NCBI GenBank assembly: GCA_964508045.1
Contig: CAZDSO010000001.1
Coordinates: forward strand, 746 to 64,745
DNA from: an uncultured Planctomycetia bacterium
Lineage (GTDB): Bacteria > Planctomycetota > JAKEIC01 > CAZDSO01
Length of the DNA: 64,000 nt
Direction: 5' to 3'
The position numbers and the translations under genes were made by a program. The notes beneath the pieces were generated by a model, which saw only the letters and a program-made list of their open reading frames with translations, was not told the DNA's origin and ran no database searches. How positions within the stretch are numbered: position 1 is the first letter of the stretch; the number at the start of each line of letters is the position of its first letter. This document shows positions 1 through 64,000 of the stretch, one piece after another.

Positions 1-105
1 GACAGCCTGCCGCTGGCCTCCGACGTGGACCTCGAGGCCCTGTCCGCTTCCGCGCTCACCGGCGGCCGGATCAAGAACGTCGTGCTCAACGCGGCGGAGA
101 GATAG
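1..105 (+). CDS. 3' end of an AAA+-type ATPase gene (5' part lies upstream of the window)
   Basis: Frame 1 is open from nt 1 to TAG at 103-105. The tail DSLPLASDVDLEALSASALTGGRIKNVVLNAAER resembles the C-terminal lid region of AAA+ ATPases. Confidence 0.35.
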   Translation, partial: DSLPLASDVDLEALSASALTGGRIKNVVLNAAER

Positions 106-172
106 AGGGAAGCGGAAATTTGCGGATCCGTACCGCGCAACCCGCATCGAAAGCAACGGCCGGCCAGAGCCC

Positions 173-1312
173 TCATCGCGTTGCGGCCATCGCCTCCACC
201 TCCTCGTCCCACGCCGGCACCATGCGATCCCACGAGAACCTCTCCACCGCGCGGATGCCCCGCTTCCCGTCCCCCTGCCACAAATCATCCCTCTCCACCC
301 TCCGCGCAAGATCCGCGAGCCTTCGCACGAGATCCCTCCCGTCGTCCTCGTAGAAGAAGGAGTCCTTTCCCTCCCCCTCGTCTCCGGCGAAGACCTCCGG
401 GTACGCGAGCCTCCTCGGCACCAGCGGGAAGGCGCCGGCCGCCGTTGCCTCCACCAGGCTGATCCCGAAGAACTCGTGCCGCGCCGTCGAGACCGCCACG
501 TCGGATTCCATCAGCGCTTCGCGGTACGCCTCCCGCGATTCGAGGTATCCCCAGCGGAGGATGCGCGAGGCGAAGCGTTGCCGCGCTTCCTCGAAGACGG
601 CTTCCACGTTCCGCCCGCTTCCGCCGCCGACCACGGACAGCTGGAACGGGACGTCCTCCGACGCGAGCCCGTCCAGCGCCCGGAAGAACGTCTCCGGCGC
701 CTTGTCCCACTCCCATCGCGCGGACCAGAGAATGCGAAGCGGCCCGGGCTTGCGGGGGCCCCGTTCCGGGAAGGGGTCGATGCCGGGATGCCGCACGCGC
801 GACTTCTTGCGGATCGCCTCGACGCTCTCGAGGTTTTGGTGGTCGGGCATCCTCACGAGGAACGCCTCGAGGCCGCCGAGGAAGCTGTCCCGGTGGAAGG
901 CCGAGTTGAACCAGACGCAGGAGGCGGCGAGCGCCGAGGTCATGTTGGTGAAGGCGAAGTGGTAGTCGAATTCGGACGCGTGCCGGACGGGGTAGGTGAT
1001 CTGGTTCTCGTGGAAGTAGACGAGGCTCGGCAGGATCTTCACCGGCGCCGGCGCGAGTCCGAGAAACGCCGCGAGGTCCAGCATGTCGGAGCAAAAGACG
1101 AGATCCCATGTTTCGCCGGATGCGGCGCGCCGGGCCGCCTCGCCCGCGAAGGTCACGGAAGCGTGCCTCATGCGCCACTTCCACTTGCGGGGAGGCAGGG
1201 TCAACAGGGTCCACTCGTGGCGGCTCCGCTTGGCCCAACCGTCGAGAAACGCCTTGTGGCTCCCGCCGTAATAGGGCTCGAGCGCGAGGATGTTCATCTG
1301 CGGGACCTTCAA
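173..1312 (-). CDS. GT4-type glycosyltransferase with a DUF3524-like N-terminus (tRNA-queuosine mannosyltransferase-like family)
   Basis: 379-aa ORF. The N-terminus NILALEPYYGGSHKAF is typical of DUF3524. The C-terminal GT-B motif HEFFGISLVEATAAG is EX7E-like. An alternative start at the second Met (MNILAL) is possible. Confidence 0.75.
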   Translation of the reverse strand: MKVPQMNILALEPYYGGSHKAFLDGWAKRSRHEWTLLTLPPRKWKWRMRHASVTFAGEAARRAASGETWDLVFCSDMLDLAAFLGLAPAPVKILPSLVYFHENQITYPVRHASEFDYHFAFTNMTSALAASCVWFNSAFHRDSFLGGLEAFLVRMPDHQNLESVEAIRKKSRVRHPGIDPFPERGPRKPGPLRILWSARWEWDKAPETFFRALDGLASEDVPFQLSVVGGGSGRNVEAVFEEARQRFASRILRWGYLESREAYREALMESDVAVSTARHEFFGISLVEATAAGAFPLVPRRLAYPEVFAGDEGEGKDSFFYEDDGRDLVRRLADLARRVERDDLWQGDGKRGIRAVERFSWDRMVPAWDEEVEAMAATR

Positions 1313-1343
1313 GCAGGCCTCGATGCGGCAAGCGCCGTCCAGT

Positions 1344-1590
1344 GATTTCAGATTTCAGCCGTCAGATTTCAGAATCCCCTAGTCAACCAGAGGTGTTTAC
1401 AGCACTCCGCCTTCGGCTTCGTGTTTCACTACGAACCGTTGCATTCTACTTTCAATTGCGGATATTGACGAACACGCTGTTGTACAGCGCTCATTCCTGC
1501 CTCGGATCAAGGCCCTTGCGGACCGGGCGAGGCAGACGCGGCGCCGGCTGAAATCCGAAATCTCCAATCTGAAATCCCTACGCGACGCCA
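1344..1590. repeat. MITE-like element bounded by inverted arrays of the GATTTCAG word
   Basis: Left end is gatttcagatttcagccgtcagatttcagaatcccc (1344-1380). Right end is ctgaaatccgaaatctccaatctgaaatccctacgcgacgcc (1548-1590). The two ends are reverse complements of each other in 10-16 nt blocks. The interior is lower in GC and non-coding. Confidence 0.6.
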
Positions 1591-1662
1591 GACCGAAACC
1601 GGCCGCGGCGCGAATGCCTCCTCCGCGTTGAACCCCCACCGCGGCGCTGCTACCATGCCTCC

Positions 1663-4600
1663 ATGCCTCGCCCCGAAGACCGGCTTGTCGGGATGATCCT
1701 CAACGGCCGCTACCGCGTGCAGGAGCGACTCGGCACCGGCGGCATGGCCTCCGTCTATCGCGTCCACGACGAGCTCGAAGACCGCGCCGCCTGCCTCAAG
1801 GTCCTCTTCGAGGGCGGGGACGACTCGGTCGAGCGGGAACTCCTCGTCCAGGAGTTCCGCACCCTCAAGGGACTCAAGCACCCCAACCTCGAGGAAGTCT
1901 ACGACTTCGGCCGCCTCGAGGGCGAAGACGCCCACTTCTTCTCCAATGAGCTCGTCGACGGCGCCGACCTCGGCGCCGCCTCGAAGGACCTCGACTTCGG
2001 GGCGCTCACCGAATGCCTCGTGCAGATCTGCCGCGCCCTCCAGTACATCCACTCTCGTGGGCTCGTCCATCTCGACATCAAGCCCGAGAACATCCTCGTC
2101 CGGCGAGGCCCCGAGGGAGATCCCCAGGTCAAGATCATCGACTTCGGCCTGGTCTCGAAACGGGACAATCCCCTCGGGGAGGAAATCCGCGGAACCCTCG
2201 CCTACGTGGCCCCGGAGATCCTCCGAGGCGAGGCGTCCGACCACCGCGCGGACCTCTATTCCCTCGGCGTCACCCTCTACCGCCTCCTCTCCGGCGGTGA
2301 GCACCCCTTCTCCGCGAAGTCGGACGTCGAGTCCGTCCTCCAGCGGTTCTCCCGGCAGGTCGACGCGCCCGTCTCCCCCCTCGGCGACATCCCCCCCTAT
2401 CTCGTCCGCGTCACGCTCCGGCTGCTCGAGGCCTCTCCGGAAAACCGGTATCCCGACGCCAACGCCATCATCGAGGACATCCGGCGCGCCACCCGAAAAC
2501 CCTACCCCCTCGAAACCGAGGAAAGCCGGGAAGGACGCGTCCTCTCCGGGCGCTTCGTCGGACGCGAACAGGAGATGGAAACCGTCACAACCCTCCTGGA
2601 CGAGGCCGCCGGCCGCGGCGCGCGGAAGCACGTCCTGATCACCGGCGAGGCCGGCGCCGGCAAGACCCGCTTCCTCCGCGAGATCGCCGTCCGCGCCCAG
2701 GTCGCGGGCCAGCGCGTATTCCGCGGAACCGCCCCGAAACGCGGCGCCGGCGCCTACGCCCACCTCGCCGGCGTCCTCACGGAACTCGTCCTCACCCTCG
2801 GCCGGGAACACCCCCGGGTCCGCGAACACGGCCCCCCCCTCGCCCGCATCCTGCCGGCACGCCTCGGGCTCGGCGATCCCCCGCCCCCGCTGGAAGGGCG
2901 CGCCGAGAGCATCCGCATCGCGGACGCGGCGAGCCGGCTGGTGCTCGGCTTCGCGCGCGGAAAACCGACGGTGGTCCTGCTGGACGATCTGGACCGCGCG
3001 GACCCCGGCACGGCGGACGCGCTGGCCTATCTGGTCCGGTCCACCCCCGCCTCCGGCGACGGCGCGCCGTCGCTGCTCGTCGTCGCGACGATCCGGGAAA
3101 CGGGTAGGAAGGAAGGCCCCGCTTCCCGCCTGTTCGGGGCGACCGAGACGAAGGCGGAATGGACGGAGGTCCCGCTCGGCCCCCTGGACGAGACGGCCGT
3201 GCAGGATCTCCTGGAGTCCATGTTCGGGGCCGGGGAGGTTCCGGATACGTTCCTCGAGCGGATCTTCGCGGCGAGCCGGGGCAACCCCCTTTTCCTGGAA
3301 GAGGCCGTCAGACTCCTCGCGGCGCGGGGGGATCTCCGCTGGACGGGCCGCCGGTGGGCATTTCCGGCGAGACCGGAGTCGGTGTCCATCCCGGAGAATC
3401 TCGAGGAGATCTTCGATCAATCGTTGCGGGACGTCGAGGAGGAGGACCGCGGGATCCTGGAAGCGATGGCGGTCTGGGGAAGGCCGGCCGGGGTGCGCGC
3501 GCTCCAGGCGACGCTGGGCGGGCGGTCTCTCGCGTCGGCCGCGGCCTCCCTGGCCAGGCTGCACGGCCGGGATCTGGCGGAACGAATGGACGAGGCGTCC
3601 GGGGCGCGCTGGCGGGTTCGGGGAAGCCTTTTCGAGGCGTACCTCTACGGCCGGATCCCGGCGGACGAGAAGAAGCGTCTCCACGGCCGGGCGGGGGCCT
3701 TTCTCGAGGAGCAGGGCGCGGAAGGCGCGCATGCGCTGGCGGAGGTGTCCCGTCATCTCCTCGCGGGAGGTCGGGGAGCGCAGGGCGTGGAGCGCGCGCT
3801 GGAGGCGGGCCGGAGGTTTCTGGACGTGGCGCAGTTCGACCGGGGCATCACGGTGTTGAAGCTGGCGGAAGAGGAAACGGGGGAGGCCGATGCTGCGACG
3901 CTCTCGGCGCTGCACTCGCTGGCGGGGAAGTGCCGGATGTACTCGGGGGACATGCCCGGCGCGCTGGAAGCGTTCCGGAAGGCGGATCGGCACCTGGAGA
4001 GGCAGGGGGCAAAAGCGCGAAAGGAGAGGCTCGAGATCCTCATCCACATCGGGGACATCCTGCGCGTGCTGGGCAGGGAAGAAGAAGGTTTCCGCTTCCT
4101 GGAACGGAGCGAGGCGATCGCGGCGGAGACGGGGGATCCGCTGGACGCGGCCCGGATCCGGCTGCACAAGGGAAACCGGCTCTGCGTCACGGGCCGGGTG
4201 GCCGAGGGGTTTCGGATCCTCGAGGAGGCGATCGGGGACCACGAGGCCCTCCTCGAACTCAACGAGGGCGCCGTCGCCAGCCTCCACCTGGCCAACCGCG
4301 AGGCGCGCCGCGGGGATCTCGCCAAGGCGGAGACCTGGCTCGCCGTCTCGGAACGGTACGCCCGCCGGCGGGGATCGAAGCACGGTCTTGTGATCGCCGA
4401 GCGGTACCGGGGCTACTGGGCCATGGAGGCGGGCCGGCTGGAGGAAGCGCGGAAACACCTCGAGGCGGCGCTCGCGCTCGTGCGCGAGATCGGCCACCGG
4501 AAGGAGGAAGGGTTCACGCTCGAGCCGCTGGTGAACGTGAACCTCGAGCTGGGGCGCTACGAGGAGGCGGAACGGCTGGTCCAGGAGGGGATGGCGACCT

Positions 4601-7600
4601 TCCAGGCGCTGGGGGACGAGGCCGCGGTCACGCGCCTGTACCAGAACCAGAGCGATTTCTGCCTCCTGCGGGGCGAGTTCGACGAGGCGATCGCCGTGCA
4701 GCATTCCGTCCTCCGGTTCTGGCAGGAGAAGGGGCATCCACTCTGGATCCCGGTCTCCGAGCTCAACACCGGCCAGGTCCACGTCGCGACCGGCCGCCCC
4801 GCCGAGGCCCTCCTCCATCTCCGGCAGGCGCTCACCCGTTTCCGGGACCTCGGGCAGTCGTCGTACATGCTGCATACCCGCCGCGTCCTCGGCGAACATT
4901 ACCTCGCGCGGGGCAAGTGGCGCGCGGCCCTTCGCATCACCGAGCGATGCCTGGAAAGCGGGGGCCCGGAGGGCAGCATCCCGGGCGAGGGTGTGGTCCG
5001 GTCGTTGCGGGCGATGGCCCTGGCGCACCTCGGACGGGTCAAGGAGGCGGAAGAGGAAGGAGAGCGGGCCTCCCGTCGCCTGGCGAAGGACGGGAACGTC
5101 CACATCGGCCTGGAGGAGGCGTTCCACAAGGCGCTGCGCGCCCGCGAGCGGGGACATTTCACGAGCGCGGCGGCCGGCCTCGCGCCGGTGCTCGAGACGG
5201 CGCGGGAGCGGGGGCGCCGGTCGCTCGAGCTGCGCGCCCTCGCGGTCCTGGGCGAGGTGCGGGTTCGTGAAGGATCCCTCGCGAAGGCCCTCCTATGCCT
5301 CAACCGCGCGACGGCCCTGAACCAGGGCGTGAAGGGCCGCCTCGAGGGCGTCGAGATCCGCCTCGCCCGCGCCGGTCTCTTCGAGCGGCTCGGCGACGAC
5401 GCCGAAGCACGGGCCGCCGCCCGCGAGGCGATCGCCCTCGCGGAATCCCTGAGAAATCCCGCCCTTGCCGGACGCGCCCGCCTCGCGGCGGGGCGCCTGG
5501 ATCGCCTGGCCAAGCGGGAAAACGCGCGGTCCCACCTCGAGGGGGCGCTCGCGTCCCTCCGGCGCGCCGGGGACCACCGAGGGCTCTGCGAGGTCCGGCT
5601 CGAGCTCGCCCGCCTCCTTCCCGCCGGCGAAGCCCGGCGGCAACGCGATGAGACGGAACGCCTCCTGGAAAACACCGGCACCCCCGATCTCGAGGCCCGG
5701 CTCGCCCTGCAACGGGCGGAATCCCGCGCCCGGGAAAGCGGTCCCGCGCCCGGGATCGAAGCCCTCCTCGAGAAGGCGCTCACCGCCGCGCGCGCGTCGG
5801 GAGACCGGGACCTGGTCCGGCGGGCGCACCATGCGCTGGCCTGCCTGCAGGCGGGGCGGGCGGAAAGCGGACGCCCCGCGCCGCACGCGACCGAGGCCCG
5901 GTCCATCGAGGAGGAGATGGCCTCGGACCTGCCGGAAGCACGGCTGGATGCCTTCCGGAAAACCAACGCCGGGATCCGCCGCGATATCGAGCGGATCTTC
6001 CGCCCCGAGGCGGGCGCGCCGCGAGAAAGCGCTCCCCCGGCGACGACTGCGGAAGCCTCGCCCCGCGAGGTCCATACCCTGCGGTCCATCCTCGAGGTCT
6101 GCAAGGAGTTCAACGCCGAGACGAATTTCCCGGATCTCCTCACCCGCATCCTGGACGACGCGATTTCCCTCTTCGGCGCCCGGCGCGGCTTCCTCCTGAT
6201 CGACACCGGGAAAGCGCTGGAGCCGCTGGTGTCCAGGAACTTCCGCGAGGAAGACGAGGCGGACCTCAGGATCAGCCGGACTCTCGCCCGCCGCGTCTTC
6301 GAGACCGGGCGGGGCGTCCATACCGGGAACGTGCTGGAGGAGGAAGCCTTCCTGGACAGCCACAGCGTGCACGCGCTGAAGTTGCAATCGGTCCTGTGCG
6401 CCCCGCTCAGAAGCGCCGGGGAGGCCGTCGGCGCCCTCTACCTGGACCAGCCGGCTCTCGAGGAGGCGTTCCGGGAAAAAGACCTGGATCTCCTCGGCGC
6501 CCTGGCCGACCTGGCCGGAATCGCGATCGAGAACGCCCGGCTGCTCGAAGGCCTTCAAGAGCGCGAGCGCGAGCTGGAGGAGAGGAATCTCGATCTGACG
6601 GAGGAAGTCCAGACGCGGATCCTCGAGGTCGAGGAGGTCCGGCGCACGCTGCACGATCGCGAACGGGAACTGAAAGGACGGGACCTCTACAAGGAAATCG
6701 TCGGGGAGAGCGAGGCCGTGCGACGGCTCTTCTCCCTCCTCGACCGCGTCAGCGCGTCCGCCCTTCCCGTGGTCCTCCAGGGCGAGACCGGAACCGGCAA
6801 GGAACTCGCGGCCCGGGCCGTTCACCAGGGCAGCGTCCGACGGGCCCGGCCGTTCGTGAGCGTCAACTGCGCGGCCCTCCCCGAGAACCTCCTGGAAAGC
6901 GAGCTCTTCGGCTACCGAAAGGGTGCCTTCACCGGCGCGACGAAGGACAGCTTGGGCCTGTTCGTCCACGCCGACGGCGGCTCGCTCTTCCTCGACGAGA
7001 TCGGCGACATGAGCCCCTCGCTCCAGGCCAAGCTCCTCCGCGTCCTCCAGGAAGGTGAGGTCCGGCCCCTGGGCGAAAAAACCTCCGTGCCCGTGGACGT
7101 GCGCATCCTCTGCGCGACCAACCGCGACCTCGCCGAGCGCGTCGAAGCGGGCGCCTTCCGCGAGGACCTCTTCTACCGACTGAACGTCCTCCGCGTCGAA
7201 CTCCCCTCCCTCAGGGAAAGACGGGAGGACATCCCCCTCCTGGCCTCCCATTTCCTCAAGGAGGTCCTCAAGAAGGAGAAGAGGAAGGAGAGGGACCTCA
7301 TCCTCTCCCAGTCCGCCCTGAAGGCCTTGAAGCGGCATCACTGGCCCGGAAACGTCCGCGAGCTGAAGAACACGATCGAAAGGGCCGCGGTCTTCGCCTC
7401 CTCCGACCGGATCACGGCCGAGGAGATCGAACTGGTGTTCCACCGGGAACCGGGGGAGGAGAAGGCCGAGGAGACGGATGCGCCCGGCGACTACCGCGAG
7501 GCCAAGACCGCCTTCGAGAAGGCCTACATCGAGAGGATGCTCCGGCGGCACGAGGGAAACGTGACCCGGGCGTCCGAGGAAGCCGACCTCCAGCGGGGTT

Positions 7601-7656
7601 ACTTCCACCGTCTGATGAAGAAATACGGCCTCAAGGCGGCCGATTTCAAGCAGTGA
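1663..7656 (+). CDS. Ser/Thr protein kinase / STAND (AAA_16-like) ATPase / TPR / GAF / sigma-54 enhancer-binding AAA+ / Fis-type HTH fusion protein
   Basis: 1,997-aa uninterrupted ORF. Kinase motifs: GTGGMASVY, HLDIKPENILV, DFGLV, YVAPE. P-loop ITGEAGAGKT with LLDDLD. Long helical-repeat middle. GAF-like block (LRSILEVCKEF...GFLLID). Sigma-54 core: [33 protein letters not shown]-terminal HTH NVTRASEEADLQRGYFHRLMKKYGL. Confidence 0.9.
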   Translation: MPRPEDRLVGMILNGRYRVQERLGTGGMASVYRVHDELEDRAACLKVLFEGGDDSVERELLVQEFRTLKGLKHPNLEEVYDFGRLEGEDAHFFSNELVDGADLGAASKDLDFGALTECLVQICRALQYIHSRGLVHLDIKPENILVRRGPEGDPQVKIIDFGLVSKRDNPLGEEIRGTLAYVAPEILRGEASDHRADLYSLGVTLYRLLSGGEHPFSAKSDVESVLQRFSRQVDAPVSPLGDIPPYLVRVTLRLLEASPENRYPDANAIIEDIRRATRKPYPLETEESREGRVLSGRFVGREQEMETVTTLLDEAAGRGARKHVLITGEAGAGKTRFLREIAVRAQVAGQRVFRGTAPKRGAGAYAHLAGVLTELVLTLGREHPRVREHGPPLARILPARLGLGDPPPPLEGRAESIRIADAASRLVLGFARGKPTVVLLDDLDRADPGTADALAYLVRSTPASGDGAPSLLVVATIRETGRKEGPASRLFGATETKAEWTEVPLGPLDETAVQDLLESMFGAGEVPDTFLERIFAASRGNPLFLEEAVRLLAARGDLRWTGRRWAFPARPESVSIPENLEEIFDQSLRDVEEEDRGILEAMAVWGRPAGVRALQATLGGRSLASAAASLARLHGRDLAERMDEASGARWRVRGSLFEAYLYGRIPADEKKRLHGRAGAFLEEQGAEGAHALAEVSRHLLAGGRGAQGVERALEAGRRFLDVAQFDRGITVLKLAEEETGEADAATLSALHSLAGKCRMYSGDMPGALEAFRKADRHLERQGAKARKERLEILIHIGDILRVLGREEEGFRFLERSEAIAAETGDPLDAARIRLHKGNRLCVTGRVAEGFRILEEAIGDHEALLELNEGAVASLHLANREARRGDLAKAETWLAVSERYARRRGSKHGLVIAERYRGYWAMEAGRLEEARKHLEAALALVREIGHRKEEGFTLEPLVNVNLELGRYEEAERLVQEGMATFQALGDEAAVTRLYQNQSDFCLLRGEFDEAIAVQHSVLRFWQEKGHPLWIPVSELNTGQVHVATGRPAEALLHLRQALTRFRDLGQSSYMLHTRRVLGEHYLARGKWRAALRITERCLESGGPEGSIPGEGVVRSLRAMALAHLGRVKEAEEEGERASRRLAKDGNVHIGLEEAFHKALRARERGHFTSAAAGLAPVLETARERGRRSLELRALAVLGEVRVREGSLAKALLCLNRATALNQGVKGRLEGVEIRLARAGLFERLGDDAEARAAAREAIALAESLRNPALAGRARLAAGRLDRLAKRENARSHLEGALASLRRAGDHRGLCEVRLELARLLPAGEARRQRDETERLLENTGTPDLEARLALQRAESRARESGPAPGIEALLEKALTAARASGDRDLVRRAHHALACLQAGRAESGRPAPHATEARSIEEEMASDLPEARLDAFRKTNAGIRRDIERIFRPEAGAPRESAPPATTAEASPREVHTLRSILEVCKEFNAETNFPDLLTRILDDAISLFGARRGFLLIDTGKALEPLVSRNFREEDEADLRISRTLARRVFETGRGVHTGNVLEEEAFLDSHSVHALKLQSVLCAPLRSAGEAVGALYLDQPALEEAFREKDLDLLGALADLAGIAIENARLLEGLQERERELEERNLDLTEEVQTRILEVEEVRRTLHDRERELKGRDLYKEIVGESEAVRRLFSLLDRVSASALPVVLQGETGTGKELAARAVHQGSVRRARPFVSVNCAALPENLLESELFGYRKGAFTGATKDSLGLFVHADGGSLFLDEIGDMSPSLQAKLLRVLQEGEVRPLGEKTSVPVDVRILCATNRDLAERVEAGAFREDLFYRLNVLRVELPSLRERREDIPLLASHFLKEVLKKEKRKERDLILSQSALKALKRHHWPGNVRELKNTIERAAVFASSDRITAEEIELVFHREPGEEKAEETDAPGDYREAKTAFEKAYIERMLRRHEGNVTRASEEADLQRGYFHRLMKKYGLKAADFKQ

Positions 7657-7866
7657 ACACAAAGATGTTCTCCCGAGGATCGGCGGAAATCCTTTTGATA
7701 ATTGAAGATAACACCTTCATCCCTCCTTCCCTCTTTTCTTGTAGCTGAAAAGCTCCATTTCCTCCCTTCTCCGGCGATCGTCGTTCCCGGGATCCACAGC
7801 GGAAAGAAATTCTTAACTTCAATCAAATAAATGGGTTGGGTTCTTTCGACGGGAAAACCGACGCTG

Positions 7867-7883
7867 TTGGCATGAATGGTGCT
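7867..7883 (+). promoter_or_regulatory. candidate sigma-54 (-24/-12) promoter
   Basis: TTGGCATGAATGGTGCT has GG(7869-70)-N10-GC(7881-82) spacing, matching TGGCAC-N5-TTGCW at most positions. It lies about 40 nt upstream of the ATG at 7923, with GGAGG at 7911-7915, and follows an AT-rich tract. Confidence 0.5.
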
Positions 7884-7922
7884 CCTTCATGAGCCGTCAC
7901 GAGCTTTGATGGAGGATCAACC

Positions 7923-9896
7923 ATGAACTCGAAACACGTTTGGATCGGCTCTCTCCTGGCCCTGTTCCTGTTCTTCACGGTCTCCTGCAAGAAGGAGGGG
8001 GTCGAGTTGACCTCCGTGACGGTCACGGGGGAGACGGAGGCGCTGGCGAAGGGGAAATCCCAGATCCTGGAAGCGGAAGGGACCTACAGCGACGGGACCA
8101 CGGCGACGATCGAGGTGAAGTGGAGCGTGTCGGATCCCTCGCTGGGCGAAATCCTCGCCGTTTCGGGGTCGCCGGAGAAGGCCGTTCTGCAAACGCTTGA
8201 GGAGGGGGAGTTGACGGTCCGGGCGGAAGCGAAGGAGGAGCCGGCGGTGAGCGCGTATTTCACCGTGACGGTGTTCGAGCCGGTGATGGAATCCATCGTG
8301 GTGTCGCCGGGATCTGCGAGCGTTCCCGAGGGCCTGACCGCGGCGTTTTCCGTGGAGGCCGAATACAGCGACGGGACGACGGCCCCGGTCTCCGTGGAAT
8401 GGTCCTCGAGCGACGAGGGGATCGCGACGGTGGACGGGACGGGCACCGTGACGACCGTTTCCCTGGGCGAGGCGACGATCACGGCGACGACCCTGGAAGA
8501 GCCGATCTTCTCGGACGCGGCGACGGTGACGGTGCTCGAGGCCGTTCCGGTGGGGCTTGCGGTCTCGCCCGCTTCCGCGTCGCTCGAGGAGGGCTGCACG
8601 CTGTCCTTCACGGCGTCGGTGAAGTACTCGGACGGATCCACGGGGGATCCGATCGAGGCGACGTGGACGAGCGCCGACGGGAACGTGGCGGTGATCGACG
8701 CCTCGGGCACGGCCACGGGCGTGGCGGCGGGCGTGGTGACCCTCACGGCCACGGCCGTCTCCGACGCGAGCCTTACGGGCGAGGCGGATCTGACGGTGGT
8801 GCCGGGTGTGGTGTCCATCTCGGTGACGCCGGGGACGGCGTCGGTGGTGCCGGGGAACACGCAGTCCTTCACGGCCACGGGGACGTACTCGGACCAGTCC
8901 ACGGCGCCCGTGGCGGTGACGTGGTCGAGCTCGAACACGACGGTGGCGACGATCGACGCCTCCGGCGTGGCGACGGGTCACACGAAGGGGACGGCGACGA
9001 TCACGGCGGCCTACCAGGCGAATCCGGGCGTGACGGGCTCCGCGACGCTGACGGTGGCCCCGTTCACCCGCATGTACATGAACAACAATCCCGACATCGA
9101 TTCGGTTCCCTTCACCGGCGGGTCCGGCCGGAACGACTACGTGGCTTCGACGCGCGTCCGCAGCATCCTGGTGAGCCGGGACAAGCAGACGCTCTACATG
9201 CTGGACGGGAACGGGGCGCTGTACGGCCTGGATCTCACCACGTATCAGCTGCAGACCCTGATCGCTTCGAGCTCGCCCCTGCTCCGCCAGGCCCTGAGCA
9301 TCGACGCGCAGGGGAACCTCTTCGCGGCGGGCTACAGCTACGTCAACAGCACGAACATGTACTCCGTCGAGAAGATCGACCCTTCCACCTGGACGGTCTC
9401 CACCTTCAGCCCCCTGGGGAACTCGACCTGCTATCACGACACCCTTCCCATGAACGGCGACGTCTACGTCGCGACCTGGGGCGGGATCGCAAGGGCGTCC
9501 TCGGGCGCGGCACCCACGAACGTCTTCACGAGCGGCATGAACGTGTTCACCAGCATCGCGGCCGACGCCAACGGGGACCTGTACACCGTCGAGTTCTGGA
9601 ACAAGGACGTGTGGAAACTCACGGACCTGAACAGCGACGGCAACTATTACGGCATGGGCGAATCCGGCGTATTCAAGAACTACGGAATGCAGTGGATCTG
9701 CGAGGTGGAGATGGACGCCGAGGACAGCCTCTACGTGGCCGAGCTGCAACAGGACGCCTCGAATCCCTCCCACGGCATCTGGAAGCTCCGGGATCTGAAC
9801 AACGACGGAGACGCCGTGGACGCCGGCGAGGGCTCGATCTGGTGCACGCGACCCTACCTCTCGGGCTGGGGCGGCGGCGGCATGAGCTTCAAGTAG
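7923..9896 (+). CDS. lipoprotein with four Big_2 (bacterial Ig-like) repeats and a C-terminal NHL/beta-propeller-like domain
   Basis: Lipobox signal MNSKHVWIGSLLALFLFFTVSC. Four ~85-aa repeats of the form V.P..A.v..G.t..ftA...YSDGtt..v...W.SS. The C-terminal half has repeated D.(Q/N)G(N/D)L(F/Y) blade-like motifs. Confidence 0.85.
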   Translation: MNSKHVWIGSLLALFLFFTVSCKKEGVELTSVTVTGETEALAKGKSQILEAEGTYSDGTTATIEVKWSVSDPSLGEILAVSGSPEKAVLQTLEEGELTVRAEAKEEPAVSAYFTVTVFEPVMESIVVSPGSASVPEGLTAAFSVEAEYSDGTTAPVSVEWSSSDEGIATVDGTGTVTTVSLGEATITATTLEEPIFSDAATVTVLEAVPVGLAVSPASASLEEGCTLSFTASVKYSDGSTGDPIEATWTSADGNVAVIDASGTATGVAAGVVTLTATAVSDASLTGEADLTVVPGVVSISVTPGTASVVPGNTQSFTATGTYSDQSTAPVAVTWSSSNTTVATIDASGVATGHTKGTATITAAYQANPGVTGSATLTVAPFTRMYMNNNPDIDSVPFTGGSGRNDYVASTRVRSILVSRDKQTLYMLDGNGALYGLDLTTYQLQTLIASSSPLLRQALSIDAQGNLFAAGYSYVNSTNMYSVEKIDPSTWTVSTFSPLGNSTCYHDTLPMNGDVYVATWGGIARASSGAAPTNVFTSGMNVFTSIAADANGDLYTVEFWNKDVWKLTDLNSDGNYYGMGESGVFKNYGMQWICEVEMDAEDSLYVAELQQDASNPSHGIWKLRDLNNDGDAVDAGEGSIWCTRPYLSGWGGGGMSFK

Positions 9897-9906
9897 GAGA
9901 GACGCC

Positions 9907-11064
9907 ATGAAGACCCTCTGCATCATCCTGATCCTCCTCGCGACCGGTCTTCTGGCTTCCGTCATCCTCCCGGTCCCCCTCGGGGACCGGGAGGAGACGG
10001 TTTCCGTACCGGCCTCGATGACAACCGACCCGGGCGACGCCGCGGAACCGTTCGGACGGGATCCCGGCGCCGCCGGGGCCCGCGCGGCCGCGGAGGAAAC
10101 TCTCGGTGCCGCGCCTCGGCGAGGGGAAGGCACCCGCGCTTCCGGTACGGCGCGCGCTCGCCTCCCGGAGCCGAGCGCCGGCGAGAAGGCCCCGGACGCG
10201 GTCCCCGGCCTTCTCGAAGACCTGGAAGCCGCCTTCGTGGCGGGACAATCCGCCGAGATGAAGGCCCTCCACGCCCGCATCCGGGCCCTGGGCGAGAAGG
10301 CCCTCGGTGACCTCGCTTCCTGCATCCGCTCCGCGAAGGACGCGACGACCGTCCTGCTGGCCATGGACGCCCTGGCGGGTCTTCGCGCGGCGCATCCCGG
10401 CTCGTCCGCGATCGAGGCCGCCTACGAGACCGCCGTCTTTCCGCGCGCGAAGGCGATCCTCGAATCCGTCGAGGATCCCGCGCTGCGCGCCCACGCCGCC
10501 TTTCACCTCGCCGCGTGCCGCCTCCCCGCGGGGGTGGACGTCCTTCTGGAGCGCGTGCGCCAGGACCGCGAGGAGCGGGTCCGGGCCGCCTGTCTGGACG
10601 CCCTGGTCCGCGAGAAGGAGCGCGGGGCCACGCCCGCGTTGGTGAACATGCTGGAGCTGGGCCTGCCGCACGAGGAGAGGTCCCGGCTCGGCATCGCCCG
10701 GGCGTCTCTGGCTCTGCTGGACGAATCGTCCCGCGCCCGGGGTCGCCGGCGCATCCACGCCGCGATGAAGGACGATCTGGAAGCGATCCTGCAGGACCCC
10801 GCGCCGCAGAACGCCGCGAGACGCTACGCCGCCTTCCACCTCCTTCTGCAGACGGCGCCCGGGGGCGACGCCCGGACGCTTGTCGAGGCGGTGCGGCGCG
10901 AGACGACCCCCGTCGTGTTCGCCGGCGTGGTCGATACGCTGGTGGACCGGAAGGAGACGGAGGATCTCGCGCCGGTGCTCGAAGAGATCGCCTGCGATGT
11001 CTCCCGGCCCGAGGGCGTGAAGCGGCTCGCGCGCGGGGCGCTTTCGAGGATCCGGGGCCGTTGA
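9907..11064 (+). CDS. secreted/anchored HEAT-like repeat protein
   Basis: N-terminal hydrophobic segment MKTLCIILILLATGLLASVIL. Repeated helical units contain D...(V/L)R..A...L. The gene starts 10 nt after the upstream gene. Confidence 0.7.
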   Translation: MKTLCIILILLATGLLASVILPVPLGDREETVSVPASMTTDPGDAAEPFGRDPGAAGARAAAEETLGAAPRRGEGTRASGTARARLPEPSAGEKAPDAVPGLLEDLEAAFVAGQSAEMKALHARIRALGEKALGDLASCIRSAKDATTVLLAMDALAGLRAAHPGSSAIEAAYETAVFPRAKAILESVEDPALRAHAAFHLAACRLPAGVDVLLERVRQDREERVRAACLDALVREKERGATPALVNMLELGLPHEERSRLGIARASLALLDESSRARGRRRIHAAMKDDLEAILQDPAPQNAARRYAAFHLLLQTAPGGDARTLVEAVRRETTPVVFAGVVDTLVDRKETEDLAPVLEEIACDVSRPEGVKRLARGALSRIRGR

Positions 11065-11123
11065 CGTCTTCGCGCGCCCTGTCGTGGCGCCGGGTCTTCG
11101 GTCCGGGCAAAGCCGCAGAAAGG

Positions 11124-12308
11124 ATGGAAACCATGATGCTTCGATGGGCGTGCCTGGCAGGGACGGCTCTGGTCGTCACGATTGTTGCCGGCCCGGCGCT
11201 CGGGGACGTCGCCCCGAATCCTCTGGCCGGTGGGACGAGTCCCCACGTCCACGGGGACCCCACGTCGGTGGCGATGACGTGGGAGAAGGTGGAGATGGTC
11301 GTGACGGGGGACAAGGTGCTCGTCACCGCCGTCTTCGGTCTCACGAACACGGGCGACGCCGAAACCCTCCAGGTGGGGTTCCCCACGTTCCGGCGTTACG
11401 CCTTGAGGGATTTCACCGCGGAAGTCGACGGAAAGAGCGTTCCCGTCACGCGGAACAAGGGCTGGCATCTCTGGAGCATGGATTTCGCGGACAAGGAGGC
11501 CCGCACCGTCAAGGTTCGCTACTGGAACGAACCCGTCGAGGATTCCCGGGCCAATCAGCGGCTGGACGAGATCCCCTGCAAGGATCCGGAGGGATTCGAG
11601 GAGACGTTCCGGCGTTTCAAGGCCCACTACGTGCTGTACACGGGCGCGGGATGGAGGGGGCCCATCGGGACGGCGGAGATCGCCGTCCGGTTCGAGGGCA
11701 TGAAGGCGGACGAAGCCCTGAGAGCGTACAGCTACGGGGACGAGGCGACCCTCGACGAAGACGGCCTGACGTGGAAATTCCGCGACCTGGAGCCCGTGCA
11801 CGGCGGAGCGTACGATCACCTCACGGTGAAATGGTGCGCGAGGCGCTTCGAGGAGGAGAAGGAGGTGTTTCTCGATCTGGCCGGGAACAAACCGGACGAT
11901 ACGATGGTCCGCGTTCATCTCGCCAGGCTCCTTCGGTCGAGAAGGGATTTCCAGGGGGCGATGTCCCACTACCACCGCCTGATCGAAGGCGTGCTGTCGA
12001 GGCCCCTGCGGGACGGGGACCTCGTGCTCGTGGAACGAGGCCCCTGGGAGGAAATCGACTGGGTTCTCGAGGCCTGCGGGGCCATGGCGGAGATGTCGGA
12101 CCGGGTGCGGATCGAGAACCGCGTGCTGGAAACATGGCTCCAGCAGTGCATCGACGTCACGGGACGCATGGCGGGGGGAAAGGCCGTGGGACACTACAGG
12201 AAGGGATACTTCAAGCGAACGCTCGTCATGATACGGCCCACAGTGAGGAAGGTCCTCGAACGTTGCCGGAAAACGCTCGCAGGACTGGATCAACGCGGGG
12301 CCAAGTAG
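11124..12308 (+). CDS. secreted hypothetical protein (N-terminal beta-sandwich reminiscent of DUF4424, helical C-terminus)
   Basis: The ATG at 11124 gives signal peptide METMMLRWACLAGTALVVTIVAGPALG. The 203 codons upstream in the track ORF (10515-) are R/G/P-rich and overlap the HEAT gene. The family assignment is a weak motif resemblance only. Confidence 0.65.
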   Translation: METMMLRWACLAGTALVVTIVAGPALGDVAPNPLAGGTSPHVHGDPTSVAMTWEKVEMVVTGDKVLVTAVFGLTNTGDAETLQVGFPTFRRYALRDFTAEVDGKSVPVTRNKGWHLWSMDFADKEARTVKVRYWNEPVEDSRANQRLDEIPCKDPEGFEETFRRFKAHYVLYTGAGWRGPIGTAEIAVRFEGMKADEALRAYSYGDEATLDEDGLTWKFRDLEPVHGGAYDHLTVKWCARRFEEEKEVFLDLAGNKPDDTMVRVHLARLLRSRRDFQGAMSHYHRLIEGVLSRPLRDGDLVLVERGPWEEIDWVLEACGAMAEMSDRVRIENRVLETWLQQCIDVTGRMAGGKAVGHYRKGYFKRTLVMIRPTVRKVLERCRKTLAGLDQRGAK

Positions 12309-12406
12309 ATGGATGTTCCCCCGGCCATTGTGCGCCGTCTCGGGTTCCGGTTCGCTGGGGAGAAGGAAAGCCACCACGGAGAACGCCGGATAGAAAGGCC
12401 AGCTTC

Positions 12407-12925
12407 ATGAAGAGGTTCCTGCTGCTTTTCGTCATCGCCTGCGCGTCCTGCGCGTCCGCGCCCGCCGAGCGCGACGTTCGCGAGGGGGACGTCGAGGTCA
12501 TCGCCGCCTGGATCCTGGGCCGGGACACCGGCGGGGTCTTCGAGCATCCCTTCGCCGACAGCCGGTTTCTCTCGAAGGCGGAAGAACCGCTTCTCTATTC
12601 CGACGTCCGCGTCGGGAACCTGCCGACGCCCTTGTCCCAGAGGCCCTACGAGTTCGTCCTGGGGCGCATGCAGGCGATCCGGAGTCTGGAAGAGGACGGC
12701 GGGAATCCGGATCCCGCGGTCCTGATCACCACCTCGGTGGAACGCCTGCCCGAGGAGGGGGAACACGCCGACATCCAGATCATGCGATGGCGGGGGAAAC
12801 CGGGGGACCGGTACTACTACGTGGAAGTGGGCATCGGCACCATGGCCTGGCACTGGATCAAGGTCGTCATGCGCGGAACGCCGGGCGACAGGAAGGCCAT
12901 CGTCCTTCCGCTGGCGCTGTCCTGA
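12407..12925 (+). CDS. small lipoprotein, unknown function
   Basis: The ATG at 12407 gives MKRFLLLFVIACASC (lipobox). The upstream part of track ORF 11084- overlaps the preceding gene out of frame. Confidence 0.65.
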   Translation: MKRFLLLFVIACASCASAPAERDVREGDVEVIAAWILGRDTGGVFEHPFADSRFLSKAEEPLLYSDVRVGNLPTPLSQRPYEFVLGRMQAIRSLEEDGGNPDPAVLITTSVERLPEEGEHADIQIMRWRGKPGDRYYYVEVGIGTMAWHWIKVVMRGTPGDRKAIVLPLALS

Positions 12926-12937
12926 TCCCTCGTCGCC

Positions 12938-15580
12938 CTACTTCGTCGCCGGCTCGACCGAGGCCAGGCGGAAGCCGTAGACGTAGGAGGTGGTGAAGGA
13001 GGCGTCGCCGAAGCGGGAGGCGCACCGCGTGGCCGTGCTGAAGTTCACCCAGGATCCTCCCCGGATCGAGCGCACCCCCGCCAGCGCGTCCGATTCCGTC
13101 TCGCACCATTCCCGCACGCCTCCCGCCATGTCCCTGACGCCGTAGGGGGAGGCGTCGACCGGGTAGGCGCCCACGGCCTCGGGGGCGGGGGGACCCGGCC
13201 GCGACCGCGAGTTCTTGCAGTAGGTGGGATCGAACTTGTCGCCCCAGGGATAGACGCGGCCGTCCACGCCCCGGGCGGCCTTCTCCCACTGGGCCTCGGT
13301 GGGCATGGCGTAGGCCCGGCCGTCGCGCTCGGACCGCCAGACGCAATAGGCCTTGGCCATGTGCCAGCTCACCGCGATCACCGGCATCTCGGGAATCCAG
13401 GCGAAGGGGGTCTTGGTCCCGGGCCCGGGAAGGGCAAAGACGCCCTCGTCGTTCCGCGCCCACAGCGGCCGGCCCGTGCCCGGCTCCACCGGCACGGCGG
13501 ACAATGCCCGGTCCGGAGGCAGGCTGTTGAGATACGCCAGGTACGCGCGGCAGGTCACGGGGAAGACGGCGATGAAGTAGTCGGGCAGGACCTGGGCCGA
13601 CCGGGGCTTGGGGGCCAGGGCGTGGGGGTCTCCGCCGCTGACGAAGGGGCCGGCGGGAACGTGGACGAAGCCCTCGCCGATCTCGTCGTCGGTGAACATC
13701 CGCCCCTCCACGAGGCGGTCCTCGCCGCGGCGGACCAGCAGGGGAAGGCGCGTGCGGGCCTTCCCCGGGGCGTCCAGCTCGAGGAGGTAGGAGCCCATGG
13801 GGATGGTCCTGCGCCCCCCCTCGGACGCGGGAAAGGACTCGATCCTCTCCGGGCGGAGGATGCGGCCGCGCTCGCGGTACCGCGAGAGCAGGACGGTCGC
13901 GCCGGGAGGGTCCGTCTCCAGCGTCAGCGTCCCGTCGCCCTTCAGCGCCTCGTCCAGCACGCCGTCGTTGAAGAACTTGGCGGTGGCCAAAAAGTAGTTC
14001 ACGCCGGCCTGGTCGCCCTTCTCCTCCGCCTCGAGAAAACGGCCCCAGTAGAGCTGGGCCAGGACCTCGCGCGCCTCGCGGTTGTCGGACTCGAATTCCA
14101 GCGCGGAGACGAACTTGTTGACGGCGTCGGCGAAACGCCTCCCCTTCAGCACGGCCATGCGCTCCAGCTGGTCCTCGATGACCCACAGTTCCTTCTTCTC
14201 CTCCACCGGTTCCCACCCCTTGAACTTCTTGGCGGTGGCTTCCAGCGTCTTTTCGTAGCGGCGGACCACCTCCCGCATGGCGAAGTACCTCTCGGCCAGC
14301 TTCTTCCCCTCCTCGACGGCCTCCCGGGCCTCCTCGCGGCGGCGCAGGCGCTCCTTCGCGCCTTCGGCGTACCGCTGGATGTCGTCGTGGAGCGCGCGCA
14401 CCGAGGCGTAGCGGTCCTTCTTCTTCTTCTGCAGCGCCTTGAGGCAGATCCGGTCCAGCTCCGGATGGATCCGGCGCGTCTCGGTCGCGCGTCTCGAAGG
14501 CGGCTTCGGCTCCTCCCGGACCACCTTGTCCAGCAGCGCGCCAACGTCGCTTCCGTCGAAGGGAAGGCGAAACGTCAGGATCTCGTAGAGGATCGTCCCC
14601 AGCGAATAGATGTCGCTACGCTCGTCGATTTCCCCCAGCTTCCCCTCGGCCTGCTCGGGGGACATGTAGATGGGCGTGCCCAGGATCGTCCCTTCCGCCG
14701 TGATGCGCGAATCCAGGGGGGACCCGCTTCCCTCGCCGGCGGAGCGGATCTCGTCCTGGTCCCGGTACTTCGCCAGGCCCCAGTCCATGATCAGGACCTC
14801 ACCGAAGTCCCCGATCATGATGTTCTCGGGCTTCAGGTCCCGGTGGACGATGCCCTTGTCGTGCGCGTAGGCGATCCCCATGCAGACCGCCTGGAAGATC
14901 GCCAGGAAGCGCCACCGCGAAAACCGCTTCTCGACGGATTCGTCCCCCGACCGGAGGGCGTCGAGGACCTCCGCCAGCGAGCGGCCCCGGACCAGCCGCA
15001 TGGAGAAGTAGGGTAGGTTTTCGCCGAGCTCCCCCATGTCATAGACGGGCACGATGTTCGGATGCTGGAGCTGCCCCGACAGGCGCGCTTCCCTGAGGAA
15101 GCGCTCCCGCCGGCTCGACCGCTCCTTCCCGGGCAGGGCGACCTTCAAGGCCAGGTGGCGCTGGAGGTTGTGGTCGAAGGCGTTGTACACCACCCCGATG
15201 CCGCCGCGTCCCACCTCGTCCAGGATCGTGTACCGCTCGTCGGGCAGCTTGCAGGGGGTCATGAGGTCCGCGTCGTCCATCTCCGGCGCGGGGGATGCCG
15301 CGGGCTGCAGTTCCATCGTCTCGGATTCCTCTTTCTTCGGGATCTTCATCGAAAGCGGCTCCTGGCCCCGGCGCCGGCGGCCCTCCTCGATCACTTCCAG
15401 CGCCTCCTTCTCCGCCTCCGTGATGAGGCCCTTCTCGTACAGCGCCTCGCCGAGGTCGGACGCCCCGACGTCCTTCACGAAGGGCTCGAGATCGTCCCGC
15501 GTGACCAGCTGGTTCCGGAGCGCCGCGAGCCCGAGACGCAGATCCCGCATGCTGTCGTCGTCCTGCTTCATCCCCGACAA
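12938..15580 (-). CDS. Ser/Thr protein kinase with C-terminal FGE-sulfatase (SUMF1-like) domain
   Basis: Kinase motifs: LALKV, HRDLKPENIMI, DWGLAK (DFG variant), SPEQ. C-terminal FGE-type motifs: EAQWEKAARG and IRGGSWVNF. The N-terminus has RLG..L....L-type helical repeats. Confidence 0.9.
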   Translation of the reverse strand: MSGMKQDDDSMRDLRLGLAALRNQLVTRDDLEPFVKDVGASDLGEALYEKGLITEAEKEALEVIEEGRRRRGQEPLSMKIPKKEESETMELQPAASPAPEMDDADLMTPCKLPDERYTILDEVGRGGIGVVYNAFDHNLQRHLALKVALPGKERSSRRERFLREARLSGQLQHPNIVPVYDMGELGENLPYFSMRLVRGRSLAEVLDALRSGDESVEKRFSRWRFLAIFQAVCMGIAYAHDKGIVHRDLKPENIMIGDFGEVLIMDWGLAKYRDQDEIRSAGEGSGSPLDSRITAEGTILGTPIYMSPEQAEGKLGEIDERSDIYSLGTILYEILTFRLPFDGSDVGALLDKVVREEPKPPSRRATETRRIHPELDRICLKALQKKKKDRYASVRALHDDIQRYAEGAKERLRRREEAREAVEEGKKLAERYFAMREVVRRYEKTLEATAKKFKGWEPVEEKKELWVIEDQLERMAVLKGRRFADAVNKFVSALEFESDNREAREVLAQLYWGRFLEAEEKGDQAGVNYFLATAKFFNDGVLDEALKGDGTLTLETDPPGATVLLSRYRERGRILRPERIESFPASEGGRRTIPMGSYLLELDAPGKARTRLPLLVRRGEDRLVEGRMFTDDEIGEGFVHVPAGPFVSGGDPHALAPKPRSAQVLPDYFIAVFPVTCRAYLAYLNSLPPDRALSAVPVEPGTGRPLWARNDEGVFALPGPGTKTPFAWIPEMPVIAVSWHMAKAYCVWRSERDGRAYAMPTEAQWEKAARGVDGRVYPWGDKFDPTYCKNSRSRPGPPAPEAVGAYPVDASPYGVRDMAGGVREWCETESDALAGVRSIRGGSWVNFSTATRCASRFGDASFTTSYVYGFRLASVEPATK

Positions 15581-15783
15581 GGTAGCAGTCCCGGCGCGTT
15601 CTTTCGAGGCCCCACTCCCCGATTTCCCCCCCGCCCCGACGCGAAAAGATCCCGGAAACTTCTGGAAACTTCATCGGCGCCCCGTAATGTGGGAGGCGAA
15701 TCCGCCCCGCCTCGAACCGGCGGGAAGGCGGAGGCGGACGCGCGAAGACCCGCGCCTGCGCCGGCGCCCGGCGAGGAGGAACG

Positions 15784-16209
15784 GTGCCCGAATTCAGGAC
15801 CACCCTGCGCGTGAACGCCCCCCCCACGGCCGTCTTCGACGCCGTCGCGGACTTCCCCGCGTACAAGGACGTCGTCAAGTCCATCCTCGAATCCGAGGTC
15901 GAGGAAACCGGGAACGACGGCGCGGTCGTCCGCTTCGCGCTGGATCTGGCCGTGCGACGGGTCGTCTACCGGCTCCGCTACGAGACGGACCGCCCGCGCT
16001 CGATCCGGTGGAGCCTGGTGGATTCCAACACGGTCACCGAGAACGAGGGGGCGTGGGGATTCGAGAACGAGGGCGAGGCGACCCGCGTGACGTACCGGCA
16101 CCACGTCGCATTCCCGGCCTGGATGGCCTGGGCCGTCACGGACGCCGCCTTCGCCAAGGAAATGCAGAAGACCCTCGACCGGTTCAAGGAGCATATCGAA
16201 AGCCAGTAG
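15784..16209 (+). CDS. SRPBCC (START/polyketide-cyclase-like) family protein
   Basis: 141 aa with a GTG start. The N-terminus FRTTLRVNAPPTAVFDAVADFPAYKDV is typical of the SRPBCC fold. Confidence 0.7.
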   Translation: MPEFRTTLRVNAPPTAVFDAVADFPAYKDVVKSILESEVEETGNDGAVVRFALDLAVRRVVYRLRYETDRPRSIRWSLVDSNTVTENEGAWGFENEGEATRVTYRHHVAFPAWMAWAVTDAAFAKEMQKTLDRFKEHIESQ

Positions 16210-16222
16210 AAGGAGGTGATTC

Positions 16223-17509
16223 ATGAGCATGCCCGTGATCGTGAGCGGCGCCCGTACGGCGGTGGGCACTTTCGGGGGGTCCCTGAAGACCGTCCCGCTG
16301 GTGGAGATGGGTGCGCTCGTCATCCGGGAGGCGATCCGCCGCGCGGGGCTCAAGCCCGAGCTCGACGACCGGTCCCGGTCCGGCCGTCCCGACGCGTTCG
16401 GCGGTTACGAGAAATCGGAACTCCAGGAAAAGCATTACCAGTACGACGAGGACGCGACGCCCGTCCATGTCGACGAGTGCATCATGGGCAACGTCATCCA
16501 GGCGGGGCTCGGGCAGAACCCCGGCCGCCAGTCGACCCTCTACGCGGGCCTGCCGGAGGAGACGGGGGCCATCACCGTGAACAAGGTGTGCGCGTCCGGG
16601 ATGAAGGCCATCGCCCTCGCGGCCCAGGCGATCAAGGCGGGGGACGCCGAGGTCGTGGTGGCGGGAGGCATGGAGAACATGAGCGCCGCCCCCTATGCGC
16701 TTCCCAAGGCGCGCTGGGGATACCGCATGGACATGTTCGAGGGCTCCCTGGTCGACGTCATGGTCCACGACGGCCTCTGGGAGATCTTCAACGGCTACCA
16801 CATGGGCTTCACGGCAGAGAACATCGCGGAGCTCTACGGCTTCTCCCGCGAGGCGCAGGACGCCCTCGGCGTGATGAGCCACGAGAGGGCGCTCTCGGCC
16901 ATCGCCGAGGGGCGCTTCAAGCCCGAAATCGTCCCCGTCACCATCCCGCAACGGAAGAAGGATCCCATCGTCTTCGAGGTGGACGAGCGACCCATGAAGA
17001 CGGACATGGAGAAGATGGCCAAGCTGCGGCCCGCCTTCAAGAAGGACGGCACGGTGACCGCGGGCAACGCCTCGGGCATCAACGACGGCGCCGCGGCCGT
17101 GGTGGTCATGTCGGAGGAAAAGGCGAAGGCGCTGGGACTCGAGCCGCTGGCCCGGATCCGCGGCTACGCCTTCGGCGGCGTGAAGCCCGCCTACATGGGC
17201 CTGGGGCCGGTGCCCGCGACCCGGAAGCTCCTCTCTTCGCTGGACATGAAGATCGATACCATGGAAATCGTCGAGCTCAACGAGGCCTTCGCCGTGCAGG
17301 CCCTGGCCTGCATGAAGGAACTGGGCCTGGACAAGGAAGCGATCAACCTCAACGGATCCGGAATCTCGCTGGGACACCCCATCGGATGCACGGGCGCGCG
17401 GATCACCTACAGCCTGGCCATGCAGATGAAGGCCAAGGGCGCCCGGCGCGGCCTGGCCACCCTTTGCATCGGCGGCGGCCAGGGCATGGCCATGGTGCTG
17501 GAGCGGTAG
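16223..17509 (+). CDS. acetyl-CoA C-acetyltransferase (thiolase II-like)
   Basis: VNKVCASGMKAI (nucleophilic Cys), NASGINDGAAAVV, GHPIGCTGAR, CIGGGQGMAMV. Confidence 0.92.
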   Translation: MSMPVIVSGARTAVGTFGGSLKTVPLVEMGALVIREAIRRAGLKPELDDRSRSGRPDAFGGYEKSELQEKHYQYDEDATPVHVDECIMGNVIQAGLGQNPGRQSTLYAGLPEETGAITVNKVCASGMKAIALAAQAIKAGDAEVVVAGGMENMSAAPYALPKARWGYRMDMFEGSLVDVMVHDGLWEIFNGYHMGFTAENIAELYGFSREAQDALGVMSHERALSAIAEGRFKPEIVPVTIPQRKKDPIVFEVDERPMKTDMEKMAKLRPAFKKDGTVTAGNASGINDGAAAVVVMSEEKAKALGLEPLARIRGYAFGGVKPAYMGLGPVPATRKLLSSLDMKIDTMEIVELNEAFAVQALACMKELGLDKEAINLNGSGISLGHPIGCTGARITYSLAMQMKAKGARRGLATLCIGGGQGMAMVLER

Positions 17510-17521
17510 GGGGAAGCGGTC

Positions 17522-18979
17522 TTGAACGCGCTCGAAACCGCCCTCAAGAACGAAAAGACGGTCCGGGCCCTCGTCGCCGGCGATCTCATCCTCGACCGGT
17601 ACGTCGAGGGCGACGTGGGGCGCATCAACCCCGAGGCCCCCGTGCCCGTGGTCCAGGCCGCCGGGGAGCGCTTCTCCCTCGGCGGCGCGGCCAACACCGC
17701 CCGGAACCTGAAGGTCCTCGGATGCGACGTCGACCTCTTCGGCGTGGCGGGCGACGACCCCGAGGGCCGCACCTTGCGGGAGGCGCTCCGCGACCGGGGC
17801 ATCGATCCCGGCGGCGTGGTCCTGGATCCCGCGCGCCCCACCACGAAGAAGACGCGCGTGATCTCGAGAGGGCAGCACCTCATCCGCGTGGACTGGGAGA
17901 AGACCGGACCCCTGGACGCGGAGGTCGAGACGCGCCTCGTCCGGGCGCTCGCCGTGGCGGCCGGGAAGGCCGACGTCGTCGTGGTCTCGGACTACGGGAA
18001 GGGCCTCCTGACGCCCCGGATCCTCTCCGCCCTCCTCGACGCCGGCGCGAAGGCCTCCATCCCCGTCCTCGTGGACCCCAAGGGCCGGGATTTCGTCAAG
18101 TACGCCGGCGCCACCCTCCTGACGCCCAACCGGGGCGAAGTGCAGGCGTGGAGCGGACGCCTCCTCGACGACGAGACCTCGATCCGCGAGGCCCTCGAGG
18201 CCCTCAAGCGCGAGATCTCCCTGCAGGTCGCCGTGGTCACGCTGGGCTCGGGAGGACTCGCCTGGGTCGACGAGAAGGGGAACTTCCACCGGATCCGCGC
18301 CGAGGCCCGCGAAGTCTTCGACGTCACGGGCGCCGGCGACACGGTCATGGCCACGCTGGCCTGCTTCATCGGCGCAGGCGTCCCGCTGGCCGACGCCCTG
18401 AGGCTCGCCAACATCGCCGGCGGGATCGCCGTGGGCCGGCTCGGAACCACGGCCGTGTCCCGGTCCGAGATCTTCGAGCGCGTCCTTCACGGAAGCGGCT
18501 CGCCCGGCGCCAAGGTCGTGGCGCGGGCGGACCTGCCCGCCCTCCTCGAGGCCCGCCGCGACCGGGGCGAGACCGTCGTCTTCACCAACGGCTGTTTCGA
18601 CATCCTCCACCGGGGCCACGTCGAGTACCTGCGCTTCTGCCGCCGCCAGGGGGACGTCCTCGTGGTCGGGCTGAACGACGACCGCTCCGTGCGGGCGCTC
18701 AAGGGCGCGCACCGCCCCGTGAATCCCGGGAAGGACCGCGCGGCCGTCCTGGCGGCGCTGGCGTCCGTGGACCTGATCGTGTTCTTCGACGAGGAGACCC
18801 CCGAGGCGATCATCCGGGAAGCGGAACCGGACGTGCTGGTGAAGGGGGAGGACTGGCGCGAGAAGGGGGTGGTGGGCCGCGCCTTCGTGGAGGGGCGCGG
18901 CGGCACGGTGGTCCTGGCCCCCCTCACGCCGGGCTTCAGCACCAGCGAGCTCATCGAGAAGCTCCGCAAGGACCCGTGA
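17522..18979 (+). CDS. hldE: bifunctional D-beta-D-heptose 7-phosphate kinase / D-beta-D-heptose 1-phosphate adenylyltransferase
   Basis: N-terminal ribokinase-like domain (GDLILDRYVEG, TPNRGE, DVTGAGDTV). C-terminal cytidylyltransferase motif FTNGCFDILHRGHVEYL. TTG start. Confidence 0.92.
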   Translation: MNALETALKNEKTVRALVAGDLILDRYVEGDVGRINPEAPVPVVQAAGERFSLGGAANTARNLKVLGCDVDLFGVAGDDPEGRTLREALRDRGIDPGGVVLDPARPTTKKTRVISRGQHLIRVDWEKTGPLDAEVETRLVRALAVAAGKADVVVVSDYGKGLLTPRILSALLDAGAKASIPVLVDPKGRDFVKYAGATLLTPNRGEVQAWSGRLLDDETSIREALEALKREISLQVAVVTLGSGGLAWVDEKGNFHRIRAEAREVFDVTGAGDTVMATLACFIGAGVPLADALRLANIAGGIAVGRLGTTAVSRSEIFERVLHGSGSPGAKVVARADLPALLEARRDRGETVVFTNGCFDILHRGHVEYLRFCRRQGDVLVVGLNDDRSVRALKGAHRPVNPGKDRAAVLAALASVDLIVFFDEETPEAIIREAEPDVLVKGEDWREKGVVGRAFVEGRGGTVVLAPLTPGFSTSELIEKLRKDP

Positions 18980-19009
18980 GAGGCGTCACGGGTCAACCCC
19001 GGTTTCTTC

Positions 19010-19504
19010 GTGCGTGGGCCCATGCGTCCTCTGCGCTCCTGGCGGTGTACGTCCTCCCGGTTTGGTTGCGGTTTCGCCCTTGTCGAGGCGGAAAAGGCGG
19101 TAAATGCCCTCCTTCTTGCCTTCGGGCAGGAAGCCTGGGGTCACGTGGTGGCCCGTCTCTTGAAGGAGCTCCCTTCCGAGGTGAAGGAGGATCTTGTCGC
19201 CTGGGCTTCTCGAACGGCGCGCCTTCATCCGGAAGTGGTCCGGATCGGTTACCGGGGGTCGTACGCCCGGGGGGATTGGGGCGTGGGAAGCGATCTGGAC
19301 CTCGTCGTGGTCGTCCGCCAGGCCCCCGGGCCGTTCCATCGCCGCGGACTCCCCTTCGATCTCGGCGCCCGTCCCGTCCCTGCGGATCTCCTGGTCTACA
19401 CCGAGGAGGAATACGGCCGCATCCTTGCCTCGGACACACGCATGGCCGAAACGCTCGAGCGAGAAACCGAATGGATCTGGCCCGGACGGGGGGAAAGAGG
19501 CTGA
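19010..19504 (+). CDS. nucleotidyltransferase-domain protein (MNT/pol-beta superfamily)
   Basis: Motif GYRGSYARGDWGVGSDLDLVVVV (G[SG]-x9-12-DxD). The true start may be internal: the first ~45 codons are low-complexity and a GTG lies near 19150. Confidence 0.65.
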   Translation: MRGPMRPLRSWRCTSSRFGCGFALVEAEKAVNALLLAFGQEAWGHVVARLLKELPSEVKEDLVAWASRTARLHPEVVRIGYRGSYARGDWGVGSDLDLVVVVRQAPGPFHRRGLPFDLGARPVPADLLVYTEEEYGRILASDTRMAETLERETEWIWPGRGERG

Positions 19505-19528
19505 CGGACGCGCTCGCGTCCGCGCGGA

Positions 19529-20932
19529 TCACGGCGAAGGCGCGGGCTCGCGCAGGCAGGTCCAGAGCAGCGGGATCATGATCTCGTGGTGGCCGGTGAG
19601 CTCGATGCCCTCCGCGTCCGGCCGGTCCAAGACGTTCACCTTCGGGCGGTAGTGCCGGATCATGTCCAGGTTCGCCGTGGTGGTTCCCGAGATCGGCCCG
19701 TAGAGGTTGGTCGCGAGGTTCAGGGCCTTGAGGAAGACCTCGGGCAGGATCACGGCCGAGCCGACGTTCACCCACACCCCCCCCTTCGAGAGGCGGGGAA
19801 GGGCCTCGACGAGGCGGTGGAAGTCGATCTCCGACGCGCGCCCCAGCGCCCGCCCGCTGTGCCCCGGATGCATGGCCGTGATCTCCGCGCCCGGCGCCGG
19901 GAAGACGCAGACCGGCACTCCCTTCTCGCGGGCCCGCGCGAGCACGCTGTGTTCCCGGTGCGGCAGGTCCTTCTCCAGGATGTAGGCGCCCGCCGCGCGG
20001 CCGAGCCCGGGGCCCGCGGCCCCGGCCTCGACGATCTCGGCGAAGGCGTCGCCCGTTTCCCGGGCCATGCCAAAGGCGCCCTCGCCGAGGCTTCCGGCCA
20101 CGTCCTCGGAGGTGCGCCCGCAGAGGGCGATTTCCAGGTCGTGGATGGGAACGGCCCCGTTGCAGGCCAAAAGCGAGATCCAGCCCTCGTCGATCATCGC
20201 CCTGAGGTAGGGCGCGAGGCCCACCTTCACGGTGTGGCCGCCCAGCGCCCAGCCGAGCAGCCGTCCCGCATCCCGGGCGCGCCGAAGGGCCTTCACGAGC
20301 CGCTTGAGCCCCTTCGCGGCCAGGACGTCCGGGAGGTGTTCGAGAAACCGCGCGCCCGCGAAGGCGCCCGGCTCCGGCAGGACGGGGAAATCCTCGACGG
20401 AGACGAGGCTTTTCCTGTCGCCCAGGGCGTAGCGTTTCGGCCCGGCGATCCACGACAGCAGGGCCGGCCCCGCTCCGACGTCGAACACGGCCGCCAGGCC
20501 CGCGCGCCTTCCCGCTTCCAGGTCGGAATCCGCGTCGCCGACGAGGGCGGAGCGGGACGGGTCGAGGTCCAGATCGTCGAGGGCCTGCAACAGCATCCCG
20601 GGCTCGGGTTTCCGGCAGGAGCAGGGGGCGCCGTCCGGCGGGGGGAAGTCCGGGTGGTGCGGGCAGTGGTAGAAGGCGTCGAGGGGGGCCTGCCGCTCAT
20701 CGAAGTCCCGCCGCACCCGCTCGTTGACGGCGCGGACGTCCGCTTCCGTGTACATCCCCCGCGCCACGCCGGACTGGTTGCTGACGACGACCGTGGAAAA
20801 CCCCGCCTTCTTCGCGGCGCGGACCCACGACACGGCCTCGGGGCGGACGCGGACCTTTCCAGGGTCGGACAGGTACGCCTCGTTCTCGATCAGCGTCCCG
20901 TCGCGGTCGAAGAAGACGGCTTTTCCGGGCAT
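19529..20932 (-). CDS. gmhB: D,D-heptose 1,7-bisphosphate phosphatase (HAD) fused to a deoxyhypusine-synthase-like domain
   Basis: The ATG at 20932 gives MPGKAVFFDRDGTL (DxDGT), then VVSNQSGVARG, CSCRKPEPGM and GDADSDLEAG, which are GmhB motifs. The C-terminal ~290 aa (GLAPYLRAMIDEGWISLLACNGAVPIHDLE...GVWVNVGSAVILPE) resembles DHS-like NAD-binding proteins. Confidence 0.8.
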   Translation of the reverse strand: MPGKAVFFDRDGTLIENEAYLSDPGKVRVRPEAVSWVRAAKKAGFSTVVVSNQSGVARGMYTEADVRAVNERVRRDFDERQAPLDAFYHCPHHPDFPPPDGAPCSCRKPEPGMLLQALDDLDLDPSRSALVGDADSDLEAGRRAGLAAVFDVGAGPALLSWIAGPKRYALGDRKSLVSVEDFPVLPEPGAFAGARFLEHLPDVLAAKGLKRLVKALRRARDAGRLLGWALGGHTVKVGLAPYLRAMIDEGWISLLACNGAVPIHDLEIALCGRTSEDVAGSLGEGAFGMARETGDAFAEIVEAGAAGPGLGRAAGAYILEKDLPHREHSVLARAREKGVPVCVFPAPGAEITAMHPGHSGRALGRASEIDFHRLVEALPRLSKGGVWVNVGSAVILPEVFLKALNLATNLYGPISGTTTANLDMIRHYRPKVNVLDRPDAEGIELTGHHEIMIPLLWTCLREPAPSP

Positions 20933-21085
20933 GGGTCTCCCGCCAGACGCCCTCGGGTTGCAAGACAAGCCGATTCGAGCCGTTCGTGGTGCAGGCACGT
21001 CATGGCCCTCTCTTCCTTACGAACGTCAGCCCTCGCCCCATAAGAACGGCCACAGCACGAATGGCTCGATTCCGGTTCGGTCCCC

Positions 21086-22012
21086 CTACGTATTGACCTG
21101 GAAGGTCGTATCGCCCTTCTCGAAGAACCCGATGATCTGTCGGGCCGCCGCGACGCCGGCGTTGACGTTGGCCTCGGCTGTCTGGGCGCCCATCTTCTTG
21201 GGCGTGAAGAAGCACTGGTCGGCGAAGGACGACAGGAACGCGTCCTGCCGGTCCGGGGCGATGTCGGAGGCGTACTTCAGATCGCCCCGCTCGGCCAGGG
21301 CGCGCAACAGGCCCTCCTCATCGATGATCTCCTTGCGGGCCGTGTTCACGAGGCACGCGCCCGGCTTCATCTCCATCGCGGCGTCGTAGCCGATGCAGCC
21401 CAGGTTGTCCTTCGTGGCGGGGATGTGCAGCGAGACGTAGTCGCCCCGGGAGAACACCTCGGGTCGCTGCTCGCACCGGTGGACGCCCTCCGCCTCGAAG
21501 CAGGAGGCTTCCACCCAGGGGTCCAGGCTCTCGACCTCCATGTCCAGCCCCCGGGCGAGCTTCGCCAGCCGCCGTCCGACGGCGCCGAAGCCCAGGAGTC
21601 CCAGCGTCTTGCCCTTGAGTTCGGTGCCCGGCTTGCCGTTGAACTGGTTGCGGGCCATGTAGATCATCATGCCGATGGCCAGCTCGGCCACCGCGTTGGC
21701 GTTCTGCCCCGGCGTGTTCATCACGACCACGCCCTGGTCCGAGGCGGCCTGGCAGTCGACGTTGTCGTATCCCGCCCCCGCCCTCACCACGATCTTCAGA
21801 TCCTTCGCGGCGTCGAGCACCTCGCCGTCCACCTTGTCGGATCGCACGACCAGGGCGTTCACGCCCGGCAGCGCGGAGAGGAACTTCCCCTTGTCCCCGT
21901 ATTTCTCCAGCAGGACGAGCTCGTACCCCTTTCCCTTCAGGAGGGCCTCCACCTCTTCGACGGCGGCCGGGGCGAACGGTTTCGCGGTGGCGATCAGCAC
22001 TTTCTTCGACAC
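21086..22012 (-). CDS. D-isomer-specific 2-hydroxyacid dehydrogenase (short phosphoglycerate-dehydrogenase-like)
   Basis: NAD-binding GLLGFGAVGRRLA. Also DYVSLHIP and LVNTARKEIID. 308 aa. Confidence 0.85.
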   Translation of the reverse strand: MSKKVLIATAKPFAPAAVEEVEALLKGKGYELVLLEKYGDKGKFLSALPGVNALVVRSDKVDGEVLDAAKDLKIVVRAGAGYDNVDCQAASDQGVVVMNTPGQNANAVAELAIGMMIYMARNQFNGKPGTELKGKTLGLLGFGAVGRRLAKLARGLDMEVESLDPWVEASCFEAEGVHRCEQRPEVFSRGDYVSLHIPATKDNLGCIGYDAAMEMKPGACLVNTARKEIIDEEGLLRALAERGDLKYASDIAPDRQDAFLSSFADQCFFTPKKMGAQTAEANVNAGVAAARQIIGFFEKGDTTFQVNT

Positions 22013-22166
22013 GGCTTGCTCCTTTCCATCGGGTCCGGAAGGTCATGAAAGCGGTGTAGTGTGGATCCGGGGCCGCGGGGCTGTCAACACCTCCGGCGAG
22101 CCGATCACGACGGTTTCAAAAGGGCCTTGCCGGCCCAGCCGCCGAGGCGCTGCAGGATCCGCCCCC

Positions 22167-23792
22167 TCACCGCTCCTTGAGCTCCGCCATGACGCCGTCC
22201 ATGTCCTCCACGGCGCCCTGCGCGAGGGAGACGAGGTCGATCTCCTTGAGCCGCGCGGCCCACGTCCCGTCCGCGTCGGCGCCCGTGCCGATCGTGATCC
22301 GGGAAGCGCAGGCGACGGCCTTCGCCACGGCCTCGGACGCGAAGAGCCGCGCCGCGCGTTTCAGCGAGTCCGCCGAGAGCGCGCCGCCTTTCCCCGCCGC
22401 GGCCTTCCGGCACAGCGCCAGGGCCGTCTCCGTCCACGTGGCCATGTCGGCGATGTTGAACATCACGTGCTGCTCGCGCGTGAGCTTGCGCTTCTTGGCG
22501 AAGCCGACGATCTCCGAGAGAAGACGCGCGGCCGGCGCCAGCCTCGGCCCTCCGGTCTCGGGCGCCATGGCGGCGAGCGCGTCGGCCCGGTCGCCGTAGT
22601 AGCGCCCCTTGCTCCGGAATTCCGTCCGGAACCGGAACAGACCGATGATGTTCTGCTGGATCTCGCTCGTGCCCTCGTAGATGCAGGTGATCTTCACGTC
22701 CCGCTTGATCTTCTCCACCTCGAACTCGCGGATGTACCCGTACCCCCCCAGCGCCTGGATGGCGTCGTTCGCGGCGGCATCGCCCGCTTCCGTGGCGAAG
22801 TACTTCGCGATGGACCCCTCCACCTGGAGGTCGGTCTCCTGGCCGTCGAGCCGGTCCGCGACCTCCTCGATGTAGGCGCGCGCCGCCTCCAGGCGGACCC
22901 AGTTCGGCACCAGCAGCTTGTGCGTGTAGCCCTGGAACTCGACGAGCGGCTTGCCGAACTGGCGGCGGTCCTTCGCGTACGCCAGCGCCTGCTCCATCGC
23001 CGCCATGCCCCCGCCCAGCCCGAACGCCGCCACCATCAGCCGCGTGTACCCGAACACCTCGTTGGCCTGCTTGAGGCCCTGGCCCTCCGCCTCCCCCACG
23101 AGATTCTCCGCCGGCACGACCATGTCCTCGAACACCAGCGGCGCCGTGTTCGAGCACCGGATCCCGTGCTTGTCCTCGTGCTTGCCGGGCTTGAGACCCT
23201 CCGTGTCCTTCTCCACGATGAAGAACGAGGGGCCGTCCGGCGCGTTGGCCAGCACCGTGAGGATCTCGGCGTACCCCCCGTTGGTGCAGAACTGCTTCGC
23301 GCCGTTGATCCTGTACCCCGTCACCGCGCCCGAGGCGTCCGTCACCCGCTCGGCGGTGGTCTTGATCGACTGCAGGTTGCTCCCCGCCTCGGGTTCCGTC
23401 ACGGCGTAGCCCACGATCGTCCCGTCGGCGATCTTCCCGAGCCACTTGTCCTTCTGCGCCTCCGTGCACCCGACGATGATGGGGTCCGTCCCCAGCGAGA
23501 TGGCCAGAAAGGCCGTCGCGACCCCGAGGTCCGCCTTGGCCATCTCCTCCGAGAGCAGCGCGATGTCCCGGGCCCCGCCCCCGAACCCTCCCTGCGACTC
23601 GGGAAGAAACACCAGCTGGAGACCGATCTCCTCGCTCAGCATCTCCCGGATCAGATCCAGCGGAAATTCCTGGGTGGCGTCCCATTCGAGCTTCTCGTCC
23701 AGCTGCAGTTTCCGTTCCGCGAGCCCCTTGAAGGTCCCCCGGATCATCTCGAATGTTTCCCGGTCCAGACCCGTCATCTCTCTCATGACCAC
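22167..23792 (-). CDS. acyl-CoA dehydrogenase with C-terminal extension
   Basis: YAVTEPEAGSN, FCTNGGYA, catalytic-base region IYEGTSEIQ. An extra ~150 aa of helical tail follows. Confidence 0.9.
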   Translation of the reverse strand: MVMREMTGLDRETFEMIRGTFKGLAERKLQLDEKLEWDATQEFPLDLIREMLSEEIGLQLVFLPESQGGFGGGARDIALLSEEMAKADLGVATAFLAISLGTDPIIVGCTEAQKDKWLGKIADGTIVGYAVTEPEAGSNLQSIKTTAERVTDASGAVTGYRINGAKQFCTNGGYAEILTVLANAPDGPSFFIVEKDTEGLKPGKHEDKHGIRCSNTAPLVFEDMVVPAENLVGEAEGQGLKQANEVFGYTRLMVAAFGLGGGMAAMEQALAYAKDRRQFGKPLVEFQGYTHKLLVPNWVRLEAARAYIEEVADRLDGQETDLQVEGSIAKYFATEAGDAAANDAIQALGGYGYIREFEVEKIKRDVKITCIYEGTSEIQQNIIGLFRFRTEFRSKGRYYGDRADALAAMAPETGGPRLAPAARLLSEIVGFAKKRKLTREQHVMFNIADMATWTETALALCRKAAAGKGGALSADSLKRAARLFASEAVAKAVACASRITIGTGADADGTWAARLKEIDLVSLAQGAVEDMDGVMAELKER

Positions 23793-23964
23793 CTCTTCGC
23801 TCGTCTTCAGCCGCGTGTCCGGGGGATGCCTCTCCCCGAAAAGGGAAAGATTCTATTCCATCCGGCGCCCCTTGCCAATGCAATTCCACGGCGAGGCTTT
23901 CGCCCGGCCGCGGGCGCGCGTACAATGCCCGCGGCAGGGGACGCGTGACCTTCGCGGGGAGATC

Positions 23965-24663
23965 ATGGAGCCGATACGATTCCAGCCCGGCCTCCGGGCG
24001 CTTGCGCGCCGTTTCGCTTCCGTCTCGCCGGTGTGCGCCGTCCTGGCCTTGACGGCGCTGGTGTCCGTTCCCGCCCGCCTGTACGCGGATCCCGGCCCGG
24101 CGCAAGATGCCGGGACGAGCGTGCGGCGCTACCTCGGGCGGGGGCTCTCCGATCTCGCCCCCGTGCTCGAAAACGAGATGAAGTCCTATCCGGCGGGGCC
24201 GTCCCCCGGCCTTCCCGCGGACCTCTATGCCGATTCGGACTTCTTGGAGCGGGGCCATCGCTCCCCCTGGGTTTCCGGCCTCGCTTCGCTGGTCCTGCCC
24301 GGCGCGGGCCAGTTCTACAACGGGACGGCCCCCCAGGCCTTCACGCTCGAAGGCTACGACCTCTGGATGTACGGCCAGGGCGGGGTTCACCTGTTGACGT
24401 TCGGCCTCTCGGTCTTCTTCCAGTTCAAGGGACTTCGGGTGGCGTGGGTGGGCTCCGGCGGCGCCGACGAGATCACCGAGCGGGACGCGCAGGTCTGGAG
24501 GATCATCCACGTGGTGAACGCCCTGGTCGCGGCCGGCACCGCCTATCTCGAAACCCGCCTCCTCAACGCTTCCGCGCTCGCCTACGTCCGCAAGGTCCGC
24601 ATGCGTGTCTTTTACGATCCCCGGGAGCGCGCCGCCTGCCTGGAGGTCGGATGCCGCTTCTGA
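23965..24663 (+). CDS. hypothetical exported/membrane protein
   Basis: The ATG at 23965 gives MEPIRFQPGLRALARRFASVSPVCAVLALTALVSVPARLYA (signal-like). A hydrophobic segment VSGLASLVLPGAGQFYNG is present. The upstream part of the track ORF overlaps the ACAD gene region. Confidence 0.55.
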   Translation: MEPIRFQPGLRALARRFASVSPVCAVLALTALVSVPARLYADPGPAQDAGTSVRRYLGRGLSDLAPVLENEMKSYPAGPSPGLPADLYADSDFLERGHRSPWVSGLASLVLPGAGQFYNGTAPQAFTLEGYDLWMYGQGGVHLLTFGLSVFFQFKGLRVAWVGSGGADEITERDAQVWRIIHVVNALVAAGTAYLETRLLNASALAYVRKVRMRVFYDPRERAACLEVGCRF

Positions 24664-24758
24664 ACGGTGGGGGCCGGTCCTTCTCCGCGGGGGTGGCTTC
24701 CGTCCGGCCTGTTTGCGAGAATGCGGTACCCCCCCTGGTTGCTATTTCGAGACGAGCG

Positions 24759-26669
24759 ATGATGCGCGGTGGATGCGTGTACGGCGTCTTCGTTTTCCTC
24801 GGTTTCCTGCTCCTCCTGTTCGTCCCGGCCCGGGCCGCCGAGGAGGGCGCGGAGGCGAAAGAGATCCGCCGGCACGCGGACGATCTCGTCGTGTTGATGG
24901 AGGCGTTCGCGGAAGCGGGGCGCTGGGCGGACGCCGCCGCCAAGGGGCGCGACGCGAGCCGCTTCTACCTCGCTGCCGGCGACGCCCGCCAGGCGGGCCG
25001 GGTGCTGACGCGGCTGGGGGCGGTCTGCATCCGGGGGGACCGCGTGGCGGAGGGGATCCGGGAGCTGAAGGCGGCGCTCGAGCTTCAACAGCGCATCGGG
25101 GACCCGGTGGGGGCCTGCCTCTCGCTGGACCTCCTCGCCCGGGAGGCCGTGAAGGGGCCCGACCCGACGGAAGCGCTTCCCTGGCTCTTCGAGGGCTTCG
25201 AGACCGTGCTGGCGCACGATCTCCGGGGGGCCTACGTCCGCCTGGCCCGGACCGCCGAGCGTGTCCGCGCCTCGTTTCGATCCAGGAAACCGGCGCCGGG
25301 GTCCTACTTCGACGTGGTCGAGAGGGAGATCGATTTCCATCGGAACGCGGGCTGGCCGCACAGCGCGGAGCGGTTGATGGACGAGCGGGTGTACGTGTTG
25401 ACCCGGGACGAACGCTGGGATGCGGCGGCTTCCAGGCTCCGGGAGTACGTCGCCTTCCAGGAGAGTCGCGGGTACCGTTTCGGGGTGGCCTTCGGCTGGC
25501 ACAAGCTGGGGCTGGTCCTTTCCCAGGACGAGGGCCTGGGGGCGGAGAGGTTCCGCAAGGCCGACGAGGCGTACCGGATGGCCCAGCGCCTCCGGGAGGA
25601 GATCGGGGACGAGGCCAACCTCGCCTGGACGCTCAACAACCGGGGCTATCTGATGCTGGTGCAGGATCGCTTCGATCCGGCGCGGGTTCTCATCGAGCGG
25701 GCGATTCCGCTGTTCAAGAAGTACCACGCCCGGGATGGATTGGAGACGGCGCTGGCGAACCTCTCGAACCTCGCATCCGAGGCCGGTCTTGGGGATCTGG
25801 AACGGGAGGTCCAAGAGGAAAAGAAGGAGGCGGAGGGCGGGGAGGCGCCCGATCCGGTGCCGTTCATGTTTTCGCCGAAGCGGGAATCGAGGGCGTACTA
25901 CATCTTTCTCCGGGCGGGGGACCGCGAGCCGGTGGTGCGGGTGGAGGGGAGGGAGTCCTCGATCGGGTTTGTGGTCCTGTCGACGGGAGAAGAATTCGAG
26001 GTCCCGGTGGATCCCCGGCCGAAGACCGTCCGGATCTCGTTCAAGGCCCCCTCTTCCTTTTTGTCCCGCGAGACGCCGCCGGTGGCGCAATGCGAGTTCA
26101 AGTTGCCGGGGGGCCGGACGGTTTCGTACGGGCCGTGCTTCCTTTTTCTGGAGGCGGGGGCGCGGGCGCTGGCGAACCGGGAGGCGGACGGCAATTTCCG
26201 CCTGCCGGGGGATCGGCCCGGCACGGGAAAGGAGGCAGGGGAGGAGATCGCGGTCGGGGGTTCGTGGACGTATCCGGACGCGTCGACGCCGCCGAACGCC
26301 CTGCGAACGGCGGTGGCGGCCATGAGGCGTGGGCGCTGGGAGGATTTCCAGAGGGCAACGAGCCGCTTCGCCCTGTCGTGGATCGACCGTGAATCCTTCG
26401 AATCGACGGCGGAGAAGCTCGATGTGCTTCCGGTGGAAATCTGCCTGGAGAGCGGGAAAAGGCGAAACCCCGCCTGGGTGGAGATCCGTTATTCCTACAG
26501 GGTTCTGTGGGAGGAAGCGCTGGAGGGGATCGAGGGGGATCCGGCGCGTCGGTCCAGACGCGAGGCGCTGGAGGCGCGGTTCGCGGAGGCCTACGGGGAG
26601 AACCGGTACGTGGCGTTCCTGGTGCGTGAGGGGAGGGAATGGCGTCTGGATTTTCTGGACCGCGAGTGA
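24759..26669 (+). CDS. TPR-repeat protein with N-terminal signal/anchor
   Basis: The ATG at 24759 gives MMRGGCVYGVFVFLGFLLLLFVPARA. It is followed by TPR-like helical repeats (A..Y..AGD...A......A) and a beta-rich C-terminal half. Confidence 0.7.
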   Translation: MMRGGCVYGVFVFLGFLLLLFVPARAAEEGAEAKEIRRHADDLVVLMEAFAEAGRWADAAAKGRDASRFYLAAGDARQAGRVLTRLGAVCIRGDRVAEGIRELKAALELQQRIGDPVGACLSLDLLAREAVKGPDPTEALPWLFEGFETVLAHDLRGAYVRLARTAERVRASFRSRKPAPGSYFDVVEREIDFHRNAGWPHSAERLMDERVYVLTRDERWDAAASRLREYVAFQESRGYRFGVAFGWHKLGLVLSQDEGLGAERFRKADEAYRMAQRLREEIGDEANLAWTLNNRGYLMLVQDRFDPARVLIERAIPLFKKYHARDGLETALANLSNLASEAGLGDLEREVQEEKKEAEGGEAPDPVPFMFSPKRESRAYYIFLRAGDREPVVRVEGRESSIGFVVLSTGEEFEVPVDPRPKTVRISFKAPSSFLSRETPPVAQCEFKLPGGRTVSYGPCFLFLEAGARALANREADGNFRLPGDRPGTGKEAGEEIAVGGSWTYPDASTPPNALRTAVAAMRRGRWEDFQRATSRFALSWIDRESFESTAEKLDVLPVEICLESGKRRNPAWVEIRYSYRVLWEEALEGIEGDPARRSRREALEARFAEAYGENRYVAFLVREGREWRLDFLDRE

Positions 26670-26680
26670 GGCGAGTTCGG

Positions 26681-26709
26681 TTGTAGGCGTCGGGCGGTTG
26701 TGGTATAAG
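26681..26709 (+). promoter_or_regulatory. candidate sigma-70-type promoter
   Basis: TTGTAG (26681-86), 17-nt spacer, TATAAG (26704-09). It lies about 65 nt upstream of the ATG at 26776, which has an AAGGAGGA ribosome-binding site. Confidence 0.25.
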
Positions 26710-26775
26710 AAGTTCATGGAGACCCGTGTGGACGAGGGTCCCCCCGGTCACCGAAAGAGATCACAAGGAGGAAGC

Positions 26776-27168
26776 ATGCGGGAGAGAATCTTCGGGGTGG
26801 CGGTCGTGGGCCTGGTGGCCCTGATCGCCGTATTGAGCGTTCTGGCGATCCAGACGTGGAGCGGCACGCAAGCGGAAGCGGAAACCGCGATGAACGCCCC
26901 CAACATGCTGGCGGTGACCGGGCGCGTCGGAGCGGACTTCAGCGTCCTGTACGTGATCGACACCGACAAGAAGCAGATGGCGGTCTACACGTCGCCGGGG
27001 GGGCGCGGGATCCAGTTCGTCGGGGCCCGCCGCATCCTCTACGATTTCGAGCTGGTGTCCTACAATGACGGCTCGCCGCGGCAGTACCAGGTGCAGAACC
27101 TCGCCACGAAGTACCGGGAACACAAGTTGAAGGGCGAGGAGGGCGGCAGCAACAGGGGTCGACGGTAA
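26776..27168 (+). CDS. small membrane-anchored protein, unknown family (paralog 1)
   Basis: AAGGAGGA RBS. N-terminal TM segment FGVAVVGLVALIAVLSVLAI. The core SVLYVIDTDKKQMAVYTSPGGRGIQFVGARRILYDFELVS is shared with the next gene. Confidence 0.7.
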   Translation: MRERIFGVAVVGLVALIAVLSVLAIQTWSGTQAEAETAMNAPNMLAVTGRVGADFSVLYVIDTDKKQMAVYTSPGGRGIQFVGARRILYDFELVSYNDGSPRQYQVQNLATKYREHKLKGEEGGSNRGRR

Positions 27169-27180
27169 GGAGGACAGGCG

Positions 27181-27588
27181 ATGAAACGGAACAGACACTT
27201 CATCCTGCTCGGACTCCTGACCGCCGTGGCTCTCCTTCTGGTCGTGCTCGTGGTGGGGTACAACCGGGAGACCGCCCTGGCCCAGGACTCCGAGACGCGG
27301 CAGGGGCCGCCCAGCATTCTGGCCGCGACGGGCGCGTGCCGGCTCGGTTCGGAAGTGAGCGTCCTCTACGTGATCGATGCGGAGAAGAAGCAGCTCGCCG
27401 TCTACAGCGCCTTCGGGGGCCGGGAGATCCAGTTCGTGGCGGCGCGGAAGATCTTCTACGATTTCGAGCTGATGTCGGCGAACGACAACACGCCGCGGGT
27501 CTTCTCCGTCCAGAACCTGAAGCGGCAGTACGAGGCCTACAAGAAGAAGAAGGAAGGCGAGTCCAAGAGGCCGCCCCGTCGCCGCTGA
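27181..27588 (+). CDS. small membrane-anchored protein, unknown family (paralog 2)
   Basis: GGAGGA RBS. TM segment FILLGLLTAVALLLVVLVVG. The core is SVLYVIDAEKKQLAVYSAFGGREIQFVAARKIFYDFELMS. In my hand alignment 37 of 54 core positions are identical to paralog 1. Confidence 0.7.
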   Translation: MKRNRHFILLGLLTAVALLLVVLVVGYNRETALAQDSETRQGPPSILAATGACRLGSEVSVLYVIDAEKKQLAVYSAFGGREIQFVAARKIFYDFELMSANDNTPRVFSVQNLKRQYEAYKKKKEGESKRPPRRR

Positions 27589-29622
27589 TCAGTGCACGTC
27601 CGCGCCGGGAGGGATCTCCTCGTCCGGCACGATCAGGCGCACGGCGTCCCCGTGTTCCGCCGCGAGGAGCATCGCGGTGGAGAGGACGCCGCGGATCTTC
27701 GCCGGCTCCAGGTTGACCACGACCGTGACGAGCGTGCCGACCAGCGCCTGCGGATCGGGATAGTAGGGCGCGATGCCGGCCACCATGGTCCGGGTCTCCT
27801 TTCCGATGTCCACGTCCATCTTGTAGAGCTTGTCCGCGCCCTCGACCTTCTCGGCGGAGAGGATCTTCCCCACGCGGAGATCGATCGACTGAAAGGTCTT
27901 GAACGGCACCAGGTTCGCTTGTTCGGCCACGGGTTCCTCCTTTTCCTCCGCCGCTTCCCCGGGCGTCTCGCCTTCACGCTCCAGGATCGTCTCCAGATCC
28001 AGTTTCCGAAACAGGATCTCGTGCTTCGCGATCGCCTGCCCCGGCTCCAGGGCGGGCTTGCCCAGGTCTTCCCAGTCGGCGGTTTCGGGTCTCTCGGGTT
28101 TTTCCAGCCACGTCCGGATCCGGGAACAGCTCGCAGGCAGGAAAGGCCAGGCCATCACGGAGAGCGCCGAGACGAGTTCCAGGCAGCTGCGCAGGGTGGC
28201 GGCCGCGTCGTCGGGGGAGGTCTTCCGCGTCGCCCAGGGCTCGCCCTTGTCGAACACGCGGTTGCCCTCTCTCGCGAGGTCCATCACGGCGCGGAGCCCC
28301 TCGCGGAAGTGGAACGCGCCCAGCGTCTCGTCCAGGGCCCTGCGCGCCTCGGCGATCACGCCCAGGATCCCGCGAATCTTCGCGGGGGGGGCGTCCGGCA
28401 CCCGGCCGTCGAAGAACCGTTCCGTGAAGGAGAGCGTGCGGTTCACGAAGTTCCCGAAGACGTCCGCGAGATCCCCGTTCACGCGGGCCGTGAAGTCCTC
28501 CCACGTCCAGTTGGTGTCCCGCGTCTCGGGAGCGATGACCGTCAGGTAGTAGCGGGCCAGATCGGCGGGGAACATCTCCAGGTAGTCGTGGACCCATAGC
28601 GCCCGCTTCTTGCTCTTGGAGAACTTGCCCCCCTTGAAGTTGAGAAACTCGAAGGCGGGAATCTCGGCGGGGAGGAGGTACTCCTCCTTCTGCCCCATGA
28701 GCATGGCCGGCCAGATGACGGCGTGGAACACGATGTTGTCCTTGCCGATGAAGTGGACCAGGCGCGTGTCCGGATCCCGCCAGTACCGCTTCCAGAGGTC
28801 CGGGTCCCCCCGTTGCTCGCCCAGCTCCCGCGTGAAGGAGATGTAGCCGATCGGGGCGTCGAACCAGACGTAGAGAACCTTGCCCTCGCCCTTGTCGACG
28901 GGCACCGGAACGCCCCACGTGAGATCCCGCGTGATGCTCCGCGGCTTCAGGCCCTTCTCCAGCATGCCCATGGCGAACCGCTGCACGTTCTCCTTCCAGC
29001 CCGTCTTCGACGAGAGCCAGTTCTTCAGCCGCTCCTCGTAGCGGTCCAGCCGGAAGAACCAGTGCTGGGTCTTGCGCAGCTGGGGCCGTTGCCCGCAGAC
29101 CTTGCAATGGGGATCCTTCAGCGCGTCCAGCGCGTTCCCGCAGGCCTCGCACTGGTCGCCCTTGGCCTCCAGCGTGCCGCAGTACGGGCAAGCCCCCTCC
29201 ACGTACCGGTCCGGCAGGAACCGGTCGCAACGGGTGCAGAAGTACTGGGCCGTCACCCGGGACTCGATCTGTCCCGCATGGAGCAGGCTCAGGAAAAATT
29301 CCTGGGACAGTTCCTTGTGATACGGACAGGTCGAGGTGCCCGAAAAGATGTCGAACTCGATCCCCAGCCCCTCGAACGCCTTCTTCTGCATGTCGTGATA
29401 CACGCGGACCACGTCCTCGGGGGCCTTGCCCTCCTGGTCGGCGGAGATCGTGATGGGCACCCCGTGCTCGTCCGTGCCGCACACGAAGAGGCACGCCTCC
29501 CCCTTCAGGCGCAGGAACTTGACGTAGATGTCCCCCGGGAGATAGACGCCCGCCACGTGCCCCATGTGGACGGGGCCGTTGGCGTACGGAAGAGCGCAGG
29601 TCACCAGCGTGCGTTTCGCCAT
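27589..29622 (-). CDS. metG: methionine--tRNA ligase with C-terminal EMAP/Trbp111-like tRNA-binding domain
   Basis: ALPYANGPVHMGH (HIGH), KFSKSK (KMSKS), Zn knuckles CPYCG/CEACG, C-terminal IDLRVGKILSAEKVEGADKLYKMDVDIG. The ATG at 29622 has a GGAG RBS. The track start at 29634 is a TTG. Confidence 0.95.
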   Translation of the reverse strand: MAKRTLVTCALPYANGPVHMGHVAGVYLPGDIYVKFLRLKGEACLFVCGTDEHGVPITISADQEGKAPEDVVRVYHDMQKKAFEGLGIEFDIFSGTSTCPYHKELSQEFFLSLLHAGQIESRVTAQYFCTRCDRFLPDRYVEGACPYCGTLEAKGDQCEACGNALDALKDPHCKVCGQRPQLRKTQHWFFRLDRYEERLKNWLSSKTGWKENVQRFAMGMLEKGLKPRSITRDLTWGVPVPVDKGEGKVLYVWFDAPIGYISFTRELGEQRGDPDLWKRYWRDPDTRLVHFIGKDNIVFHAVIWPAMLMGQKEEYLLPAEIPAFEFLNFKGGKFSKSKKRALWVHDYLEMFPADLARYYLTVIAPETRDTNWTWEDFTARVNGDLADVFGNFVNRTLSFTERFFDGRVPDAPPAKIRGILGVIAEARRALDETLGAFHFREGLRAVMDLAREGNRVFDKGEPWATRKTSPDDAAATLRSCLELVSALSVMAWPFLPASCSRIRTWLEKPERPETADWEDLGKPALEPGQAIAKHEILFRKLDLETILEREGETPGEAAEEKEEPVAEQANLVPFKTFQSIDLRVGKILSAEKVEGADKLYKMDVDIGKETRTMVAGIAPYYPDPQALVGTLVTVVVNLEPAKIRGVLSTAMLLAAEHGDAVRLIVPDEEIPPGADVH

Positions 29623-29704
29623 GACGGTCTCCAAAACCCCCCGCCTTCCCGCAGGGCCCCGACCGGAAAGGGTTCGCTACGGGTCGGTCCAGAAAGAACA
29701 AACA

Positions 29705-31009
29705 TCAAGGATAGATCTTGTGGAGCATGCGGGGAAAGGGAATCGTCTCCCGGATGTGCCCCGTCCCGGTCAGCCACGCCACCGTCCTCTCCAGCCCCAG
29801 CCCGAATCCACCGTGCGGGACGCTGCCGTACCGGCGAAGGTCCAGATACCATCCGAAGGCCTCCCGCGGGAGGCCGAAGGCGTCGATCCGCCGGTCCAGC
29901 GCTTCCGCGTCGTCCTCCCGCTCGCTGCCCCCGATGAGCTCCCCGTAGCCCTCCGGCGCCAGGACGTCCACGCAGAGCGACCGGTCCGGATTCTCCGGGT
30001 CCTCCTTCATGTAGAAGGCCTTCGCCCGCGCGGGATAGCGGTGCACCATCACGGGCCGGTCGAAGGCCTCCCCCAGCGCCGTCTCCTGGGGCGCCCCGAA
30101 ATCCTCCCCCCAGGGGACGGCGAGACCCTTCTTCTCGAGAAGCGCCAGCGCCTCGTCGTAGCGCAGGCGCGGGAAGGGCGGCTTCACCCTCGAAAGCACC
30201 GTCGTGTCCCGCTCGAGAACCTCCAGCTCCTCCTTCCGTTCCCGAAGGACCTGCGCCACCACGGCCGAGAGAAACGACTCGGCCAGGTCCATCACGTCGT
30301 CGAGATCGGCGTAGGCGACCTCGGGTTCCACCATCCAGAATTCCGTCAGATGACGGCGCGTCTTGGATTTCTCGGCCCGGAACGTCGGCCCGAAACAGTA
30401 CACCTTCCCGAGCGCCATCGCGCCCGCCTCCGCGTAGAGCTGGCCGCTCTGCGTGAGGTACGCCGGCTCCCCGAAATAGTCCACCTGGAACAGCGTGGAC
30501 GTCCCCTCGCAGGCCGCCGGCGTGAAGACCGGCGTGTCCAGGCAGATGAAACCGCGCTCGTCGAAAAACCGCCGGATGGCCCGGATCACCTCGTGTCGGA
30601 TGCGCAGGATCGCCCAGGGCTTGCGCGATCGCAACCACAGGTGGCGGTGGTCCATCAGAAAGCCGATCCCGTGGTCCTTCTTCGTGATCGGGTAGTCCTC
30701 CGCCTCCTGCACCACCTCGAACGACCGGATGCCCAGCTCCACCCCGCCCGGCGCCCGCCGGTCCTCCCGGACCGTCCCCCGCGCGATCACCGAGGACTCC
30801 TGGGGAACACGGTCCATCCGCTCGAAATCCTCCGCCGGCACGTCCTTCTTCGAGGCCACCCCCTGCACGAGGCCCGTTCCGTCCCTCAACTGCACGAAAC
30901 GAACCTTCCCCGACGAGCGGCGGTTGTACAGCCATCCCTTGACCGTCACGTCCTCGCCGACGTGACGGGGGAGATCCTCGACGTAGCGCTGGACTTCGTT
31001 CTCTTTCAC
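29705..31009 (-). CDS. asnS: asparagine--tRNA ligase
   Basis: Class IIb OB-fold N-terminus ([24 protein letters not shown]). Motif 2 is [21 protein letters not shown]. Motif 3 is [16 protein letters not shown]. The 434-aa length fits AsnRS. Confidence 0.88.
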
Positions 31010-31165
31010 GCGTCCCTCGACGAATGACGGAAAAAGCCGGTCGGCCCCAGGAAAGCCTGGGACATTGTAGGGGCGCCCGCAAGGCCCGCAAGGTGATTTT
31101 CACCCCACACGCGTTCCCGAAACAGGAACGTCCCCCCGTATCGAGGGGACGGGCGCGGACCGAAC

Positions 31166-31205
31166 CGAAAAGCCCCTCCGGGCCCGCCGAGCCCGGAGGG
31201 GCTTT
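31166..31205 (-). terminator. intrinsic terminator-like hairpin downstream of the acidic membrane protein gene
   Basis: 13-bp GC-rich stem agcccctccgggc/gcccggaggggct (31171-83 / 31191-203). On the minus strand it is followed by a short interrupted U tract, CUUUUCGGUU. Confidence 0.5.
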
Positions 31206-31230
31206 CCAAGGTGCCGCCGGTCGCCGGCCG

Positions 31231-32049
31231 CTACATGCCGCCGACGCTCATCCAGTGGCCCAGTCCCCCCGAGAGAAGCGGGAGGAGACCGAGGCCCAGG
31301 ACGAGAAGCGCCGCGATCTTGTCGTACTTGTCCCCGTGGAAGAAGAAGAGGATCAGCCCCGCCAACATCATCAAGATGCCGAGGTGGGCCGCGTAGAAGC
31401 GCGTCATCGCCCAGTTGCCGACGTCGTCCTTCGCGTCCGCGAGCGATCTCCCCGCCTCGGCCAGGTCGGTTTGATGCTCATGGACCCACCGGTTCCATTC
31501 CTCCTTCTCCTCCAGGTAGTCCTTGAACGCCTCGCTCTCGGTGTACTTCTCCACAGCCTCCTGGTATTCCTCGTTGAACTCCTCCTGTTCCTCGTTCCGC
31601 TCCTTCGCATCGAGCTTGACGGATTGCTTCTTGTAGGGCTCGGGGGGCGGAACGGGTTTGTTGCTCTGGCCCTGGTAGTACGTCTGAAGCGCGTCGTACT
31701 TCAGCTTCCAATGGCCGTGGCTCTTGTGCGCGCAGGTGGCCAGGAAAAACAGGGAGATGCCCGCCACGAAGAGGATCCGGCCGATCTTGAGATAATCGGC
31801 GGGCTCCTTCGGCTTCGCCGGAGCCTTCTTCTCCTTCGCCTTCGGCTCGGCCTTCGCGGAAGCCTTCTCCTCTTTCTTCGCTTCCGGAGGTTTCGCGGCC
31901 TTTTCCTCCTCTTCTTCCTCTTCCTCGTCTTCTTCCTCCTCGTCCTCCTCCTCCTCCTCCTCCTCCTCCTCCTCTTCCCATTCCTCTTCCTCTTCCTCGG
32001 GTGCCTCGGAGCTCCTGCCCCGTTCCGGATCGCTCAACGGATCTCTCAT
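31231..32049 (-). CDS. membrane protein with extreme poly-Glu/Asp N-terminal tract
   Basis: The ATG at 32049 has an AAGGAG RBS. The sequence begins MRDPLSDPERGRSSEAPEEEEEEWEEEEEEEEEEEDEEEEDEEEEEEEEK, followed by a K/A/E/P-rich linker. One TM segment is ILFVAGISLFFLATCA and two C-terminal TM segments are present (HLGILMMLAGLILFFF, ALLVLGLGLLPLL). Confidence 0.65.
   Translation of the reverse strand: MRDPLSDPERGRSSEAPEEEEEEWEEEEEEEEEEEDEEEEDEEEEEEEEKAAKPPEAKKEEKASAKAEPKAKEKKAPAKPKEPADYLKIGRILFVAGISLFFLATCAHKSHGHWKLKYDALQTYYQGQSNKPVPPPEPYKKQSVKLDAKERNEEQEEFNEEYQEAVEKYTESEAFKDYLEEKEEWNRWVHEHQTDLAEAGRSLADAKDDVGNWAMTRFYAAHLGILMMLAGLILFFFHGDKYDKIAALLVLGLGLLPLLSGGLGHWMSVGGM
31944..31973. repeat. trinucleotide simple-sequence tract (CCT)n, encoding poly-Glu on the minus strand
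   Basis: Uninterrupted cctcctcctcctcctcctcctcctcctc run inside a longer CTC/TTC-rich segment (about 31860-31990). Confidence 0.8.
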
Positions 32050-32136
32050 GTCTCCACTCCTTTCCTTGCCCTCGAAAGGTCCAACGATTCCCGGAAACGC
32101 CAGTCCGCATCCTACCCGAGAGAGCAGGAAGGGCGC

Positions 32137-32169
32137 AAAAAAAAATTCCACCGTCAAAGACGGTGGAAT
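32137..32169 (-). terminator. strong intrinsic terminator (minus strand)
   Basis: Perfect 11-bp stem attccaccgtc/gacggtggaat with a 3-nt loop. On the minus strand it is followed by eight U (plus-strand A run 32137-32144). It lies 387 nt downstream of the smpB stop. Confidence 0.7.
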
Positions 32170-32445
32170 GGCGGGTTGATGGGTCGGACATGGATCCCCC
32201 CCATTGACCCATGACCGTCGCCGGCCACAAGCCGGTTCCCACCAACGCCTCTTTACGAAAGATGCAAAGCCCGTACCATTCCCACGATTCCCCGAAAACG
32301 GCCCAGGCTCCGTTTCTCCATGGGAAGCAAGGACGTTTCGGCGCCGGCGCGATCCCGAATCCGGCCCGTGCACAGACACTAGCTATCACAAGTTAACAAA
32401 ATCGGGGGAAACCGGATACTTGCTTACCTGCCAGGGAACGGCGCC

Positions 32446-32475
32446 GGGAACGGGGACGGGGACGGGGACGGGGAA
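32446..32475. repeat. tandem hexamer G-tract array (GGGAAC)(GGGGAC)x3(GGGGAA), a G-quadruplex-type motif on the plus strand
   Basis: gggaacggggacggggacggggacggggaacc read directly. Five G3-4 tracts are separated by 2-3 nt. Confidence 0.8.
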
Positions 32476-32555
32476 CCGGTCCGGATCACCTTCGTGACTC
32501 AGAGCATGTGGAAAAATCCGCTCGCGCAGGGAACCAGGGATTTTTTCACAGCCTC

Positions 32556-33065
32556 TCAGCGCTTTTTCCGGCGGCGGGCCAGCTCCCGGTCCACGTCGCG
32601 CCGGGCGTCGCGCCGCTTCACGTCTTCCCGCCGGTCGAACAGTTTCTTCCCCCGGGCCAGGGCGATCTGCGTCTTCACGATCCCCCGGTGGTTGAAGTAG
32701 AGGGAAAGCGGGACGAGGGTGTACCCGCGCTCCACCAGCGCCCGCTGGATGCGGCGCAGTTCCCGCTTGTGCACCAGCAGCTTGCGGGGACGCTTGGGCT
32801 CGTGCGTGGCGTACCCCCGCATCTCGTACGCCGGGATGTCCATGTTGAACAGCCACAGCTCGCCCCCGCGCATGCGGCCGAAGGCCTCCATGATGGACGC
32901 CTTGCCGCCGCGCAGGGCTTTCACTTCCGTGCCGAGCAGCGCGACGCCGGCCTCGAGGCGGTCTTCGAGGTGATAGAGATGCGCGGCCTTGCGGTTCCCG
33001 GCGACAAGGCGGTATCCGGAAGGTTCCTCCGATCCGCCGGCGGTCTTCTTCGTCTTGCCTGCCAT
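32556..33065 (-). CDS. smpB: SsrA-binding protein
   Basis: GNRKAAHLYHLEDRLEAGVALLGTEVKALR...LLVHKRELRRI...ALARGKKLFDRRED. The start was assigned to MAGKTKK (ATG at 33065). Confidence 0.92.
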   Translation of the reverse strand: MAGKTKKTAGGSEEPSGYRLVAGNRKAAHLYHLEDRLEAGVALLGTEVKALRGGKASIMEAFGRMRGGELWLFNMDIPAYEMRGYATHEPKRPRKLLVHKRELRRIQRALVERGYTLVPLSLYFNHRGIVKTQIALARGKKLFDRREDVKRRDARRDVDRELARRRKKR

Positions 33066-33124
33066 GGTACGGACCCTGATACACGACGCGGCGCCGGGGC
33101 GCAAGGATCAGCCGGAGGGCGCGT

Positions 33125-33137
33125 TCTGAAATCCCTA
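33125..33137. repeat. solo CTGAAATCCCTAC unit of the GATTTCAG repeat family (5' flank of the tRNA)
   Basis: ctgaaatccctac is the reverse complement, with one mismatch, of gtaaggatttcag at 33372-33384. Confidence 0.55.
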
Positions 33138-33238
33138 CCCCGCTGCAAGGGAAAATCCGGAATCGGTGACAGCGCGAAACACTCCAGATCGTCCGGAATT
33201 GACAGGGCCCCCTTCCCGCCGTACAATCCGGCGGACTT

Positions 33239-33322
33239 GCGGCTGTGGCGGAATTGGCAGACGCGCAAGATTCAGGATCTTGTGAGCTTCGGCTCATGGG
33301 GGTTCAACTCCCCCCAGCCGCA
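33239..33322 (+). tRNA. tRNA-Leu (anticodon CAG)
   Basis: Hand-folded. Acceptor gcggctg/cagccgc. D arm gcg-gaattggcaga-cgc. Anticodon stem caaga/tcttg with loop ttCAGga. Long variable arm gagc-ttcg-gctc. T arm ggggg-ttcaact-ccccc. Discriminator A. CCA is not encoded. Confidence 0.93.
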
Positions 33323-33371
33323 CTACCAACGACGGCGCTTGAGGCACGTGCCGGCCTTCATCGCGAGCCCC

Positions 33372-33393
33372 GTAAGGATTTCAGATTTCAGCC
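33372..33393. repeat. GATTTCAG repeat units (3' flank of the tRNA)
   Basis: gtaaggatttcagatttcagcc carries the same tandem word as the left end of the 1344-1590 element. Confidence 0.55.
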
Positions 33394-33515
33394 GCAGACG
33401 GTTCAAGCGCCGCGCTTGACCCCGCCCCGGCCCGCGGGGTACGATTTCCTGCGCTCCGCAACGGCATCTGGATGCCTCCATTCGGTTCAACCGGCGCTTT
33501 CGACAGCCCATCGCC

Positions 33516-36125
33516 ATGGCCGAATTCAGTGACGAAGATTTCCAGGAAATCGTCGAGGACTTTCTCGCCGAATCCGCCGAAATGATCGAGGGCATGGACC
33601 GCGATCTCGTCGCGCTCGAGTCCGCCCCCGGCGATCTCGACCTCCTCCACGGCGTGTTCCGCGCCGTTCACACCATCAAGGGCACCTCGGATTTCCTCCA
33701 CCTCTCCGCCCTCACGAATCTGGCCCACGCCCTCGAAGACGTGCTCGATCCCCTCCGGTCCGGAACCCTCACCCTCACCCCCGCGTTGATGGACCGCATC
33801 CTCGAGGGCGTCGACGGACTCAAGGCGATGCTCCAGGACGTCGGCGCCGGCCGGGAGCACACCCTCGACGCGGGCGCCCTGTGCGACACGCTCCGATCCT
33901 TCGCCCCCTCGGGAAAGAAACCCGAATCGCCTCCCGAACCGGCGCCCGCCGGTGCCGAAGAGCGCGCGGAAGAATCCGGCACGGGCCCCGCCCCCCTCCC
34001 CGGCCGGCGACCCAAGGATCTCACGGACGAGCAGCACCGGGAAATCTTCGGCGATTTCATCGAGGAGAGCCGCGCTTCCCTCTCGGACGCGGACCGCCTG
34101 CGCGAGTCCGCCGCGGGCGGCGACGGGAAGGCGCTGGACGGGCTCTACCGGACCGCCCACACGATCAAGGGGACGGCGCGCTTCCTCGGCCTCGACGCGA
34201 TGGCCTCGCTGGCGGAGGCCCTGGAAGCCTTCCTGGACGCGCGGCGGAAGAGGGGCGTTCCGCTTGGCGTGGAGGACGCCTCGCTTCTCGAAACCGCCCT
34301 CGAGGCGCTGGCGTCCCGGGTGGCGCAGGCGGAAGCCGGGGAGGCGGGCGAGCCCGACGCGGACCTCGCGGCCCGGTTGAAGGCGGCCGTTTCGGCGGAC
34401 CGCCCGGCGGAGGCGGAGGCCGCGCCCCCCGCGCCGGAGGCCCCGAAAAAGCCGGCATCGCGCCCGGCCCCTTCCGCGGAGACGTCGGAGGCCTCGATCC
34501 GTGTGGACACGACCCGGCTGGACGAGTTGATGAACCTGGTGGGGGAGATGGTGCTGGGGCGGAACCGGCTGGTCCAGGCGGTGCGCAGCGCGGAGAGCAA
34601 GAAGGACGTGGAGAGCGCGCTCGCTTCGCTGGAGGAGACGGCCGACTTCATCGACATGATCACCAGCGATCTCCAGAAGGCGGTGATCAAGACGCGGATG
34701 CAGCAGGTGGGCCGGATCTTCAACAAGTTTCCGCGGTTGGTGCGGGACCTCTCCCGGGAGAAGGAGAAGGCGGTGAGGCTGGAGATCCGCGGGGCGGACA
34801 CGGAGCTGGACAAGTCGGTGATCGACGAGATCGGCGACCCGCTGGTCCACCTGGTCCGCAACGCGGTCGACCACGGGATCGAGTCGCCGGAGGGGAGGGA
34901 GGCTGCGGGGAAGCCGCGGGAGGGGACGCTGGTGCTCGCGGCCCGCCAGGAGGGGAACCGGATCGCCATCGAGGTGAGCGACGACGGCCGGGGGCTGGAC
35001 ACGGGGCGCATCCGCGCGAAGGCGCTCGAGCGGGGGCTGATCACGTCGAAGGAGGCGGAGAGTCTGCCGGAGAACGAGATCAGGACGCTCATCTTCGCGC
35101 CCGGGTTCAGCACGGCCGAGACGGTGGACCGGACGTCGGGACGCGGCGTGGGGATGGACGTGGTGAAGAGCAACATCGAGAAGCTGGGGGGCTTCGTGGA
35201 GCTCGATTCCACGGCCGGGAAGGGGACGCGTTTCGTAGTGAAGCTCCCCTTGACCCTGGCCATCATTCCCGTTCTCATGGTTCGGGTTTCGACGGAGGTC
35301 TTCGCCCTGCCTGCCGTCTCGGTGATCGAGACCGTGCGCGTGCAACCGGACGAGGTGAAGACGATCGACGGCAAGGAGGTGATCAACCTCCGCGGCAAGA
35401 TTCTTCCCCTGCTCCGGATCACCGACCTGTTCGGTCTGGAGCGCCGGGGAGAGGAAAACGGCGCGAGGCGCTACGTGGTGGTGGCGGGGCTGGCGGAGAA
35501 GCGCGTGGGCCTTCTGATCCACGGGCTGATCGGCCAGGAGGAGGCGGTGATCAAGCCGCTCGGGGACATCTTCGAGGACACGGCGGGCATCGCGGGGGCC
35601 ACGATCCGGGGCGACGGGAAGGTGGCGCTGATCCTGGACTTCGCGAGCCTGGTGAAGCTCTCGCCGGTGTCGCGGGAGCGCGCACCCGCGCCGCGCGCTC
35701 CCGCCCGCAGGTTTCCCGGGCCGCCGGCGCCCTCCGGGTCCGTTCACGCGCGGCCGTCGGTCCTTTCGGTGCTGGTGGTGGACGACAGCGCGACGGAGCG
35801 CAAGATCGTGAGGCAGGCGGTGGAGGCGGTGGGCCATCGGGCGGTGGAGGCTTCGGACGGGACGTCGGCGCTGGCCCGGCTGGGGGAAGCGGATTTCGAC
35901 ATCGTGATCACGGACATCGAGATGGAGGGGATGGACGGCCTGGCGCTGGCCCAGCGGATCCGGGCGGTCCCGAGGCTGAAGTCCCTTCCGGTGGTGGCGC
36001 TCTCCACGCACGGCAAGATGGTGGACCGGATCCGGGGAAGCGAGGCGGGGCTGGACGCGTACCTGAGCAAGCCGCTGGACCGGGACCAGCTGCAGCGCAC
36101 GCTCCAGAGGCTTTGCGGGAGGTGA
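33516..36125 (+). CDS. cheA: hybrid chemotaxis histidine kinase CheA with two HPt domains and a C-terminal receiver
   Basis: HPt1 is [14 protein letters not shown] and HPt2 is [14 protein letters not shown]. Dimerisation region [20 protein letters not shown]-box [15 protein letters not shown]1 DDGRGLD. G2 GRGVGMDVV. CheW-like [18 protein letters not shown] domain [10 protein letters not shown]...[11 protein letters not shown]...YLSKP. Confidence 0.95.
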
Positions 36126-36147
36126 CCCGGTTGGAGGAACGGCATCG

Positions 36148-37518
36148 ATGAGGGTTCGTTTGAAGGTCTTGATTCCGGCGGTACTGGCCGGCGGCGTGAC
36201 GTTCACGGCTGTGAGCGTGGGCATTTTCCGTCTCGTCCTCTCGTCACCGTCCGGCTGGGAGATTCTCGTGGGGGCGCTGGTGGCGCTTCCGCTGGCGGCC
36301 GTGGCGGGGCTTTGGATCGGGCAGTCTGCGGGGCGTCCGCTGGAAGAGGCGCGCCGGCGGATCCAGCGTTCGCTGCCCGGAGGCGGTGGCCTGGAGGGGA
36401 CGGACGGCGGTCTTCCGGAAGCGGAGGCGGCGGCCGTCCTTTTGGAGGAGCTGGAGGCCGGGCAGCGGGCGTACCGGGAGGCGGTGGCCCGCACGCTGCA
36501 CGACGCGTTGCGCGACGCCCGTGATCTGCGGGACCGTTTCCGCGACTGGTCCTCGCGGATGTCGGGTCACGTGCATCTTCTCAACGAGACGTCGAAGGCG
36601 GCCTCGGGTCTGGGGGGGGCGAGGACGGAGCTGGGTCGTCGATTCAAGTCGCTGGATCTGGCGGTGCGGGGCGCCACGTCGGCGCTGGAGGAGCTGTCCC
36701 GGCTGGCGGTGCGGGGGAAGGGGCTGGACGAGGCGCGGGATCTGTCGCAGGAGGCGGTCCAGTCGGCGGAGGAGGGATCGCAGGTGGTGAAGGAGGTGGC
36801 GGAGGGGATGAGCCGGCTGGACGCCAGCGTGAAGAACGCCGCGGAGACGATCCAGAAGCTGGGGAAGAGTTCCGACGAGATCGGGGAGATCATCAGCGTG
36901 ATCGACGACATCGCCGACCAGACGAACCTGCTGGCGCTGAACGCGGCGATCGAGGCGGCGCGCGCCGGGGAGCAGGGTCGGGGGTTCGCGGTGGTGGCCG
37001 ACGAGGTGCGGAAGCTCGCGGAGCGGACGCAGAAGGCGACGAAGGAGATCGTGCTGATGATCAAGAACATCCAGGACGAGACGGGGGGGGCGGTGGGGTC
37101 CATGGAGGGGGGGACGCGGGAAGTGGGGGACTCGGTGGCGCGGACGAAGAAGGCGGGCCAGTCTCTGGGGAAGATCACGGCGTCGATCCAGAAGGTGAAT
37201 GGTATCATGGGCATGCTTCGCGAGCAGTCGGCGGAGCGCCAGCGGTTCCACGAGAAGGTGGCGGCGTCCACGGCGGAGATCTCGCGCGCGCTGGAGGACG
37301 TCCGGGCCCTGTCGGAGGACCGGGGAAGCGAGGAGGAGAAGCTGGAGCGGGGGGCGCTGGCCATCGAGGCGGAGCACCGGGGGATCGCGCAGGCGCTGAA
37401 GGTCCTCGAGGAAGGGGTGGCGCAGCTGGTGCGGCGGATCGAGGTCCTGGAGAAGCCGGAAGCGCCTCTGGCCGGGGACGGCAGGAAGGATGAGGAGCAT
37501 GACGAAGGAACCTCCTGA
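36148..37518 (+). CDS. methyl-accepting chemotaxis protein (two closely spaced TM segments, no sizeable periplasmic domain)
   Basis: Signalling hairpin [41 protein letters not shown]-terminal TM pair [21 protein letters not shown] / [20 protein letters not shown]. Confidence 0.92.
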
Positions 37519-37987
37519 GGAAGCCGCGGGCGAGGGGCCGTCGCTGCTGCAGCTGGTGACGTTCCGGCTCGGGGAGGAGGAGTACGCGTTCGACATCCTC
37601 TGCGTGCGCGAGATCAACCGGATGATGGAGATCACGCGGGTGCCGAGGGCGCCGGCGTTCATCGAGGGGGTGGTGAACCTGCGCGGGAACGTGATCCCGA
37701 TCATCGATTTGAGAAAGCGGTTCGGCCTCCCGGAGCAGGCGCCGGACAAGGCCACGCGGATCATCGTGACGGAGGTGGACCGGCGTGTGGTGGGGTTCAT
37801 CGTGGACACGGTGGTGGAGGTGCTGAGGATCCCGGCGGAAAAGGTGGAGCCGCCCGCGGACATCGCGGGCATCGACGCGGAATACATCCGGGGCGTGGGG
37901 AAGATCGAGGACCGCCTGCTGATCCTCTTGGACGTGGACCGCGTCCTGACGCGGCAGGAGAAGCAGATCCTCGAGGAGAAGACCTGA
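37490..37987 (+). CDS. cheW: chemotaxis coupling protein CheW
   Basis: [59 protein letters not shown]. It overlaps the mcp 3' end. An alternative start is the Met at 37499. Confidence 0.92.
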
Positions 37988-39297
37988 TGGCGAGGCGTCG
38001 CCTGTTTCCGGCTCCCTGGGCATTGCAGGGCAAGATCGCGCTGCTGGCAGCGGGCGTGACGGCGGTCTCCGTGGCCGTGGTCGACGCGGTGGCGATCGCG
38101 GGCGCGGGCGCGGAGGCGGGCGCGCTCGTCCTGACGTCCGCGCTTCTCGTCGCGGCGGCGGCGCTGGCGGGGTGGCTCGGCGGGGGGGTGATCGCGGGTC
38201 CGCTTCGCGCGGCCCGCGGCCGCGTGCGGACGGCCATGGAGGCGGACGCAGCGTTCTTCCGGGCGACGGCGCGGTCGCTCGCGGGAGAGCTCGATCAGCT
38301 CCGGAAGGCGTCCGCGGCGCGCGACAGGGAGATCCTGAGCGCCCTGGAGGCGGTCACCGAGACGGGATCGTCGTTGCGGCCGTCGTCGCAGTCGCTGTCG
38401 TCGCTGCAGGGGGCGCTCTTGAAGGGCGCTTCCCGGCAGGCGAAGCAGACGGAAGGGATCAAGCGTCTCTCGGAGACGATGGGGGCCACGCTCAGCACGG
38501 TGATCCTCCACGCGGCGGACGCGCTGAAGATGGCGAACCTGGCGGTGGAGAACGCGAAGAAGGGCGGCGACGTGGTGAACCAGACGGTGAAGCACATGAA
38601 CGCCATCACGATCACGGTGGCGAACTCGGCCAAGATCATCCGGGAGCTGGGGGAGCGTTCCAAGGGGATCGGGGAGATCATCCGGGTCATCGACGACATC
38701 GCGGACCAGACGAACCTGCTGGCGCTGAATGCGGCGATCGAGGCGGCGCGGGCGGGGGAGCAGGGGCGTGGGTTCGCGGTGGTGGCCGACGAGGTGCGCA
38801 AGCTCGCCGAGAGGACGACGATCGCGACCAAGGAGATCGCCGCGACGATCCGCTCGATCCAGTCCGAGACGAACTCGGCGGTGGCGGCCATGGACGAGGG
38901 GATCAAGGAGGTGGACAAGGGTGCGGGGCTGGCGGTGCAGGGGGGCGTGTGGCTGCAGAAGATCGTGGGCGGGGCGAGGAAGGTGGCGGAAATGATCCAG
39001 GAGATCGCGAAATCCTCCGAGCAGCAGAACGAGGCCTCCGACAACATCGCGGAAGAGATCGAGAGGCTGAGGAAGACCGCGGAGGAAAACCTCCTCCGCG
39101 TGCGCGACGCGGAGGGGGCGGCCAAGGCCCTGCGGGAAGGCATGGACCGGCTCGCGGAGCTCGCGGCCCGGGTGCCGGGGGGCGGGGAAGGCGAAACGGC
39201 GGTCCTTTCCGGGACGACCTCGGAGAGCGCGGCCCGGATCGAGGACCGGTACCTGGAAATCCTGAAGCAATTCGACCGGGAACTGCCGCCCGGGTGA
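37987..39297 (+). CDS. methyl-accepting chemotaxis protein (second copy, no periplasmic domain)
   Basis: Start overlaps the cheW stop (TGATG). The hairpin tip [40 protein letters not shown] is identical to that of the first MCP. Confidence 0.92.
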
Positions 39298-39390
39298 GGC
39301 GTTGCCGGGGAGGCGGGGCCGCAGGGCGCTCGCCGTTTCGAGGGGCCGGACCGGGACCGATGAAGCGTTTGTTTTGGAAGGAAGTGGACC

Positions 39391-39771
39391 ATGGCCGACG
39401 AGGCGAAGAAGACCGTCCTCACGGTGGACGATTCCCGGGTGACGTTGAAGATCCTGAAGAAACTGCTGGCGGACACGGCGTTCGAGGTGGTCGGCGAGGC
39501 CAAACGGGGGCAGGAAGCGCTGGACCTCTACAAGGAGACCTCGCCGGACGCGGTGATCCTCGACATCGTGATGCCCGACATGGACGGAGTGCAGATTCTC
39601 GAAAAACTCCGCGGGATCGACCCCGGGGCCCGCGTCGTGATGGTCTCCTCGCTGGGCACCAAGGAGAAGGTGATGGAGTGCCTCGAAAAAGGGGCCAAGA
39701 GCTTCTTGATGAAACCCTACGAGAAGGAGGACCTGTTGAAGGTGCTCAAGAAAGTCTTTGAAGAGGAATAA
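39391..39771 (+). CDS. cheY: single-domain response regulator CheY
   Basis: VLTVDDSRVT...VILDIVMPDMDG...VVMVSSLG...FLMKP. Confidence 0.92.
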   Translation: MADEAKKTVLTVDDSRVTLKILKKLLADTAFEVVGEAKRGQEALDLYKETSPDAVILDIVMPDMDGVQILEKLRGIDPGARVVMVSSLGTKEKVMECLEKGAKSFLMKPYEKEDLLKVLKKVFEEE

Positions 39772-39773
39772 GC

Positions 39774-40649
39774 ATGACAGCGAAATTCTTCGGACAGTTC
39801 CTGCTCGAGCGGGGCCGGATCAACCGGGAGGAGCTCCTCGTGGCGGTGGAGCTGCAGCGGCACGTCAACGTGAAGCTGGGAACGCTGGCCGTCGATCGCG
39901 GCTACATGAAGGCCGCGGACGTGGAGACCGTCAACAAGCTCCAGCGGACGGTCGACAAGAAATTCGGCGAGCTCGCCGTGGAGAAGGGCTTCCTCACCGA
40001 TGCGAAGGTGGAGGAACTGCTCGCCGACCAGAAGCAGGAGAGGCTCCTCCTCGGCGAGGCCCTGGTCAAGAAGGACTTCCTCACCTTCGAGATCCTCGCG
40101 GAGGAACTGGAGGCCTTCCGGAAGGACCAGCAGAGCGTCCCCTCGACCGTCTCGGAAGTCTACGCCCGCAAGCCCGGCGCCGAGGTCCTGGAGGTCTTCG
40201 CCGACACCGCCGCGAAGATGTTCACCCGCATCGCCGACGAGACCGTCAAGGCCGGCCCCTGCTTCCACGACGCCGCCAGCGCCCGCCTCCACGACTTCTC
40301 CATCCGCCAGGAATTCCTCGGGGGGTTCAAGGGGCTTGTGGTCCTCAACCTCACCGAGGATCTCCTGCGCCGCCTGGCCTCGAAAATGCTGGAAGAGGAT
40401 GTGGCGGACGCCGGCGAGGACGCCCAGGACGGCGCCTGCGAGTTCCTCAACATCGTCAGCGGAAACGTCTGCGCCAAGCTCAGCGCCATGGGGAAGGTCA
40501 CCGAGATCCAGCCCCCCGAGGCCTGCGACAACCGCTCGGGCGAGCCCTTCGGGCTCGCCGAGGCCGCGGCCGGCGCCCGGCTCACCGTCACGCCGCTGCT
40601 GCACCCGGAATCCGGCGTGGAACTGGTGTTGATCGACCGATCGGATTGA
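39774..40649 (+). CDS. CheX/CheC-type CheY-P phosphatase domain preceded by 3-4 tandem MshEN/T2SSE_N-like 24-residue motifs
   Basis: The C-terminus DGACEFLNIVSGNVCAKLSAMGKVTEIQPP fits the CheC/CheX site D-x3-E-x2-N-x(~22)-P. N-terminal repeats: FGQFLLERGRINREELLVAVELQ, KLGTLAVDRGYMKAADVETVNKLQ, KFGELAVEKGFLTDAKVEELLADQ. Confidence 0.75.
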   Translation: MTAKFFGQFLLERGRINREELLVAVELQRHVNVKLGTLAVDRGYMKAADVETVNKLQRTVDKKFGELAVEKGFLTDAKVEELLADQKQERLLLGEALVKKDFLTFEILAEELEAFRKDQQSVPSTVSEVYARKPGAEVLEVFADTAAKMFTRIADETVKAGPCFHDAASARLHDFSIRQEFLGGFKGLVVLNLTEDLLRRLASKMLEEDVADAGEDAQDGACEFLNIVSGNVCAKLSAMGKVTEIQPPEACDNRSGEPFGLAEAAAGARLTVTPLLHPESGVELVLIDRSD

Positions 40650-40704
40650 TCCCTGCAGGGCCCGCGCGGGACGCATCCCGCGCGATGCGGGAAAAGGCAG
40701 GACC

Positions 40705-41139
40705 ATGACATCGATTCGACCAGGGGACGAGGAGCCCGCCGGCGGGCAGGAACGGCGCCGGTATTTTCGCCTTCCGCGGCGGAGCCTCGTCCGGCACAAG
40801 CGCCTCGAGTTCAGCCCGGAGCCCTCGCGCGCGGAAGCCGGCCGGATGCGGGATCTGAGCCTTTCCGGGGTGCGGTTCGACGCGGAGGGAACGTACGCGA
40901 TCGGGGACCTGTTGCGGCTCGAGCTCGACCTTCCCGGATGGGAGAAGGAGCGGATCGACTTCTACCGCGACGAGGAGGCGGTGAAGCCGCTGGTGGTGCT
41001 CGCGGAGGTCCGCTGGGTCAAGCCGGTCCAGGATCGTTTCGAGGTCGGCGCGCTGTTCGTCAACGTCGACCGGTGGCACTGGAAGGCGCTGGACCGCTAC
41101 CTGTCCAAGCTGCAGGAGAAGGAGGGGGAGGAGGAGTAG
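40705..41139 (+). CDS. PilZ-domain protein (predicted c-di-GMP receptor)
   Basis: RRYFR (RxxxR) and DLSLSG ((D/N)xSxxG) with typical spacing. 144 aa. Confidence 0.8.
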   Translation: MTSIRPGDEEPAGGQERRRYFRLPRRSLVRHKRLEFSPEPSRAEAGRMRDLSLSGVRFDAEGTYAIGDLLRLELDLPGWEKERIDFYRDEEAVKPLVVLAEVRWVKPVQDRFEVGALFVNVDRWHWKALDRYLSKLQEKEGEEE

Positions 41140-41237
41140 GGCGAGGAGGGGGAAAGAGGGGGTTCTCATGACCATTCCCGCCGGTGAAGAGAGAGAGAGA
41201 AGATGGGGGTCTTGATGGGTGGCATCCTTTCTCCTGG

Positions 41238-41474
41238 TCACGACAGAGGTCCTTCTGCCGCCGCCTGCAGGTGCCGCGCCGGTTCTGGAATCAATCGAGA
41301 TCGATTCCGCTGCAACACAGATGAATCATCCCGATGAGGGCGGAGACGCTGTGAAAACCAAACGCCTTGTGGATGCAGATCTTGATCTTGGCCGCGCTTG
41401 TAGCTGGTCTCGTCCACCCCGATGAACTCGAGGTCTTCGAGGAGATCGGGGGGCAGGAACCGATCAACGACACG
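41238..41474 (-). pseudogene. degenerate transposase fragment (ISL3-like DDE N-terminal motif)
   Basis: The minus-strand frame reads RVVDRFLPPDLLEDLEFIGVDETSYKRGQD, which resembles the ..lG(V/I)DE.S..(K/R)G..Y start of ISL3-type DDE domains. It then loses similarity. The segment is bounded by a stop at 41475-77. No inverted repeats were seen, and local GC is lower. Confidence 0.3.
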
Positions 41475-41501
41475 TTAAGATCTGACCCCTTGATTGCACC
41501 C

Positions 41502-42908
41502 CTATGCCCCGACCGGCGGCGGCTTGGGCCCGTCCTCGGGAAGCGTCTCGCGGACGATCTCCACGGCCAGCTCGCGCCCGAAATCCCGCGCCCCTTGAGG
41601 GGATTCGAGGTCCTTCGCCTTCTTGCCGCCCTTCTTCCTCCCTCCGGCCTTCTTCTTCCCCCCGGCCTTCTTCTTCGCTCCCGCCGGCGCCGGAACCTCC
41701 GCCTCCTTGAGATGGATCGTCTGCGTCGGGAAGGCGAATTCCACCCCGAGGCGCTCGGCCAGCCGGACCGCATCCACCAGGAAGCGGTGGCGCTCCTCGA
41801 GCTCCTCCCCCCAGCCCGGGACCTGGTGGAAGATGTAGACCATGATCTTCAGCGCGCTCTCCCCCAGGTCGTTGAAGTAGACGTGGAAGTAGTCCTTCCG
41901 CGTGCAGGGGTGGAGCCGGACGATCTCCCGCAGGCCCTCGCAGAAGGCCTCGATCTTCCACGGCGGCGTGTCGTAGGCGATGCCGAAGTGCGTGGAGTAG
42001 CGCCGGTATGTCCGGGCCCCGTAGTTGTCCACCGCCGAGTCGATCAGCTTCGAGTTGGGCAGGGAGATCAGCGAGTTGTAGAAGGTGCGGATGCGCGTCG
42101 ACCGGAACCCCACGCGCTCCACCGTCCCTTCCACGTCCCCCACGAGCACCCAGTCCCCCACCTGGAACGGCTGGTCGAACAGCACCGTGATCGACCCGAA
42201 GATGTTCGCCACCGTGTCCTTGGCGGCCAGCGCGAAGGCCAAACCCCCGATGCCGAGCCCCGCCAGGAGGCTCCCCACCTCCATGCCCAGGTTCTGGGCC
42301 ACGAAGACCACGCCGATGGCCAGCACGAAGACCTTGGCGATCTTGCGGACCAGCGGAACCAGCATGTCGTCCAGCTTCGTCTCCGTCTTCCCGGCGAGCT
42401 GCAAAAGGTAGATGCTCAGAAGATCCATCAGCCGGTAGCTCGCCCACACCCCCGCGCCCGCCAGCACCACCGTCGCCGCCAGAAACAGGATGCGGTGCGC
42501 CGCCTCCGGGATGGCGAGCACCGGCAGACCGAGCACCACCACGAGCCCGAAGGCCATGAAACCGAAGGGCCGCTCCGCCTTCTTCCAGAGGTTCTCGGGC
42601 ACCTCCCGCACCACCTTGGACACCTTGGCGTGCTCGGTCCGGACGAGACGCCGGATCAGGCGCCGGCCCAGAAGGGCCACGATGCGTTCCGCCAGGACCG
42701 CCAGCGAAGCGAGGACGAGGATCCCGATCCACTGCCAGTGTTCGAGCAGAAAACCCGTCCGCCTCAGGCTCTCCGGCATCAGCGATTCCAGCCAGCCGCT
42801 CGCCCCGGCGGCAAGGGCCCCGGGCTCCGCGCCCAGGACGCGGGACGCGCGCGCGAGGAAAACCGTCCCCAGCACCAGCGTCCATCTCGAAACGTGCTTC
42901 AAGACCAT
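41502..42908 (-). CDS. MscS-family mechanosensitive channel with Lys/Gly-rich C-terminal tail
   Basis: The ATG at 42908 gives MVLKHVSRWTLVLGTVFLA. Conserved pore/beta domain: LAAKDTVANIFGSITVLFDQPFQVGDWVLVGDVEGTVERVGFRSTRIRT. Tail: KKKAGGKKKAGGRKKGGKKAK. Confidence 0.88.
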   Translation of the reverse strand: MVLKHVSRWTLVLGTVFLARASRVLGAEPGALAAGASGWLESLMPESLRRTGFLLEHWQWIGILVLASLAVLAERIVALLGRRLIRRLVRTEHAKVSKVVREVPENLWKKAERPFGFMAFGLVVVLGLPVLAIPEAAHRILFLAATVVLAGAGVWASYRLMDLLSIYLLQLAGKTETKLDDMLVPLVRKIAKVFVLAIGVVFVAQNLGMEVGSLLAGLGIGGLAFALAAKDTVANIFGSITVLFDQPFQVGDWVLVGDVEGTVERVGFRSTRIRTFYNSLISLPNSKLIDSAVDNYGARTYRRYSTHFGIAYDTPPWKIEAFCEGLREIVRLHPCTRKDYFHVYFNDLGESALKIMVYIFHQVPGWGEELEERHRFLVDAVRLAERLGVEFAFPTQTIHLKEAEVPAPAGAKKKAGGKKKAGGRKKGGKKAKDLESPQGARDFGRELAVEIVRETLPEDGPKPPPVGA

Positions 42909-42980
42909 GGCGATGCACTCCGTGAAAACCGGTCGGTTGCTGCGGTTCGAAGTGAGGCGCCTCGGCTTGCGGTGCTGCGC

Positions 42981-43019
42981 CACTCCGCTTGCGCTACGTG
43001 GCTCACTACGAACGATTGC
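42981..43019. repeat. copy of the internal module of the 1344-1590 element
   Basis: cactccgcttgcgctacgtggctcactacgaacgattgc aligns with cactccgccttcggcttcgtgtttcactacgaaccgttgc at 1403-1442. Confidence 0.45.
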
Positions 43020-43929
43020 GCCCGGGTGTATCCCCTTCCTCCCCCCCGTCCCCTCCCGTCTTCTCTTCGCCGTCGTCCGGCTCATCCTCGATCGCCCCCC
43101 CGGGCAGGGGCTTGGGGGTGAAATCCCGCTCGGCGAGAAAGAGGGCGCACCGCTCTCTCGCCTCCTCGAGCGTGACCCCGGAGACCTCGTGGATGAACGC
43201 GACGAGGGAATCCGTGCCCCCGTCGAGGGGGCTTCTCCGGCCGAGGGTGCACAGGGGGGCCCAGAAGTTCCTCGTGTAGACCTGGCCGCGCCGTCCCGTG
43301 TCGGCCCTCACCAGGGCGGGCTCGGCGTCGCCGGGAAAGAAGAGGCTGGCGGAGGGGACGAGGGCGGAGCCGGTGAGGCGCTTGATCCGGTGGAGAAGGC
43401 ACCCCTGGTGCCGCCGGGTCTCGGTGCGGAAGCGAAGGTCGACGAACTCGTTGTAGGCGACGACGTAGAGGGCGTCGCACCCGGCGTCCCGCGCGGCCGC
43501 GACCAGATCCCCCACGGGAACGGGGTCGGCCTCGAGGGTGGAGGGATCGATGACGCGGCCGCGGAAGCCGGTGGTCCCGAGGCTTTCGGCAAGGGCGGAG
43601 GCGAGGGCGGGATCGAAGTCGGAGGCGGGGAAGGCGGCGCCGGCCTCGATGGGGGGCGGGGACCAGATGAGCCGGAGATCCCAGGGCCAGGGGACGAGGC
43701 CGAAGAGGGACCCGGAGACGGCGAGGAAGACGCGGCGCCGCCCCCACCGGTCCCGCTCCAGGCCGAGGTCGTTCTGGAAGGCGGCCACGCCGATCGTGGC
43801 TTGATCCGACCGCTCCAGGAACGCGAGGTAGGCGGGTTTCTCCTCGTCGCGGCCCGTGGGCCACGAGACGCACCCCGCCGATACGATCACGACGAGGGCG
43901 AAAAACAGAAGCGTGATGCGTGGCTTCAT
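43006..43929 (-). CDS. lipoprotein, unknown function
   Basis: The ATG at 43929 gives MKPRITLLFFALVVIVSAGC (lipobox). No recognisable catalytic motif. Confidence 0.65.
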   Translation of the reverse strand: MKPRITLLFFALVVIVSAGCVSWPTGRDEEKPAYLAFLERSDQATIGVAAFQNDLGLERDRWGRRRVFLAVSGSLFGLVPWPWDLRLIWSPPPIEAGAAFPASDFDPALASALAESLGTTGFRGRVIDPSTLEADPVPVGDLVAAARDAGCDALYVVAYNEFVDLRFRTETRRHQGCLLHRIKRLTGSALVPSASLFFPGDAEPALVRADTGRRGQVYTRNFWAPLCTLGRRSPLDGGTDSLVAFIHEVSGVTLEEARERCALFLAERDFTPKPLPGGAIEDEPDDGEEKTGGDGGEEGDTPGRNRS

Positions 43930-43977
43930 GGCGTCGTCCCGTTCCTGACCGTCCTTCACGAAAAAAAGAATACGCTT

Positions 43978-44046
43978 GGGGATTCCAGATTCCAGGCGTC
44001 AGATTTCAGTCGAAAGCACCATGCAACGGCTGCAATCTGAAATCCC
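43978..44046. repeat. 69-bp hairpin copy of the GATTTCAG repeat family
   Basis: ggggattccagattccag (43978-95) pairs with ctgcaatctgaaatccc (44030-46), 15 of 17 by hand. The loop contains gtcagatttcag and ccatgcaacgg. The latter is the reverse complement of ccgttgcat(t/g)g in the 1344-1590 element. Confidence 0.6.
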
Positions 44047-44074
44047 TTTCCAGCAATGATGGCTCTATCGCCCC

Positions 44075-45130
44075 CTAGAGGATCGCGAAGACAGCGAACC
44101 AGAGGCCGCTGAGGGCCACGTTCACGTCGATGTCCATCTTGCTCGAGCCGAGCTCGTACAGCTCGGCCTGGATGTTCCAGAGCCGGTACCCGAGCCCCAC
44201 GCGCACCCAGGGGCAAGCCTGGTTCCAGACGCCGATCTTGAGGTCGGTGTAGTTGCCGAAGTAGAGGTACATCTCCTGCAGATCGAGGGAGACGTAGAAG
44301 GATTCCAGGGGCCGCCACTCGACGCGGGTCGAGACCGAGACGAGCGGGTAGTCGCCGATCCGGTCGTCGTCCACCTTCTCCCGGTCGCGGATCGACCCGT
44401 CCTCCCAGGCGGAGAACACGCGGACGTCGGTGTCGGCCCGGGCGGCGTAGCGCAACCAGTGCACGGCCATCCCGGCGTAGACCTCCAGGGAGTCGGAGGC
44501 GTTCGCCCGGTATTCGAACAGGAGCTTGGTGTCCATGAGCTCGGCGGTGAAGGTGATCCTCGGGATCCCGACCCCGGAGGAGGGCGGGGTGTCGGGGGGG
44601 ATCCTCTGCCGGGTCGCCGTGTCCCAGTCCTCGGCGTAGACGACGTCCCCGAAGGCGTGGACGCGGTCGGGGATCACCCGGCGCGTCTCGCGGAACCACC
44701 ACCACGAGAGACGGAAGGCGGTGTCACGGAGGCGGAGGCCGATCTCGGGATTGACGAGGACATAGGTGGACGGAAGGTCCATCTCCTCGACGAGATCGAG
44801 GTGATGGATGCCCGTGCCGAAGACGTCCAGGTTGTTCAGCGCCTCGGCCAGCCGCATGTCGCCCGTGGAGGTCCGGGAGACGGCGTCGAGGTCCGCGATC
44901 CACAACAGGCAACGCACGCGCAGCTCGAACAGCCCCTGCTCGATGCTGCTCTGCCTCTCCTCCTCCATGCCCCACGCGTCCTCCTCCGCCTCCCCGTCCT
45001 CCGCGGCGATCGAGAGGGCCCGGGCGATCCGGAGGGGGGCCGGCTCCTCGTCCCGGCCGGCCGGGTTTCCGACCGCGGGGGAAGCGAGCGCCGCCGCGAG
45101 AAGCCCGGCGAGGAGGAGGCGAGCCGCCAT
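44075..45130 (-). CDS. putative outer-membrane beta-barrel protein
   Basis: The ATG at 45130 gives signal MAARLLLAGLLAAALASPAVG. The C-terminal two-thirds shows alternating hydrophobic/polar strands with aromatic girdle residues. The functional class is inferred only. Confidence 0.55.
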   Translation of the reverse strand: MAARLLLAGLLAAALASPAVGNPAGRDEEPAPLRIARALSIAAEDGEAEEDAWGMEEERQSSIEQGLFELRVRCLLWIADLDAVSRTSTGDMRLAEALNNLDVFGTGIHHLDLVEEMDLPSTYVLVNPEIGLRLRDTAFRLSWWWFRETRRVIPDRVHAFGDVVYAEDWDTATRQRIPPDTPPSSGVGIPRITFTAELMDTKLLFEYRANASDSLEVYAGMAVHWLRYAARADTDVRVFSAWEDGSIRDREKVDDDRIGDYPLVSVSTRVEWRPLESFYVSLDLQEMYLYFGNYTDLKIGVWNQACPWVRVGLGYRLWNIQAELYELGSSKMDIDVNVALSGLWFAVFAIL

Positions 45131-45146
45131 GGGATCCTCCAAAGGG

Positions 45147-46355
45147 CTAGGCCTTGACGTCGACTTCGAGAACCATCGCGGCCCCCGTGTCGCCGGCGGC
45201 GCAGCCGTCGAAGAGGCCATAACCGCCGCCGCGAAGGGCGAGTTCCTCGATGAGCTCGATGATCAGGCGCGTGCCCGTCGGCCCCTGGGGGTGGCCGTAG
45301 ATCATGGAGGACCCGTAGTTGTTCATGGCCTCCGGCTTGACGCCGAACTCGCGGCAGAACAGGACGTCGTTCACGGCGAAGGGATTGTGGGTCTTGATGG
45401 CCTTGACATCCTTGATGTCGAGGCCCGCCCGCTTCAGCGCCTGCCGGCCGGCGGGAAGGATCGCCATCGCCATGAACCCCTTCTTCGCGCGGCCCTCGCC
45501 GTAGGAAACGATCTTCACCTCGATGTTCTTGTCCGACGACATCTCCGCGGCCTTCCCGCGCGTCGTGACCACCACCCCCGCGTTCGCGTCCGCAGGGTAC
45601 GTCTGGCTGCCGAACGTGATCGTCCCGCCCTTCAGCACGGGCCTGAGCTTCTTCAACCCCTCCTCCGTGGTGGGAAAGACCCCCTCGTCCCCGTCCACCG
45701 TGCCGATCACCTTGCGGCCCGAAGGATTGACCTCGACGGGGAGGATCATGTACCGCTTCTGGAACGCCTTGTCGTCCTTCAGGGCCTCCTGGTACTGGTT
45801 GTAGCGGAGCAGCGTCATCGCGTCCTGCTCCTCCCGCGTGATGCCCACCTCCCCTGCCACGTTCTCCCCCGTCTGGATCATCGCGTTCTTGGCGAACGGA
45901 TCGTACCCGAAGTTGTCCCACACCCAGTCCTCCTTGTCGCCCGTCCCCCCCGGACCCATCGGATTCGGATAGTAGATGTGGGGACCGTTGCTGCACTTGT
46001 CCGTCGTCGCGACGAGGACGCATTCCCGCGATTCCATATCGATCTCCTGCGCGGCGGCGTCCAGGCAGCGGGCGCCGGTGGCGCAGGCCTGGCCGATCAT
46101 CGGGGCCGTGATCTCCCCCGCGCCGATGAGCCCCGTGTACCACGGACCGCCGTAGAACAGGTGCTTCTGCGGAATCGTGATGCCGAGAACGGCCCCGTCG
46201 AAGGCCTCCACGGCGATCTTGCGCTCCTCGAAAAAACGCTTCGTGATCTCCGCCGCGAACGGGATGGGATGGAGGGGCGCGAAGCTCATCTGCCACTTGC
46301 AGAACGGCGTGCTCCAGTACGCCCCGTAGGGAATGTAGGATTTCTCGAATCTCAT
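45147..46355 (-). CDS. thiolase-family protein (divergent acetyl-CoA acyltransferase-like)
   Basis: IGQACATGARCL (active-site Cys), GHPQGPTGTRL, GCAAGDTGAAMVLEV. Confidence 0.85.
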   Translation of the reverse strand: MRFEKSYIPYGAYWSTPFCKWQMSFAPLHPIPFAAEITKRFFEERKIAVEAFDGAVLGITIPQKHLFYGGPWYTGLIGAGEITAPMIGQACATGARCLDAAAQEIDMESRECVLVATTDKCSNGPHIYYPNPMGPGGTGDKEDWVWDNFGYDPFAKNAMIQTGENVAGEVGITREEQDAMTLLRYNQYQEALKDDKAFQKRYMILPVEVNPSGRKVIGTVDGDEGVFPTTEEGLKKLRPVLKGGTITFGSQTYPADANAGVVVTTRGKAAEMSSDKNIEVKIVSYGEGRAKKGFMAMAILPAGRQALKRAGLDIKDVKAIKTHNPFAVNDVLFCREFGVKPEAMNNYGSSMIYGHPQGPTGTRLIIELIEELALRGGGYGLFDGCAAGDTGAAMVLEVDVKA

Positions 46356-46450
46356 GGCTTCCTCCCAATGACGCTCGTCTTCATCGCCGATGGTGTATCC
46401 GAATCACGGCGCTTTGACAACAGAAATCCCGAAGACCCACGCGCCCGGCC

Positions 46451-48136
46451 TCACTTCGACTTGCCCCCGGGCCCCCCCTCGATCCCGTAGTCCTTCAGCT
46501 TCCGCCACAGCGTGTTCACGCCGATCCCGAGCGCCTTCGCCGTGTTCTGGCGGTGCCCCTCGAAACGGTCCAGAACACTCAAGATGTGGCGCCGTTCCAC
46601 ATCCCGGAGAGCCACGGCCTCCTCCGACGATTCGTCCGAGCGGCGGGCGCCTCCACGCGACACGTCGATGGGGAGATCCTCCTTCCGGACCCGGTCCCCC
46701 GCAGTGAGCACCACCGCTCTCTCCAGGATGTTCTCCAACTCCCGCACGTTGCCCGGCCAGTCGTAGAGAGCCAGCGCCTTCAGCGCCTCGGGGCTCAGCG
46801 TGTTCACCTTCTTCCCCGTGCTGTGGGAAAACCGCGTCAGGAAGTGCCGGGCCAGGGGAACGATGTCCTCCCGGCGTTCCCGCAACGGCGGCACCACGAT
46901 GGGGAACACCTTCAACCGGTAGTAGAGATCCTCGCGAAACGTGCCGTCGGCGACCATCCGGTCGAGGTCCTGGTTCGTCGCCGCGATGATCCGGACGTTG
47001 ACCGGCGTGCCCCGGTTGCCCCCCACCGGCCGGACCTCCTTCTCCTGGATCACCCGCAGCAGTTTCACCTGCGTGGCGGGCGACATGTCCCCGATCTCGT
47101 CCAGAAGGATCGTCCCCCGGTGCGCCGCCTCGAACAGCCCCTTCCGTCCCTCCACCGCCCCCGTGAAGGAACCCTTCACATGACCGAACAGCTCGCTCTC
47201 CAGGAGCGTCTCCGGGAGGGCGCTGCAGTTCACGGCCACGAAGGGGGCCCTGGCGCGTCCGGAATACTCGTGGATCAGCCGGGCGAAGAGCTCCTTCCCC
47301 GTTCCGCTCTCCCCGACCAGAAGGACGGTGGCGTCCGCCACGGCGACCTGCAGCGCCAGCTTCAGACACTGCTCCATCGGCTTCGAGCTGCCGATGATCC
47401 CCACGCGCCGGGCCATGGCATAGACGTCCATCTGGCCTCCCGCGCGCTCCTCCTCCGTCGGAGCGCCCGGCTGGGAAGGGAGGTTCCCCATCTTGGAAAG
47501 GTCGTCCCCCATGTCGGGAAACCGGAGCAGATCGAGGTCCTCCTGGGCCTCCTCTCCCCACTCCGAGGCGGGTTTTCCCGAGAAACGGCACGTCTCCGCC
47601 CGGCCCGTGGCGATGCATTCGGTTTCGCGGACCAGGACCTCCTTCCCCCACCAGGCCGAGCCGAAGCCGCTGAGATAGCCGGAAAGGAGCCAGCAGACCT
47701 GGGCCGGCGCCGTTCCCAGAAAATGCTGGTGCCACAGCGCTTCCCAGGAATTCTTCCAGGACCCCTCGAGGACGAGCTCGCCCTTCTCGCGGTCGAAGGT
47801 GAACGCATCCAGGGAAACCCGCGCGATCCCCTTGAAGGAGAGGAAACGGACGCCTCCCCGGAAGAGATCCTCCTCGGATTCCCAGGTGTATCCCTTTCTC
47901 AGGGACTGGCAGTCCGTGTAGCCGGCCGAGAAGCCGAGCCGAAGAAGGCAGGCCTTCGTCCGTTGCCATCCGAGGCCGCGAACGAGTTCCCGGTGCAGGA
48001 TCCCGAGAAACCCCTCGTCCGCGATCACCTGTCTCCGGTCGTAGAACCGGATCGCCATCTCCTCGGGATCGAAGGTGAGCAGATCGAAGAAATTGATCTC
48101 GGACGCTCGCAAGGAGGGGTAGCCTTTGGTTTCCAT
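46451..48136 (-). CDS. sigma-54-dependent transcriptional activator with XylR_N/V4R-type sensor domain
   Basis: N-terminus [33 protein letters not shown]...[11 protein letters not shown] is XylR/DmpR-like. AAA+ core: [35 protein letters not shown]: [22 protein letters not shown]. Confidence 0.9.
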
Positions 48137-48271
48137 GATGGAAGCCTCACCATTCCAAAACGGGACCTTTCTTCCCGGTCCCGCAATGTAGCAAATCCAG
48201 TTGTTTTTTCAAGTGATTTCTAACTTGTTGATATATATGATATTAGATTTTCCATCCTTTTTCGATCCTGA

Positions 48272-48290
48272 TTGGGCATGCTTGTTGCTT
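48272..48290 (+). promoter_or_regulatory. candidate sigma-54 (-24/-12) promoter, divergent from the XylR-type activator gene
   Basis: TTGGGCATGCTTGTTGCTT has GG(48275-76)-N10-GC(48287-88), with GGCA at -24 and a perfect TTGCT at -12. It sits in an AT-rich intergenic region 136 nt from the activator start codon. Confidence 0.5.
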
Positions 48291-48299
48291 TATCAGTCC

Positions 48300-48557
48300 A
48301 GTGAAAACACGAAGCGAAGAAAGGACAAATGAAATACAAAGGAGCTTTGGTGGCGGCGCGGGGTTCGGGCCACAACTAGATACGATTCCGGCGGTTGTTG
48401 ACGATGCCTGGCTCTCCATCCATGATGCCGCCGGGTGCCCGAACCCTGCCGCTCTTTTTCGGGAGACGTTTTTTTCTGAACACGGGTTGAATTTGCAAAG
48501 CCCTCTCTTTTCGCCACGGCGGGGGAGCATTTCACGATGCCCCCCGCCCTATTTTTT
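48300..48557 (+). ncRNA. candidate sigma-54-dependent small RNA or leader (unclassified)
   Basis: The span runs from the predicted sigma-54 promoter to the intrinsic terminator. It contains a nested long stem-loop: 48358-48370 pairs with 48437-48449, and ccggcgg at 48388-94 pairs with ccgccgg at 48428-34. There is no convincing ORF, only a 16-codon micro-ORF at 48329-48379. No plus-strand gene lies downstream. Confidence 0.3.
48518..48557 (+). terminator. intrinsic terminator (plus strand)
   Basis: Stem ggcgggggagcat / atgccccccgcc (12 bp plus one bulged A) with loop ttcacg, followed by cta + TTTTTT (48552-57). The opposite strand has no U tract. Confidence 0.65.
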
Positions 48558-48717
48558 GGGTACCCTCACAAGGCGCATCACCGTCCCCCAGCGGGCAAAC
48601 AGCCGGATACGGCAAGTCCTTCGACCCTGTCAGAATAAGGTCATGTGAATCAGGCTCGAAAAGACTGCGCAGCACGGGAAGGGCTCTCGCGAAAACCTCA
48701 TGGAGAGATGCAGCGGT

Positions 48718-50565
48718 TCAGCGCGCCAGCGGGGCGGGAACCCTTTCCTCCGGGTTGTTCTGCCGGTCCTTCTGGTCCTGGTCCCCGCGATCCTTGTAGA
48801 TCATCAGGACCCTCGCCCGGGAAAGATTGGCGAAATGGGGTTCCTCGTAGGCTTTCCGTTTTGGAAGCTCCCGGTCCGGCTCCATGAATTCCACGAAGAC
48901 GCGGACCCCCGGCAGGAAGCGGAAATCCGCTTCCGACAGGGGGCCGGCGCGGGGATTCTTCATGGCCCGCTCGAACATCTGGTCGAACACCTTTCTCAAC
49001 ACGGGCCACTTCACGGCGTCCTCGAAGTAGATGAAGTCCACCTCGAGATCGGAGAGCATCTCGTGCAGGAACCGCCGGGTCCGAAGGCGCCACAGCTTGC
49101 GGAACGGCGGCCCGATGATGCGGGACTCCCCTTCCTCGCCCCCCTCGTCGTCGCGGTGCAGCCCTTCGATGAAGAAGAGATGCGGGCAGAGGAGAAAGCC
49201 GTTGCCGGCGCGAAAGGTCAGGCCGGACGCGATCTTCATGAGGCGCGACAGGCCCCGGTAGAAATCCCTCCGCTTGGTGATGAAGTCGAAATGGTCGAGC
49301 AGGAAGAGGCGTTCCCCGTCGGGGAGTCCCTCGAAGTTCCTCTTGAGGGAGGGCGCGGTCCCCTTCGCGCCGCGTCTTCCTTCCGGATCGTAGTCCAGGT
49401 CGGCCTTCTCGGCGCCGGGGGCTCTCGGGGAGGGGAGGAAGCGCCAGTCGCCGGGCGCGCGCCCCTCGAGGCGTCCCGGTTCGTGGCCCAGGGTCTTTCG
49501 TCTGGGCTTGCCGGGGTTGGCGAGGAACCACGCCGCATCCATCCACACGGCGTGAAAGGTGACCGGAAGAAGGAAGAGGAGGGAGACGAAGGCGGCGGCC
49601 CGGCCGAGGAGCACGGTCGCTTCCATCCCGGCCGGGGCTTCGGGAAGCGAGAGGGGAAGCTGCAAGGCGCCGGGAACGGCGCGGGCGCCGGCGGCGAGGC
49701 AGAGAAGGCACGTCACCCACAAGCAGGCGATCGCCATGACGGTGTGTTCCACGGAGACGATCCCCGTCCGCCGGACGGTACGCCGTTCGAGGTGGTGGAC
49801 CAGAAGGGCCGGGGCTTCTCCGGGGCGGGGGAGGGCGAGGAGAGCCAGATGGAGAAGGGTCAGGAAGACGCCCGCGGCGAAGAGGCCGCGCGGCCCGAAG
49901 AGGATCTCGAGTCCCGCCGCGCCCAGCAGGACGACGGCGCCCACGGCCAGCGCCTTGCGGGGAAGGCGCGGGTGGGCGCGGCGGACGGCGGGATTCTCGC
50001 GAAGGGCGGGCTCCTGGACGAGGGTCTGGAAGTAGAAGAAGGCCCCGGAGGCGGCGACCAGGATGGTCACGCCGAGGACCAGCCAGACGGCGCCGACCAG
50101 GAAGACGAAGAGGAGTCCGGAAAGCCGCCGGGATCCCTCGAGGAGGGCCGCGGGAAAGGGGGCGAAGGCGCAGGAAGCGGCGAGGAGCGCGAACAGGAGG
50201 ACGGCGATGCCCTGCAGCAGGCGGAATCGGGGCTCGCGGGCCGAGGGTCGGAAGTCGAGGCCGAAGCGGAAGTGGAACCGGCGCCGGAGCGCGCCCAGGG
50301 CGTCCTGGAATCCTTTCGCGACGGCGCCGGCGAGGGGGGCCGACGCCCGCCCGAAGAAGAAGGGCGTCCAGACGGCGGCCGCCACGGCGAAGACCAAAAA
50401 CCCCTGCCAGTCGGCCTCGACGGTGCGTCCGGAGGCCTCGACGGCCACGACCAGTCCGGCGGCGAGGGTGAGGTCGATCAGGAGCCCGCCGGTCCAGCGG
50501 GAGAGCCTGGTGAGTCGCCCGCGGTAGAGGCCGGGCAGGGTGGTTCGATGCGATCGCATACACAT
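48718..50565 (-). CDS. polytopic membrane protein with an uncharacterised ~270-aa C-terminal soluble domain
   Basis: 615-aa ORF. About 8-10 hydrophobic segments lie in the first ~340 aa. The C-terminal domain (LFLLDHFDFITKRRDFYRGL...FIYFEDAVKWPVLRKVFDQMFERA...) has no motif I recognise. Confidence 0.6.
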   Translation of the reverse strand: MCMRSHRTTLPGLYRGRLTRLSRWTGGLLIDLTLAAGLVVAVEASGRTVEADWQGFLVFAVAAAVWTPFFFGRASAPLAGAVAKGFQDALGALRRRFHFRFGLDFRPSAREPRFRLLQGIAVLLFALLAASCAFAPFPAALLEGSRRLSGLLFVFLVGAVWLVLGVTILVAASGAFFYFQTLVQEPALRENPAVRRAHPRLPRKALAVGAVVLLGAAGLEILFGPRGLFAAGVFLTLLHLALLALPRPGEAPALLVHHLERRTVRRTGIVSVEHTVMAIACLWVTCLLCLAAGARAVPGALQLPLSLPEAPAGMEATVLLGRAAAFVSLLFLLPVTFHAVWMDAAWFLANPGKPRRKTLGHEPGRLEGRAPGDWRFLPSPRAPGAEKADLDYDPEGRRGAKGTAPSLKRNFEGLPDGERLFLLDHFDFITKRRDFYRGLSRLMKIASGLTFRAGNGFLLCPHLFFIEGLHRDDEGGEEGESRIIGPPFRKLWRLRTRRFLHEMLSDLEVDFIYFEDAVKWPVLRKVFDQMFERAMKNPRAGPLSEADFRFLPGVRVFVEFMEPDRELPKRKAYEEPHFANLSRARVLMIYKDRGDQDQKDRQNNPEERVPAPLAR

Positions 50566-50800
50566 CCATCATACCAGCTCGGAGGCGTCCACGGGGTTTC
50601 CTGAACATTTCGAGCCATTCGCGGTGCAAGTACGTTGTAGTCTTCCCTTTCTTTCCGTAGCAGAGGAATCCAAGCGCCGGGGTCCTTCGACCGCCGCCGC
50701 CTGTCTTGCCGATGCAAGGGCTATGGCGGGTCCTTCGGAGACCCTCGCCCTCCCAGTTTTCATGGTTTCCGGGAGAGCCGAAGGCTCATGGCTGACTCCC

Positions 50801-50828
50801 ATCTGAAATCTACAATCCCTACGCGACG
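50801..50828. repeat. solo right-end-type unit of the GATTTCAG repeat family
   Basis: atctgaaatctacaatccctacgcgacg compares with aatctgaaatccctacgcgacg at 1566-1587. Confidence 0.55.
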
Positions 50829-50871
50829 TCAACCCGGAGTCGGTGACACCGCGAACGGCCCGGAACGAGAA

Positions 50872-51984
50872 TCACGGAATGACCTCGATGACCTCGACGG
50901 GCTTGGAGATGCCCTTGGCGCGGATGCAGCCCACCACGTTGAACCGCATCTTGCCCTTGATCTCCTTCGAGAGGCTCGTCACGGCGTCGAACGTGCTCTG
51001 GGCGATGAGGATCTGGCCGCCCTTCGCGGCCTCGACGAGGCGGTGCCCGAGGTTCACGTGATGCCCCAGCACGGTGTACTGCATCCGTTTGTCGGACCCG
51101 ATGTTCCCCACCATCATCTCGCCGGTGTTGATACCGATGCCGAGTTTCAGGGGTTCGCGCTTCCGGCCCTGCCACCGGTCGATGAGGCTCTCCTGGGCCC
51201 GCTGCATCTCCACGGCGACCTCGAGCGCGCTCAGGGCGTGGCGCTCGTCCGGGATGGGGGCGCCGAAGAGGGCCATCACCTCGTCCCCGACCACCTTGTC
51301 CAGCGTGGCCTCGTGCTTGTCGATGATGTTGATCATCGTGGCGAGGTACTCGTTGATGGTGTCGCGGACCTCCTCGGGCTGCATCGTCTCGGACACGGAG
51401 GTGAATCCCCTCAGGTCCGCGAAGAGGACGGTCATGGTCTTCCGTTCGGCCTTGAAGAAATCCTGTTTCAGGGCCTGCATCTTCTGGATGACCGCCGGCG
51501 AGACGAAGCGCTGGAACATCTGCTCCAGGTTCCTGAGGTCGGTGAGATCCTGGATCAGGATCTGGGGCTTGCCGTCTCCCACGGTGACCCGGATCCGCAG
51601 GTGCACTTCCTTGTCCTGCTTCTTGTCGAAGTAGGTGCGCTCCACCGTGACGGGAACGTTCCCCTCCCGCGCGTCGGCGATCATGGTGAGGAAGAGGCCC
51701 GGGCCCCACTCGAACACGTCGATCTCCTTCACGGAACTTCCGACGACGTTCTCGCGGTCGATCCCCAGCGCGTTGGCCAGCGCGGAATTGATGTACTCGA
51801 TCTTGTCGTTCTCGTCGAGCTGGATCACCTTCTCCTCGAGGCCGGCGATGCTGCGCATGCCTCCCGAGGCCTGCGTGCCTTCCCGTTTCAGGCGGCGGAT
51901 CGTGCGGCGGAGCTCCGCCACCTCCTCGAGAAGGTCTTTCCGGTTGGTGATGCGATCGAACAGACCCATTCGCCGCTCCCGCAT
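50872..51984 (-). CDS. PAS-domain class III adenylate/guanylate cyclase
   Basis: CHD motifs VLFADLRGFTSVSE, KVVGDEVMALFGAP and GINTGEMMVGNIGS. The N-terminal region is PAS-like (IEYINSALANALGIDRENVVGSSV). Confidence 0.88.
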   Translation of the reverse strand: MRERRMGLFDRITNRKDLLEEVAELRRTIRRLKREGTQASGGMRSIAGLEEKVIQLDENDKIEYINSALANALGIDRENVVGSSVKEIDVFEWGPGLFLTMIADAREGNVPVTVERTYFDKKQDKEVHLRIRVTVGDGKPQILIQDLTDLRNLEQMFQRFVSPAVIQKMQALKQDFFKAERKTMTVLFADLRGFTSVSETMQPEEVRDTINEYLATMINIIDKHEATLDKVVGDEVMALFGAPIPDERHALSALEVAVEMQRAQESLIDRWQGRKREPLKLGIGINTGEMMVGNIGSDKRMQYTVLGHHVNLGHRLVEAAKGGQILIAQSTFDAVTSLSKEIKGKMRFNVVGCIRAKGISKPVEVIEVIP

Positions 51985-52063
51985 ACCGGTCCGAAAGAGC
52001 GAAAGAGAGGCCGGCTCCCGGGTCTCCGGAGGGATCAGGGACGCTCGGGGCCGTCTTCGATCG

Positions 52064-52294
52064 TCAGGCCGGCTTGACCACGACGCCCTTCTTCAGGCAC
52101 CGCGTGCACACATGGACGCGCTGGACCGATCCGTTGACCACGGCCCGGACGCGCTGGATGTTCGGCTTGAACGTGCGGTGGGACTTCCCCGTGATCCGGC
52201 GGCCGACGCCCCCCTTGGCCTTGGCCAGGCCGCGCCGGGCGTACTGATTGCCGACCTGCGTCTTCTTCCCGCAATAATCGCATTTCCTGGACAT
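52064..52294 (-). CDS. rpmB: 50S ribosomal protein L28
   Basis: The ATG at 52294 gives MSRKCDYCGKKTQVGNQYARRGLAKAKGGVGRRITGKSHRTFKPNIQRV. The 18 codons upstream in the track ORF are not L28-like. Confidence 0.9.
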   Translation of the reverse strand: MSRKCDYCGKKTQVGNQYARRGLAKAKGGVGRRITGKSHRTFKPNIQRVRAVVNGSVQRVHVCTRCLKKGVVVKPA

Positions 52295-52376
52295 GATCCA
52301 TCCCCTGCATGAACGCGGAAATCCTATCAGTCCGCAGAGGGAATGCAAGGATTTTGTCGGGCGTTTCCAGCCGGGA

Positions 52377-54716
52377 TCAGTCGCGAAAGGGGAGCCTGCG
52401 GACCCGCAGGTAGAGAAGCCGCCCCCCGCCCCCCGCGGCGCCGAGCAGGACGCCCCCGCCGTCCTCCACCGTGCAGTCCCACCGGGTGCGCGTCTCGAAC
52501 AACTCGCCCGGCCCGGAGAGTGGAGGATCGGGCGGCTCGTACCGGGAGAGGTAGACCGACGCCGACAGCCCGAGCGTCTTTCCGAGAAGACCTCCCGTCA
52601 CCCGCCCCTCGAAGGACCAGCCGTCCAGGGCCGCCGCCGTGTCGTAGTCCCCGTCCTTCTCCGGATCGACCACGTAGGTGAACTGGCGCCCCCCCGAAAG
52701 ACAGAACCGCTTCCCCGCGCGACCGACGATCCGGAACCGCTCCTCCACCGTCGCGTCCTCTGCGGCCAGGGCCTTTTCCAGCCGCACGCATGCCGCGGCG
52801 TCCAGCGCCGGTCCGGAAAGCCCGAGACGCTCCATCCAGCCGGACGGGGCGGAAAGGACCCGACCCTCCACCAGCACGTACACGAGCCTCTTCGCGCGAA
52901 GATCGGTGAGAAACGCCTCCACCCGTTTCAGGACCTCCGCGTTGCTGCGTACGACGAGGTGGTTCTGCACGCATCGGACATGGTTGGGCGGCGTCCAGCT
53001 GTCGGGCTTGATGTTGTCCTGGATCATTCCCGAGAGCGTTTCGAGCGTCCAATCCGCCGAATCCGACTCCGCCTCCGGGAAGGCGAGAAAGCCCTCGTCC
53101 GCGGCCGGGAGGAAGGCCGGCGGGCGGCGCCGGAACGCGGGCACGCGAAGCAAGAGGTCGTGCACCGGAAACACCGCTTCCCTCCCTCTCTCGAGAAGAT
53201 CGTCGTCCGTCGTGACGAGGACCATGCCGCACTCGACCGTGTACGCCAGGCCCTTCAGGCTCAAAAGGAGATCGAGACCCTGGTCCAGCGGGATCTCCCG
53301 CACGACGAGAGCCACGAGAAGCTCGTCCTCGCTCTTTTCCTGGTAGACGCGCGGCTTGATCACGATGTTGATCCCGGCCCGCGACGCCAGCCAGTCCGTG
53401 ACCTCCCGAAGAGGCGTGTCCACGAAGTCGAGGGTGAGACGCTTTTCCGAGAGGATCCGGCGAAGGCGGGCATTCCCCGCGTCCTCCTCGCGCGGGCCGG
53501 TCGCCGGCGCCGGCCAGGGGCCGGGCTCGGCGCGGGCCAGCACGGCCAGGATCTCTCCCCCGGCTTCTCCCCTTCCGATCGGGGCGCTTCCCGCGGCGAG
53601 GAGGGCGGCCCCTCGCCGGGGCACGTGCGCCGACGTCTCGCACCGGAGAAAGGGGAGCCGGGCCAGGCCCGAGGGCGCCGCGTCGGCGCGGGAAGTGAAG
53701 AAACGCACCACGCAGTGGACGCCGTCCCCCCGGACGTAAGCCGGATGGACGTCCACCACCACGCCGTCGCGGGCCGTCATCCTGCGGGCCTCGCTTCCGG
53801 ACACGCCGGCGGGAAAGGAGAACGTCCGCCCGCTGGCAAGGCTGGACCGCCGGTTGTTGTACAGCGTGAGGCGAAAGGCGCCGGCGGGATGACGGAGCGC
53901 GCCCGCGGCCGCTTCGAGCCGGCGGACCTCGTCCTCGGAAAGCAGGACGCGCCCGCCCAATCCGTCGATCGTTTTCCCCGGCACGGGCAGCACCTTCACC
54001 GTCATTCCGATCTCCGGGCCCTGCTGCCGCTCGATTCCGGCCAGGCGCCTTCGGATCTCCCGGTGGACCTCCCGCGTGTGCCAGACCGCCAGCTGATCTC
54101 CGACGGAGGTGACCCGCTTCTCTCCCAGGTCCCAGGTATCCGGCGCGACGGTGTCCCGGACGTAGGCGATCACGTCCTCGACCGACAGGGACTCTTCCCA
54201 ATCCTCCGCGGAGAACACCGGGCTCCGGGGCGTTTCGTAGGCCTTGAAGAGATCCCGCACCTCGCCGGGGTGGTCCTTTCTCCCTTGCACGAGATCCGAG
54301 AGATCAAAGAAGACGAGGAACGTCTCCTCCATCTCCCAGGCCCCCTCGGGGGTGGTGATGAACAGCACGCCGTTCTTGAAGAGCCGACGGAGATCGGAAA
54401 ACCGCAGGAGGATCTCCAGCGCATCCAGCGCCTGGATGTCCCGGAGCTTGAGGTTGACGGTCCTCCCCTCCGCCTCGAAACGATCGACCACTTCCGGGTC
54501 CACCACGATGTTGACGCCGGTCTCGCGTCGCAGATAATCGACGACCACGGGGAGCGGGGCGTCGTTGAACTCGAAGCGCAATTTCTTCTTCTGCAGGACC
54601 TCGAGGATCTTCTTCTCCCCGGGTGGGGGCTCCATCGAGGGCCCCTGGGCGGCCGCCTGGGCAACGAGGCAGACCACGATACCCAGGGCCGCCAGATCCG
54701 TGAATCGGGTCTTCAT
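52377..54716 (-). CDS. secreted protein built from secretin-N/STN-like repeats, with no secretin pore domain recognised
   Basis: The ATG at 54716 gives signal MKTRFTDLAALGIVVCLVAQAAAQG. Repeats: KKLRFEFNDAPLPVVVDYLRRETGVNIVVDP and KRLTLDFVDTPLREVTDWLASRAGINIVIKP. Each is followed by a ..I...V.PD(S/T)W...... module. The upstream 485 codons of the track ORF are antisense to mtnP and the OMP gene. Confidence 0.65.
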   Translation of the reverse strand: MKTRFTDLAALGIVVCLVAQAAAQGPSMEPPPGEKKILEVLQKKKLRFEFNDAPLPVVVDYLRRETGVNIVVDPEVVDRFEAEGRTVNLKLRDIQALDALEILLRFSDLRRLFKNGVLFITTPEGAWEMEETFLVFFDLSDLVQGRKDHPGEVRDLFKAYETPRSPVFSAEDWEESLSVEDVIAYVRDTVAPDTWDLGEKRVTSVGDQLAVWHTREVHREIRRRLAGIERQQGPEIGMTVKVLPVPGKTIDGLGGRVLLSEDEVRRLEAAAGALRHPAGAFRLTLYNNRRSSLASGRTFSFPAGVSGSEARRMTARDGVVVDVHPAYVRGDGVHCVVRFFTSRADAAPSGLARLPFLRCETSAHVPRRGAALLAAGSAPIGRGEAGGEILAVLARAEPGPWPAPATGPREEDAGNARLRRILSEKRLTLDFVDTPLREVTDWLASRAGINIVIKPRVYQEKSEDELLVALVVREIPLDQGLDLLLSLKGLAYTVECGMVLVTTDDDLLERGREAVFPVHDLLLRVPAFRRRPPAFLPAADEGFLAFPEAESDSADWTLETLSGMIQDNIKPDSWTPPNHVRCVQNHLVVRSNAEVLKRVEAFLTDLRAKRLVYVLVEGRVLSAPSGWMERLGLSGPALDAAACVRLEKALAAEDATVEERFRIVGRAGKRFCLSGGRQFTYVVDPEKDGDYDTAAALDGWSFEGRVTGGLLGKTLGLSASVYLSRYEPPDPPLSGPGELFETRTRWDCTVEDGGGVLLGAAGGGGRLLYLRVRRLPFRD

Positions 54717-54757
54717 CGATCGACTCCTTCGGATGCGGCGGGATGGACCGGAATCAC

Positions 54758-54777
54758 CAATCTGAAATCTCCAATCC
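54758..54777. repeat. solo unit of the GATTTCAG repeat family
   Basis: caatctgaaatctccaatcc uses the same words as the right end of the 1344-1590 element (gaaatctccaatctgaaatcc). Confidence 0.5.
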
Positions 54778-54857
54778 ACAACCGCCGGGGTTGCAGGAAA
54801 CGCATGGCAGGTTCTTCGCCATGGATAGAACGGAATCCCCCCCTCCAAATGTTGCGG

Positions 54858-54886
54858 TTGTTCCCGCGGGCGTCCGGCGATAGAAT
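54858..54886 (+). promoter_or_regulatory. candidate sigma-70-type promoter for the phosphorylase gene
   Basis: TTGTTC (54858-63), 17-nt spacer, TAGAAT (54881-86). The ATG at 54912 is preceded by GGAGGAG. Confidence 0.3.
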
Positions 54887-54911
54887 AGGGCGTTTTCCGG
54901 ACGGAGGAGCC

Positions 54912-55697
54912 ATGCTCAAGATCGGCATCATCGGCGGCTCGGGGCTGGACGACCCGAAGATGCTCGAGGCATGCCGGGAGATCGAGGTCGAGACCGACTT
55001 CGGGCGCCCCGAGAGCCCGTTGACCCTGGGCAGGATCGAGGGGAGGGACGTCGTCATCCTGGCCCGCCACGGCCGGAAGCACGCCGTCATGCCCGGCCGC
55101 GTGAATTACCGCGCCAACGTCCGCGCCCTCAAGGACCAGGGATGCTCCCACGTCCTCGCCACCACCGCCTGCGGATCGCTTCGGGAAGCCATCGAACCCG
55201 GGCACCTCGTCTTCCCCGACCAGTTCGTGGACCGCACCACGAAGCGGGAATCCACCTTCTACGACAAGGACCGCGTGTGCCACATCGCCATGGAGGAGCC
55301 GTTCTGCCCCCGCCTGCGGACCCTCCTGGCCGAGGAAGCGGAGAACCTGGGCTTCGCCCATCACGCGAAGGCGACGCTGGTGACCATCGAGGGGCCGCGC
55401 TTCTCCACGCGGGCCGAATCCCGCCTCTTCCGCGCCTGGGGGCTGGACATCATCAACATGAGCACGATCCCCGAGGCCACCCTCGCCCGGGAGGCGGGGA
55501 TGTGCTACCAGCCCATCGCCATGAGCACGGACTACGACTGCTTCATGGAGTCGGAGGAGAACGTCACCTGGGAGCAGATCGCCAGGATCATGAGCGCCAA
55601 CGTGGCCCGCGTGAAGTCTCTGCTCGCGGCGTCCATCCCGCGGATCGATTTCGAGGATTGCCCGTGCCGCACCGCCATCGATCAAGCCCTCGTCTGA
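54912..55697 (+). CDS. mtnP: S-methyl-5'-thioadenosine phosphorylase / purine nucleoside phosphorylase (MTAP family)
   Basis: IGIIGGSGL, LARHGRKH, ATTACGSL, INMSTIPEATLAREAG. 261 aa. Confidence 0.88.
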   Translation: MLKIGIIGGSGLDDPKMLEACREIEVETDFGRPESPLTLGRIEGRDVVILARHGRKHAVMPGRVNYRANVRALKDQGCSHVLATTACGSLREAIEPGHLVFPDQFVDRTTKRESTFYDKDRVCHIAMEEPFCPRLRTLLAEEAENLGFAHHAKATLVTIEGPRFSTRAESRLFRAWGLDIINMSTIPEATLAREAGMCYQPIAMSTDYDCFMESEENVTWEQIARIMSANVARVKSLLAASIPRIDFEDCPCRTAIDQALV

Positions 55698-56551
55698 CGC
55701 CGGCCCTCGCCTGTCTCGCGGCCTGTCTTCTCTCCGCCCTCGCGGCCGGTCCCGTCTTCGCCTCCAACGAGGGCGACGAGGACGAGAAGAAGGAATCGCC
55801 CCTGTCCTCGCTGAAGGTCGGCGAGATCCTGCGCTTCGTGGACATCCAGCTCGGGGACGACTGGACGGATTTCTGCGTCGAGAAGGTCCGGGGGACCTCC
55901 GAGCCCGCCAGCCGCACGGAAGCGAACAAGATCGACTACTACGCCCGCCACGCCACCACCTCCCTGGCCGTGAGGATCGAGGCGGGCACGCTTCTCGGCG
56001 GGCACTTCCGCGCCGGCCTCCTCCGCGCCTCCCTCCACGACCGCTTCCATTCCTCGAGCGACGTGATCGTCGGTGCGCCGGACGGCGAGATCCGGGAATC
56101 CGTGCGATGCGAGCTGGGCGCAGCGTTCGGCCTGGGCGCCGAGATCCGCATGCCCGTCCGAGACAAGGCACGCCTCGGACTCTCCTACGAGATCGGCTAC
56201 GGCGTCGCCAAGGTGGAGAACGAGCGGTTCTTTCTCACCCCCATCGAAGGGGAATACCGCTACTTCTCGCACGAGTTCCTCCTCTTCGCCGACCTGCCCA
56301 TCCGCCTGGAAAAGCCTTTCCGCGGGATCCTCAGGCCCCGACTCTCGCTCGGCGCCCTCGTCGTCCGCGGCGCCGCGGATTTCACCTCCCCCGGCAAGGA
56401 CTACGACTGGGACCTCCACTGGAGAGAGGACCAGAGCTTCCTGCTCCGCTTCACCTTGAAACTCGAAACCGAAGAGGGGCTCTTCGCTTCCCTCTCGGGA
56501 GACGTCATCGCCAGGCTGGGCGTCCGTCTCGGCGTGGGCGTGCGCTTCTGA
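55664..56551 (+). CDS. putative outer-membrane beta-barrel protein
   Basis: The frame has no early ATG. The GTG at 55664 gives a basic n-region plus LTPALACLAACLLSALAAGPVFA. The C-terminus ...RLGVRLGVGVRF ends in Phe, as OMP beta-signals do. The start is uncertain and would overlap the mtnP 3' end by 34 nt. Confidence 0.5.
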   Translation: MPHRHRSSPRLTPALACLAACLLSALAAGPVFASNEGDEDEKKESPLSSLKVGEILRFVDIQLGDDWTDFCVEKVRGTSEPASRTEANKIDYYARHATTSLAVRIEAGTLLGGHFRAGLLRASLHDRFHSSSDVIVGAPDGEIRESVRCELGAAFGLGAEIRMPVRDKARLGLSYEIGYGVAKVENERFFLTPIEGEYRYFSHEFLLFADLPIRLEKPFRGILRPRLSLGALVVRGAADFTSPGKDYDWDLHWREDQSFLLRFTLKLETEEGLFASLSGDVIARLGVRLGVGVRF

Positions 56552-56609
56552 CAGCCCCGCCGGGACGGTCGGAAATCGGAAGTCCCACGTCGTCATGAAG
56601 AGGATGTTT

Positions 56610-56652
56610 GACTTGGCCTCTGGCCTTTGGACTTGGGACAGTGGACTTGGGC
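56610..56652. repeat. three direct copies of GGACTTGG within 43 nt, just upstream of yjbQ
   Basis: tttGACTTGGcctctggccttTGGACTTGGgacagtGGACTTGGgcc read directly. It lies between the OMP stop (56551) and the yjbQ ATG (56673). Confidence 0.5.
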
Positions 56653-56672
56653 CCTCGAACTTCGGTGTACGC

Positions 56673-57098
56673 ATGCGCTTTCACGATACCGAGATCCCGC
56701 TGGAAACGACGCGCCGGTTCCAGATCCTCGACATCACCGGAACCGTGCAGGACGCGGTGAAAGCCTCCGGCATCGCCCGGGGCCTGGCCCTGGTCCGCTC
56801 GCCCCACACCACCGCCTCGATCCGCGTCAACGAGAACGAACCGAGGCTCCACGAGGACATGGAACGGTTCCTCTGCGATCTCGCCCATCCCGAAGGCGCC
56901 TGGCGCCACAACCTCCAGACCGTCGACGACCGCCCCAACGCCTGGGGGCACTTGATGAGCCTCCTGCTCGGCGGCGCGGCCGTCCTCCCCGTCACGGAGG
57001 GCCGGATCGATCTCGGAGGCTGGCAGTCCGTCTTCTTCGTCGAGCTGGACGGGCCGCGGGCCGCGCGCAAGGCGTTCGTGAGGGTGATGGGGGCGTGA
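56673..57098 (+). CDS. YjbQ/UPF0047 family protein (secondary thiamine-phosphate synthase-like)
   Basis: The ATG at 56673 gives MRFHDTEIPLET...ALVRSPHTTASIRVNENEPRLHEDM...GWQSVFFVELDGPR. These are signature UPF0047 blocks. Confidence 0.82.
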   Translation: MRFHDTEIPLETTRRFQILDITGTVQDAVKASGIARGLALVRSPHTTASIRVNENEPRLHEDMERFLCDLAHPEGAWRHNLQTVDDRPNAWGHLMSLLLGGAAVLPVTEGRIDLGGWQSVFFVELDGPRAARKAFVRVMGA

Positions 57099-57117
57099 GC
57101 GCCGCAGGGAGGAAGGA

Positions 57118-58422
57118 ATGAACGCGTCCGATAGAGCCGGTTTCCTGGCCGATGAATCCGCGCTGGATCCCGAAGACTTCGTCTTCGAGACCTACGTGTT
57201 CGAGACGGCCGGAGACGCCGAGGAGACGGCCGTCCATCTCTGCGCGGAGCACAGCACGGCGCTGTGGAGCCGCCCGGGCGTGGACGAGGACTATCGCCCC
57301 CGCCACGCGGCGAAGCTGGTCCGCCTCGAGGTGCTCGAAAAGGGCGTCCCGCCCGTTCTGGATCTCCCCTACCACCGGGGCGAGGTCTTCACGCGCGTGC
57401 GGGCGCGGATCGCGCATCCCCACCGGAACTTCGGGCCGCGTATTCCGAACCTCCTCACGGCCGTCTGCGGGGAGGGGGCCTTCTTCGCGCCGGGCGCCTC
57501 CATGATCAAGCTCATGGACCTCGAGTTTCCCTCCTCCTTCCTCGACCGCTTCCCCGGTCCGGCGTTCGGGGTGGAGGGGTTGCGCGCCCTTCTGCAAGCA
57601 TGGGACCGGCCGATCTTCCTGGGCGTCGTGAAGCCCAACGTGGGACTCGAGCCGGACGCCTTCGCCCGCCTCGCCTACGCCTCCTGGCTGGGGGGGCTCG
57701 ACGCCCCCAAGGACGACGAGATGCTGGCCGACGCCGAGGATTCCCCCTTCGAGAGGCGGGCCGCACGGCTCGGGTCGTTGCGCAAGCGGGCCGAGGACGA
57801 GACCGGGCGCCCGTTGATGTTCATCGGGAACATCACCGACGAGGTGGAGCGCATGGCTTCGCTGCTCGACGTCGCCGTCGCGAGCGGGGTCAACGCCGTC
57901 ATGATCAACGGGGTCGCCACGGGACTCCCGGCCGTGCGCTTCGTGCGCGAGCGCTCGAGCGTCCCGATGGTGGGGCACTTCGACCTGATCGCGCCTTCCT
58001 CGCGTCTTCCCTTCTTCGGGGTCCACAGCGTGGTCTGGACGAAGCTGCAGCGCCTGGCGGGATTCGACGCGATCATCATGCCGGGCTTCGGCGACCGGAT
58101 GTACACGCCGCCCCCGGAGGTCCTGGCCAACGTCCGGGCCTGTCTCGATCCGATGGGGAATCTTCGCCGGAGCCTGCCGGTGCCCGGGGGCAGCGACTGG
58201 GCCGGGACGCTCGGCGCCGTGCACGAGAGGCTCGGGACCGTCGACTTCGGATTCGTTCCGGGGCGGGGGGTCTTCGGCCATCCGGGCGGCCCGGAGGAGG
58301 GCGCGAGGAGCATCGTGGACGCGTGGGAAGCGATCCGGGAGGGCAAGACGCTCGAAGAGAAGGCCACGGAATCGGAACCGGTGCGCAGGGCGATCGAGGC
58401 GTTTCATCCTCCCTCGCATTGA
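57118..58422 (+). CDS. RuBisCO large-subunit-like protein (form IV / RLP-type active-site pattern)
   Basis: RPIFLGVVKPNVGLEPDAFARLAYASWLGGLDAPKDDE aligns with the RuBisCO block RPLLGCTIKPKLGLS...GGLDFTKDDE. K175, K201, D203 and E204 equivalents are kept and K177 is Asn. The HRAMHA block is replaced by GHFDLIA, and the loop-6 Lys region is not conserved. Confidence 0.85.
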   Translation: MNASDRAGFLADESALDPEDFVFETYVFETAGDAEETAVHLCAEHSTALWSRPGVDEDYRPRHAAKLVRLEVLEKGVPPVLDLPYHRGEVFTRVRARIAHPHRNFGPRIPNLLTAVCGEGAFFAPGASMIKLMDLEFPSSFLDRFPGPAFGVEGLRALLQAWDRPIFLGVVKPNVGLEPDAFARLAYASWLGGLDAPKDDEMLADAEDSPFERRAARLGSLRKRAEDETGRPLMFIGNITDEVERMASLLDVAVASGVNAVMINGVATGLPAVRFVRERSSVPMVGHFDLIAPSSRLPFFGVHSVVWTKLQRLAGFDAIIMPGFGDRMYTPPPEVLANVRACLDPMGNLRRSLPVPGGSDWAGTLGAVHERLGTVDFGFVPGRGVFGHPGGPEEGARSIVDAWEAIREGKTLEEKATESEPVRRAIEAFHPPSH

Positions 58423-58459
58423 CTTCGTGTGGTTGTTCCGGTGCTGCTGGAGCGAAGCG

Positions 58460-58777
58460 ATGGAGACGTTCCTGGAGATCCTGCAGTGGACCGCGCTGGT
58501 CTTCGCCGGCGGCGTGATCGCCGGCTTCGGAAAGCTCCTCGCCTCCTGGATCGTGAAGAACCGTCGGAAATCCCTCGCGATCACGAAAAAGCAGGGTGAG
58601 GGCGGGGAGACCGCGCCGGCGACCGGCGGCGGCGAGGGGCCCGTCGCCGATGACGGGGAGCGGGCGAAGCGGGACAAGAAGGCGGAGAAGGACCGGAAAA
58701 AGCGCGAGAAGAAGGCGGACAAGGAGAGGCGCAAGAAGGAGAAGAAGGAAACGGACAAGGGTCCCCCGGACGGCTAG
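58460..58777 (+). CDS. small single-pass membrane protein with Lys/Glu-rich tail
   Basis: METFLEILQWTALVFAGGVIAGFGKLLASWIV followed by KRDKKAEKDRKKREKKADKERRKKEKKETDK. The start was assigned to the internal Met. Confidence 0.5.
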   Translation: METFLEILQWTALVFAGGVIAGFGKLLASWIVKNRRKSLAITKKQGEGGETAPATGGGEGPVADDGERAKRDKKAEKDRKKREKKADKERRKKEKKETDKGPPDG

Positions 58778-60231
58778 CCCAGGGAGAAGCGCAGCATATA
58801 GGCGAGGTTGTCGGGCGACGCGAGGACGGATAGCGCCGGTTCCATCCCCGTGGAGTCCCACCCGAGGATCGGGAAGCCGTCGAGGCTCGGGTCGTCCTCG
58901 GGGAGGGCGAAGCGATCGGGCTGGGCGTTCATTTGCTCCTTCATGCGCCTGTACACGGCGAAATCCGCTTCGGACACGTCCCCCAGGTCCCGCTGGCCGC
59001 CTTCCGCCCGGCGCGCCACCGTCTCCTCGTCGGCGGAGCAGGAGATGAAGAGGAGGGGCGCGCCCGTCTTCCTCGACACCTCGACCAGATCCCGGCGCCC
59101 CTCGATCAGGAGCGAGGTGGCGTCCAGGACGACCGAGCGGCCCTTCTGCAGGTTCGTCTCCGCCTCGAGGCGGAGACGGCGGTAGACCTCCGCGGAGACC
59201 TCCTCGGCGTACCGCGTCTTTGGATCGGTGGTCTCGGGGGGGAAGGCCGAAAGCCGCACCGCGTCGGAGGAGAGCACCTCCGCGTCCAGGAAACCGGCGA
59301 GCCGGCGGGCCAGCGTGGACTTGCCCGTCCGGGGAAGGCCGCAGAGGACGACGAGGAAGGCCCTTCTCGCGGTGTAGGCCTTTTTCAGGTTCCGGAGGGG
59401 CCCGTAGGAAAGCGTGCCCGCCTCGCCCACGTGGCCCAGGTTTCCGTAGGATTGCTCGCCGTGGAAATCGCTTCCACCGGTGACGAGGAGGCCGTGCTTC
59501 TCGGCCAGATCCCGGTAGTAGCGGGTGTCGTCGGGACCGAGGGAGCGGTAGTAGACCTCCAGCCCCATCAGGCCCCAGTCCACCATCTCTTCCAACACGG
59601 CGGGGTCCATGCGTTCGCCGGGCGTGATCAGATTGGGATGGGCGAGCACGGGGATGCCTCCGGCCCCCTTGACGGCCTCCACGGCCTCGCGGAAGAAAGG
59701 CTTGAACTTGGGGATGTTGTAGGGGATGAGATAGCGCTTGAAGGCGCCCGCCATGTTCTTGGCGTAGCCCCGCTCCAGAAGGACCTTCGCGATGTGGGGG
59801 CGTCCGATCAGGCCGGACGCGTGTCGTTCCACCTCGTCGAACCCCAGCGGGGCGCGCCCTTGTGAGGCGAGGACATCGTTGATCCTGTCCACCAGCTTGC
59901 GGCCCCGCTCGACCCGCGCCTCGCGGATTTCCGAAAGCGTGCGCCCCAGGCGTTCCGCCTCCCAGTCCAAATAGTAGCCGAGCAGGTGCACCTGGGAAAA
60001 GCCCCGGCACTGGACGCTCAGTTCCACGCCGGGAACCACTTCCACGTTTTCCCGGTCCCCGGTTTCCAGCCCCTCGACCACGCCGTCCACGGTATCGTGG
60101 TCGGTGACGGCGATGGCAACGAGCCCCATGGCCGCGGCCTTGCGAACCACGTCGGCGGGAGTGTAGTCCCCGTCCGATCGCGTCGTGTGGACATGCAGGT
60201 CGATGGCGCCCTCAACCGATTCACCACACAC
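58774..60231 (-). CDS. PHP-domain phosphoesterase fused to a P-loop (AAA_33 / polynucleotide-kinase-like) kinase domain
   Basis: N-terminus IDLHVHTTRSDGDYTPADVV...IAVTDHDT is the PHP metal site. C-terminus VVLCGLPRTGKSTLARRLA (Walker A) and VVLDATSLL (Walker B-like). Confidence 0.85.
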   Translation of the reverse strand: MCGESVEGAIDLHVHTTRSDGDYTPADVVRKAAAMGLVAIAVTDHDTVDGVVEGLETGDRENVEVVPGVELSVQCRGFSQVHLLGYYLDWEAERLGRTLSEIREARVERGRKLVDRINDVLASQGRAPLGFDEVERHASGLIGRPHIAKVLLERGYAKNMAGAFKRYLIPYNIPKFKPFFREAVEAVKGAGGIPVLAHPNLITPGERMDPAVLEEMVDWGLMGLEVYYRSLGPDDTRYYRDLAEKHGLLVTGGSDFHGEQSYGNLGHVGEAGTLSYGPLRNLKKAYTARRAFLVVLCGLPRTGKSTLARRLAGFLDAEVLSSDAVRLSAFPPETTDPKTRYAEEVSAEVYRRLRLEAETNLQKGRSVVLDATSLLIEGRRDLVEVSRKTGAPLLFISCSADEETVARRAEGGQRDLGDVSEADFAVYRRMKEQMNAQPDRFALPEDDPSLDGFPILGWDSTGMEPALSVLASPDNLAYMLRFSLG

Positions 60232-60296
60232 CGTTTTCCCTCCCGCAAGGTTTCATCCAGTCCCGGCCCCGAAAGCGCGGCGGCCCGCCCCCTTCG

Positions 60297-61490
60297 TCAC
60301 GGCAAGGCCTCCAGGAAACTCGAGCCGCTTTCCGTGACGACGTCGAAGTTCTCCGCGATCGTCGCCCCCAGGTCCGCCATGTTCCGGTCTCCGAGCCGCG
60401 TTTCCCCGCGGACCCCCGGCCGCCAGACCAGCAGCGGGACGTATTCCCTCGTGTGGTCGGTACCGGGATGCCGCGGATCGTTTCCGTGGTCGGCCGTGAT
60501 CGCGAGCAGGTCTCCTTCCTTCAGCGCCCTCTCGAGGCGCGGCAGGGCCTCGTCGAAGGCCTCCAGGGCTTTGAGGAACCCTTCGGCGTCGCGCCGGTGC
60601 CCGTAGAGCATGTCGAAATCGATGAGGTTCGCCATGCAGAGCCCGGTGAAGTCGTCTGCCGCTTCCCGCACCAGCGCTTCCGTGCTCGAGGCGTTGTCCG
60701 GCGTGTGCTCGGAAGCGGTCAGACCCCGGAAGGCGAAGATGTCCTCGATCTTCCCGATGCCGCGGACCTCGAGATCCGCCGCAACGAGGCGGTCGAGAAG
60801 CGTGTCCGCCGGCGGGGCCAGCGAGAAGTCCTTTCGCCGCGCCGTCCGGCGGTACGCTCCCGTCCTCCCCTCGAAGGGGCGGGCGATGACGCGGCTCACC
60901 GCGTGGGGCCCCGCGAGAAGGGCGCGGGCCGTCTCGCACATGCGATAGAGATCCTCCACGGGCACGACGTCCTCGTGGCAGGCGACCTGGAAGACGGAAT
61001 CGGCCGAGGTGTAGACGATGGGGCGGCCGGTGCGCACGTGCTCCGCGCCGAGTCGCGCGATGATCTCGGTGCCGCTGGCCGGGCGGTTCCAGAGCGCCTT
61101 CCGGCCGACGGCCTTCTCGAAGGGTTCCATGACCTCGGCCGGGAAGCCCTCGGGGTAGACCGGAAAGGGGCGGTCCAGGGTGAGGCCGGCCAGTTCCCAG
61201 TGGCCGGTCGTGGTGTCCTTTCCCGGGGAGCGCTCGACGAGCCGCCCCCACGCCCCGTCGACGTCCACGGGGGGGCCGGGCGGGGACAGAAGCGCGGAAA
61301 GCCCCCGGGAAGCGAGATGGGGAACCTCGAGGCCCCGCTCGGGGAGGGCGTGGCCCAGCGTGTCGCTGCCTTCATCCCCGAAGTCGCGCGCGTCCGGAAG
61401 CGCGCCGGCGCCCACGCCGTCCAGAACGATCAGAAACACCCGTCGGAAGTTCACACGATTCACCCTGTTCGACGAAAATGAACCCGACAT
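60297..61490 (-). CDS. deoB: phosphopentomutase
   Basis: VFLIVLDGVGAGALPDARDFGDEGSDTLGHA and ITADHGNDPRHPGTDHTREYVPLL match the DeoB metal/phosphoserine blocks. The start was put at MSGSFSS (61490). The upstream ATG at 61559 is an alternative. Confidence 0.88.
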   Translation of the reverse strand: MSGSFSSNRVNRVNFRRVFLIVLDGVGAGALPDARDFGDEGSDTLGHALPERGLEVPHLASRGLSALLSPPGPPVDVDGAWGRLVERSPGKDTTTGHWELAGLTLDRPFPVYPEGFPAEVMEPFEKAVGRKALWNRPASGTEIIARLGAEHVRTGRPIVYTSADSVFQVACHEDVVPVEDLYRMCETARALLAGPHAVSRVIARPFEGRTGAYRRTARRKDFSLAPPADTLLDRLVAADLEVRGIGKIEDIFAFRGLTASEHTPDNASSTEALVREAADDFTGLCMANLIDFDMLYGHRRDAEGFLKALEAFDEALPRLERALKEGDLLAITADHGNDPRHPGTDHTREYVPLLVWRPGVRGETRLGDRNMADLGATIAENFDVVTESGSSFLEALP

Positions 61491-61627
61491 TGTAGCCGAA
61501 AGGGCAGGGGAGGCCAGGACGAGTTTGCAGAAAAACCCGGGGCGTGATGGATCGTTCAAAGGGCCGGTTGACAGGGGCGGGACGGGGTTCCAGACTACAG
61601 GCGCGTTCGGGACCCCGAGACGGATCG

Positions 61628-63031
61628 ATGGAAATCCACGCGATGGGTGGCAAGAAGAACAAGGCGGGGGATGGCCGGGACCGTTCCGATCCGGAGGCGG
61701 CGGAGGAGGCCTCGTCCTCCACGGCCTGGTTCCGGGAGAACATCGAAGCCATCGTGATCGCCGTGATCATGGCGCTGGTCATCCGCCATTTCTGCGTGGA
61801 GGCCTTCAAGATCCCGACGTCGTCCATGGAGCCCACGCTCTACGGCGATCATCCCGAGGAAGGCATCCAGGGCGATCGGATCCTCGTGAACAAGTTCGTC
61901 TACCAGCTCCGGGATCCCGCCCGCTGGGACGTGATCGTGTTCAAGTACCCCCTCGACCGCAGCAAGAACTTCATCAAGAGGCTGGTGGGTCTTCCCGGGG
62001 AGGAGGTCAAGATCTGGGGGGGGAACGTCTACGTGAACGAGACGCCGGGAGAAGGTCCGGAAGCGTGGTCCCTCGCACGGAAGCCGCGCGTCGTGCAGGA
62101 GGCGGTCTGGCAGGAGATGTACGACTCCGCGGAGGGGAACCGGCCGGGGGCCTGGATCCCGGACGAGGGGAGCCGCTACGCCTTGTCGGAGGGCCGGGCG
62201 AGGCTTGCGGGTCTTCCGGACGAAGAGAGCTGGATCATGTACCGGGACGAGATCAACGCGCGCAACTCGGAATCCACGCCCACGGCCGAGGTGCGCCTGG
62301 CCTTCGACGCTGCCGTCGAGGGCGCGCCCTTGATGGTGCATCTCCACATCTCCTCGGACGCCAACCTCCGCCTCGTCCTTCCCGTTGCCGGGGGAGGGGA
62401 GGCGAAGATCTTTTTCGGGGACGACGTGGTGGCGTCGGGGCCGTTTGCGCTCGCGCCGGGTCGCCCGACCCGCCTGGCCTTCAGCAACGTGGACGGGGAG
62501 GCGGTCTTCCGCGCGGAAGGCGAGACGGTGCTTCGCTACGCGTACGACCCCGGGCCGTACTATTCCCGCCTGATCCGCCCGCGGGTGCGCGTCGGGATCG
62601 GGGACGGGGGCGAGGCGGTGCTGGAGAACATCACCCTGTGCCGGGACATCCACTACGTGGAAGACGCGCGGGGCATCCTGGGGACGGAGGGGACGGTGCG
62701 CATTCCCGAGGACTGCTTCTTCGTCCTGGGGGACAACTGCACGTCCTCGAAGGACAGCCGTCTCTGGCGGATCATCCGCTTCACGCTCGGCGACGGCACC
62801 GTGCTGGAGGGCGAGTACGATCTGGAGCGCGGCAAGGTCTTTTCCCGCGACCGGATGAGCGGGGAGATCCACCTCACGGACATCAACGGGATCCGCTGGC
62901 ACCTCACGCGCGACGAGGTGGTCGACTTCGACGCGCGACCGCGGTTCGCGCCCTTCGTGCCGCGCGACATCCTGATCGGCCAGGCCTTCATGGTCTTCTG
63001 GCCGCCGAAGCGGATTCACCTCATCCACTGA
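61628..63031 (+). CDS. lepB: signal peptidase I with a long insertion between the catalytic Ser/Lys boxes and the C-terminal box
   Basis: IPTSSMEPTL (Ser box), IKRLVGLPGE (Lys box), VLGDNCTSSKDSRLW (box E). The start is uncertain: 61544, 61628 and 61643 are all possible. Confidence 0.85.
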   Translation: MEIHAMGGKKNKAGDGRDRSDPEAAEEASSSTAWFRENIEAIVIAVIMALVIRHFCVEAFKIPTSSMEPTLYGDHPEEGIQGDRILVNKFVYQLRDPARWDVIVFKYPLDRSKNFIKRLVGLPGEEVKIWGGNVYVNETPGEGPEAWSLARKPRVVQEAVWQEMYDSAEGNRPGAWIPDEGSRYALSEGRARLAGLPDEESWIMYRDEINARNSESTPTAEVRLAFDAAVEGAPLMVHLHISSDANLRLVLPVAGGGEAKIFFGDDVVASGPFALAPGRPTRLAFSNVDGEAVFRAEGETVLRYAYDPGPYYSRLIRPRVRVGIGDGGEAVLENITLCRDIHYVEDARGILGTEGTVRIPEDCFFVLGDNCTSSKDSRLWRIIRFTLGDGTVLEGEYDLERGKVFSRDRMSGEIHLTDINGIRWHLTRDEVVDFDARPRFAPFVPRDILIGQAFMVFWPPKRIHLIH

Positions 63032-64000
63032 CGATACCGCGACCCTTCCCTTTTCCCGCCTCGTAGAGGGAATCCCAGGACGCGTCGAGGATCTCGAGGG
63101 CCCGCGCGAGGGGGACGGGCTCGACCCGGTCCTCGGCGCACTGGGCGAGGCCCAGGCTCTCGAGTTTCGAGAGCGCGTCGTCGAGATCGAAGACGGGCTC
63201 CACCTTCCAGCCCCGCCTGAGATAGTCCTGGATGCTTTCCTGCAGGGCCTTGGGCGCGGGAGGGGCGTCCGCGGCCAGGGCGAAGGCGTACGCCAGGAAG
63301 GCCTCCTTGCACTCCTCCTCCTCCGTGGCGTCCACGATGCGGTTGATCACGCCGAGGTTGTTGTCCAGGTTCTGGTAGAAGAGGTCGCGGATGAGATTCT
63401 TGCGGTAGGTGTCCCGGATCTTGAAGAAGCGAAAGACCGTGCGCCCGAGGTAGGCGCTTCCGAGCAGGAGGACCAGGGGCCAGAGGAAGCCCTTCCCCAC
63501 GAGCAGGGCGTACTTGAAGGCGGCCTTGAGGCCGGAGTAGACGGCCGCGCCCCCGGCGCTCGTGATCTTCATCTTGTCCAGGATCCGCATCTTCACCGTG
63601 GTCTCGGGCAGGAGGGATTCGATGTCGTGGACGGGGATGTCCTTGAACAGCTTCAGCAGGATGACGTTCTCGCCCGCAAGCCGCGTGACGATGGCGGATC
63701 GGAGGTAGATGGGGATTTCGACGTCCGTCGCGCGGAAACGCGTCTTCCAGCTCCGCACCTTGCGGGTCTTCTTCCCCAGGCCCCGGAAGTAGATGTAGAA
63801 GTCGGCGTAGCGGTCGAGGTCCACGACGATGTGCAGCCCGGAGGTGGTTCCGGCCTGCACGGCGCGCTCGAATTCTTCCTTGTTCAGCCTTTCGTAATTC
63901 GCCTTCTCGAACAGCGCGGCCAGTTCCTGCAGGAAGCGGGGCCGCATGTCGTCGAGCTCCTCCGCGCTCTTCGGATGACGCGTGACGGAGGGGTCATCGG
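63021..64000 (-). CDS. DUF3754/TMEM143-like membrane protein (probably 5'-truncated by the window edge)
   Basis: The frame stays open from the stop at 63021 to the window end. An internal Met at 63947 is possible. The sequence includes ...VILLKLFKDIPVHDIESLLPETTVKMRILDKMKI... and two TM segments (GGAAVYSGLKAAFKYALLVG, LWPLVLLLGSAYL). Confidence 0.6.
   Translation of the reverse strand, partial: DDPSVTRHPKSAEELDDMRPRFLQELAALFEKANYERLNKEEFERAVQAGTTSGLHIVVDLDRYADFYIYFRGLGKKTRKVRSWKTRFRATDVEIPIYLRSAIVTRLAGENVILLKLFKDIPVHDIESLLPETTVKMRILDKMKITSAGGAAVYSGLKAAFKYALLVGKGFLWPLVLLLGSAYLGRTVFRFFKIRDTYRKNLIRDLFYQNLDNNLGVINRIVDATEEEECKEAFLAYAFALAADAPPAPKALQESIQDYLRRGWKVEPVFDLDDALSKLESLGLAQCAEDRVEPVPLARALEILDASWDSLYEAGKGKGRGIVSG

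What the first reader, a model, noticed from the sequence alone, without database searches (positions are those of the whole stretch)
1663..7656. One-polypeptide Ser/Thr-kinase / STAND ATPase / TPR / GAF / sigma-54 activator
A single uninterrupted 1,997-codon ORF encodes the following in order:
- a Hanks-type kinase (GTGGMASVY, HLDIKPENILV, DFGLV, YVAPE);
- a STAND-like P-loop (ITGEAGAGKT, LLDDLD);
- about 700 aa of TPR-like repeats;
- a GAF-like block and a coiled coil;
- a complete NtrC-type AAA+ core (QGETGTGKE, GAFTGA, ESELFG);
- a Fis-type HTH.
The kinase-STAND-TPR front resembles the PknK/MalT-like layout. Sigma-54 activators are normally driven by receiver or small-ligand domains. Here a eukaryote-like kinase and an ATP-dependent STAND switch appear hard-wired to RpoN-dependent transcription. 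I do not know this architecture to be characterised.
Basis: partly seen in the sequence, partly recalled or inferred. Interest (0 to 1): 0.7.

Follow-up and report, generated by a model that had tools for sequence, protein, structure and literature searches.

The report
Kinase–STAND–TPR–GAF sigma-54 activator fusion
This is a real 1,997-residue bacterial regulator that joins a Ser/Thr kinase, a STAND ATP switch with a long TPR sensor, and a complete sigma-54 transcription activator; it belongs to a widespread but unstudied family, and its likely target is the surface-protein gene next door.

Summary
ORF 1663-7656 is a single coding frame. The same ORF was assembled on at least 10 contigs from 4 samples. 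Its domains, in order, are a Hanks-type kinase, a STAND NOD, about 730 aa of TPR solenoid, a GAF domain, a 69-residue helix, a sigma-54 AAA+ core and a Fis-type HTH.

The architecture is not rare. Of the 120 best database relatives, 89 carry both Pkinase and Sigma54_activat. They come from Planctomycetota, Myxococcota, Nitrospirota, Acidobacteriota and other phyla, and are labelled only "sigma 54-interacting transcriptional regulator". I found no paper that characterises one.

New points from this work:
- The kinase keeps all its catalytic residues, but family-wide it lacks the Arg of HRD (a non-RD kinase).
- The best structural match of the NOD+TPR model is the MalT-clade STAND protein PH0952.
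- The same kinase-NOD-TPR-GAF front carries a His-kinase, a GGDEF or no output domain in relatives.
- A natural two-gene version exists.
- The gene directly downstream (a Big_2 lipoprotein) has a -24/-12 sigma-54 element 36-39 nt before its ATG. Two diverged orthologous loci have the same element. The activator-then-Big_2 gene order recurs in three genomes.

Best reading: the STAND module is the central switch, the kinase and the activator are both outputs, and the downstream envelope-protein operon is the target. I rate it a new variant of known kinds, of moderate interest.

The parts
1663..7656 (+). Whole gene: 1,997-aa kinase-STAND-TPR-GAF-sigma-54 activator
   Evidence: constant GC3 frame; same ORF on at least 10 contigs from 4 samples
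1690..2520 (+). Hanks-type Ser/Thr kinase domain (aa 10-286). It is non-RD (HLD instead of HRD); catalytic K46, E64, D138, K140, N143, D160 and the APE motif are present.
   Evidence: Pfam Pkinase E 3e-40. PknA/PknB structures match aa 9-286. Catalytic residues are conserved in 76-84 of 84 family members.
2551..3618 (+). STAND NOD (aa 297-652): P-loop NBD with Walker A GEAGAGKT (328-335) and Walker B LLDD (439-442), then a helical domain and a winged helix
   Evidence: Pfam AAA_16 5e-24 and a sub-threshold nSTAND_NTPase5 hit (27.7 bits against a 34-bit cut-off). AF2 fold with pLDDT about 90. Best PDB fold match is the STAND protein 6mfv_A.
3661..5853 (+). TPR-like solenoid sensor, about 36 helices (aa ~667-1397)
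   Evidence: Pfam TPR_12 and TPR_MalT; AF2 secondary structure; Pins/LGN TPR matches
5854..6060 (+). Low-confidence, probably flexible linker (aa ~1398-1466). This is where the natural two-gene version is split.
   Evidence: AF2 pLDDT below 50; split locus L012
6061..6531 (+). GAF domain (aa ~1467-1623)
   Evidence: Pfam GAF_2 2e-16; AF2 model
6475..6681 (+). Single 69-residue helix joining GAF to AAA+ (aa 1605-1673); candidate coiled-coil signalling helix
   Evidence: AF2 helix at fragment residues 166-234, pLDDT above 90
6697..7470 (+). Sigma-54 activator AAA+ core and lid (aa 1679-1936): Walker A 1707-1714, GAFTGA 1754-1759, Walker B FLDEIG 1776-1781, sensor and Arg-finger motifs
   Evidence: Pfam 1e-72. 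45-52% identity and rmsd 1.4-2.2 A to ZraR, FleQ, FlrC and NtrC1. Motif positions.
7492..7647 (+). Fis-type HTH DNA-binding domain (aa ~1944-1995)
   Evidence: HTH_8 21.1 bits against a 22-bit cut-off; AF2 helical bundle with pLDDT 96-97
7868..7883 (+). Candidate sigma-54 promoter, -24/-12 element TGGCATGAATGGTGCT. 39 nt separate it from the ATG of the next gene.
   Evidence: The same element sits at the same distance in orthologous loci L010 and L008.
7923..9896 (+). Predicted direct target: lipoprotein with four Big_2 Ig-like domains and an uncharacterised C-terminal region of about 280 aa
   Evidence: The activator-then-Big_2 gene order recurs in the P0002 contig and in L010.
9907..11064 (+). 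HEAT_2 protein with an N-terminal signal/TM segment, 10 nt after the Big_2 gene; probably the same operon
   Evidence: A HEAT_2 gene also follows Big_2 in the P0002 contig.
11133..12308 (+). 391-aa secreted protein of unknown family; possibly the same operon
12407..12925 (+). 172-aa putative lipoprotein; possibly the same operon

Best explanation
The gene encodes a sigma-54 enhancer-binding protein whose input is a MalT/PknK-type STAND module.

Inferred mechanism:
1. A ligand or partner protein binds the ~730-aa TPR solenoid. This lets the NOD exchange ADP for ATP and multimerise, as in MalT.
2. Multimerisation activates two effector modules at opposite ends of the chain.
   - The N-terminal Ser/Thr kinase is non-RD, so it is expected not to need activation-loop phosphorylation and to be switched on by proximity or conformation.
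   - The C-terminal GAF, long helix and AAA+ unit has its protomers brought together, or released from a GAF/helix-held off-state, so that they form the ATP-hydrolysing ring that remodels sigma-54 RNA polymerase.
3. The HTH tethers the protein near the sigma-54 promoter at 7868-7883. The product is transcription of the adjacent envelope operon: the Big_2 lipoprotein, the HEAT_2 protein and two further secreted proteins.

Shown here: the domain identities and their catalytic motifs; family-wide conservation of those motifs; the STAND fold; the conserved -24/-12 element; the conserved gene order.

Inferred, not shown: the order of events, the nature of the signal, the kinase substrates and the DNA-binding site.

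The confidence of 0.55 is for the whole STAND-centred, two-output mechanism. My confidence is about 0.95 that this is a genuine fused kinase-STAND-TPR-GAF sigma-54 activator, and about 0.7 that the downstream Big_2 operon is its target.
For: Domains and motifs:
- Domains and motifs are intact.
- Kinase catalytic residues are conserved in 76-84 of 84 family members, while the HRD Arg is replaced (G38, L18, F9, C5).
- In the STAND Walker A, G328, G331 and G333 are kept in 80-84 of 84 and K334 in 57 of 84. In Walker B, D441 is kept in 56 and D442 in 67 of 84.
- The NOD+TPR model has pLDDT 85 and pTM 0.80. Its best PDB match is the TPR-sensor STAND 6mfv_A (E 3e-12, 781 aligned columns).

Modularity of the output:
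- Among the 120 best relatives, 89 carry a sigma-54 output, 18 HisKA/HATPase_c, 3 GGDEF and 11 none, all behind the same front.
- About 19 Chloroflexota proteins of roughly 1,700-2,180 aa share the kinase+NOD (27-37% identity) and the GAF (32-40%) but end in a His kinase.
- Locus L012 encodes kinase-NOD-TPR (1,257 aa) and GAF-AAA+-HTH (550 aa) as two genes overlapping by 14 nt. The second gene has its own GAGGAGG Shine-Dalgarno and ATG.

Target:
- TGGCAY-N5-NTGCT elements lie 36-39 nt before the ATG of the Big_2 gene in the window, in L010 and in L008.
- All three match TGGCACN5TTGCW with at most 2 mismatches. In the window that pattern occurs 12 times per 128 kb. The expected counts for the three spacers are about 0.025, 0.033 and 0.06, so the joint chance is about 5e-5.
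- The activator-then-Big_2 gene order is found in three genomes whose activators are 41-48% identical to the window's.
- No sigma-70-like promoter is predicted in the 266-nt spacer.

Literature: STAND proteins carry effector domains at either end and multimerise when induced; PknK is a STAND kinase (PMC4381067, PMC6468293).
Against: - There are no biochemical data for any family member.
- No conserved upstream activator site or palindrome was found in the three Big_2 upstream regions, so DNA targeting is unsupported beyond gene adjacency.
- The Big_2 orthologue in L008 has the sigma-54 element but no adjacent kinase-activator. The closest paralogue, P0003, has no such element downstream. Linkage is therefore not universal.
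- In 25 of 84 family members the STAND Walker A Lys is Arg, so nucleotide switching may not be general. The window protein itself has the canonical Lys.
- rpoN itself was not seen in the window.
- How a STAND multimer would be compatible with a closed AAA+ hexamer is unknown.
Confidence: 0.55

Rival explanations
1. The kinase is the cis-acting input. The protein autophosphorylates on Ser/Thr, for example in the kinase-NOD linker, the 1398-1466 linker or the GAF domain. That phosphorylation, rather than STAND multimerisation, gates the AAA+ activator. The STAND/TPR part would mainly regulate the kinase, as the C-terminal region is said to do in PknK.
For: The kinase is catalytically intact and conserved across the family. 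The kinase always accompanies the NOD in these proteins. A flexible linker lies between TPR and GAF. From memory, not verified here: Myxococcus has sigma-54 activators with FHA input domains, which implies Ser/Thr-kinase control of such activators in trans (Jelsbak et al. 2005, cited in PMC12288465).
Against: The protein has no FHA or other phospho-Thr reader domain. The same kinase-NOD-TPR front exists with no downstream output domain at all (11 of 120), so the kinase must have other substrates. No phosphosite conserved across the family was identified. This rival is not exclusive of the main model.
Confidence: 0.25
2. It is essentially a NifA/NorR/FhlA-like GAF-regulated activator. A small ligand bound by GAF is the real signal. 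The N-terminal 1,450 residues are an independent kinase/scaffold module that merely shares the polypeptide.
For: The best NCBIfam match of aa 1473-1924 is NifA (385 bits). GAF directly precedes AAA+, as in NifA. The two-gene form shows that GAF-AAA+-HTH can be a stand-alone polypeptide.
Against: The NifA score is well below its 529-bit cut-off. GAF stays attached to the kinase-NOD-TPR scaffold when the output is swapped for a His kinase or GGDEF. That pattern argues GAF is a transmission element of that scaffold. The two genes of the split form overlap by 14 nt, which implies co-expression and stoichiometric partnership.
Confidence: 0.12
3. It is an anti-phage STAND (Avs-like) defence protein whose kinase is the toxic effector.
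For: Avs3 appears among the fold matches (rank 11). PADLOC kinase models (PD-T4-6) hit the kinase domain.
Against: The PADLOC hits are generic domain-level matches. No Avs/STAND model is among the 25 best of the 38 matching families, and the neighbouring genes have no defence hits. The C-terminus is a complete transcription activator with a conserved cognate promoter next door. The family has stable gene order rather than a defence-island context.
Confidence: 0.03
4. It is an assembly or frameshift artefact that fuses separate genes.
For: A genuine two-gene arrangement exists in another organism.
Against: The identical ORF is found on at least 10 contigs from 4 samples and two assembler pipelines. 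The codon-position GC signature is uninterrupted. Collinear relatives of 1,997 aa (48% identity) and 1,971 aa (41%) exist, as do dozens of fused relatives.
Confidence: 0.01

Closest known systems
Bacterial enhancer-binding proteins with a GAF regulatory domain (NifA, NorR, FhlA)
   Same: GAF, then a linker helix, then the sigma-54 AAA+ core (GAFTGA, Walker A/B, Arg fingers), then a Fis-type HTH. There is 45-54% identity to solved AAA+ cores (ZraR, NifA, FleQ, NtrC1). A -24/-12 promoter lies next to the gene.
   Different: About 1,450 extra N-terminal residues (kinase, STAND NOD, TPR). It scores below every NCBIfam equivalog cut-off. The GAF-AAA+ helix is 69 residues long. No known ligand can be inferred.
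PknK of Mycobacterium tuberculosis / MalT-clade STAND proteins (including PH0952, PDB 6mfv)
   Same: An N-terminal Hanks kinase is followed by a P-loop NOD and a TPR sensor. PknK is described as a STAND kinase of the MalT subfamily (PMC4381067) and as 'kinase + MalT-like' (PMC1262709).
   Different: The window protein adds a second, C-terminal effector (GAF plus sigma-54 activator), has a much longer TPR array, and has a non-RD kinase. MalT's effector is a LuxR-type HTH that acts with sigma-70, not an ATPase that acts on sigma-54.
Cyanobacterial 'dual protein kinases' (cbSTKIII: HstK/Alr2258, Pkn40, Pkn41) and the ~2,020-aa Chloroflexota relatives found here
   Same: An N-terminal Ser/Thr kinase with a GAF domain before the C-terminal output (PMC2176072). 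The Chloroflexota proteins share kinase+NOD (27-37% identity) and GAF (32-40%) with the window protein.
   Different: Their output is HisKA/HATPase_c instead of a sigma-54 AAA+ domain and HTH. I could not fetch the cyanobacterial sequences to confirm that they contain the NOD/TPR part.
Kinase-TPR-GGDEF proteins (for example the 1,826-aa Clostridium thermocellum protein)
   Same: A very large kinase-plus-TPR scaffold with a dimerisation-dependent output domain (PMC1262709). GGDEF-ending relatives appear among the hits here (P0075 and P0112; P0005 has both GGDEF and a sigma-54 domain).
   Different: The output is a diguanylate cyclase, not a transcription activator.
Kinase-sigma-54 activator fusions of Sorangium cellulosum and other myxobacteria (recalled from Schneiker et al. 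2007 and Perez et al. 2008; neither paper could be read here)
   Same: Pkinase plus Sigma54_activat in one polypeptide. Myxococcota members are among the hits (Polyangium spumosum WP_170319261.1, Kofleriaceae, Polyangiales).
   Different: These are only 36-43% identical, and only over the C-terminal quarter. Many lack a detectable AAA_16/TPR part. To my knowledge they have been listed in genome surveys, not studied.

Membership tests
Sigma-54 enhancer-binding proteins (NtrC-family AAA+) | AAA+ core with Walker A, Walker B, sensor motifs and Arg fingers | tested here: met
   Sigma54_activat E 1e-72 and AAA_lid_14. GETGTGKE 1707-1714, FLDEIG 1776-1781, CATNRDL 1817-1823, FREDLFYRL 1832-1840, WPGNVREL 1894-1901. 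Rmsd 1.4-2.2 A to solved activators.
Sigma-54 enhancer-binding proteins (NtrC-family AAA+) | GAFTGA loop that contacts sigma-54 | tested here: met
   GAFTGA at aa 1754-1759. G[AS]FTGA is present in 84 of the relatives surveyed.
Sigma-54 enhancer-binding proteins (NtrC-family AAA+) | C-terminal Fis-type HTH | tested here: inconclusive
   HTH_8 scores 21.1 bits against a 22-bit cut-off. AF2 gives a confident helical bundle at aa 1944-1995. The domain is probably present but divergent.
Sigma-54 enhancer-binding proteins (NtrC-family AAA+) | A cognate -24/-12 promoter with an upstream activator site | tested here: inconclusive
   A -24/-12 element lies at 7868-7883 and is conserved in two orthologous loci. 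No shared upstream activator site was found.
Sigma-54 enhancer-binding proteins (NtrC-family AAA+) | rpoN present in the genome; ATP-dependent open-complex formation | not testable with these tools
   rpoN was not among the window genes I annotated. A second activator in the window (46451-48136) suggests the organism uses sigma-54.
NifA (NCBIfam TIGR01817 equivalog) | Score above the curated equivalog cut-off | tested here: not met
   385.4 bits against a cut-off of 528.85
Hanks-type Ser/Thr protein kinases | Gly-rich loop, VAIK Lys, alphaC Glu, catalytic HxD..KxxN, DFG, APE, subdomain IX Asp | tested here: met
   G24/G26, K46, E64, H136/D138/K140/N143, D160-F-G, T178, A183-P-E and D197 are all present. 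They are conserved in 58-84 of 84 relatives; the Gly-loop residues are the weakest at 58-61. Pkinase E 3e-40.
Hanks-type Ser/Thr protein kinases | Arg of the HRD motif (RD kinases, activated by activation-loop phosphorylation) | tested here: not met
   The motif is HLD here. Across the 84 aligned members the position is G38, L18, F9, C5 and others; only 3 of the ~120 relatives surveyed have HRD. This is a non-RD kinase.
STAND NTPases, MalT/PknK clade | NOD made of a P-loop NBD (Walker A/B), a helical domain and a winged helix | tested here: met
   AAA_16 E 5e-24 and a sub-threshold nSTAND_NTPase5 hit. The AF2 model shows an alpha/beta P-loop domain, a helical domain and a winged helix with a beta-hairpin. 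The best PDB fold match is the STAND protein 6mfv_A.
STAND NTPases, MalT/PknK clade | Repeat-type sensor domain C-terminal to the NOD | tested here: met
   TPR_MalT 53 bits against a 45-bit cut-off, and TPR_12; about 36-helix solenoid
STAND NTPases, MalT/PknK clade | Inducer-dependent ADP/ATP switch and multimerisation | not testable with these tools
   Needs biochemistry
Cyanobacterial dual kinases (cbSTKIII / HstK) | C-terminal HisKA/HATPase_c domain | tested here: not met
   No HisKA or HATPase_c hit among the 25 best Pfam families for the window protein. Relatives with that ending exist.
Anti-phage STAND (Avs) systems | Match to Avs/defence STAND models and a defence-island context | tested here: not met
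   PADLOC gives only generic kinase and activator-domain hits; the neighbouring genes have none.

The most novel reading that the evidence does not exclude
Two different P-loop ATPase switches work in series within one polypeptide. ATP-dependent multimerisation of the STAND NOD would directly template assembly of the sigma-54 AAA+ ring and at the same time switch on a non-RD Ser/Thr kinase. One sensing event would then produce both a transcriptional and a phosphorylation output. The kinase-NOD-TPR-GAF unit would be a general, portable input cassette for any oligomerisation-activated output (AAA+ activator, His kinase, GGDEF).
Probability: 0.35. Interest if true: 0.7.

Novelty: new variant of a known kind. 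Interest (0 to 1): 0.5.

Why it matters
Sigma-54 activators are textbook examples of control by receiver, PAS, GAF or V4R domains. STAND proteins are textbook oligomerisation switches, from MalT to NLRs. This family joins the two and adds a eukaryote-like kinase.

It is abundant in Planctomycetota, Myxococcota and other phyla rich in signalling genes, yet no member has been studied, as far as I could find.

The window gene comes with a ready-made read-out: a conserved sigma-54 promoter and target gene immediately downstream. That makes several questions directly testable:
- How does a STAND multimer control an AAA+ ring?
- What is a non-RD bacterial kinase doing on a transcription factor?
- Why can the same input cassette drive an activator, a His kinase or a GGDEF output?

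The practical pay-off is modest. The protein comes from an uncultured organism and the signal is unknown.

Tried and rejected
- **Genome scan, whole protein.** A scan of the genome collection with the whole protein found no close relative. A second scan, with an alignment of the kinase+NOD part, found one sigma-54-type locus (a Planctomycetota MAG) and about 19 His-kinase-type proteins.
- **Big_2 homology search.** The search was swamped by Ig-repeat proteins. Only two full-length orthologues (P0126, P0134) were usable.
- **Upstream activator site.** I looked for shared k-mers and inverted repeats in the three Big_2 upstream regions. Nothing exceeded chance: two shared 7-mers against about 0.9 expected.
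- **Other loci.**
  - The P0003 paralogue locus has no -24/-12 element.
  - L007 has CGGCACGTGAAGTGCA 190 nt after the stop codon, but the contig ends there.
  - L012 has only a weak TGGCAT-N5-TTGT element downstream.
  - The kinase-STAND-TPR gene in L011 has no activator neighbour.
- **Literature.** Ten full-text searches (nine ran; one was rejected for its syntax) found no paper describing a kinase-sigma-54 fusion. The papers most likely to mention it were not in the library: Perez 2008, Schneiker 2007, Bush & Dixon 2012, Pereira 2011 and Jelsbak 2005.
- **Defence-system reading.** Rejected after the PADLOC scan.
- **Assembly-artefact reading.** Rejected.
- **Taxonomy.** The window's MetRS is only 52% identical to its best named relative, a Planctomycetales MAG. 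The organism can only be called an uncultured, possibly Planctomycetota-related bacterium.
- **Sigma-70 promoter and terminator scan.** It found nothing between the activator gene and the Big_2 gene.

Full report
**1. Observation**

The window contains one ORF, 1663-7656 on the + strand, of 1,997 codons. The DNA is about 70% G+C, so long spurious ORFs occur in every frame. I therefore checked the codon-position signature. GC3 is 0.83-0.95 and GC2 is 0.34-0.59 in this frame along the entire ORF, and the pattern collapses within about 150 nt outside it. There is no sign of a frame change at nt 2500, 6000 or 6650.

The identical protein is called on at least 10 contigs from four samples and two pipelines: JGI 3300029258 and 3300029267, and ENA ERZ27256773 and ERZ27256796. 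A 1,997-aa relative at 48% identity (P0002) and a 1,971-aa relative at 41% identity, collinear over 2,017 columns with 3% gaps (L010), show that the fusion is ancient and not an assembly product.

**2. Anatomy**

Pfam places the domains as follows:
- Pkinase at aa 17-263
- AAA_16 at 297-468
- TPR_12 and TPR_MalT between about 870 and 1131
- GAF_2 at 1487-1623
- Sigma54_activat at 1679-1845
- AAA_lid_14 at 1851-1936
- HTH_8 at 1951-1988, marginally below threshold

No NCBIfam equivalog is reached. The best is NifA, at 385 bits against a cut-off of 529.

An AlphaFold2 model of aa 285-1484, built with 45 relatives, has mean pLDDT 85 and pTM 0.80. It shows an alpha/beta P-loop domain, a helical domain and a winged helix with a beta-hairpin, which together form a STAND NOD. 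About 36 helices of uninterrupted TPR-like solenoid follow, up to about aa 1397, and then a low-confidence linker. Foldseek's best PDB hit is 6mfv_A, the TPR-sensor STAND protein PH0952 (E 3e-12, 781 aligned columns). Avs3 also appears among the matches.

A model of aa 1440-1997 has pLDDT 90. It shows GAF, one 69-residue helix (aa 1605-1673), the AAA+ domain and a confident helical bundle at the HTH position. The AAA+ domain superposes on FleQ, FlrC, ZraR and NtrC1 at 1.4-2.2 A with 45-52% identity.

All sigma-54-activator signature motifs are present: Walker A, ESELFG, GAFTGA, Walker B DE, sensor I, the Arg fingers and sensor II.

**3. How common is it?**

The architecture is widespread. The homology search returned 1,075 proteins at E <= 1e-10. 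Among the 120 best:
- 89 carry both Pkinase and Sigma54_activat. Most also have AAA_16, TPR, GAF and HTH_8. They are 1,440-2,160 aa long.
- Their source labels include Planctomycetes/Planctomycetota, Deltaproteobacteria/Myxococcales (Polyangium spumosum WP_170319261.1, Kofleriaceae, Polyangiales), Nitrospirae, Calditrichaeota, Thermoanaerobaculia and Methylomirabilota.
- They are annotated only as 'sigma 54-interacting transcriptional regulator' or 'GAF domain-containing protein'.

The organism of the window is uncultured. Its MetRS is only 52% identical to the best named relative, a Planctomycetales MAG. The orthologous loci L010 and L007/L013 are from Planctomycetota MAGs.

**4. Are the enzymatic parts functional?**

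I aligned the N-terminal parts of 84 sigma-54-bearing members.

Kinase residues conserved, out of 84:
- K46: 82
- E64: 77
- H136: 84
- D138: 80
- K140: 76
- N143: 80
- D160: 83
- G162: 78
- T178: 76
- P184 and E185: 84 each
- D197: 74
- G202: 83

This is the pattern expected of an active kinase under purifying selection.

The Arg of the HRD motif is almost never present. The position is G in 38 members, L in 18, F in 9 and C in 5, and only three sequences read HRD. The family is therefore non-RD. From general kinase knowledge, non-RD kinases usually do not depend on activation-loop phosphorylation.

The STAND Walker A glycines are conserved in 80-84 of 84. The Walker A Lys is K in 57 members and R in 25; the window protein has the canonical GEAGAGKT. 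The Walker B Asp residues are kept in 56 and 67 of 84.

**5. Modularity**

The same front end occurs with other outputs.
- Among the 120 best hits, 18 end in HisKA/HATPase_c (about 2,020 aa), 3 carry GGDEF (one of them together with the sigma-54 module) and 11 have no output domain.
- I scanned species-representative genomes with an alignment of kinase+NOD. This returned one sigma-54-type protein (a Planctomycetota MAG) and about 19 proteins of roughly 1,700-2,180 aa from Chloroflexota MAGs (Anaerolineae, Caldilinea, Thermoflexales). The Chloroflexota proteins share the kinase+NOD (27-37% identity) and the GAF (32-40%) but end in a His kinase.
- In locus L012 the system is split into two genes. 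A 1,257-aa kinase-AAA_16-TPR gene overlaps by 14 nt a 550-aa GAF-Sigma54_activat-HTH_8 gene that has its own GAGGAGG Shine-Dalgarno and ATG. The split falls exactly in the segment that is a low-confidence linker in the fused protein.

These facts argue that kinase-NOD-TPR(-GAF) is a portable input cassette. They also argue that the C-terminal module is an effector that can be exchanged for other oligomerisation-dependent outputs.

**6. Target**

Downstream on the same strand lie four genes:
- a lipoprotein with four Big_2 domains (7923-9896)
- a HEAT_2 protein (9907-11064)
- two further proteins with signal peptides (11133-12308 and 12407-12925)

The 266-nt spacer contains TGGCATGAATGGTGCT at 7868-7883, with 39 nt between the element and the ATG. 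Window-wide, the consensus with at most 2 mismatches is no more frequent than chance (12 found, 12 expected), so the hit matters only because of where it lies.

Comparative data make it convincing.
- P0002 (48% identical) is also followed by Big_2 and HEAT_2 genes.
- L010 (41% identical) is followed by the Big_2 orthologue P0126. TGGCACGATCCCTGCT lies 38 nt before that gene's ATG.
- The Big_2 orthologue P0134 in L008 is not linked to an activator gene. It still carries TGGCATGGCCCGTGCT 36 nt before its ATG.
- Using the window's own frequency for the a priori pattern (9.4e-5 per position), the chance of a hit in all three spacers is about 5e-5, before even counting the matching distance.

No sigma-70-like promoter or terminator is predicted in the spacer. 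I could not find a conserved upstream activator site.

**7. Mechanism**

STAND proteins carry effector domains at either end. They switch from a closed ADP form to an open, multimerising ATP form when the sensor binds its inducer, and PknK is a STAND kinase of the MalT subfamily (PMC4381067, PMC6468293). Putting that together with sections 2-6, the best-supported model is the following:
- The TPR solenoid senses the signal.
- The NOD switches and multimerises.
- The multimer activates both the non-RD kinase and the GAF-helix-AAA+ activator.
- The activator then opens the sigma-54 promoter of the adjacent envelope operon.

The main rival has the kinase gating the activator in cis by autophosphorylation. 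It is not excluded and may coexist with the main model. A pure GAF-ligand model, a defence-system reading and an artefact are all unlikely.

**8. Comparison with what is known**

The C-terminal third is a bona fide member of the sigma-54 activator family of the GAF-regulated kind, but it is not NifA. The front is a bona fide MalT/PknK-clade STAND kinase.

Published relatives with the same logic but another output:
- the cyanobacterial dual kinases HstK, Pkn40 and Pkn41 (Ser/Thr kinase, GAF, HisKA; PMC2176072)
- a Clostridium thermocellum kinase-TPR-GGDEF protein (PMC1262709)

From memory, kinase-sigma-54 fusions were noted in the Sorangium cellulosum genome and myxobacterial kinome papers. I could not read either paper here. 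Ten full-text searches of the held library found no description or characterisation.

**9. Verdict**

The finding is real and correctly read at the domain level. It is a member of a large, uncharacterised, auto-annotated family that combines two well-known kinds of switch.

This analysis adds:
- the non-RD signature of the kinase
- structural support for the STAND assignment
- the evidence for output swapping and for a natural split-gene form
- a concrete, conserved candidate target promoter

Noticed in passing
window 1332-1588; 33115-33135 and 33375-33395; 43985-44045: A REP/MITE-like family of intergenic inverted repeats built on GGGATTTCAGA / TCTGAAATCCC. TCAGATTTCAG with at most 1 mismatch occurs 6 times against 0.5 expected. 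In the spacer upstream of the kinase-activator gene, two 41-nt arms lie 175 nt apart. At about 33.1-33.4 kb the arms flank tRNA-Leu(CAG) at 33239-33323. At 44.0 kb they form a compact hairpin.
   Followed up: partly
window 32263-32278 (-): The only other strong -24/-12 match in the window is TGGTACGGGCTTTGCA. It lies in the intergenic region downstream of smpB (32556-33104, -) and upstream of a Glu-rich ORF. It may be a second sigma-54 promoter.
   Followed up: partly
window 46451-48136 (-): A second, conventional sigma-54 activator with XylR_N, V4R, Sigma54_activat and HTH_8 domains. It shows that the organism uses sigma-54 more widely.
   Followed up: no
window 12938-15580 (-): An 880-aa ORF (870 aa in the JGI gene call) encoding a Ser/Thr kinase (canonical HRD) fused to an FGE-sulfatase domain. 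It converges on the putative Big_2 operon.
   Followed up: no
window 33516-37518 (+): A chemotaxis-type cluster: a CheA with Hpt, CheW and receiver domains (869 aa), followed by a methyl-accepting protein (456 aa).
   Followed up: no
window 173-1312 (-): The divergently transcribed neighbour is a GT4 glycosyltransferase with a QTMAN_N domain (tRNA-queuosine mannosyltransferase N-terminal domain, E 6.5e-62). This is an unusual annotation for a bacterium.
   Followed up: no
L012 5415-10827: A natural two-gene version of the system. The kinase-AAA_16-TPR gene (1,257 aa) overlaps by 14 nt a GAF-sigma-54 activator gene (550 aa) that has its own Shine-Dalgarno sequence. A FlgD_ig-domain secreted protein lies downstream.
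   Followed up: yes
L014-L035 (Chloroflexota MAG loci): About 19 proteins of roughly 1,700-2,180 aa in Anaerolineae, Caldilinea and Thermoflexales MAGs share the kinase-NOD-TPR-GAF front but end in a His kinase. They form a large 'dual kinase' family outside the cyanobacteria.
   Followed up: partly
P0002 contig (JGI 3300042731, no DNA available): Upstream of the 48%-identical orthologue lie an FHA protein, a second HEAT_2 protein and a 1,481-aa kinase. This hints at a wider Ser/Thr-phosphorylation neighbourhood around this regulator.
   Followed up: no

Follow-up and report, generated by a model that had tools for sequence, protein, structure and literature searches.

Sigma-54 promoters adjoin the gene for their cognate activator (bEBP) in norR-norVW, pspF-pspA, zraSR-zraP and prpR-prpB. 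PknK/MalT-type regulators are built either as Pkinase-AAA_16-TPR or as AAA_16-TPR-LuxR HTH. Sigma-54 regulons have been reported in Planctomycetota, and adjacency to an EBP gene is accepted as a means of predicting target promoters (PMC12316311). In Pirellula sp. strain 1, EBP/promoter pairs were described in silico (Studholme and Dixon, 2004, as cited in PMC12316311). Sigma-54 has been linked to the cell exterior (PMC3162934), and in NorR a GAF domain mediates repression of the AAA+ domain (PMC2941729).

We analysed a 64,000-nucleotide stretch of DNA from an uncultured Planctomycetia bacterium (the window) in which a sigma-54-type element separates a kinase-fused activator gene (G0) from a lipoprotein gene (G1). 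An EBP gene beside a sigma-54 promoter is an ordinary layout. The reading we consider probable is that the element is a functional RpoN promoter of G1, probably also of the three genes behind it (G2-G4), and that it is activated by G0. The features of the locus are as follows.

1663-7656, + strand: G0, 1997 residues, Ser/Thr kinase, STAND NTPase, TPR, GAF, sigma-54 AAA+ and HTH (Pfam)
7657-7867, + strand: AT-rich region (46% GC), expected location of the enhancer (UAS)
7697-7711: candidate GATAA-N5-GATAA direct repeat (sequence reading)
7733-7752: candidate perfect inverted repeat CTTTTC-N8-GAAAAG (inverted-repeat listing)
7804-7814: candidate palindrome AAGAAATTCTT (sequence reading)
7868-7883, + strand: sigma-54-type -24/-12 element TGGCATG-AATG-GTGCT (sequence reading, matrix score, conservation)
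7894-7922, + strand: predicted 5' UTR of ~29 nt (standard -24/-12 numbering)
7923-9896, + strand: G1, 657-residue lipoprotein, four Big_2 Ig-like domains and a C-terminal six-bladed beta-propeller (Pfam, AlphaFold2, Foldseek)
9907-11064, + strand: G2, 385-residue HEAT-repeat protein with a hydrophobic N-terminus (HEAT_2, 33.6 bits)
11124-12308, + strand: G3, 394 (or 391) residues, signal-peptide-like N-terminus, no reliable family
12407-12925, + strand: G4, 172-residue small lipoprotein-like protein (MKRFLLLFVIACASC...), no family
12938-15580, - strand: G5, convergent Ser/Thr kinase with FGE-sulfatase (Pkinase 144 bits, FGE-sulfatase 116 bits)

The sequence TTGGCATGAATGGTGCT occupies positions 7867-7883, with GG at 7869-7870 and GC at 7881-7882, a spacing of exactly GG-N10-GC. 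It lies in the 266-nt gap between G0 and G1 (7657-7922), which has 47.7% GC compared with 67.5% in the whole window. The G1 ATG at 7923 is preceded by a GGAGG Shine-Dalgarno sequence (7911-7915) and lies 39 nt from the element. The initial annotation had described this motif with the same coordinates and spacing, an AT-rich gap of 266 nt and a distance of about 40 nt to a GGAGG/ATG start, all of which the measurements bear out. Transcription would be predicted to start near 7894, 12 nt past the C of the GC.

We scored the element with a sigma-54 position weight matrix, as the initial annotation had proposed. The matrix was built from 178 published promoters (Table S2, PMC12316311), for which the 10th percentile is 12.9 bits and the median 17.8 bits. 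At 15.8 bits the element falls within the training range and ranks third among 128,000 window positions; the next-ranked position reaches only 11.5 bits. The element deviates from the training set at -15, where it has G (T in 69% of training sites), and has T at -21. Three window sites score at least 15.5 bits (0.16 expected under the null; none of 300 null sequences contained three), and all three are intergenic in an approximate gene map in which intergenic DNA makes up roughly 8.4% of the window.

Matrix enrichment and intergenic placement argue against a fortuitous, non-functional match. In that case G1 transcripts would either read through from G0 or begin at a sigma-70 or ECF promoter in the gap that escaped recognition. 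Several observations favour that reading. First, a loose consensus with at most two mismatches is not significantly enriched in the window (6 matches versus 5.5 expected), nor does a second such count stand out (4 versus 2.9). Second, no terminator was found on the + strand of 7400-13400, so read-through from G0 into G1 is possible. Third, our sigma-70 scan covers Planctomycetota promoters poorly; its failure to find a sigma-70-like promoter in 7400-13400 itself counts in favour of the sigma-54 reading. Finally, rpoN was sought and not found in the window and in 615 kb of related loci; we assume that the host has sigma-54 because EBPs occur and because of its phylum. We nevertheless judge a fortuitous match very improbable.

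Both full-length G1 relatives compared at the DNA level have an equivalent -24/-12 element 36-39 nt from the start codon. In L011, a Planctomycetota MAG, TGGCACGATCCCTGCT lies 38 nt 5' of the ATG of the G1 ortholog (17.7 bits). At locus L007, TGGCATGGCCCGTGCT lies 36 nt 5' of the ATG of the G1 homolog P0012 (15.5 bits). Each is the best-scoring position of its own locus. The invariant blocks in the upstream-region alignment are GGCA.G and TGC only, which belong to the -24 and -12 blocks, and in the P0012 promoter (TGGCATG-N4-GTGCT) both blocks are identical to those of the window element. For the three G1-family upstream regions, the chance of a comparable site per intergenic region is 0.003, 0.002 and 0.025, which gives a joint chance, in the right orientation, of about 1.5e-7 (0.003 x 0.002 x 0.025); this conservation rests on three promoter regions, two of them probably from one genome. 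Since the element is conserved at related loci, a chance origin is very unlikely, and the constant distance to the ATG and the confinement of conserved columns to the -24 and -12 blocks point the same way. A weaker site (9.4 bits) lies at a contig end in L043, 190 nt past the stop codon of the EBP gene P0124. Position -15 is G or C, never T, in all four related sites. No site reaches 15 bits within 16-18 kb at L040, L044 and L045, whose kinase-EBPs are more distantly related. The matrix score, position and orientation of the window element support its resemblance to a real sigma-54 promoter.

G0 combines domains scored by Pfam as Sigma54_activat (243 bits), Pkinase (139), AAA_16 (86), AAA_lid_14 (85), GAF_2 (61) and TPR_MalT (53); a C-terminal Fis-type HTH_8, at 21.1, is just under the Pfam cutoff of 22. 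The GAFTGA loop is coded at 6922. The translation contains the kinase motifs GTGGMAS, the K of ACLKVL, HLDIKPEN, DFG and APE, as well as two Walker A motifs (GEAGAGKT and GETGTGKE). G0 shares its domain order with a database family of Pkinase-AAA_16-TPR-GAF-Sigma54_activat proteins, and 251 proteins match at E <= 1e-50. Such relatives are labelled 'sigma 54-interacting transcriptional regulator' and in some cases 'serine/threonine-protein kinase PknK'. Among the 120 matches listed, the sources, where named, are Planctomycetes/Planctomycetota, Myxococcales/Polyangia, Thermoanaerobaculia, Nitrospirae, Calditrichaeota and Methylomirabilota, and some of these matches have C-terminal histidine-kinase or GGDEF domains instead. 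Our search of a literature library for experimental studies of this family found none.

Two further genomes show the same arrangement of an EBP gene, a gap and a Big_2/propeller gene. In L011 a Big_2 gene lies 350 nt past the full-length G0 ortholog (41% identity over 2017 aligned positions). On the P0122 contig, 283 nt separate the ortholog (48% identity) from a Big_2 gene, behind which comes a HEAT_2 gene. Retention of this order in three organisms, despite only 41-48% EBP identity, is difficult to account for unless the EBP and G1 are functionally linked. The downstream Big_2 gene is kept only by these closest G0 orthologs; the more distant L040, L044 and L045 have different neighbours and no adjacent site. 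From the matrix score, the conserved element and the gene order, we therefore infer a promoter that is very probably genuine, with the adjacent EBP as its likely activator.

The pairing of activator and promoter is ambiguous because the P0012 promoter has no EBP within 10 kb and a paralogous kinase-EBP, P0123, is present at L040. P0012 is probably a same-genome paralog of G1: L007 and L040 match the window in tetranucleotide composition (r = 0.98-0.99) and are found in the same samples. A real sigma-54 promoter could thus be activated by a different EBP, be it P0123, the XylR-type EBP that is the second EBP of the window (46451-48136) or one elsewhere, in which case G0 would chiefly serve other targets, or else both G1 and its paralog in trans. 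The upstream regions, which have no enhancer sequence in common, are consistent with this. However, a divergent sigma-54-like site at 48272 belongs to the XylR-type EBP itself, and the EBP-G1 order conserved across three organisms favours G0; we regard a different activator as unlikely. As for the self-contained module of activator, promoter and target that the initial annotation envisaged, the promoter and the EBP-G1 order hold up, and the role of G0 is suggested by its adjacency.

The enhancer would be expected in the AT-rich DNA 5' of the promoter. The palindrome and the GATAA repeat are present as first described; the related promoter regions contain nothing equivalent. A perfect 6-N8-6 repeat like that at 7733-7752 also occurs 5' of the L011 and L007 promoters (shared spacer in shuffles, p = 0.0007); the three repeats differ in sequence. 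Across four upstream regions, a search for a shared enhancer motif found no half-site or k-mer above chance.

In the favoured reading, sigma-54 RNA polymerase would bind GG (-24) and GC (-12) as a closed complex that is unable to open alone. With its C-terminal Fis-type HTH, G0 would contact the DNA at some point in the AT-rich 210 nt 5' of the promoter. The GAFTGA loops of its AAA+ ring would then touch sigma-54, and ATP hydrolysis would open the promoter, with transcription beginning near the predicted start. G0 output, in response to a presumed signal, would be gated by the N-terminal modules: a kinase that by its motifs appears catalytically intact and non-RD, a STAND NTPase with MalT-like TPR, and a GAF domain that, like those of NifA and NorR, adjoins the AAA+ domain.

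The likely target, G1, was correctly recognised at the outset as a Big_2 x4 and beta-propeller lipoprotein. Pfam detects four Big_2 domains (149 bits), and Foldseek relates the AlphaFold2 model (pLDDT 81, pTM 0.84) to six-bladed propellers (TM 0.6-0.7). The full-length homologs P0004 and P0012 share 37-39% identity with G1. The Cys that closes the N-terminal hydrophobic stretch aligns between G1 and P0012; in P0004 an N-terminal extension supplies a separate signal-peptide Cys (LLVSC).

Intergenic gaps of 10, 59 and 98 nt separate G1-G2, G2-G3 and G3-G4, as initially reported (the middle gap becomes 68 nt with the public G3 start at 11133). G2 is probably co-transcribed with G1. The HEAT-repeat assignment of G2 and the kinase/FGE-sulfatase assignment of G5 also stand; the DUF4424-like label of G3 does not, as the match covers 33 residues only and, at 21.5 bits, falls short of the cutoff of 27. 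G3 has no relatives in NCBIfam or PDB, and G4 has no family match in Pfam, NCBIfam or PDB. The proposed four-gene envelope operon is not conserved as a set: G1 recurs alone in L011 and L007 and with G2 on the P0122 contig, and G3 and G4 are absent from all three. It is therefore possible, if somewhat doubtful, that the promoter drives G1 or G1 and G2 only, with G3-G4 a lineage-specific unit under its own promoter in the 59- or 98-nt gap, both longer than the G1-G2 gap. The absence of terminator-like and sigma-70-like sites in the scanned region argues for a single unit that may extend to G4, as do the shared direction of the four genes and the hydrophobic export-type N-terminus in all four translations. 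G5 closes off the block; nothing observed here ties it to the module.

The locus resembles EBP-adjacent sigma-54 promoters in its GG-N10-GC spacing, its score within the known range, the position of the activator beside the target and the AT-rich upstream DNA, and its cell-envelope target fits the 'bacterial exterior' theme (PMC3162934). It differs from them in that G0 is co-directional with and upstream of its target rather than divergent, that no enhancer repeat is recognisable, and that -15 is G/C in the four related sites. If G0 acts as proposed, an uncharacterised class of activator gains a concrete target for testing. Like NifA/NorR/FhlA-type bEBPs, G0 has a GAF domain directly before a GAFTGA AAA+ domain and then a Fis-type HTH; unlike them, it has about 1480 extra N-terminal residues (kinase, STAND NTPase and TPR). 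The N-terminal two thirds of G0 (Pkinase, AAA_16 and TPR_MalT) resemble PknK/MalT STAND regulators, whereas its output is a sigma-54 AAA+ activator rather than a LuxR-type HTH.

The gap between G0, the kinase-enhancer-binding protein (EBP) gene presumed to encode the activator, and G1, the first of four co-directional downstream genes, spans 266 nt (7657-7922) and is 47.7% GC, compared with 67.5% GC for the window. The initial annotation placed a -24/-12 element with GG-N10-GC spacing in this AT-rich gap, and the sequence bears out its coordinates, its spacing and the GGAGG/ATG start that follows. The features of the locus are:

Features of the locus (window coordinates, strand, description)
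1663-7656, + strand: G0, 1997-residue kinase-EBP
7867-7883, + strand: -24/-12 element TTGGCATGAATGGTGCT, with GG at 7869-7870 and GC at 7881-7882
7923-9896, + strand: G1, lipoprotein with four Big_2 domains and a propeller
9907-11064, + strand: G2, HEAT_2 protein
11124 (or 11133)-12308, + strand: G3, no reliable family
12407-12925, + strand: G4, small lipoprotein-like protein, no family
12938-15580, - strand: G5, Pkinase and FGE-sulfatase protein

The core of the element, TGGCATGAATGGTGCT (7868-7883), matches 10 of 12 positions of a TGGCAC-N5-TTGCW-like consensus, with exactly 10 nt between GG and GC. The element is intergenic and correctly oriented; 39 nt separate it from the ATG at 7923, and GGAGG (7911-7915) falls within this interval. 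Matrix scoring, which had been proposed as a check on the site, also supports it. Using a position weight matrix derived from 178 aligned promoters (Table S2 parts 1 and 4 of PMC12316311), with a bias to sites from Desulfovibrio and E. coli, we obtained a score of 15.8 bits, which is above the null background and inside the range of the training sites (10th percentile 12.9 bits, median 17.8 bits).

This score ranks third among 128,000 window positions. The top scores are 19.2 bits (48272, +), 18.6 bits (32280, -) and 15.8 bits (7866, +), and the next is 11.5 bits. First-order Markov sequences predict 0.16 sites of at least 15.5 bits, and none of 300 such sequences had three. All three top sites fall in the ~8.4% of the window left intergenic by an approximate gene map. 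Looser consensus counts show no enrichment (6 matches versus 5.5 expected; 4 versus 2.9 when GG and GC are fixed and 10 or more of the 12 positions must match). Rfam gave no match in the 7657-7922 gap, and its sole window match at the gathering threshold is a tRNA. An ECF-type promoter was also considered for this region and dropped because inspection revealed no GGAAC/CGTC-like pattern common to the related loci.

Few full-length relatives of G1 were found, and the promoter comparison covers two of them, P0004 (locus L011, from a Planctomycetota MAG) and P0012 (locus L007), plus locus L043. L011 contains TGGCACGATCCCTGCT 38 nt before the ATG of P0004 (17.7 bits), and L007 contains TGGCATGGCCCGTGCT at 9949-9964, 36 nt before the ATG of P0012 (15.5 bits). 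Each is the best site in its respective 11-22 kb locus. The chance of such a correctly oriented site per intergenic region is 0.003 for the window, 0.002 for L011 and 0.025 for L007. In a multiple alignment only the blocks GGCA.G and TGC are invariant, and the remaining upstream DNA is unalignable. L043 contains a weaker site, CGGCACGTGAAGTGCA (9.4 bits), located 190 nt past the stop codon of the G0 relative P0124, where the contig ends. No site reaches 15 bits in more distant kinase-EBP loci (L040, L044 and L045), so proximity to an EBP gene does not by itself produce a high matrix score. Taken with its position, score and conservation, we consider the element in front of G1 very likely to be a genuine sigma-54 promoter for this gene.

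Wider searches added little to this comparison. A single-protein scan of genome contigs with G1 returned 0 relatives, and a profile search for further orthologs returned one extra protein, P0241, which is truncated. Propeller-domain alignment scans identified 28 loci, all of which, except a second instance of the L007 contig (L012), encode distant propeller-only proteins from Planctomycetota and Brocadiaceae that are without Big_2 repeats. These loci are not G1 orthologs and were left out of the comparison. They have no credible site; matches at 9-10 of 12 consensus positions occur in them only ~290-310 nt upstream or within ORFs (L013/L014, L035).

G0 carries the AAA+ domain of a sigma-54 activator, fused to a kinase. 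Pfam matches include Pkinase (139 bits), AAA_16 (86 bits), GAF_2 (61 bits), Sigma54_activat (243 bits) and AAA_lid_14 (85 bits). The Sigma54_activat domain (Pfam accession PF00158) spans residues 1679-1845, and the translation contains GETGTGKE (Walker A) and LFLDEIGDM (Walker B). The GAFTGA loop is encoded at 6922 and is kept in the EBPs of L011, L040 (P0123), L043, L044 and L045. An HTH_8 match falls slightly below threshold (21.1 bits versus a cutoff of 22, E = 2.6e-4); the C-terminal segment GNVTRA...RGYFHRLMKKYG is kept in four G0 orthologs or paralogs, and among the EBPs the putative recognition helix (RGYFHRLMKKY or a variant of it) is similar without being identical.

At the N-terminus, the kinase motifs GTGGMAS, ACLKVL, HLDIKPEN, DFG and APE are present in G0 and also kept in its L011 ortholog. 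As judged from its HLD motif, G0 is a non-RD kinase, with a full set of predicted catalytic motifs. The STAND part comprises AAA_16 (residues 297-468, Walker A GEAGAGKT), TPR_MalT (53 bits) and TPR_12 (85 bits).

Proteins with this Pkinase-STAND-TPR-GAF-EBP architecture are frequent in sequence databases, with 251 of them at E <= 1e-50. Among the 120 proteins listed, source labels include Planctomycetes/Planctomycetota, Myxococcales/Polyangia, Thermoanaerobaculia, Nitrospirae, Calditrichaeota and Methylomirabilota. Most such proteins are named merely 'sigma 54-interacting transcriptional regulator'. A literature search for kinase-EBP fusions found no paper studying this architecture, nor a study of an enhancer-binding protein under the control of a eukaryotic-like kinase or STAND switch; surveys of myxobacterial kinomes are said to have mentioned such fusions.

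The main argument for G0 acting on the G1 promoter is that the order EBP gene, gap, Big_2 gene is kept across three organisms. In L011, a full-length G0 ortholog (41% identical over 2017 aligned positions) lies upstream of the G1 ortholog, separated by a gap of 350 nt. In a third contig (JGI 3300042731), the gene for a G0 ortholog (P0122, 48% identical, 1997 residues) lies 283 nt ahead of one for a 668-residue Big_2 protein, after which comes a gene for a HEAT_2 protein of 370 residues. A simple one-to-one pairing is countered by L007, which has no EBP within 10 kb of P0012. This Big_2/propeller lipoprotein (L007 10001-12064) shares 39% identity with G1, and its gene has divergent trmD and rplS as upstream neighbours. 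Weighing these observations, we lean towards G0 as the activator of the G1 promoter.

A second kinase-EBP, P0123 (L040 5042-10537, 1831 residues, 41% identical to G0), is followed by a riboflavin-synthase-like gene, and we found no sigma-54 site in its locus. L007 and L040 come from samples that also contain the window contig, and their tetranucleotide profiles correlate with that of the window at r = 0.98-0.99, equal to within-window matches. The three therefore probably derive from one genome, with P0012 and P0123 probably a same-genome paralog pair. Such a genome would encode two kinase-EBPs and two Big_2/propeller lipoproteins, the latter preceded by nearly identical -24/-12 blocks.

The surroundings of these modules vary. 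On the P0122 contig, the EBP gene is preceded by genes encoding a protein with an FHA domain, a further HEAT_2 protein and a Pkinase protein of 1481 residues; HEAT-repeat and Ser/Thr kinase genes recur near the module in both genomes (cf. G2 and G5 of the window). In L011, the G1 ortholog is followed not by HEAT, G3 or G4 genes but by an ECF-type sigma-70 family gene (9980-11159, Sigma70_r2/r4_2) that encodes at least 393 residues, with a long C-terminal extension, and ends at the contig edge. On the other side of G0, the window encodes a divergent tRNA-queuosine mannosyltransferase-like protein (173-1312, -; QTMAN_N and glycosyltransferase family 1, 209 bits). The 350-nt gap between the two genes contains no sigma-54-like site, the best score being 8.8 bits at 1437.

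We also looked for the DNA that an activator might bind. A small palindrome (7804-7814) and GATAA repeats (7697-7711), put forward initially as candidate upstream binding or bending sites, are present in the sequence but have no counterpart in related upstream regions. When the window, L011, L043 and L007 were compared by k-mers, local alignment and half-sites of inverted repeats, nothing rose above chance; by our own estimate, a AAATGGGTTG-like k-mer occurs at about its chance expectation. Perfect 6-N8-6 inverted repeats are found upstream of the promoter at window 7733-7752 (CTTTTC-N8-GAAAAG), L011 7246-7265 and L007 9857-9876. A spacer common to all three loci arises in 0.07% of shuffles (p ~0.0007), for a pattern that was noticed post hoc. 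Enhancer geometry could be conserved here while the half-sites have diverged, or the agreement could be a coincidence picked out after the fact; as the repeats differ among the loci in sequence and distance, we treat them as a lead rather than a finding.

The gene map on which the proposed four-gene envelope operon was based agrees with public gene calls, apart from a called G3 start at 11133 that widens the second of its gaps (10, 59 and 98 nt) to 68 nt; Pfam matches bear out the four Big_2 domains of G1, the HEAT repeats of G2 and the Pkinase/FGE-sulfatase assignment of G5. The C-terminal 278 residues of G1 are predicted to form a six-bladed beta-propeller (AlphaFold2 pLDDT 81, pTM 0.84), whose best Foldseek matches in the PDB are Kelch, YWTD, Drp35, TolB and NHL-type propellers (TM 0.6-0.7). 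All four products have a hydrophobic export-type N-terminal segment, with a terminal cysteine in G1 and G4. The DUF4424 label first given to G3 does not hold up: the match to PF14415, at 21.5 bits, falls short of the cutoff (27) and covers 33 residues of a 306-position profile, and on this profile comparison the label should be dropped. No relatives of G3 or G4 were detected in Pfam, NCBIfam or the PDB.

We found no terminator-like or sigma-70-like site on the + strand of 7400-13400, which fits co-transcription of G1-G4. Read-through from G0 may also contribute to G1 expression, as no terminator separates the two genes. Conservation of gene order extends to part of the cluster: G1 is kept in L011 and L007, and G1 with G2 on the P0122 contig, but the four-gene unit is not. 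An operon spanning all of G1-G4, which lacks conservation, is a possibility for and against which we see about equal grounds.

No RpoN-box peptide was found in the 64-kb window or in 615 kb of related loci. The three high-scoring intergenic sites, together with a second EBP in the window, nonetheless indicate that the organism very probably uses sigma-54. The two intact window EBPs and phylum-level literature lend indirect support to an rpoN gene in the same genome.

This second EBP (46451-48136, -) has an XylR_N-V4R-Sigma54_activat-HTH_8 architecture and a GSFTGA loop. Divergent from its gene is the top-scoring site of the window, TTGGGCATGCTTGTTGCTT (48272-48290, +; 19.2 bits), located in a 581-nt gap. 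Downstream of this site there are merely a 16-codon ORF (MKYKGALVAARGSGHN) and T-runs. As no annotated gene or Rfam match was found there, the product expressed from this site may be a small RNA or peptide dependent on sigma-54.

The second-best site, AATGGTACGGGCTTTGCAT (32280-32262, -; 18.6 bits), lies downstream of smpB (32556-33104, -). About 115 nt past it, a strong hairpin is followed by a nine-T run, delimiting a putative transcript at ~32252-32136 (-), and the 123-nt stretch has a predicted fold of -63.2 kcal/mol (z = -4.5). ARAGORN does not identify the transcript as tmRNA, and its one Rfam match, to wcaG, is weak (E = 0.09). We regard ~32252-32136 (-) as a candidate small RNA under sigma-54 control. 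The 5' extension of a long ORF (31231-32379) without a Pfam match overlaps this candidate.

A broader interpretation is that G0 and its orthologs form a distinct, unstudied single-protein signalling class, in which a Ser/Thr kinase and a STAND oligomerisation switch would directly gate a sigma-54 AAA+ activator acting through a private, immediately downstream promoter on a surface Ig-like/propeller lipoprotein. In its full form, G0/G1 and P0123/P0012 would be insulated, parallel circuits with the same 6-N8-6 geometry and different half-sites. We advance this combined proposal tentatively and think it rather unlikely to hold in its entirety.

Sigma-54 promoters adjoining activator genes are textbook knowledge, in contrast to the type of activator identified here. 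Databases contain hundreds of Pkinase-STAND-TPR-GAF-EBP proteins under a generic name, and the value of the locus lies in providing a defined, conserved candidate target for an unstudied activator class. The conserved promoter, 211 nt downstream of the kinase-EBP gene, offers a ready reporter for reconstitution. To our knowledge, what is known about promoters in Planctomycetota is almost entirely computational, and the locus adds further comparative evidence for sigma-54 control of cell-surface proteins in this phylum. Judging in part by database labels, we take the N-terminal two thirds of G0 to resemble PknK/MalT-type STAND proteins. The placement of an EBP gene beside the sigma-54 target it controls is standard and is used as a predictor (PMC12316311), and, as cited there, this predictor has also been applied to a planctomycete (Studholme & Dixon, 2004). 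Sigma-54 control of envelope functions is likewise a described theme (PMC3162934), and the C-terminal third of G0 is similar to GAF-type EBPs such as NorR (PMC2941729).

Follow-up and report, generated by a model that had tools for sequence, protein, structure and literature searches.

The locus described here raises the question of what a sigma-54 enhancer-binding protein controls from the short stretch of DNA beside its own gene. In the window, by which we mean the whole 64-kb stretch of DNA that was analysed, base composition is 67.5% G+C. Between the activator gene (46451-48136, minus strand) and a gene for a 615-aa protein with no known Pfam domain (48718-50565), which converges on the locus, lies a gap of 581 bp and 51.8% G+C (48137-48717) that holds the candidate RNA gene. 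A sequence-only reading of this DNA had proposed a structured small RNA whose transcription depends on the adjacent activator. The computational checks that it suggested all favour this proposal, but the conserved core turns out to be a 29-nt block with the terminator, and not the long hairpin that the reading had described. Judged from these sequences, we consider it probable that the gap encodes a non-coding RNA that depends on sigma-54 and on the activator whose gene it adjoins.

The activator has the properties expected of such a regulator. Its ATG is present at 48136 on the minus strand, as had been claimed, and the encoded protein of 561 aa has the Pfam domain order XylR_N, V4R, AAA+ (Sigma54_activat) and HTH_8, the arrangement of the XylR/DmpR/MobR type. 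The Sigma54_activat domain (E = 9.9e-71) is an intact sigma-54 interaction domain, and the translation contains the Walker A motif GESGTGKE and the sigma-54 contact loop GSFTGA, a loop variant that occurs among functional activators (PMC4641369). The best NCBIfam match is to the MobR-type V4R family at 383.6 bits, well under the cut-off of 999, so the protein is not a MobR orthologue; its best protein matches come from MAGs named as Planctomycetota. A separate observation concerns the 5' untranslated region of the activator gene (48137-48160, minus strand), where a conserved hairpin surrounds the ribosome-binding site: the arms TGGAA and TTCCA enclose Shine-Dalgarno-like purines in a loop of 7-10 nt, and the ATG follows immediately after the stem. 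This hairpin is clear in five of the six loci compared, with a GGAG/CUCC variant in L003, and may be a translational control element.

We compared six distinct copies of the locus, all from metagenomes: that of the window (RNA at 48300-48557, plus strand) and those of L001 (5564-5823), L002 (632-885), L003 (4635-4794), L008 (2093-2278) and L012 (1-102), all five on the minus strand and the last ended by the contig edge before the T-run. Two further loci, L004 and L005, are identical to the window and hence are no distinct copies. The activator orthologues on metagenomic contigs are 63-68% identical (four with a scored protein); L008 was located by DNA pattern, in a 19-nt metagenome scan, and is not among these four. 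The lineages are well separated, the neighbouring 615-aa protein being 46-47% identical and the thiolase 78%. Five other 19-mer matches from metagenomes (L006, L007 and L009-L011) were rejected as chance, as they came without promoter or terminator. In reference genomes, neither the activator N-terminal domain nor a 20-nt piece of the block retrieved relatives; a separate protein search with the N-terminal domain was empty below 1e-30 despite the existence of full-length orthologues, which marks a limitation of the search and is not evidence. No such RNA was found near the distant V4R activators of L013-L015, L018 and L019, and a covariance-model search found no further copies in the window or the loci. 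Each locus has a single RNA copy, and the window contains no other; a dispersed repeat element was rejected when BLAST of the RNA against the window gave no repeats. One of the distant loci, L019, carries a one-mismatch match to the -24/-12 core, GGCACGGAATCTGC (3914-3927, minus strand), in which C replaces the first T of TTGC. The site diverges from the gene of a V4R activator paralogue and lies ahead of a gene for a 226-aa protein, which is the usual protein-coding layout, and the one-mismatch pattern occurs at chance frequency in that locus (7 matches against 7.4 expected).

The proposed promoter element, TTGGGCATGCTTGTTGCTT at 48272-48290, fits 11 of the 13 specified positions of the extended sigma-54 consensus YTGGCACG-N4-TTGCW, as quoted in PMC3352281. 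Its GG (48275-76) and GC (48287-88) are separated by exactly 10 nt, in agreement with the sequence-only reading. Taken by itself this match is at chance level, since the exact core GGCAY-N5-TTGC occurs once in the window against 0.58 expected, and the consensus with up to two mismatches gives 12 matches against 12.0 expected. The case for a promoter is therefore made by comparison with the five other loci. Each of the six homologous loci has GGCAY-N5-TTGC, without change, in its -24/-12 element (GGGCATGCTTGTTGCT in the window, 48274-48289, plus strand). The element keeps its offset, its orientation divergent from the activator gene and its GG-N10-GC spacing throughout, while the sequences of the spacer and flanks differ; the L012 version reads GGGCAC-N5-TTGC. 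Upstream, at about -81 to -50 from the predicted start, an AT-rich box with dyad symmetry (48219-48250, no strand assigned) contains invariant alignment columns. The dyad takes the form TCTAA-N19-TTAGA in the window and TAATT-N15-AATTA in relatives and stands at the same offset in four of the six loci. As a candidate activator-binding site it is weakly defined. The box could bind the activator or IHF, or it could belong to the promoter of the activator gene itself.

Two other sigma-54-like sites were seen in the window. One, TGGCATGAATGGTGCT (7868-7883, plus strand), has the correct GG-N10-GC spacing and lies about 60 nt upstream of an ATG at 7944, in front of an open reading frame (7923-9896) whose protein has Big_2 domains. 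The other, TGGTACGGGCTTTGCA (32263-32278, minus strand), is the window's best match to the sigma-54 consensus, with one mismatch, and lies just within the 5' end of a predicted open reading frame without a Pfam domain (31231-32379), the start of which may therefore be miscalled.

With the 5' end placed 12 nt past the C of the -12 box and the 3' end at the T-run of the terminator, the predicted non-coding RNA spans 48300-48557 on the plus strand, about 258 nt. Predicted lengths in the other loci are 260 nt (L001), 254 nt (L002), 160 nt (L003), 186 nt (L008) and about 125 nt (L012), and the sequence between promoter and block is variable across all six. Beside these orthologous XylR/V4R activators, the -24/-12 element, the 3' module and the terminator have all been kept. 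The most striking part is a 29-nt block, AAAGCCCTCTCTTTTCGCCACGGCGGGGG (48497-48525, plus strand), which is 100% identical in the six loci although the neighbouring proteins are only 46-78% identical. Its first 21 nt are C/U-rich (AAAGCCCUCUCUUUUCGCCAC), and the remaining 8 nt supply the 5' arm of the terminator stem. The intrinsic terminator itself (48518-48557, plus strand) reads GGCGGGGG(A)GCAT, loop TTCACG, ATGCCCCCCGCC and then CTATTTTTT, and lies where the sequence-only reading had placed it. Its stem of 12 bp is interrupted by one bulged A and capped by a loop of 6 nt, and a T6 run follows. The lower stem and the T-run are invariant in all five complete copies, and the upper stem falls into three sequence types in which both sides change and pairing is kept. 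A simple terminator scan did not pick up this hairpin, probably because of the bulged A, and the opposite strand of the hairpin has no T-run.

The 5' part of the RNA behaves differently. In the window it contains a long hairpin (48350-48455, plus strand), whose two stems lie where the sequence-only reading had placed them: an outer stem of 13 pairs, one of them G-U (48358-70 with 48437-49), and an inner stem in which CCGGCGG (48388-94) pairs with CCGCCGG (48428-34). The T7 run that had been placed after it also exists, with the corrected coordinates 48469-48475 instead of 48470-76; it lies within the variable region and is no terminator. The long hairpin is present in the window, L001 and L002 and absent from L003, L008 and L012. 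In the three loci that have it, it shows compensatory changes, with double changes at five pairs (for example CCGGCGG/CCGCCGG to CCGGUGG/CCACCGG), and its apical region, CGATGCCTGGCTCTCCA at 48402-48418, is conserved. Folding of the RNA is moderately better than that of shuffled sequences (z = -2.75). Together with the rest of the 5' part, the long hairpin appears to be a fast-evolving accessory, and the functional core would be the 3' module.

On these computational grounds, the element can be described as a candidate trans-acting small RNA with its own promoter and its own intrinsic terminator, separate from any mRNA. Under the reading we favour, the single-component activator, with its XylR_N/V4R sensor, AAA+ and HTH domains, would bind a small-molecule signal and, once signal-bound, would assemble on the AT-rich region upstream of the promoter. 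By ATP hydrolysis it would open the sigma-54 holoenzyme complex at GGCAT-N5-TTGC (48275-48288), and transcription from near 48300 to the intrinsic terminator at 48518-48557 would yield an RNA of about 258 nt. The 21-nt C/U-rich stretch of this RNA would then most likely pair with purine-rich ribosome-binding regions of mRNAs from elsewhere and lower their translation. Pairing with ribosome-binding regions is suggested by the resemblance of the C/U-rich stretch to an anti-Shine-Dalgarno sequence, and the same invariant stretch, just ahead of the terminator, has the look of a seed, alone or together with a chaperone site. We advance seed pairing as a tentative mechanism, to which we give somewhat less than even chances. 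Accessibility predictions for the seed are mixed: its core CCCUCUCUUUU has a mean unpaired probability of 0.27-0.33 for the window and L001 and of 0.47-0.75 for the remaining four loci, and no intramolecular partner of the seed is conserved. Duplex scans of the 64-kb window and of the start regions of orthologous neighbour genes yielded no conserved target, and the seed showed only unremarkable pairing in the start regions of the activator, thiolase, 615-aa, 351-aa and cyclase genes. A wider proposal is that the RNA is the only direct target of the V4R/XylR-type activator, so that a signal would be converted into post-transcriptional control through an anti-Shine-Dalgarno mimic, in a self-contained cassette that has been moved or inverted as a unit in Planctomycetota; this we regard as possible but doubtful.

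The best target lead found in the window and the short contigs is AAGAGAGGGC (21005-21014, minus strand), where 10 nt match the invariant stretch of the RNA with perfect complementarity. A 2-hydroxyacid dehydrogenase gene and a HAD-hydrolase gene flank the site. The latter probably begins at the ATG at 20932, which puts the site about 73 nt upstream of this likely start. This is a weak lead and could be due to chance.

The alternative that survives best is that the RNA binds a protein instead of mRNAs, with a platform for a chaperone or translational regulator formed by the invariant C/U-rich block and, in the long forms, by the CUCUCC loop, in the manner of CrcZ or RsmZ. An invariance of 29 nt exceeds what most seeds need, the scans of the window and neighbour-gene starts gave no conserved mRNA target, and the long forms have a second conserved C/U-rich loop at 48402-48418. 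Moreover, Hfq classically binds a module in which a terminator follows a U-rich stretch. Known sponge RNAs, however, carry several repeats, whereas the short forms have a single copy of the motif, and the neighbourhood of the locus offers no candidate for a binding protein. We therefore consider a sequestering function unlikely, if still the strongest competitor of seed pairing.

Gene order bears on a different alternative, in which the element would act in cis on the thiolase operon, as its 5' leader or attenuator, with the order in L001 ancestral and the other arrangements relics of rearrangement. The 615-aa gene, the RNA convergent with it, the activator and the thiolase follow one another in this order in the window, L002 and L003; L008 has the same order as far as the activator, and in L012 the activator and thiolase are visible. 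L001 departs from this: activator and RNA, as a pair, sit in the reverse orientation with respect to the thiolase and 615-aa genes, so that the RNA faces the thiolase and the 615-aa gene comes after the activator. There, the element reads toward a thiolase start about 195 nt downstream, and a promoter followed by a terminator ahead of a gene resembles an attenuator. Against this, four of the five loci with a visible downstream side (window, L002, L003 and L008) have the element pointing away from the thiolase and converging on the 615-aa gene, and a relic would not remain 100% identical. The thiolase also has an upstream motif of its own in both arrangements: TTGTMA, a spacer of about 17 nt and TACACCATC, found at 46389-46420 (minus strand) before the gene at 45147-46355, and 35-50 nt before the start in the window, L001, L002 and L012. 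This motif may be the thiolase promoter or operator; in L001 its place is downstream of the RNA terminator and upstream of the thiolase. A -24/-12 site was sought upstream of the thiolase, and none was found. Since the thiolase keeps its own motif in both arrangements and has no -24/-12 site before it, the RNA is not a thiolase leader on this evidence, and we rate that explanation as very improbable.

The same comparison ties the RNA to the activator. Activator and RNA travel as a unit, as they were inverted together in L001 and kept together, and not with either neighbour. In L016, a thiolase operon with 72% identity lacks the activator and also lacks the RNA; the thiolase family is widespread in thiolase-based look-ups, one of which returned L017, a locus unrelated in context that was set aside. 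When L001 (4160-10156) is set against the window (45147-50565), the activator-RNA pair and the 615-aa gene are each reoriented relative to the thiolase and cyclase genes, and on sequence comparison at least two rearrangements are needed to explain the difference. A simple invertible switch is unsupported, as no inverted repeats flank the activator-RNA pair in the window.

It could also be argued that the promoter is incidental, and that the block and hairpin mark the 3' end or terminator of neighbouring genes, or serve as a site acting at the DNA level, with no sigma-54-dependent RNA. The chance-level match in the window would fit this explanation, as would the position of the hairpin in L002 and L003, where it abuts the stop codon of the convergent gene. 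It is at odds, however, with a -24/-12 core that stays invariant in six loci amid diverged flanks, with the presence of a T-run after the hairpin on the plus strand only, and with L001, where the 615-aa gene is not adjacent and no gene reads in from the other side. We give it the same slim chance as the thiolase leader.

Least probable of all is a small-protein mRNA or dual-function RNA translated from the micro-ORF, a 39-aa ORF of L001 or a 115-aa ORF: the 16-codon ORF of the window has a weak AAGGA upstream, the 39-codon ATG ORF of L001 has GGAGG upstream and the peptides DAWLS and PNPAALF recur in three loci, but the window and L001/L002 are put in different frames by a 4-nt indel, L002 lacks an ATG in that frame, the region is absent from L003, L008 and L012, substitutions are non-synonymous yet preserve base pairs, and there is neither GC3 bias nor a Pfam match. 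The micro-ORF is present at 48329-48379 as had been stated, with 16 codons and a stop, and neither it nor the 115-aa ORF proved to be conserved or coding-like. The 4-nt indel falls in the hairpin region, where it breaks the frame of the window relative to L001/L002. In every one of the three frames that cross the block, several loci show a stop 2-18 nt upstream and lack a start codon, and no frame has a start shared between loci. The terminators of the five complete copies measure 31, 33, 33, 34 and 33 nt, and such differences of 1-3 nt would shift any reading frame; the short L012 form contains no ATG or GTG. For the 115-aa ORF, G+C by codon position is 0.58/0.53/0.57, without the GC3 bias looked for (0.72-0.95 in predicted genes), and a Pfam search gave no match. 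As far as sequence comparison can tell, the region is non-coding and contains no conserved ORF.

The reading we favour, of an activator-dependent small RNA, places the locus among several known systems. The activator shares its architecture (XylR_N, V4R, AAA+, HTH_8) with XylR, DmpR and MobR. XylR and the Ps promoter of the TOL plasmid provide the model of a sigma-54 promoter divergent from the activator gene across a short shared control region, and the divergent sigma-54 layout is also found here. The promoters of XylR/Ps, DmpR and MobR, in contrast, control genes for catabolic or regulatory proteins; the product here would be a non-coding RNA.

A closer parallel in terms of output is found in Vibrio, where qrr1 lies directly upstream of luxO/vanO, the gene for its own sigma-54 activator (PMC3352281). 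In common with what is predicted here, the system of Qrr1 with LuxO/VanO has a -24/-12 promoter, an intrinsic terminator and a pairing region of high conservation (PMC3352281). It differs in that LuxO/VanO is a phosphorylated response regulator, while the activator here is a single-component V4R/XylR-type sensor, and in that the RNA described here is present in one copy per locus, has no sequence or structure match in Rfam and belongs to the phylum Planctomycetota. In Desulfovibrio vulgaris, the listed target of the activators DVU0653, DVU0679 and DVU2359, one of them single-component, is an adjacent ncRNA (PMC4641369). These pairs likewise combine a sigma-54 activator with an adjacent non-coding RNA, but they come from another phylum and have no detectable homology to the locus described here, where the sensor is XylR_N/V4R. 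GlmY/GlrR in Enterobacteriaceae (PMC3045617) and CrcZ/CbrB in Pseudomonas (PMC5113210) are further cases of sigma-54- and activator-dependent small RNAs beside regulator genes. What they have in common with our locus is the encoding of the RNA beside the gene of its regulator. GlmY and CrcZ act through protein mimicry or sequestration by way of repeated or structured motifs. Here, by contrast, the single C/U-rich stretch suggests base pairing, and there is no Rfam match.

The design of an activator with an adjacent sigma-54 small RNA is thus already known, and a literature search found no paper linking Planctomycetes or Planctomycetota with small RNAs and sigma-54. The locus would extend a layout known from Vibrio, enterobacteria, Pseudomonas and Desulfovibrio to a XylR/V4R-type small-molecule sensor and to a new phylum. 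It offers a testable candidate, with a defined promoter, a defined 3' end, a 21-nt candidate seed and a dedicated sensor-activator whose ligand can be sought. The candidate RNA itself belongs to a family absent from Rfam. The sequence-only reading could not assign it to a known family, and in our Rfam comparison no family fits: the RNA region gave no match at the gathering score and a single spurious lncRNA match at E values up to 10. An entry for a new RNA family could be started from our alignment and covariance model. Elsewhere in the window, an 84-nt tRNA gene (33239-33322, plus strand) is the sole match to Rfam at the gathering score.
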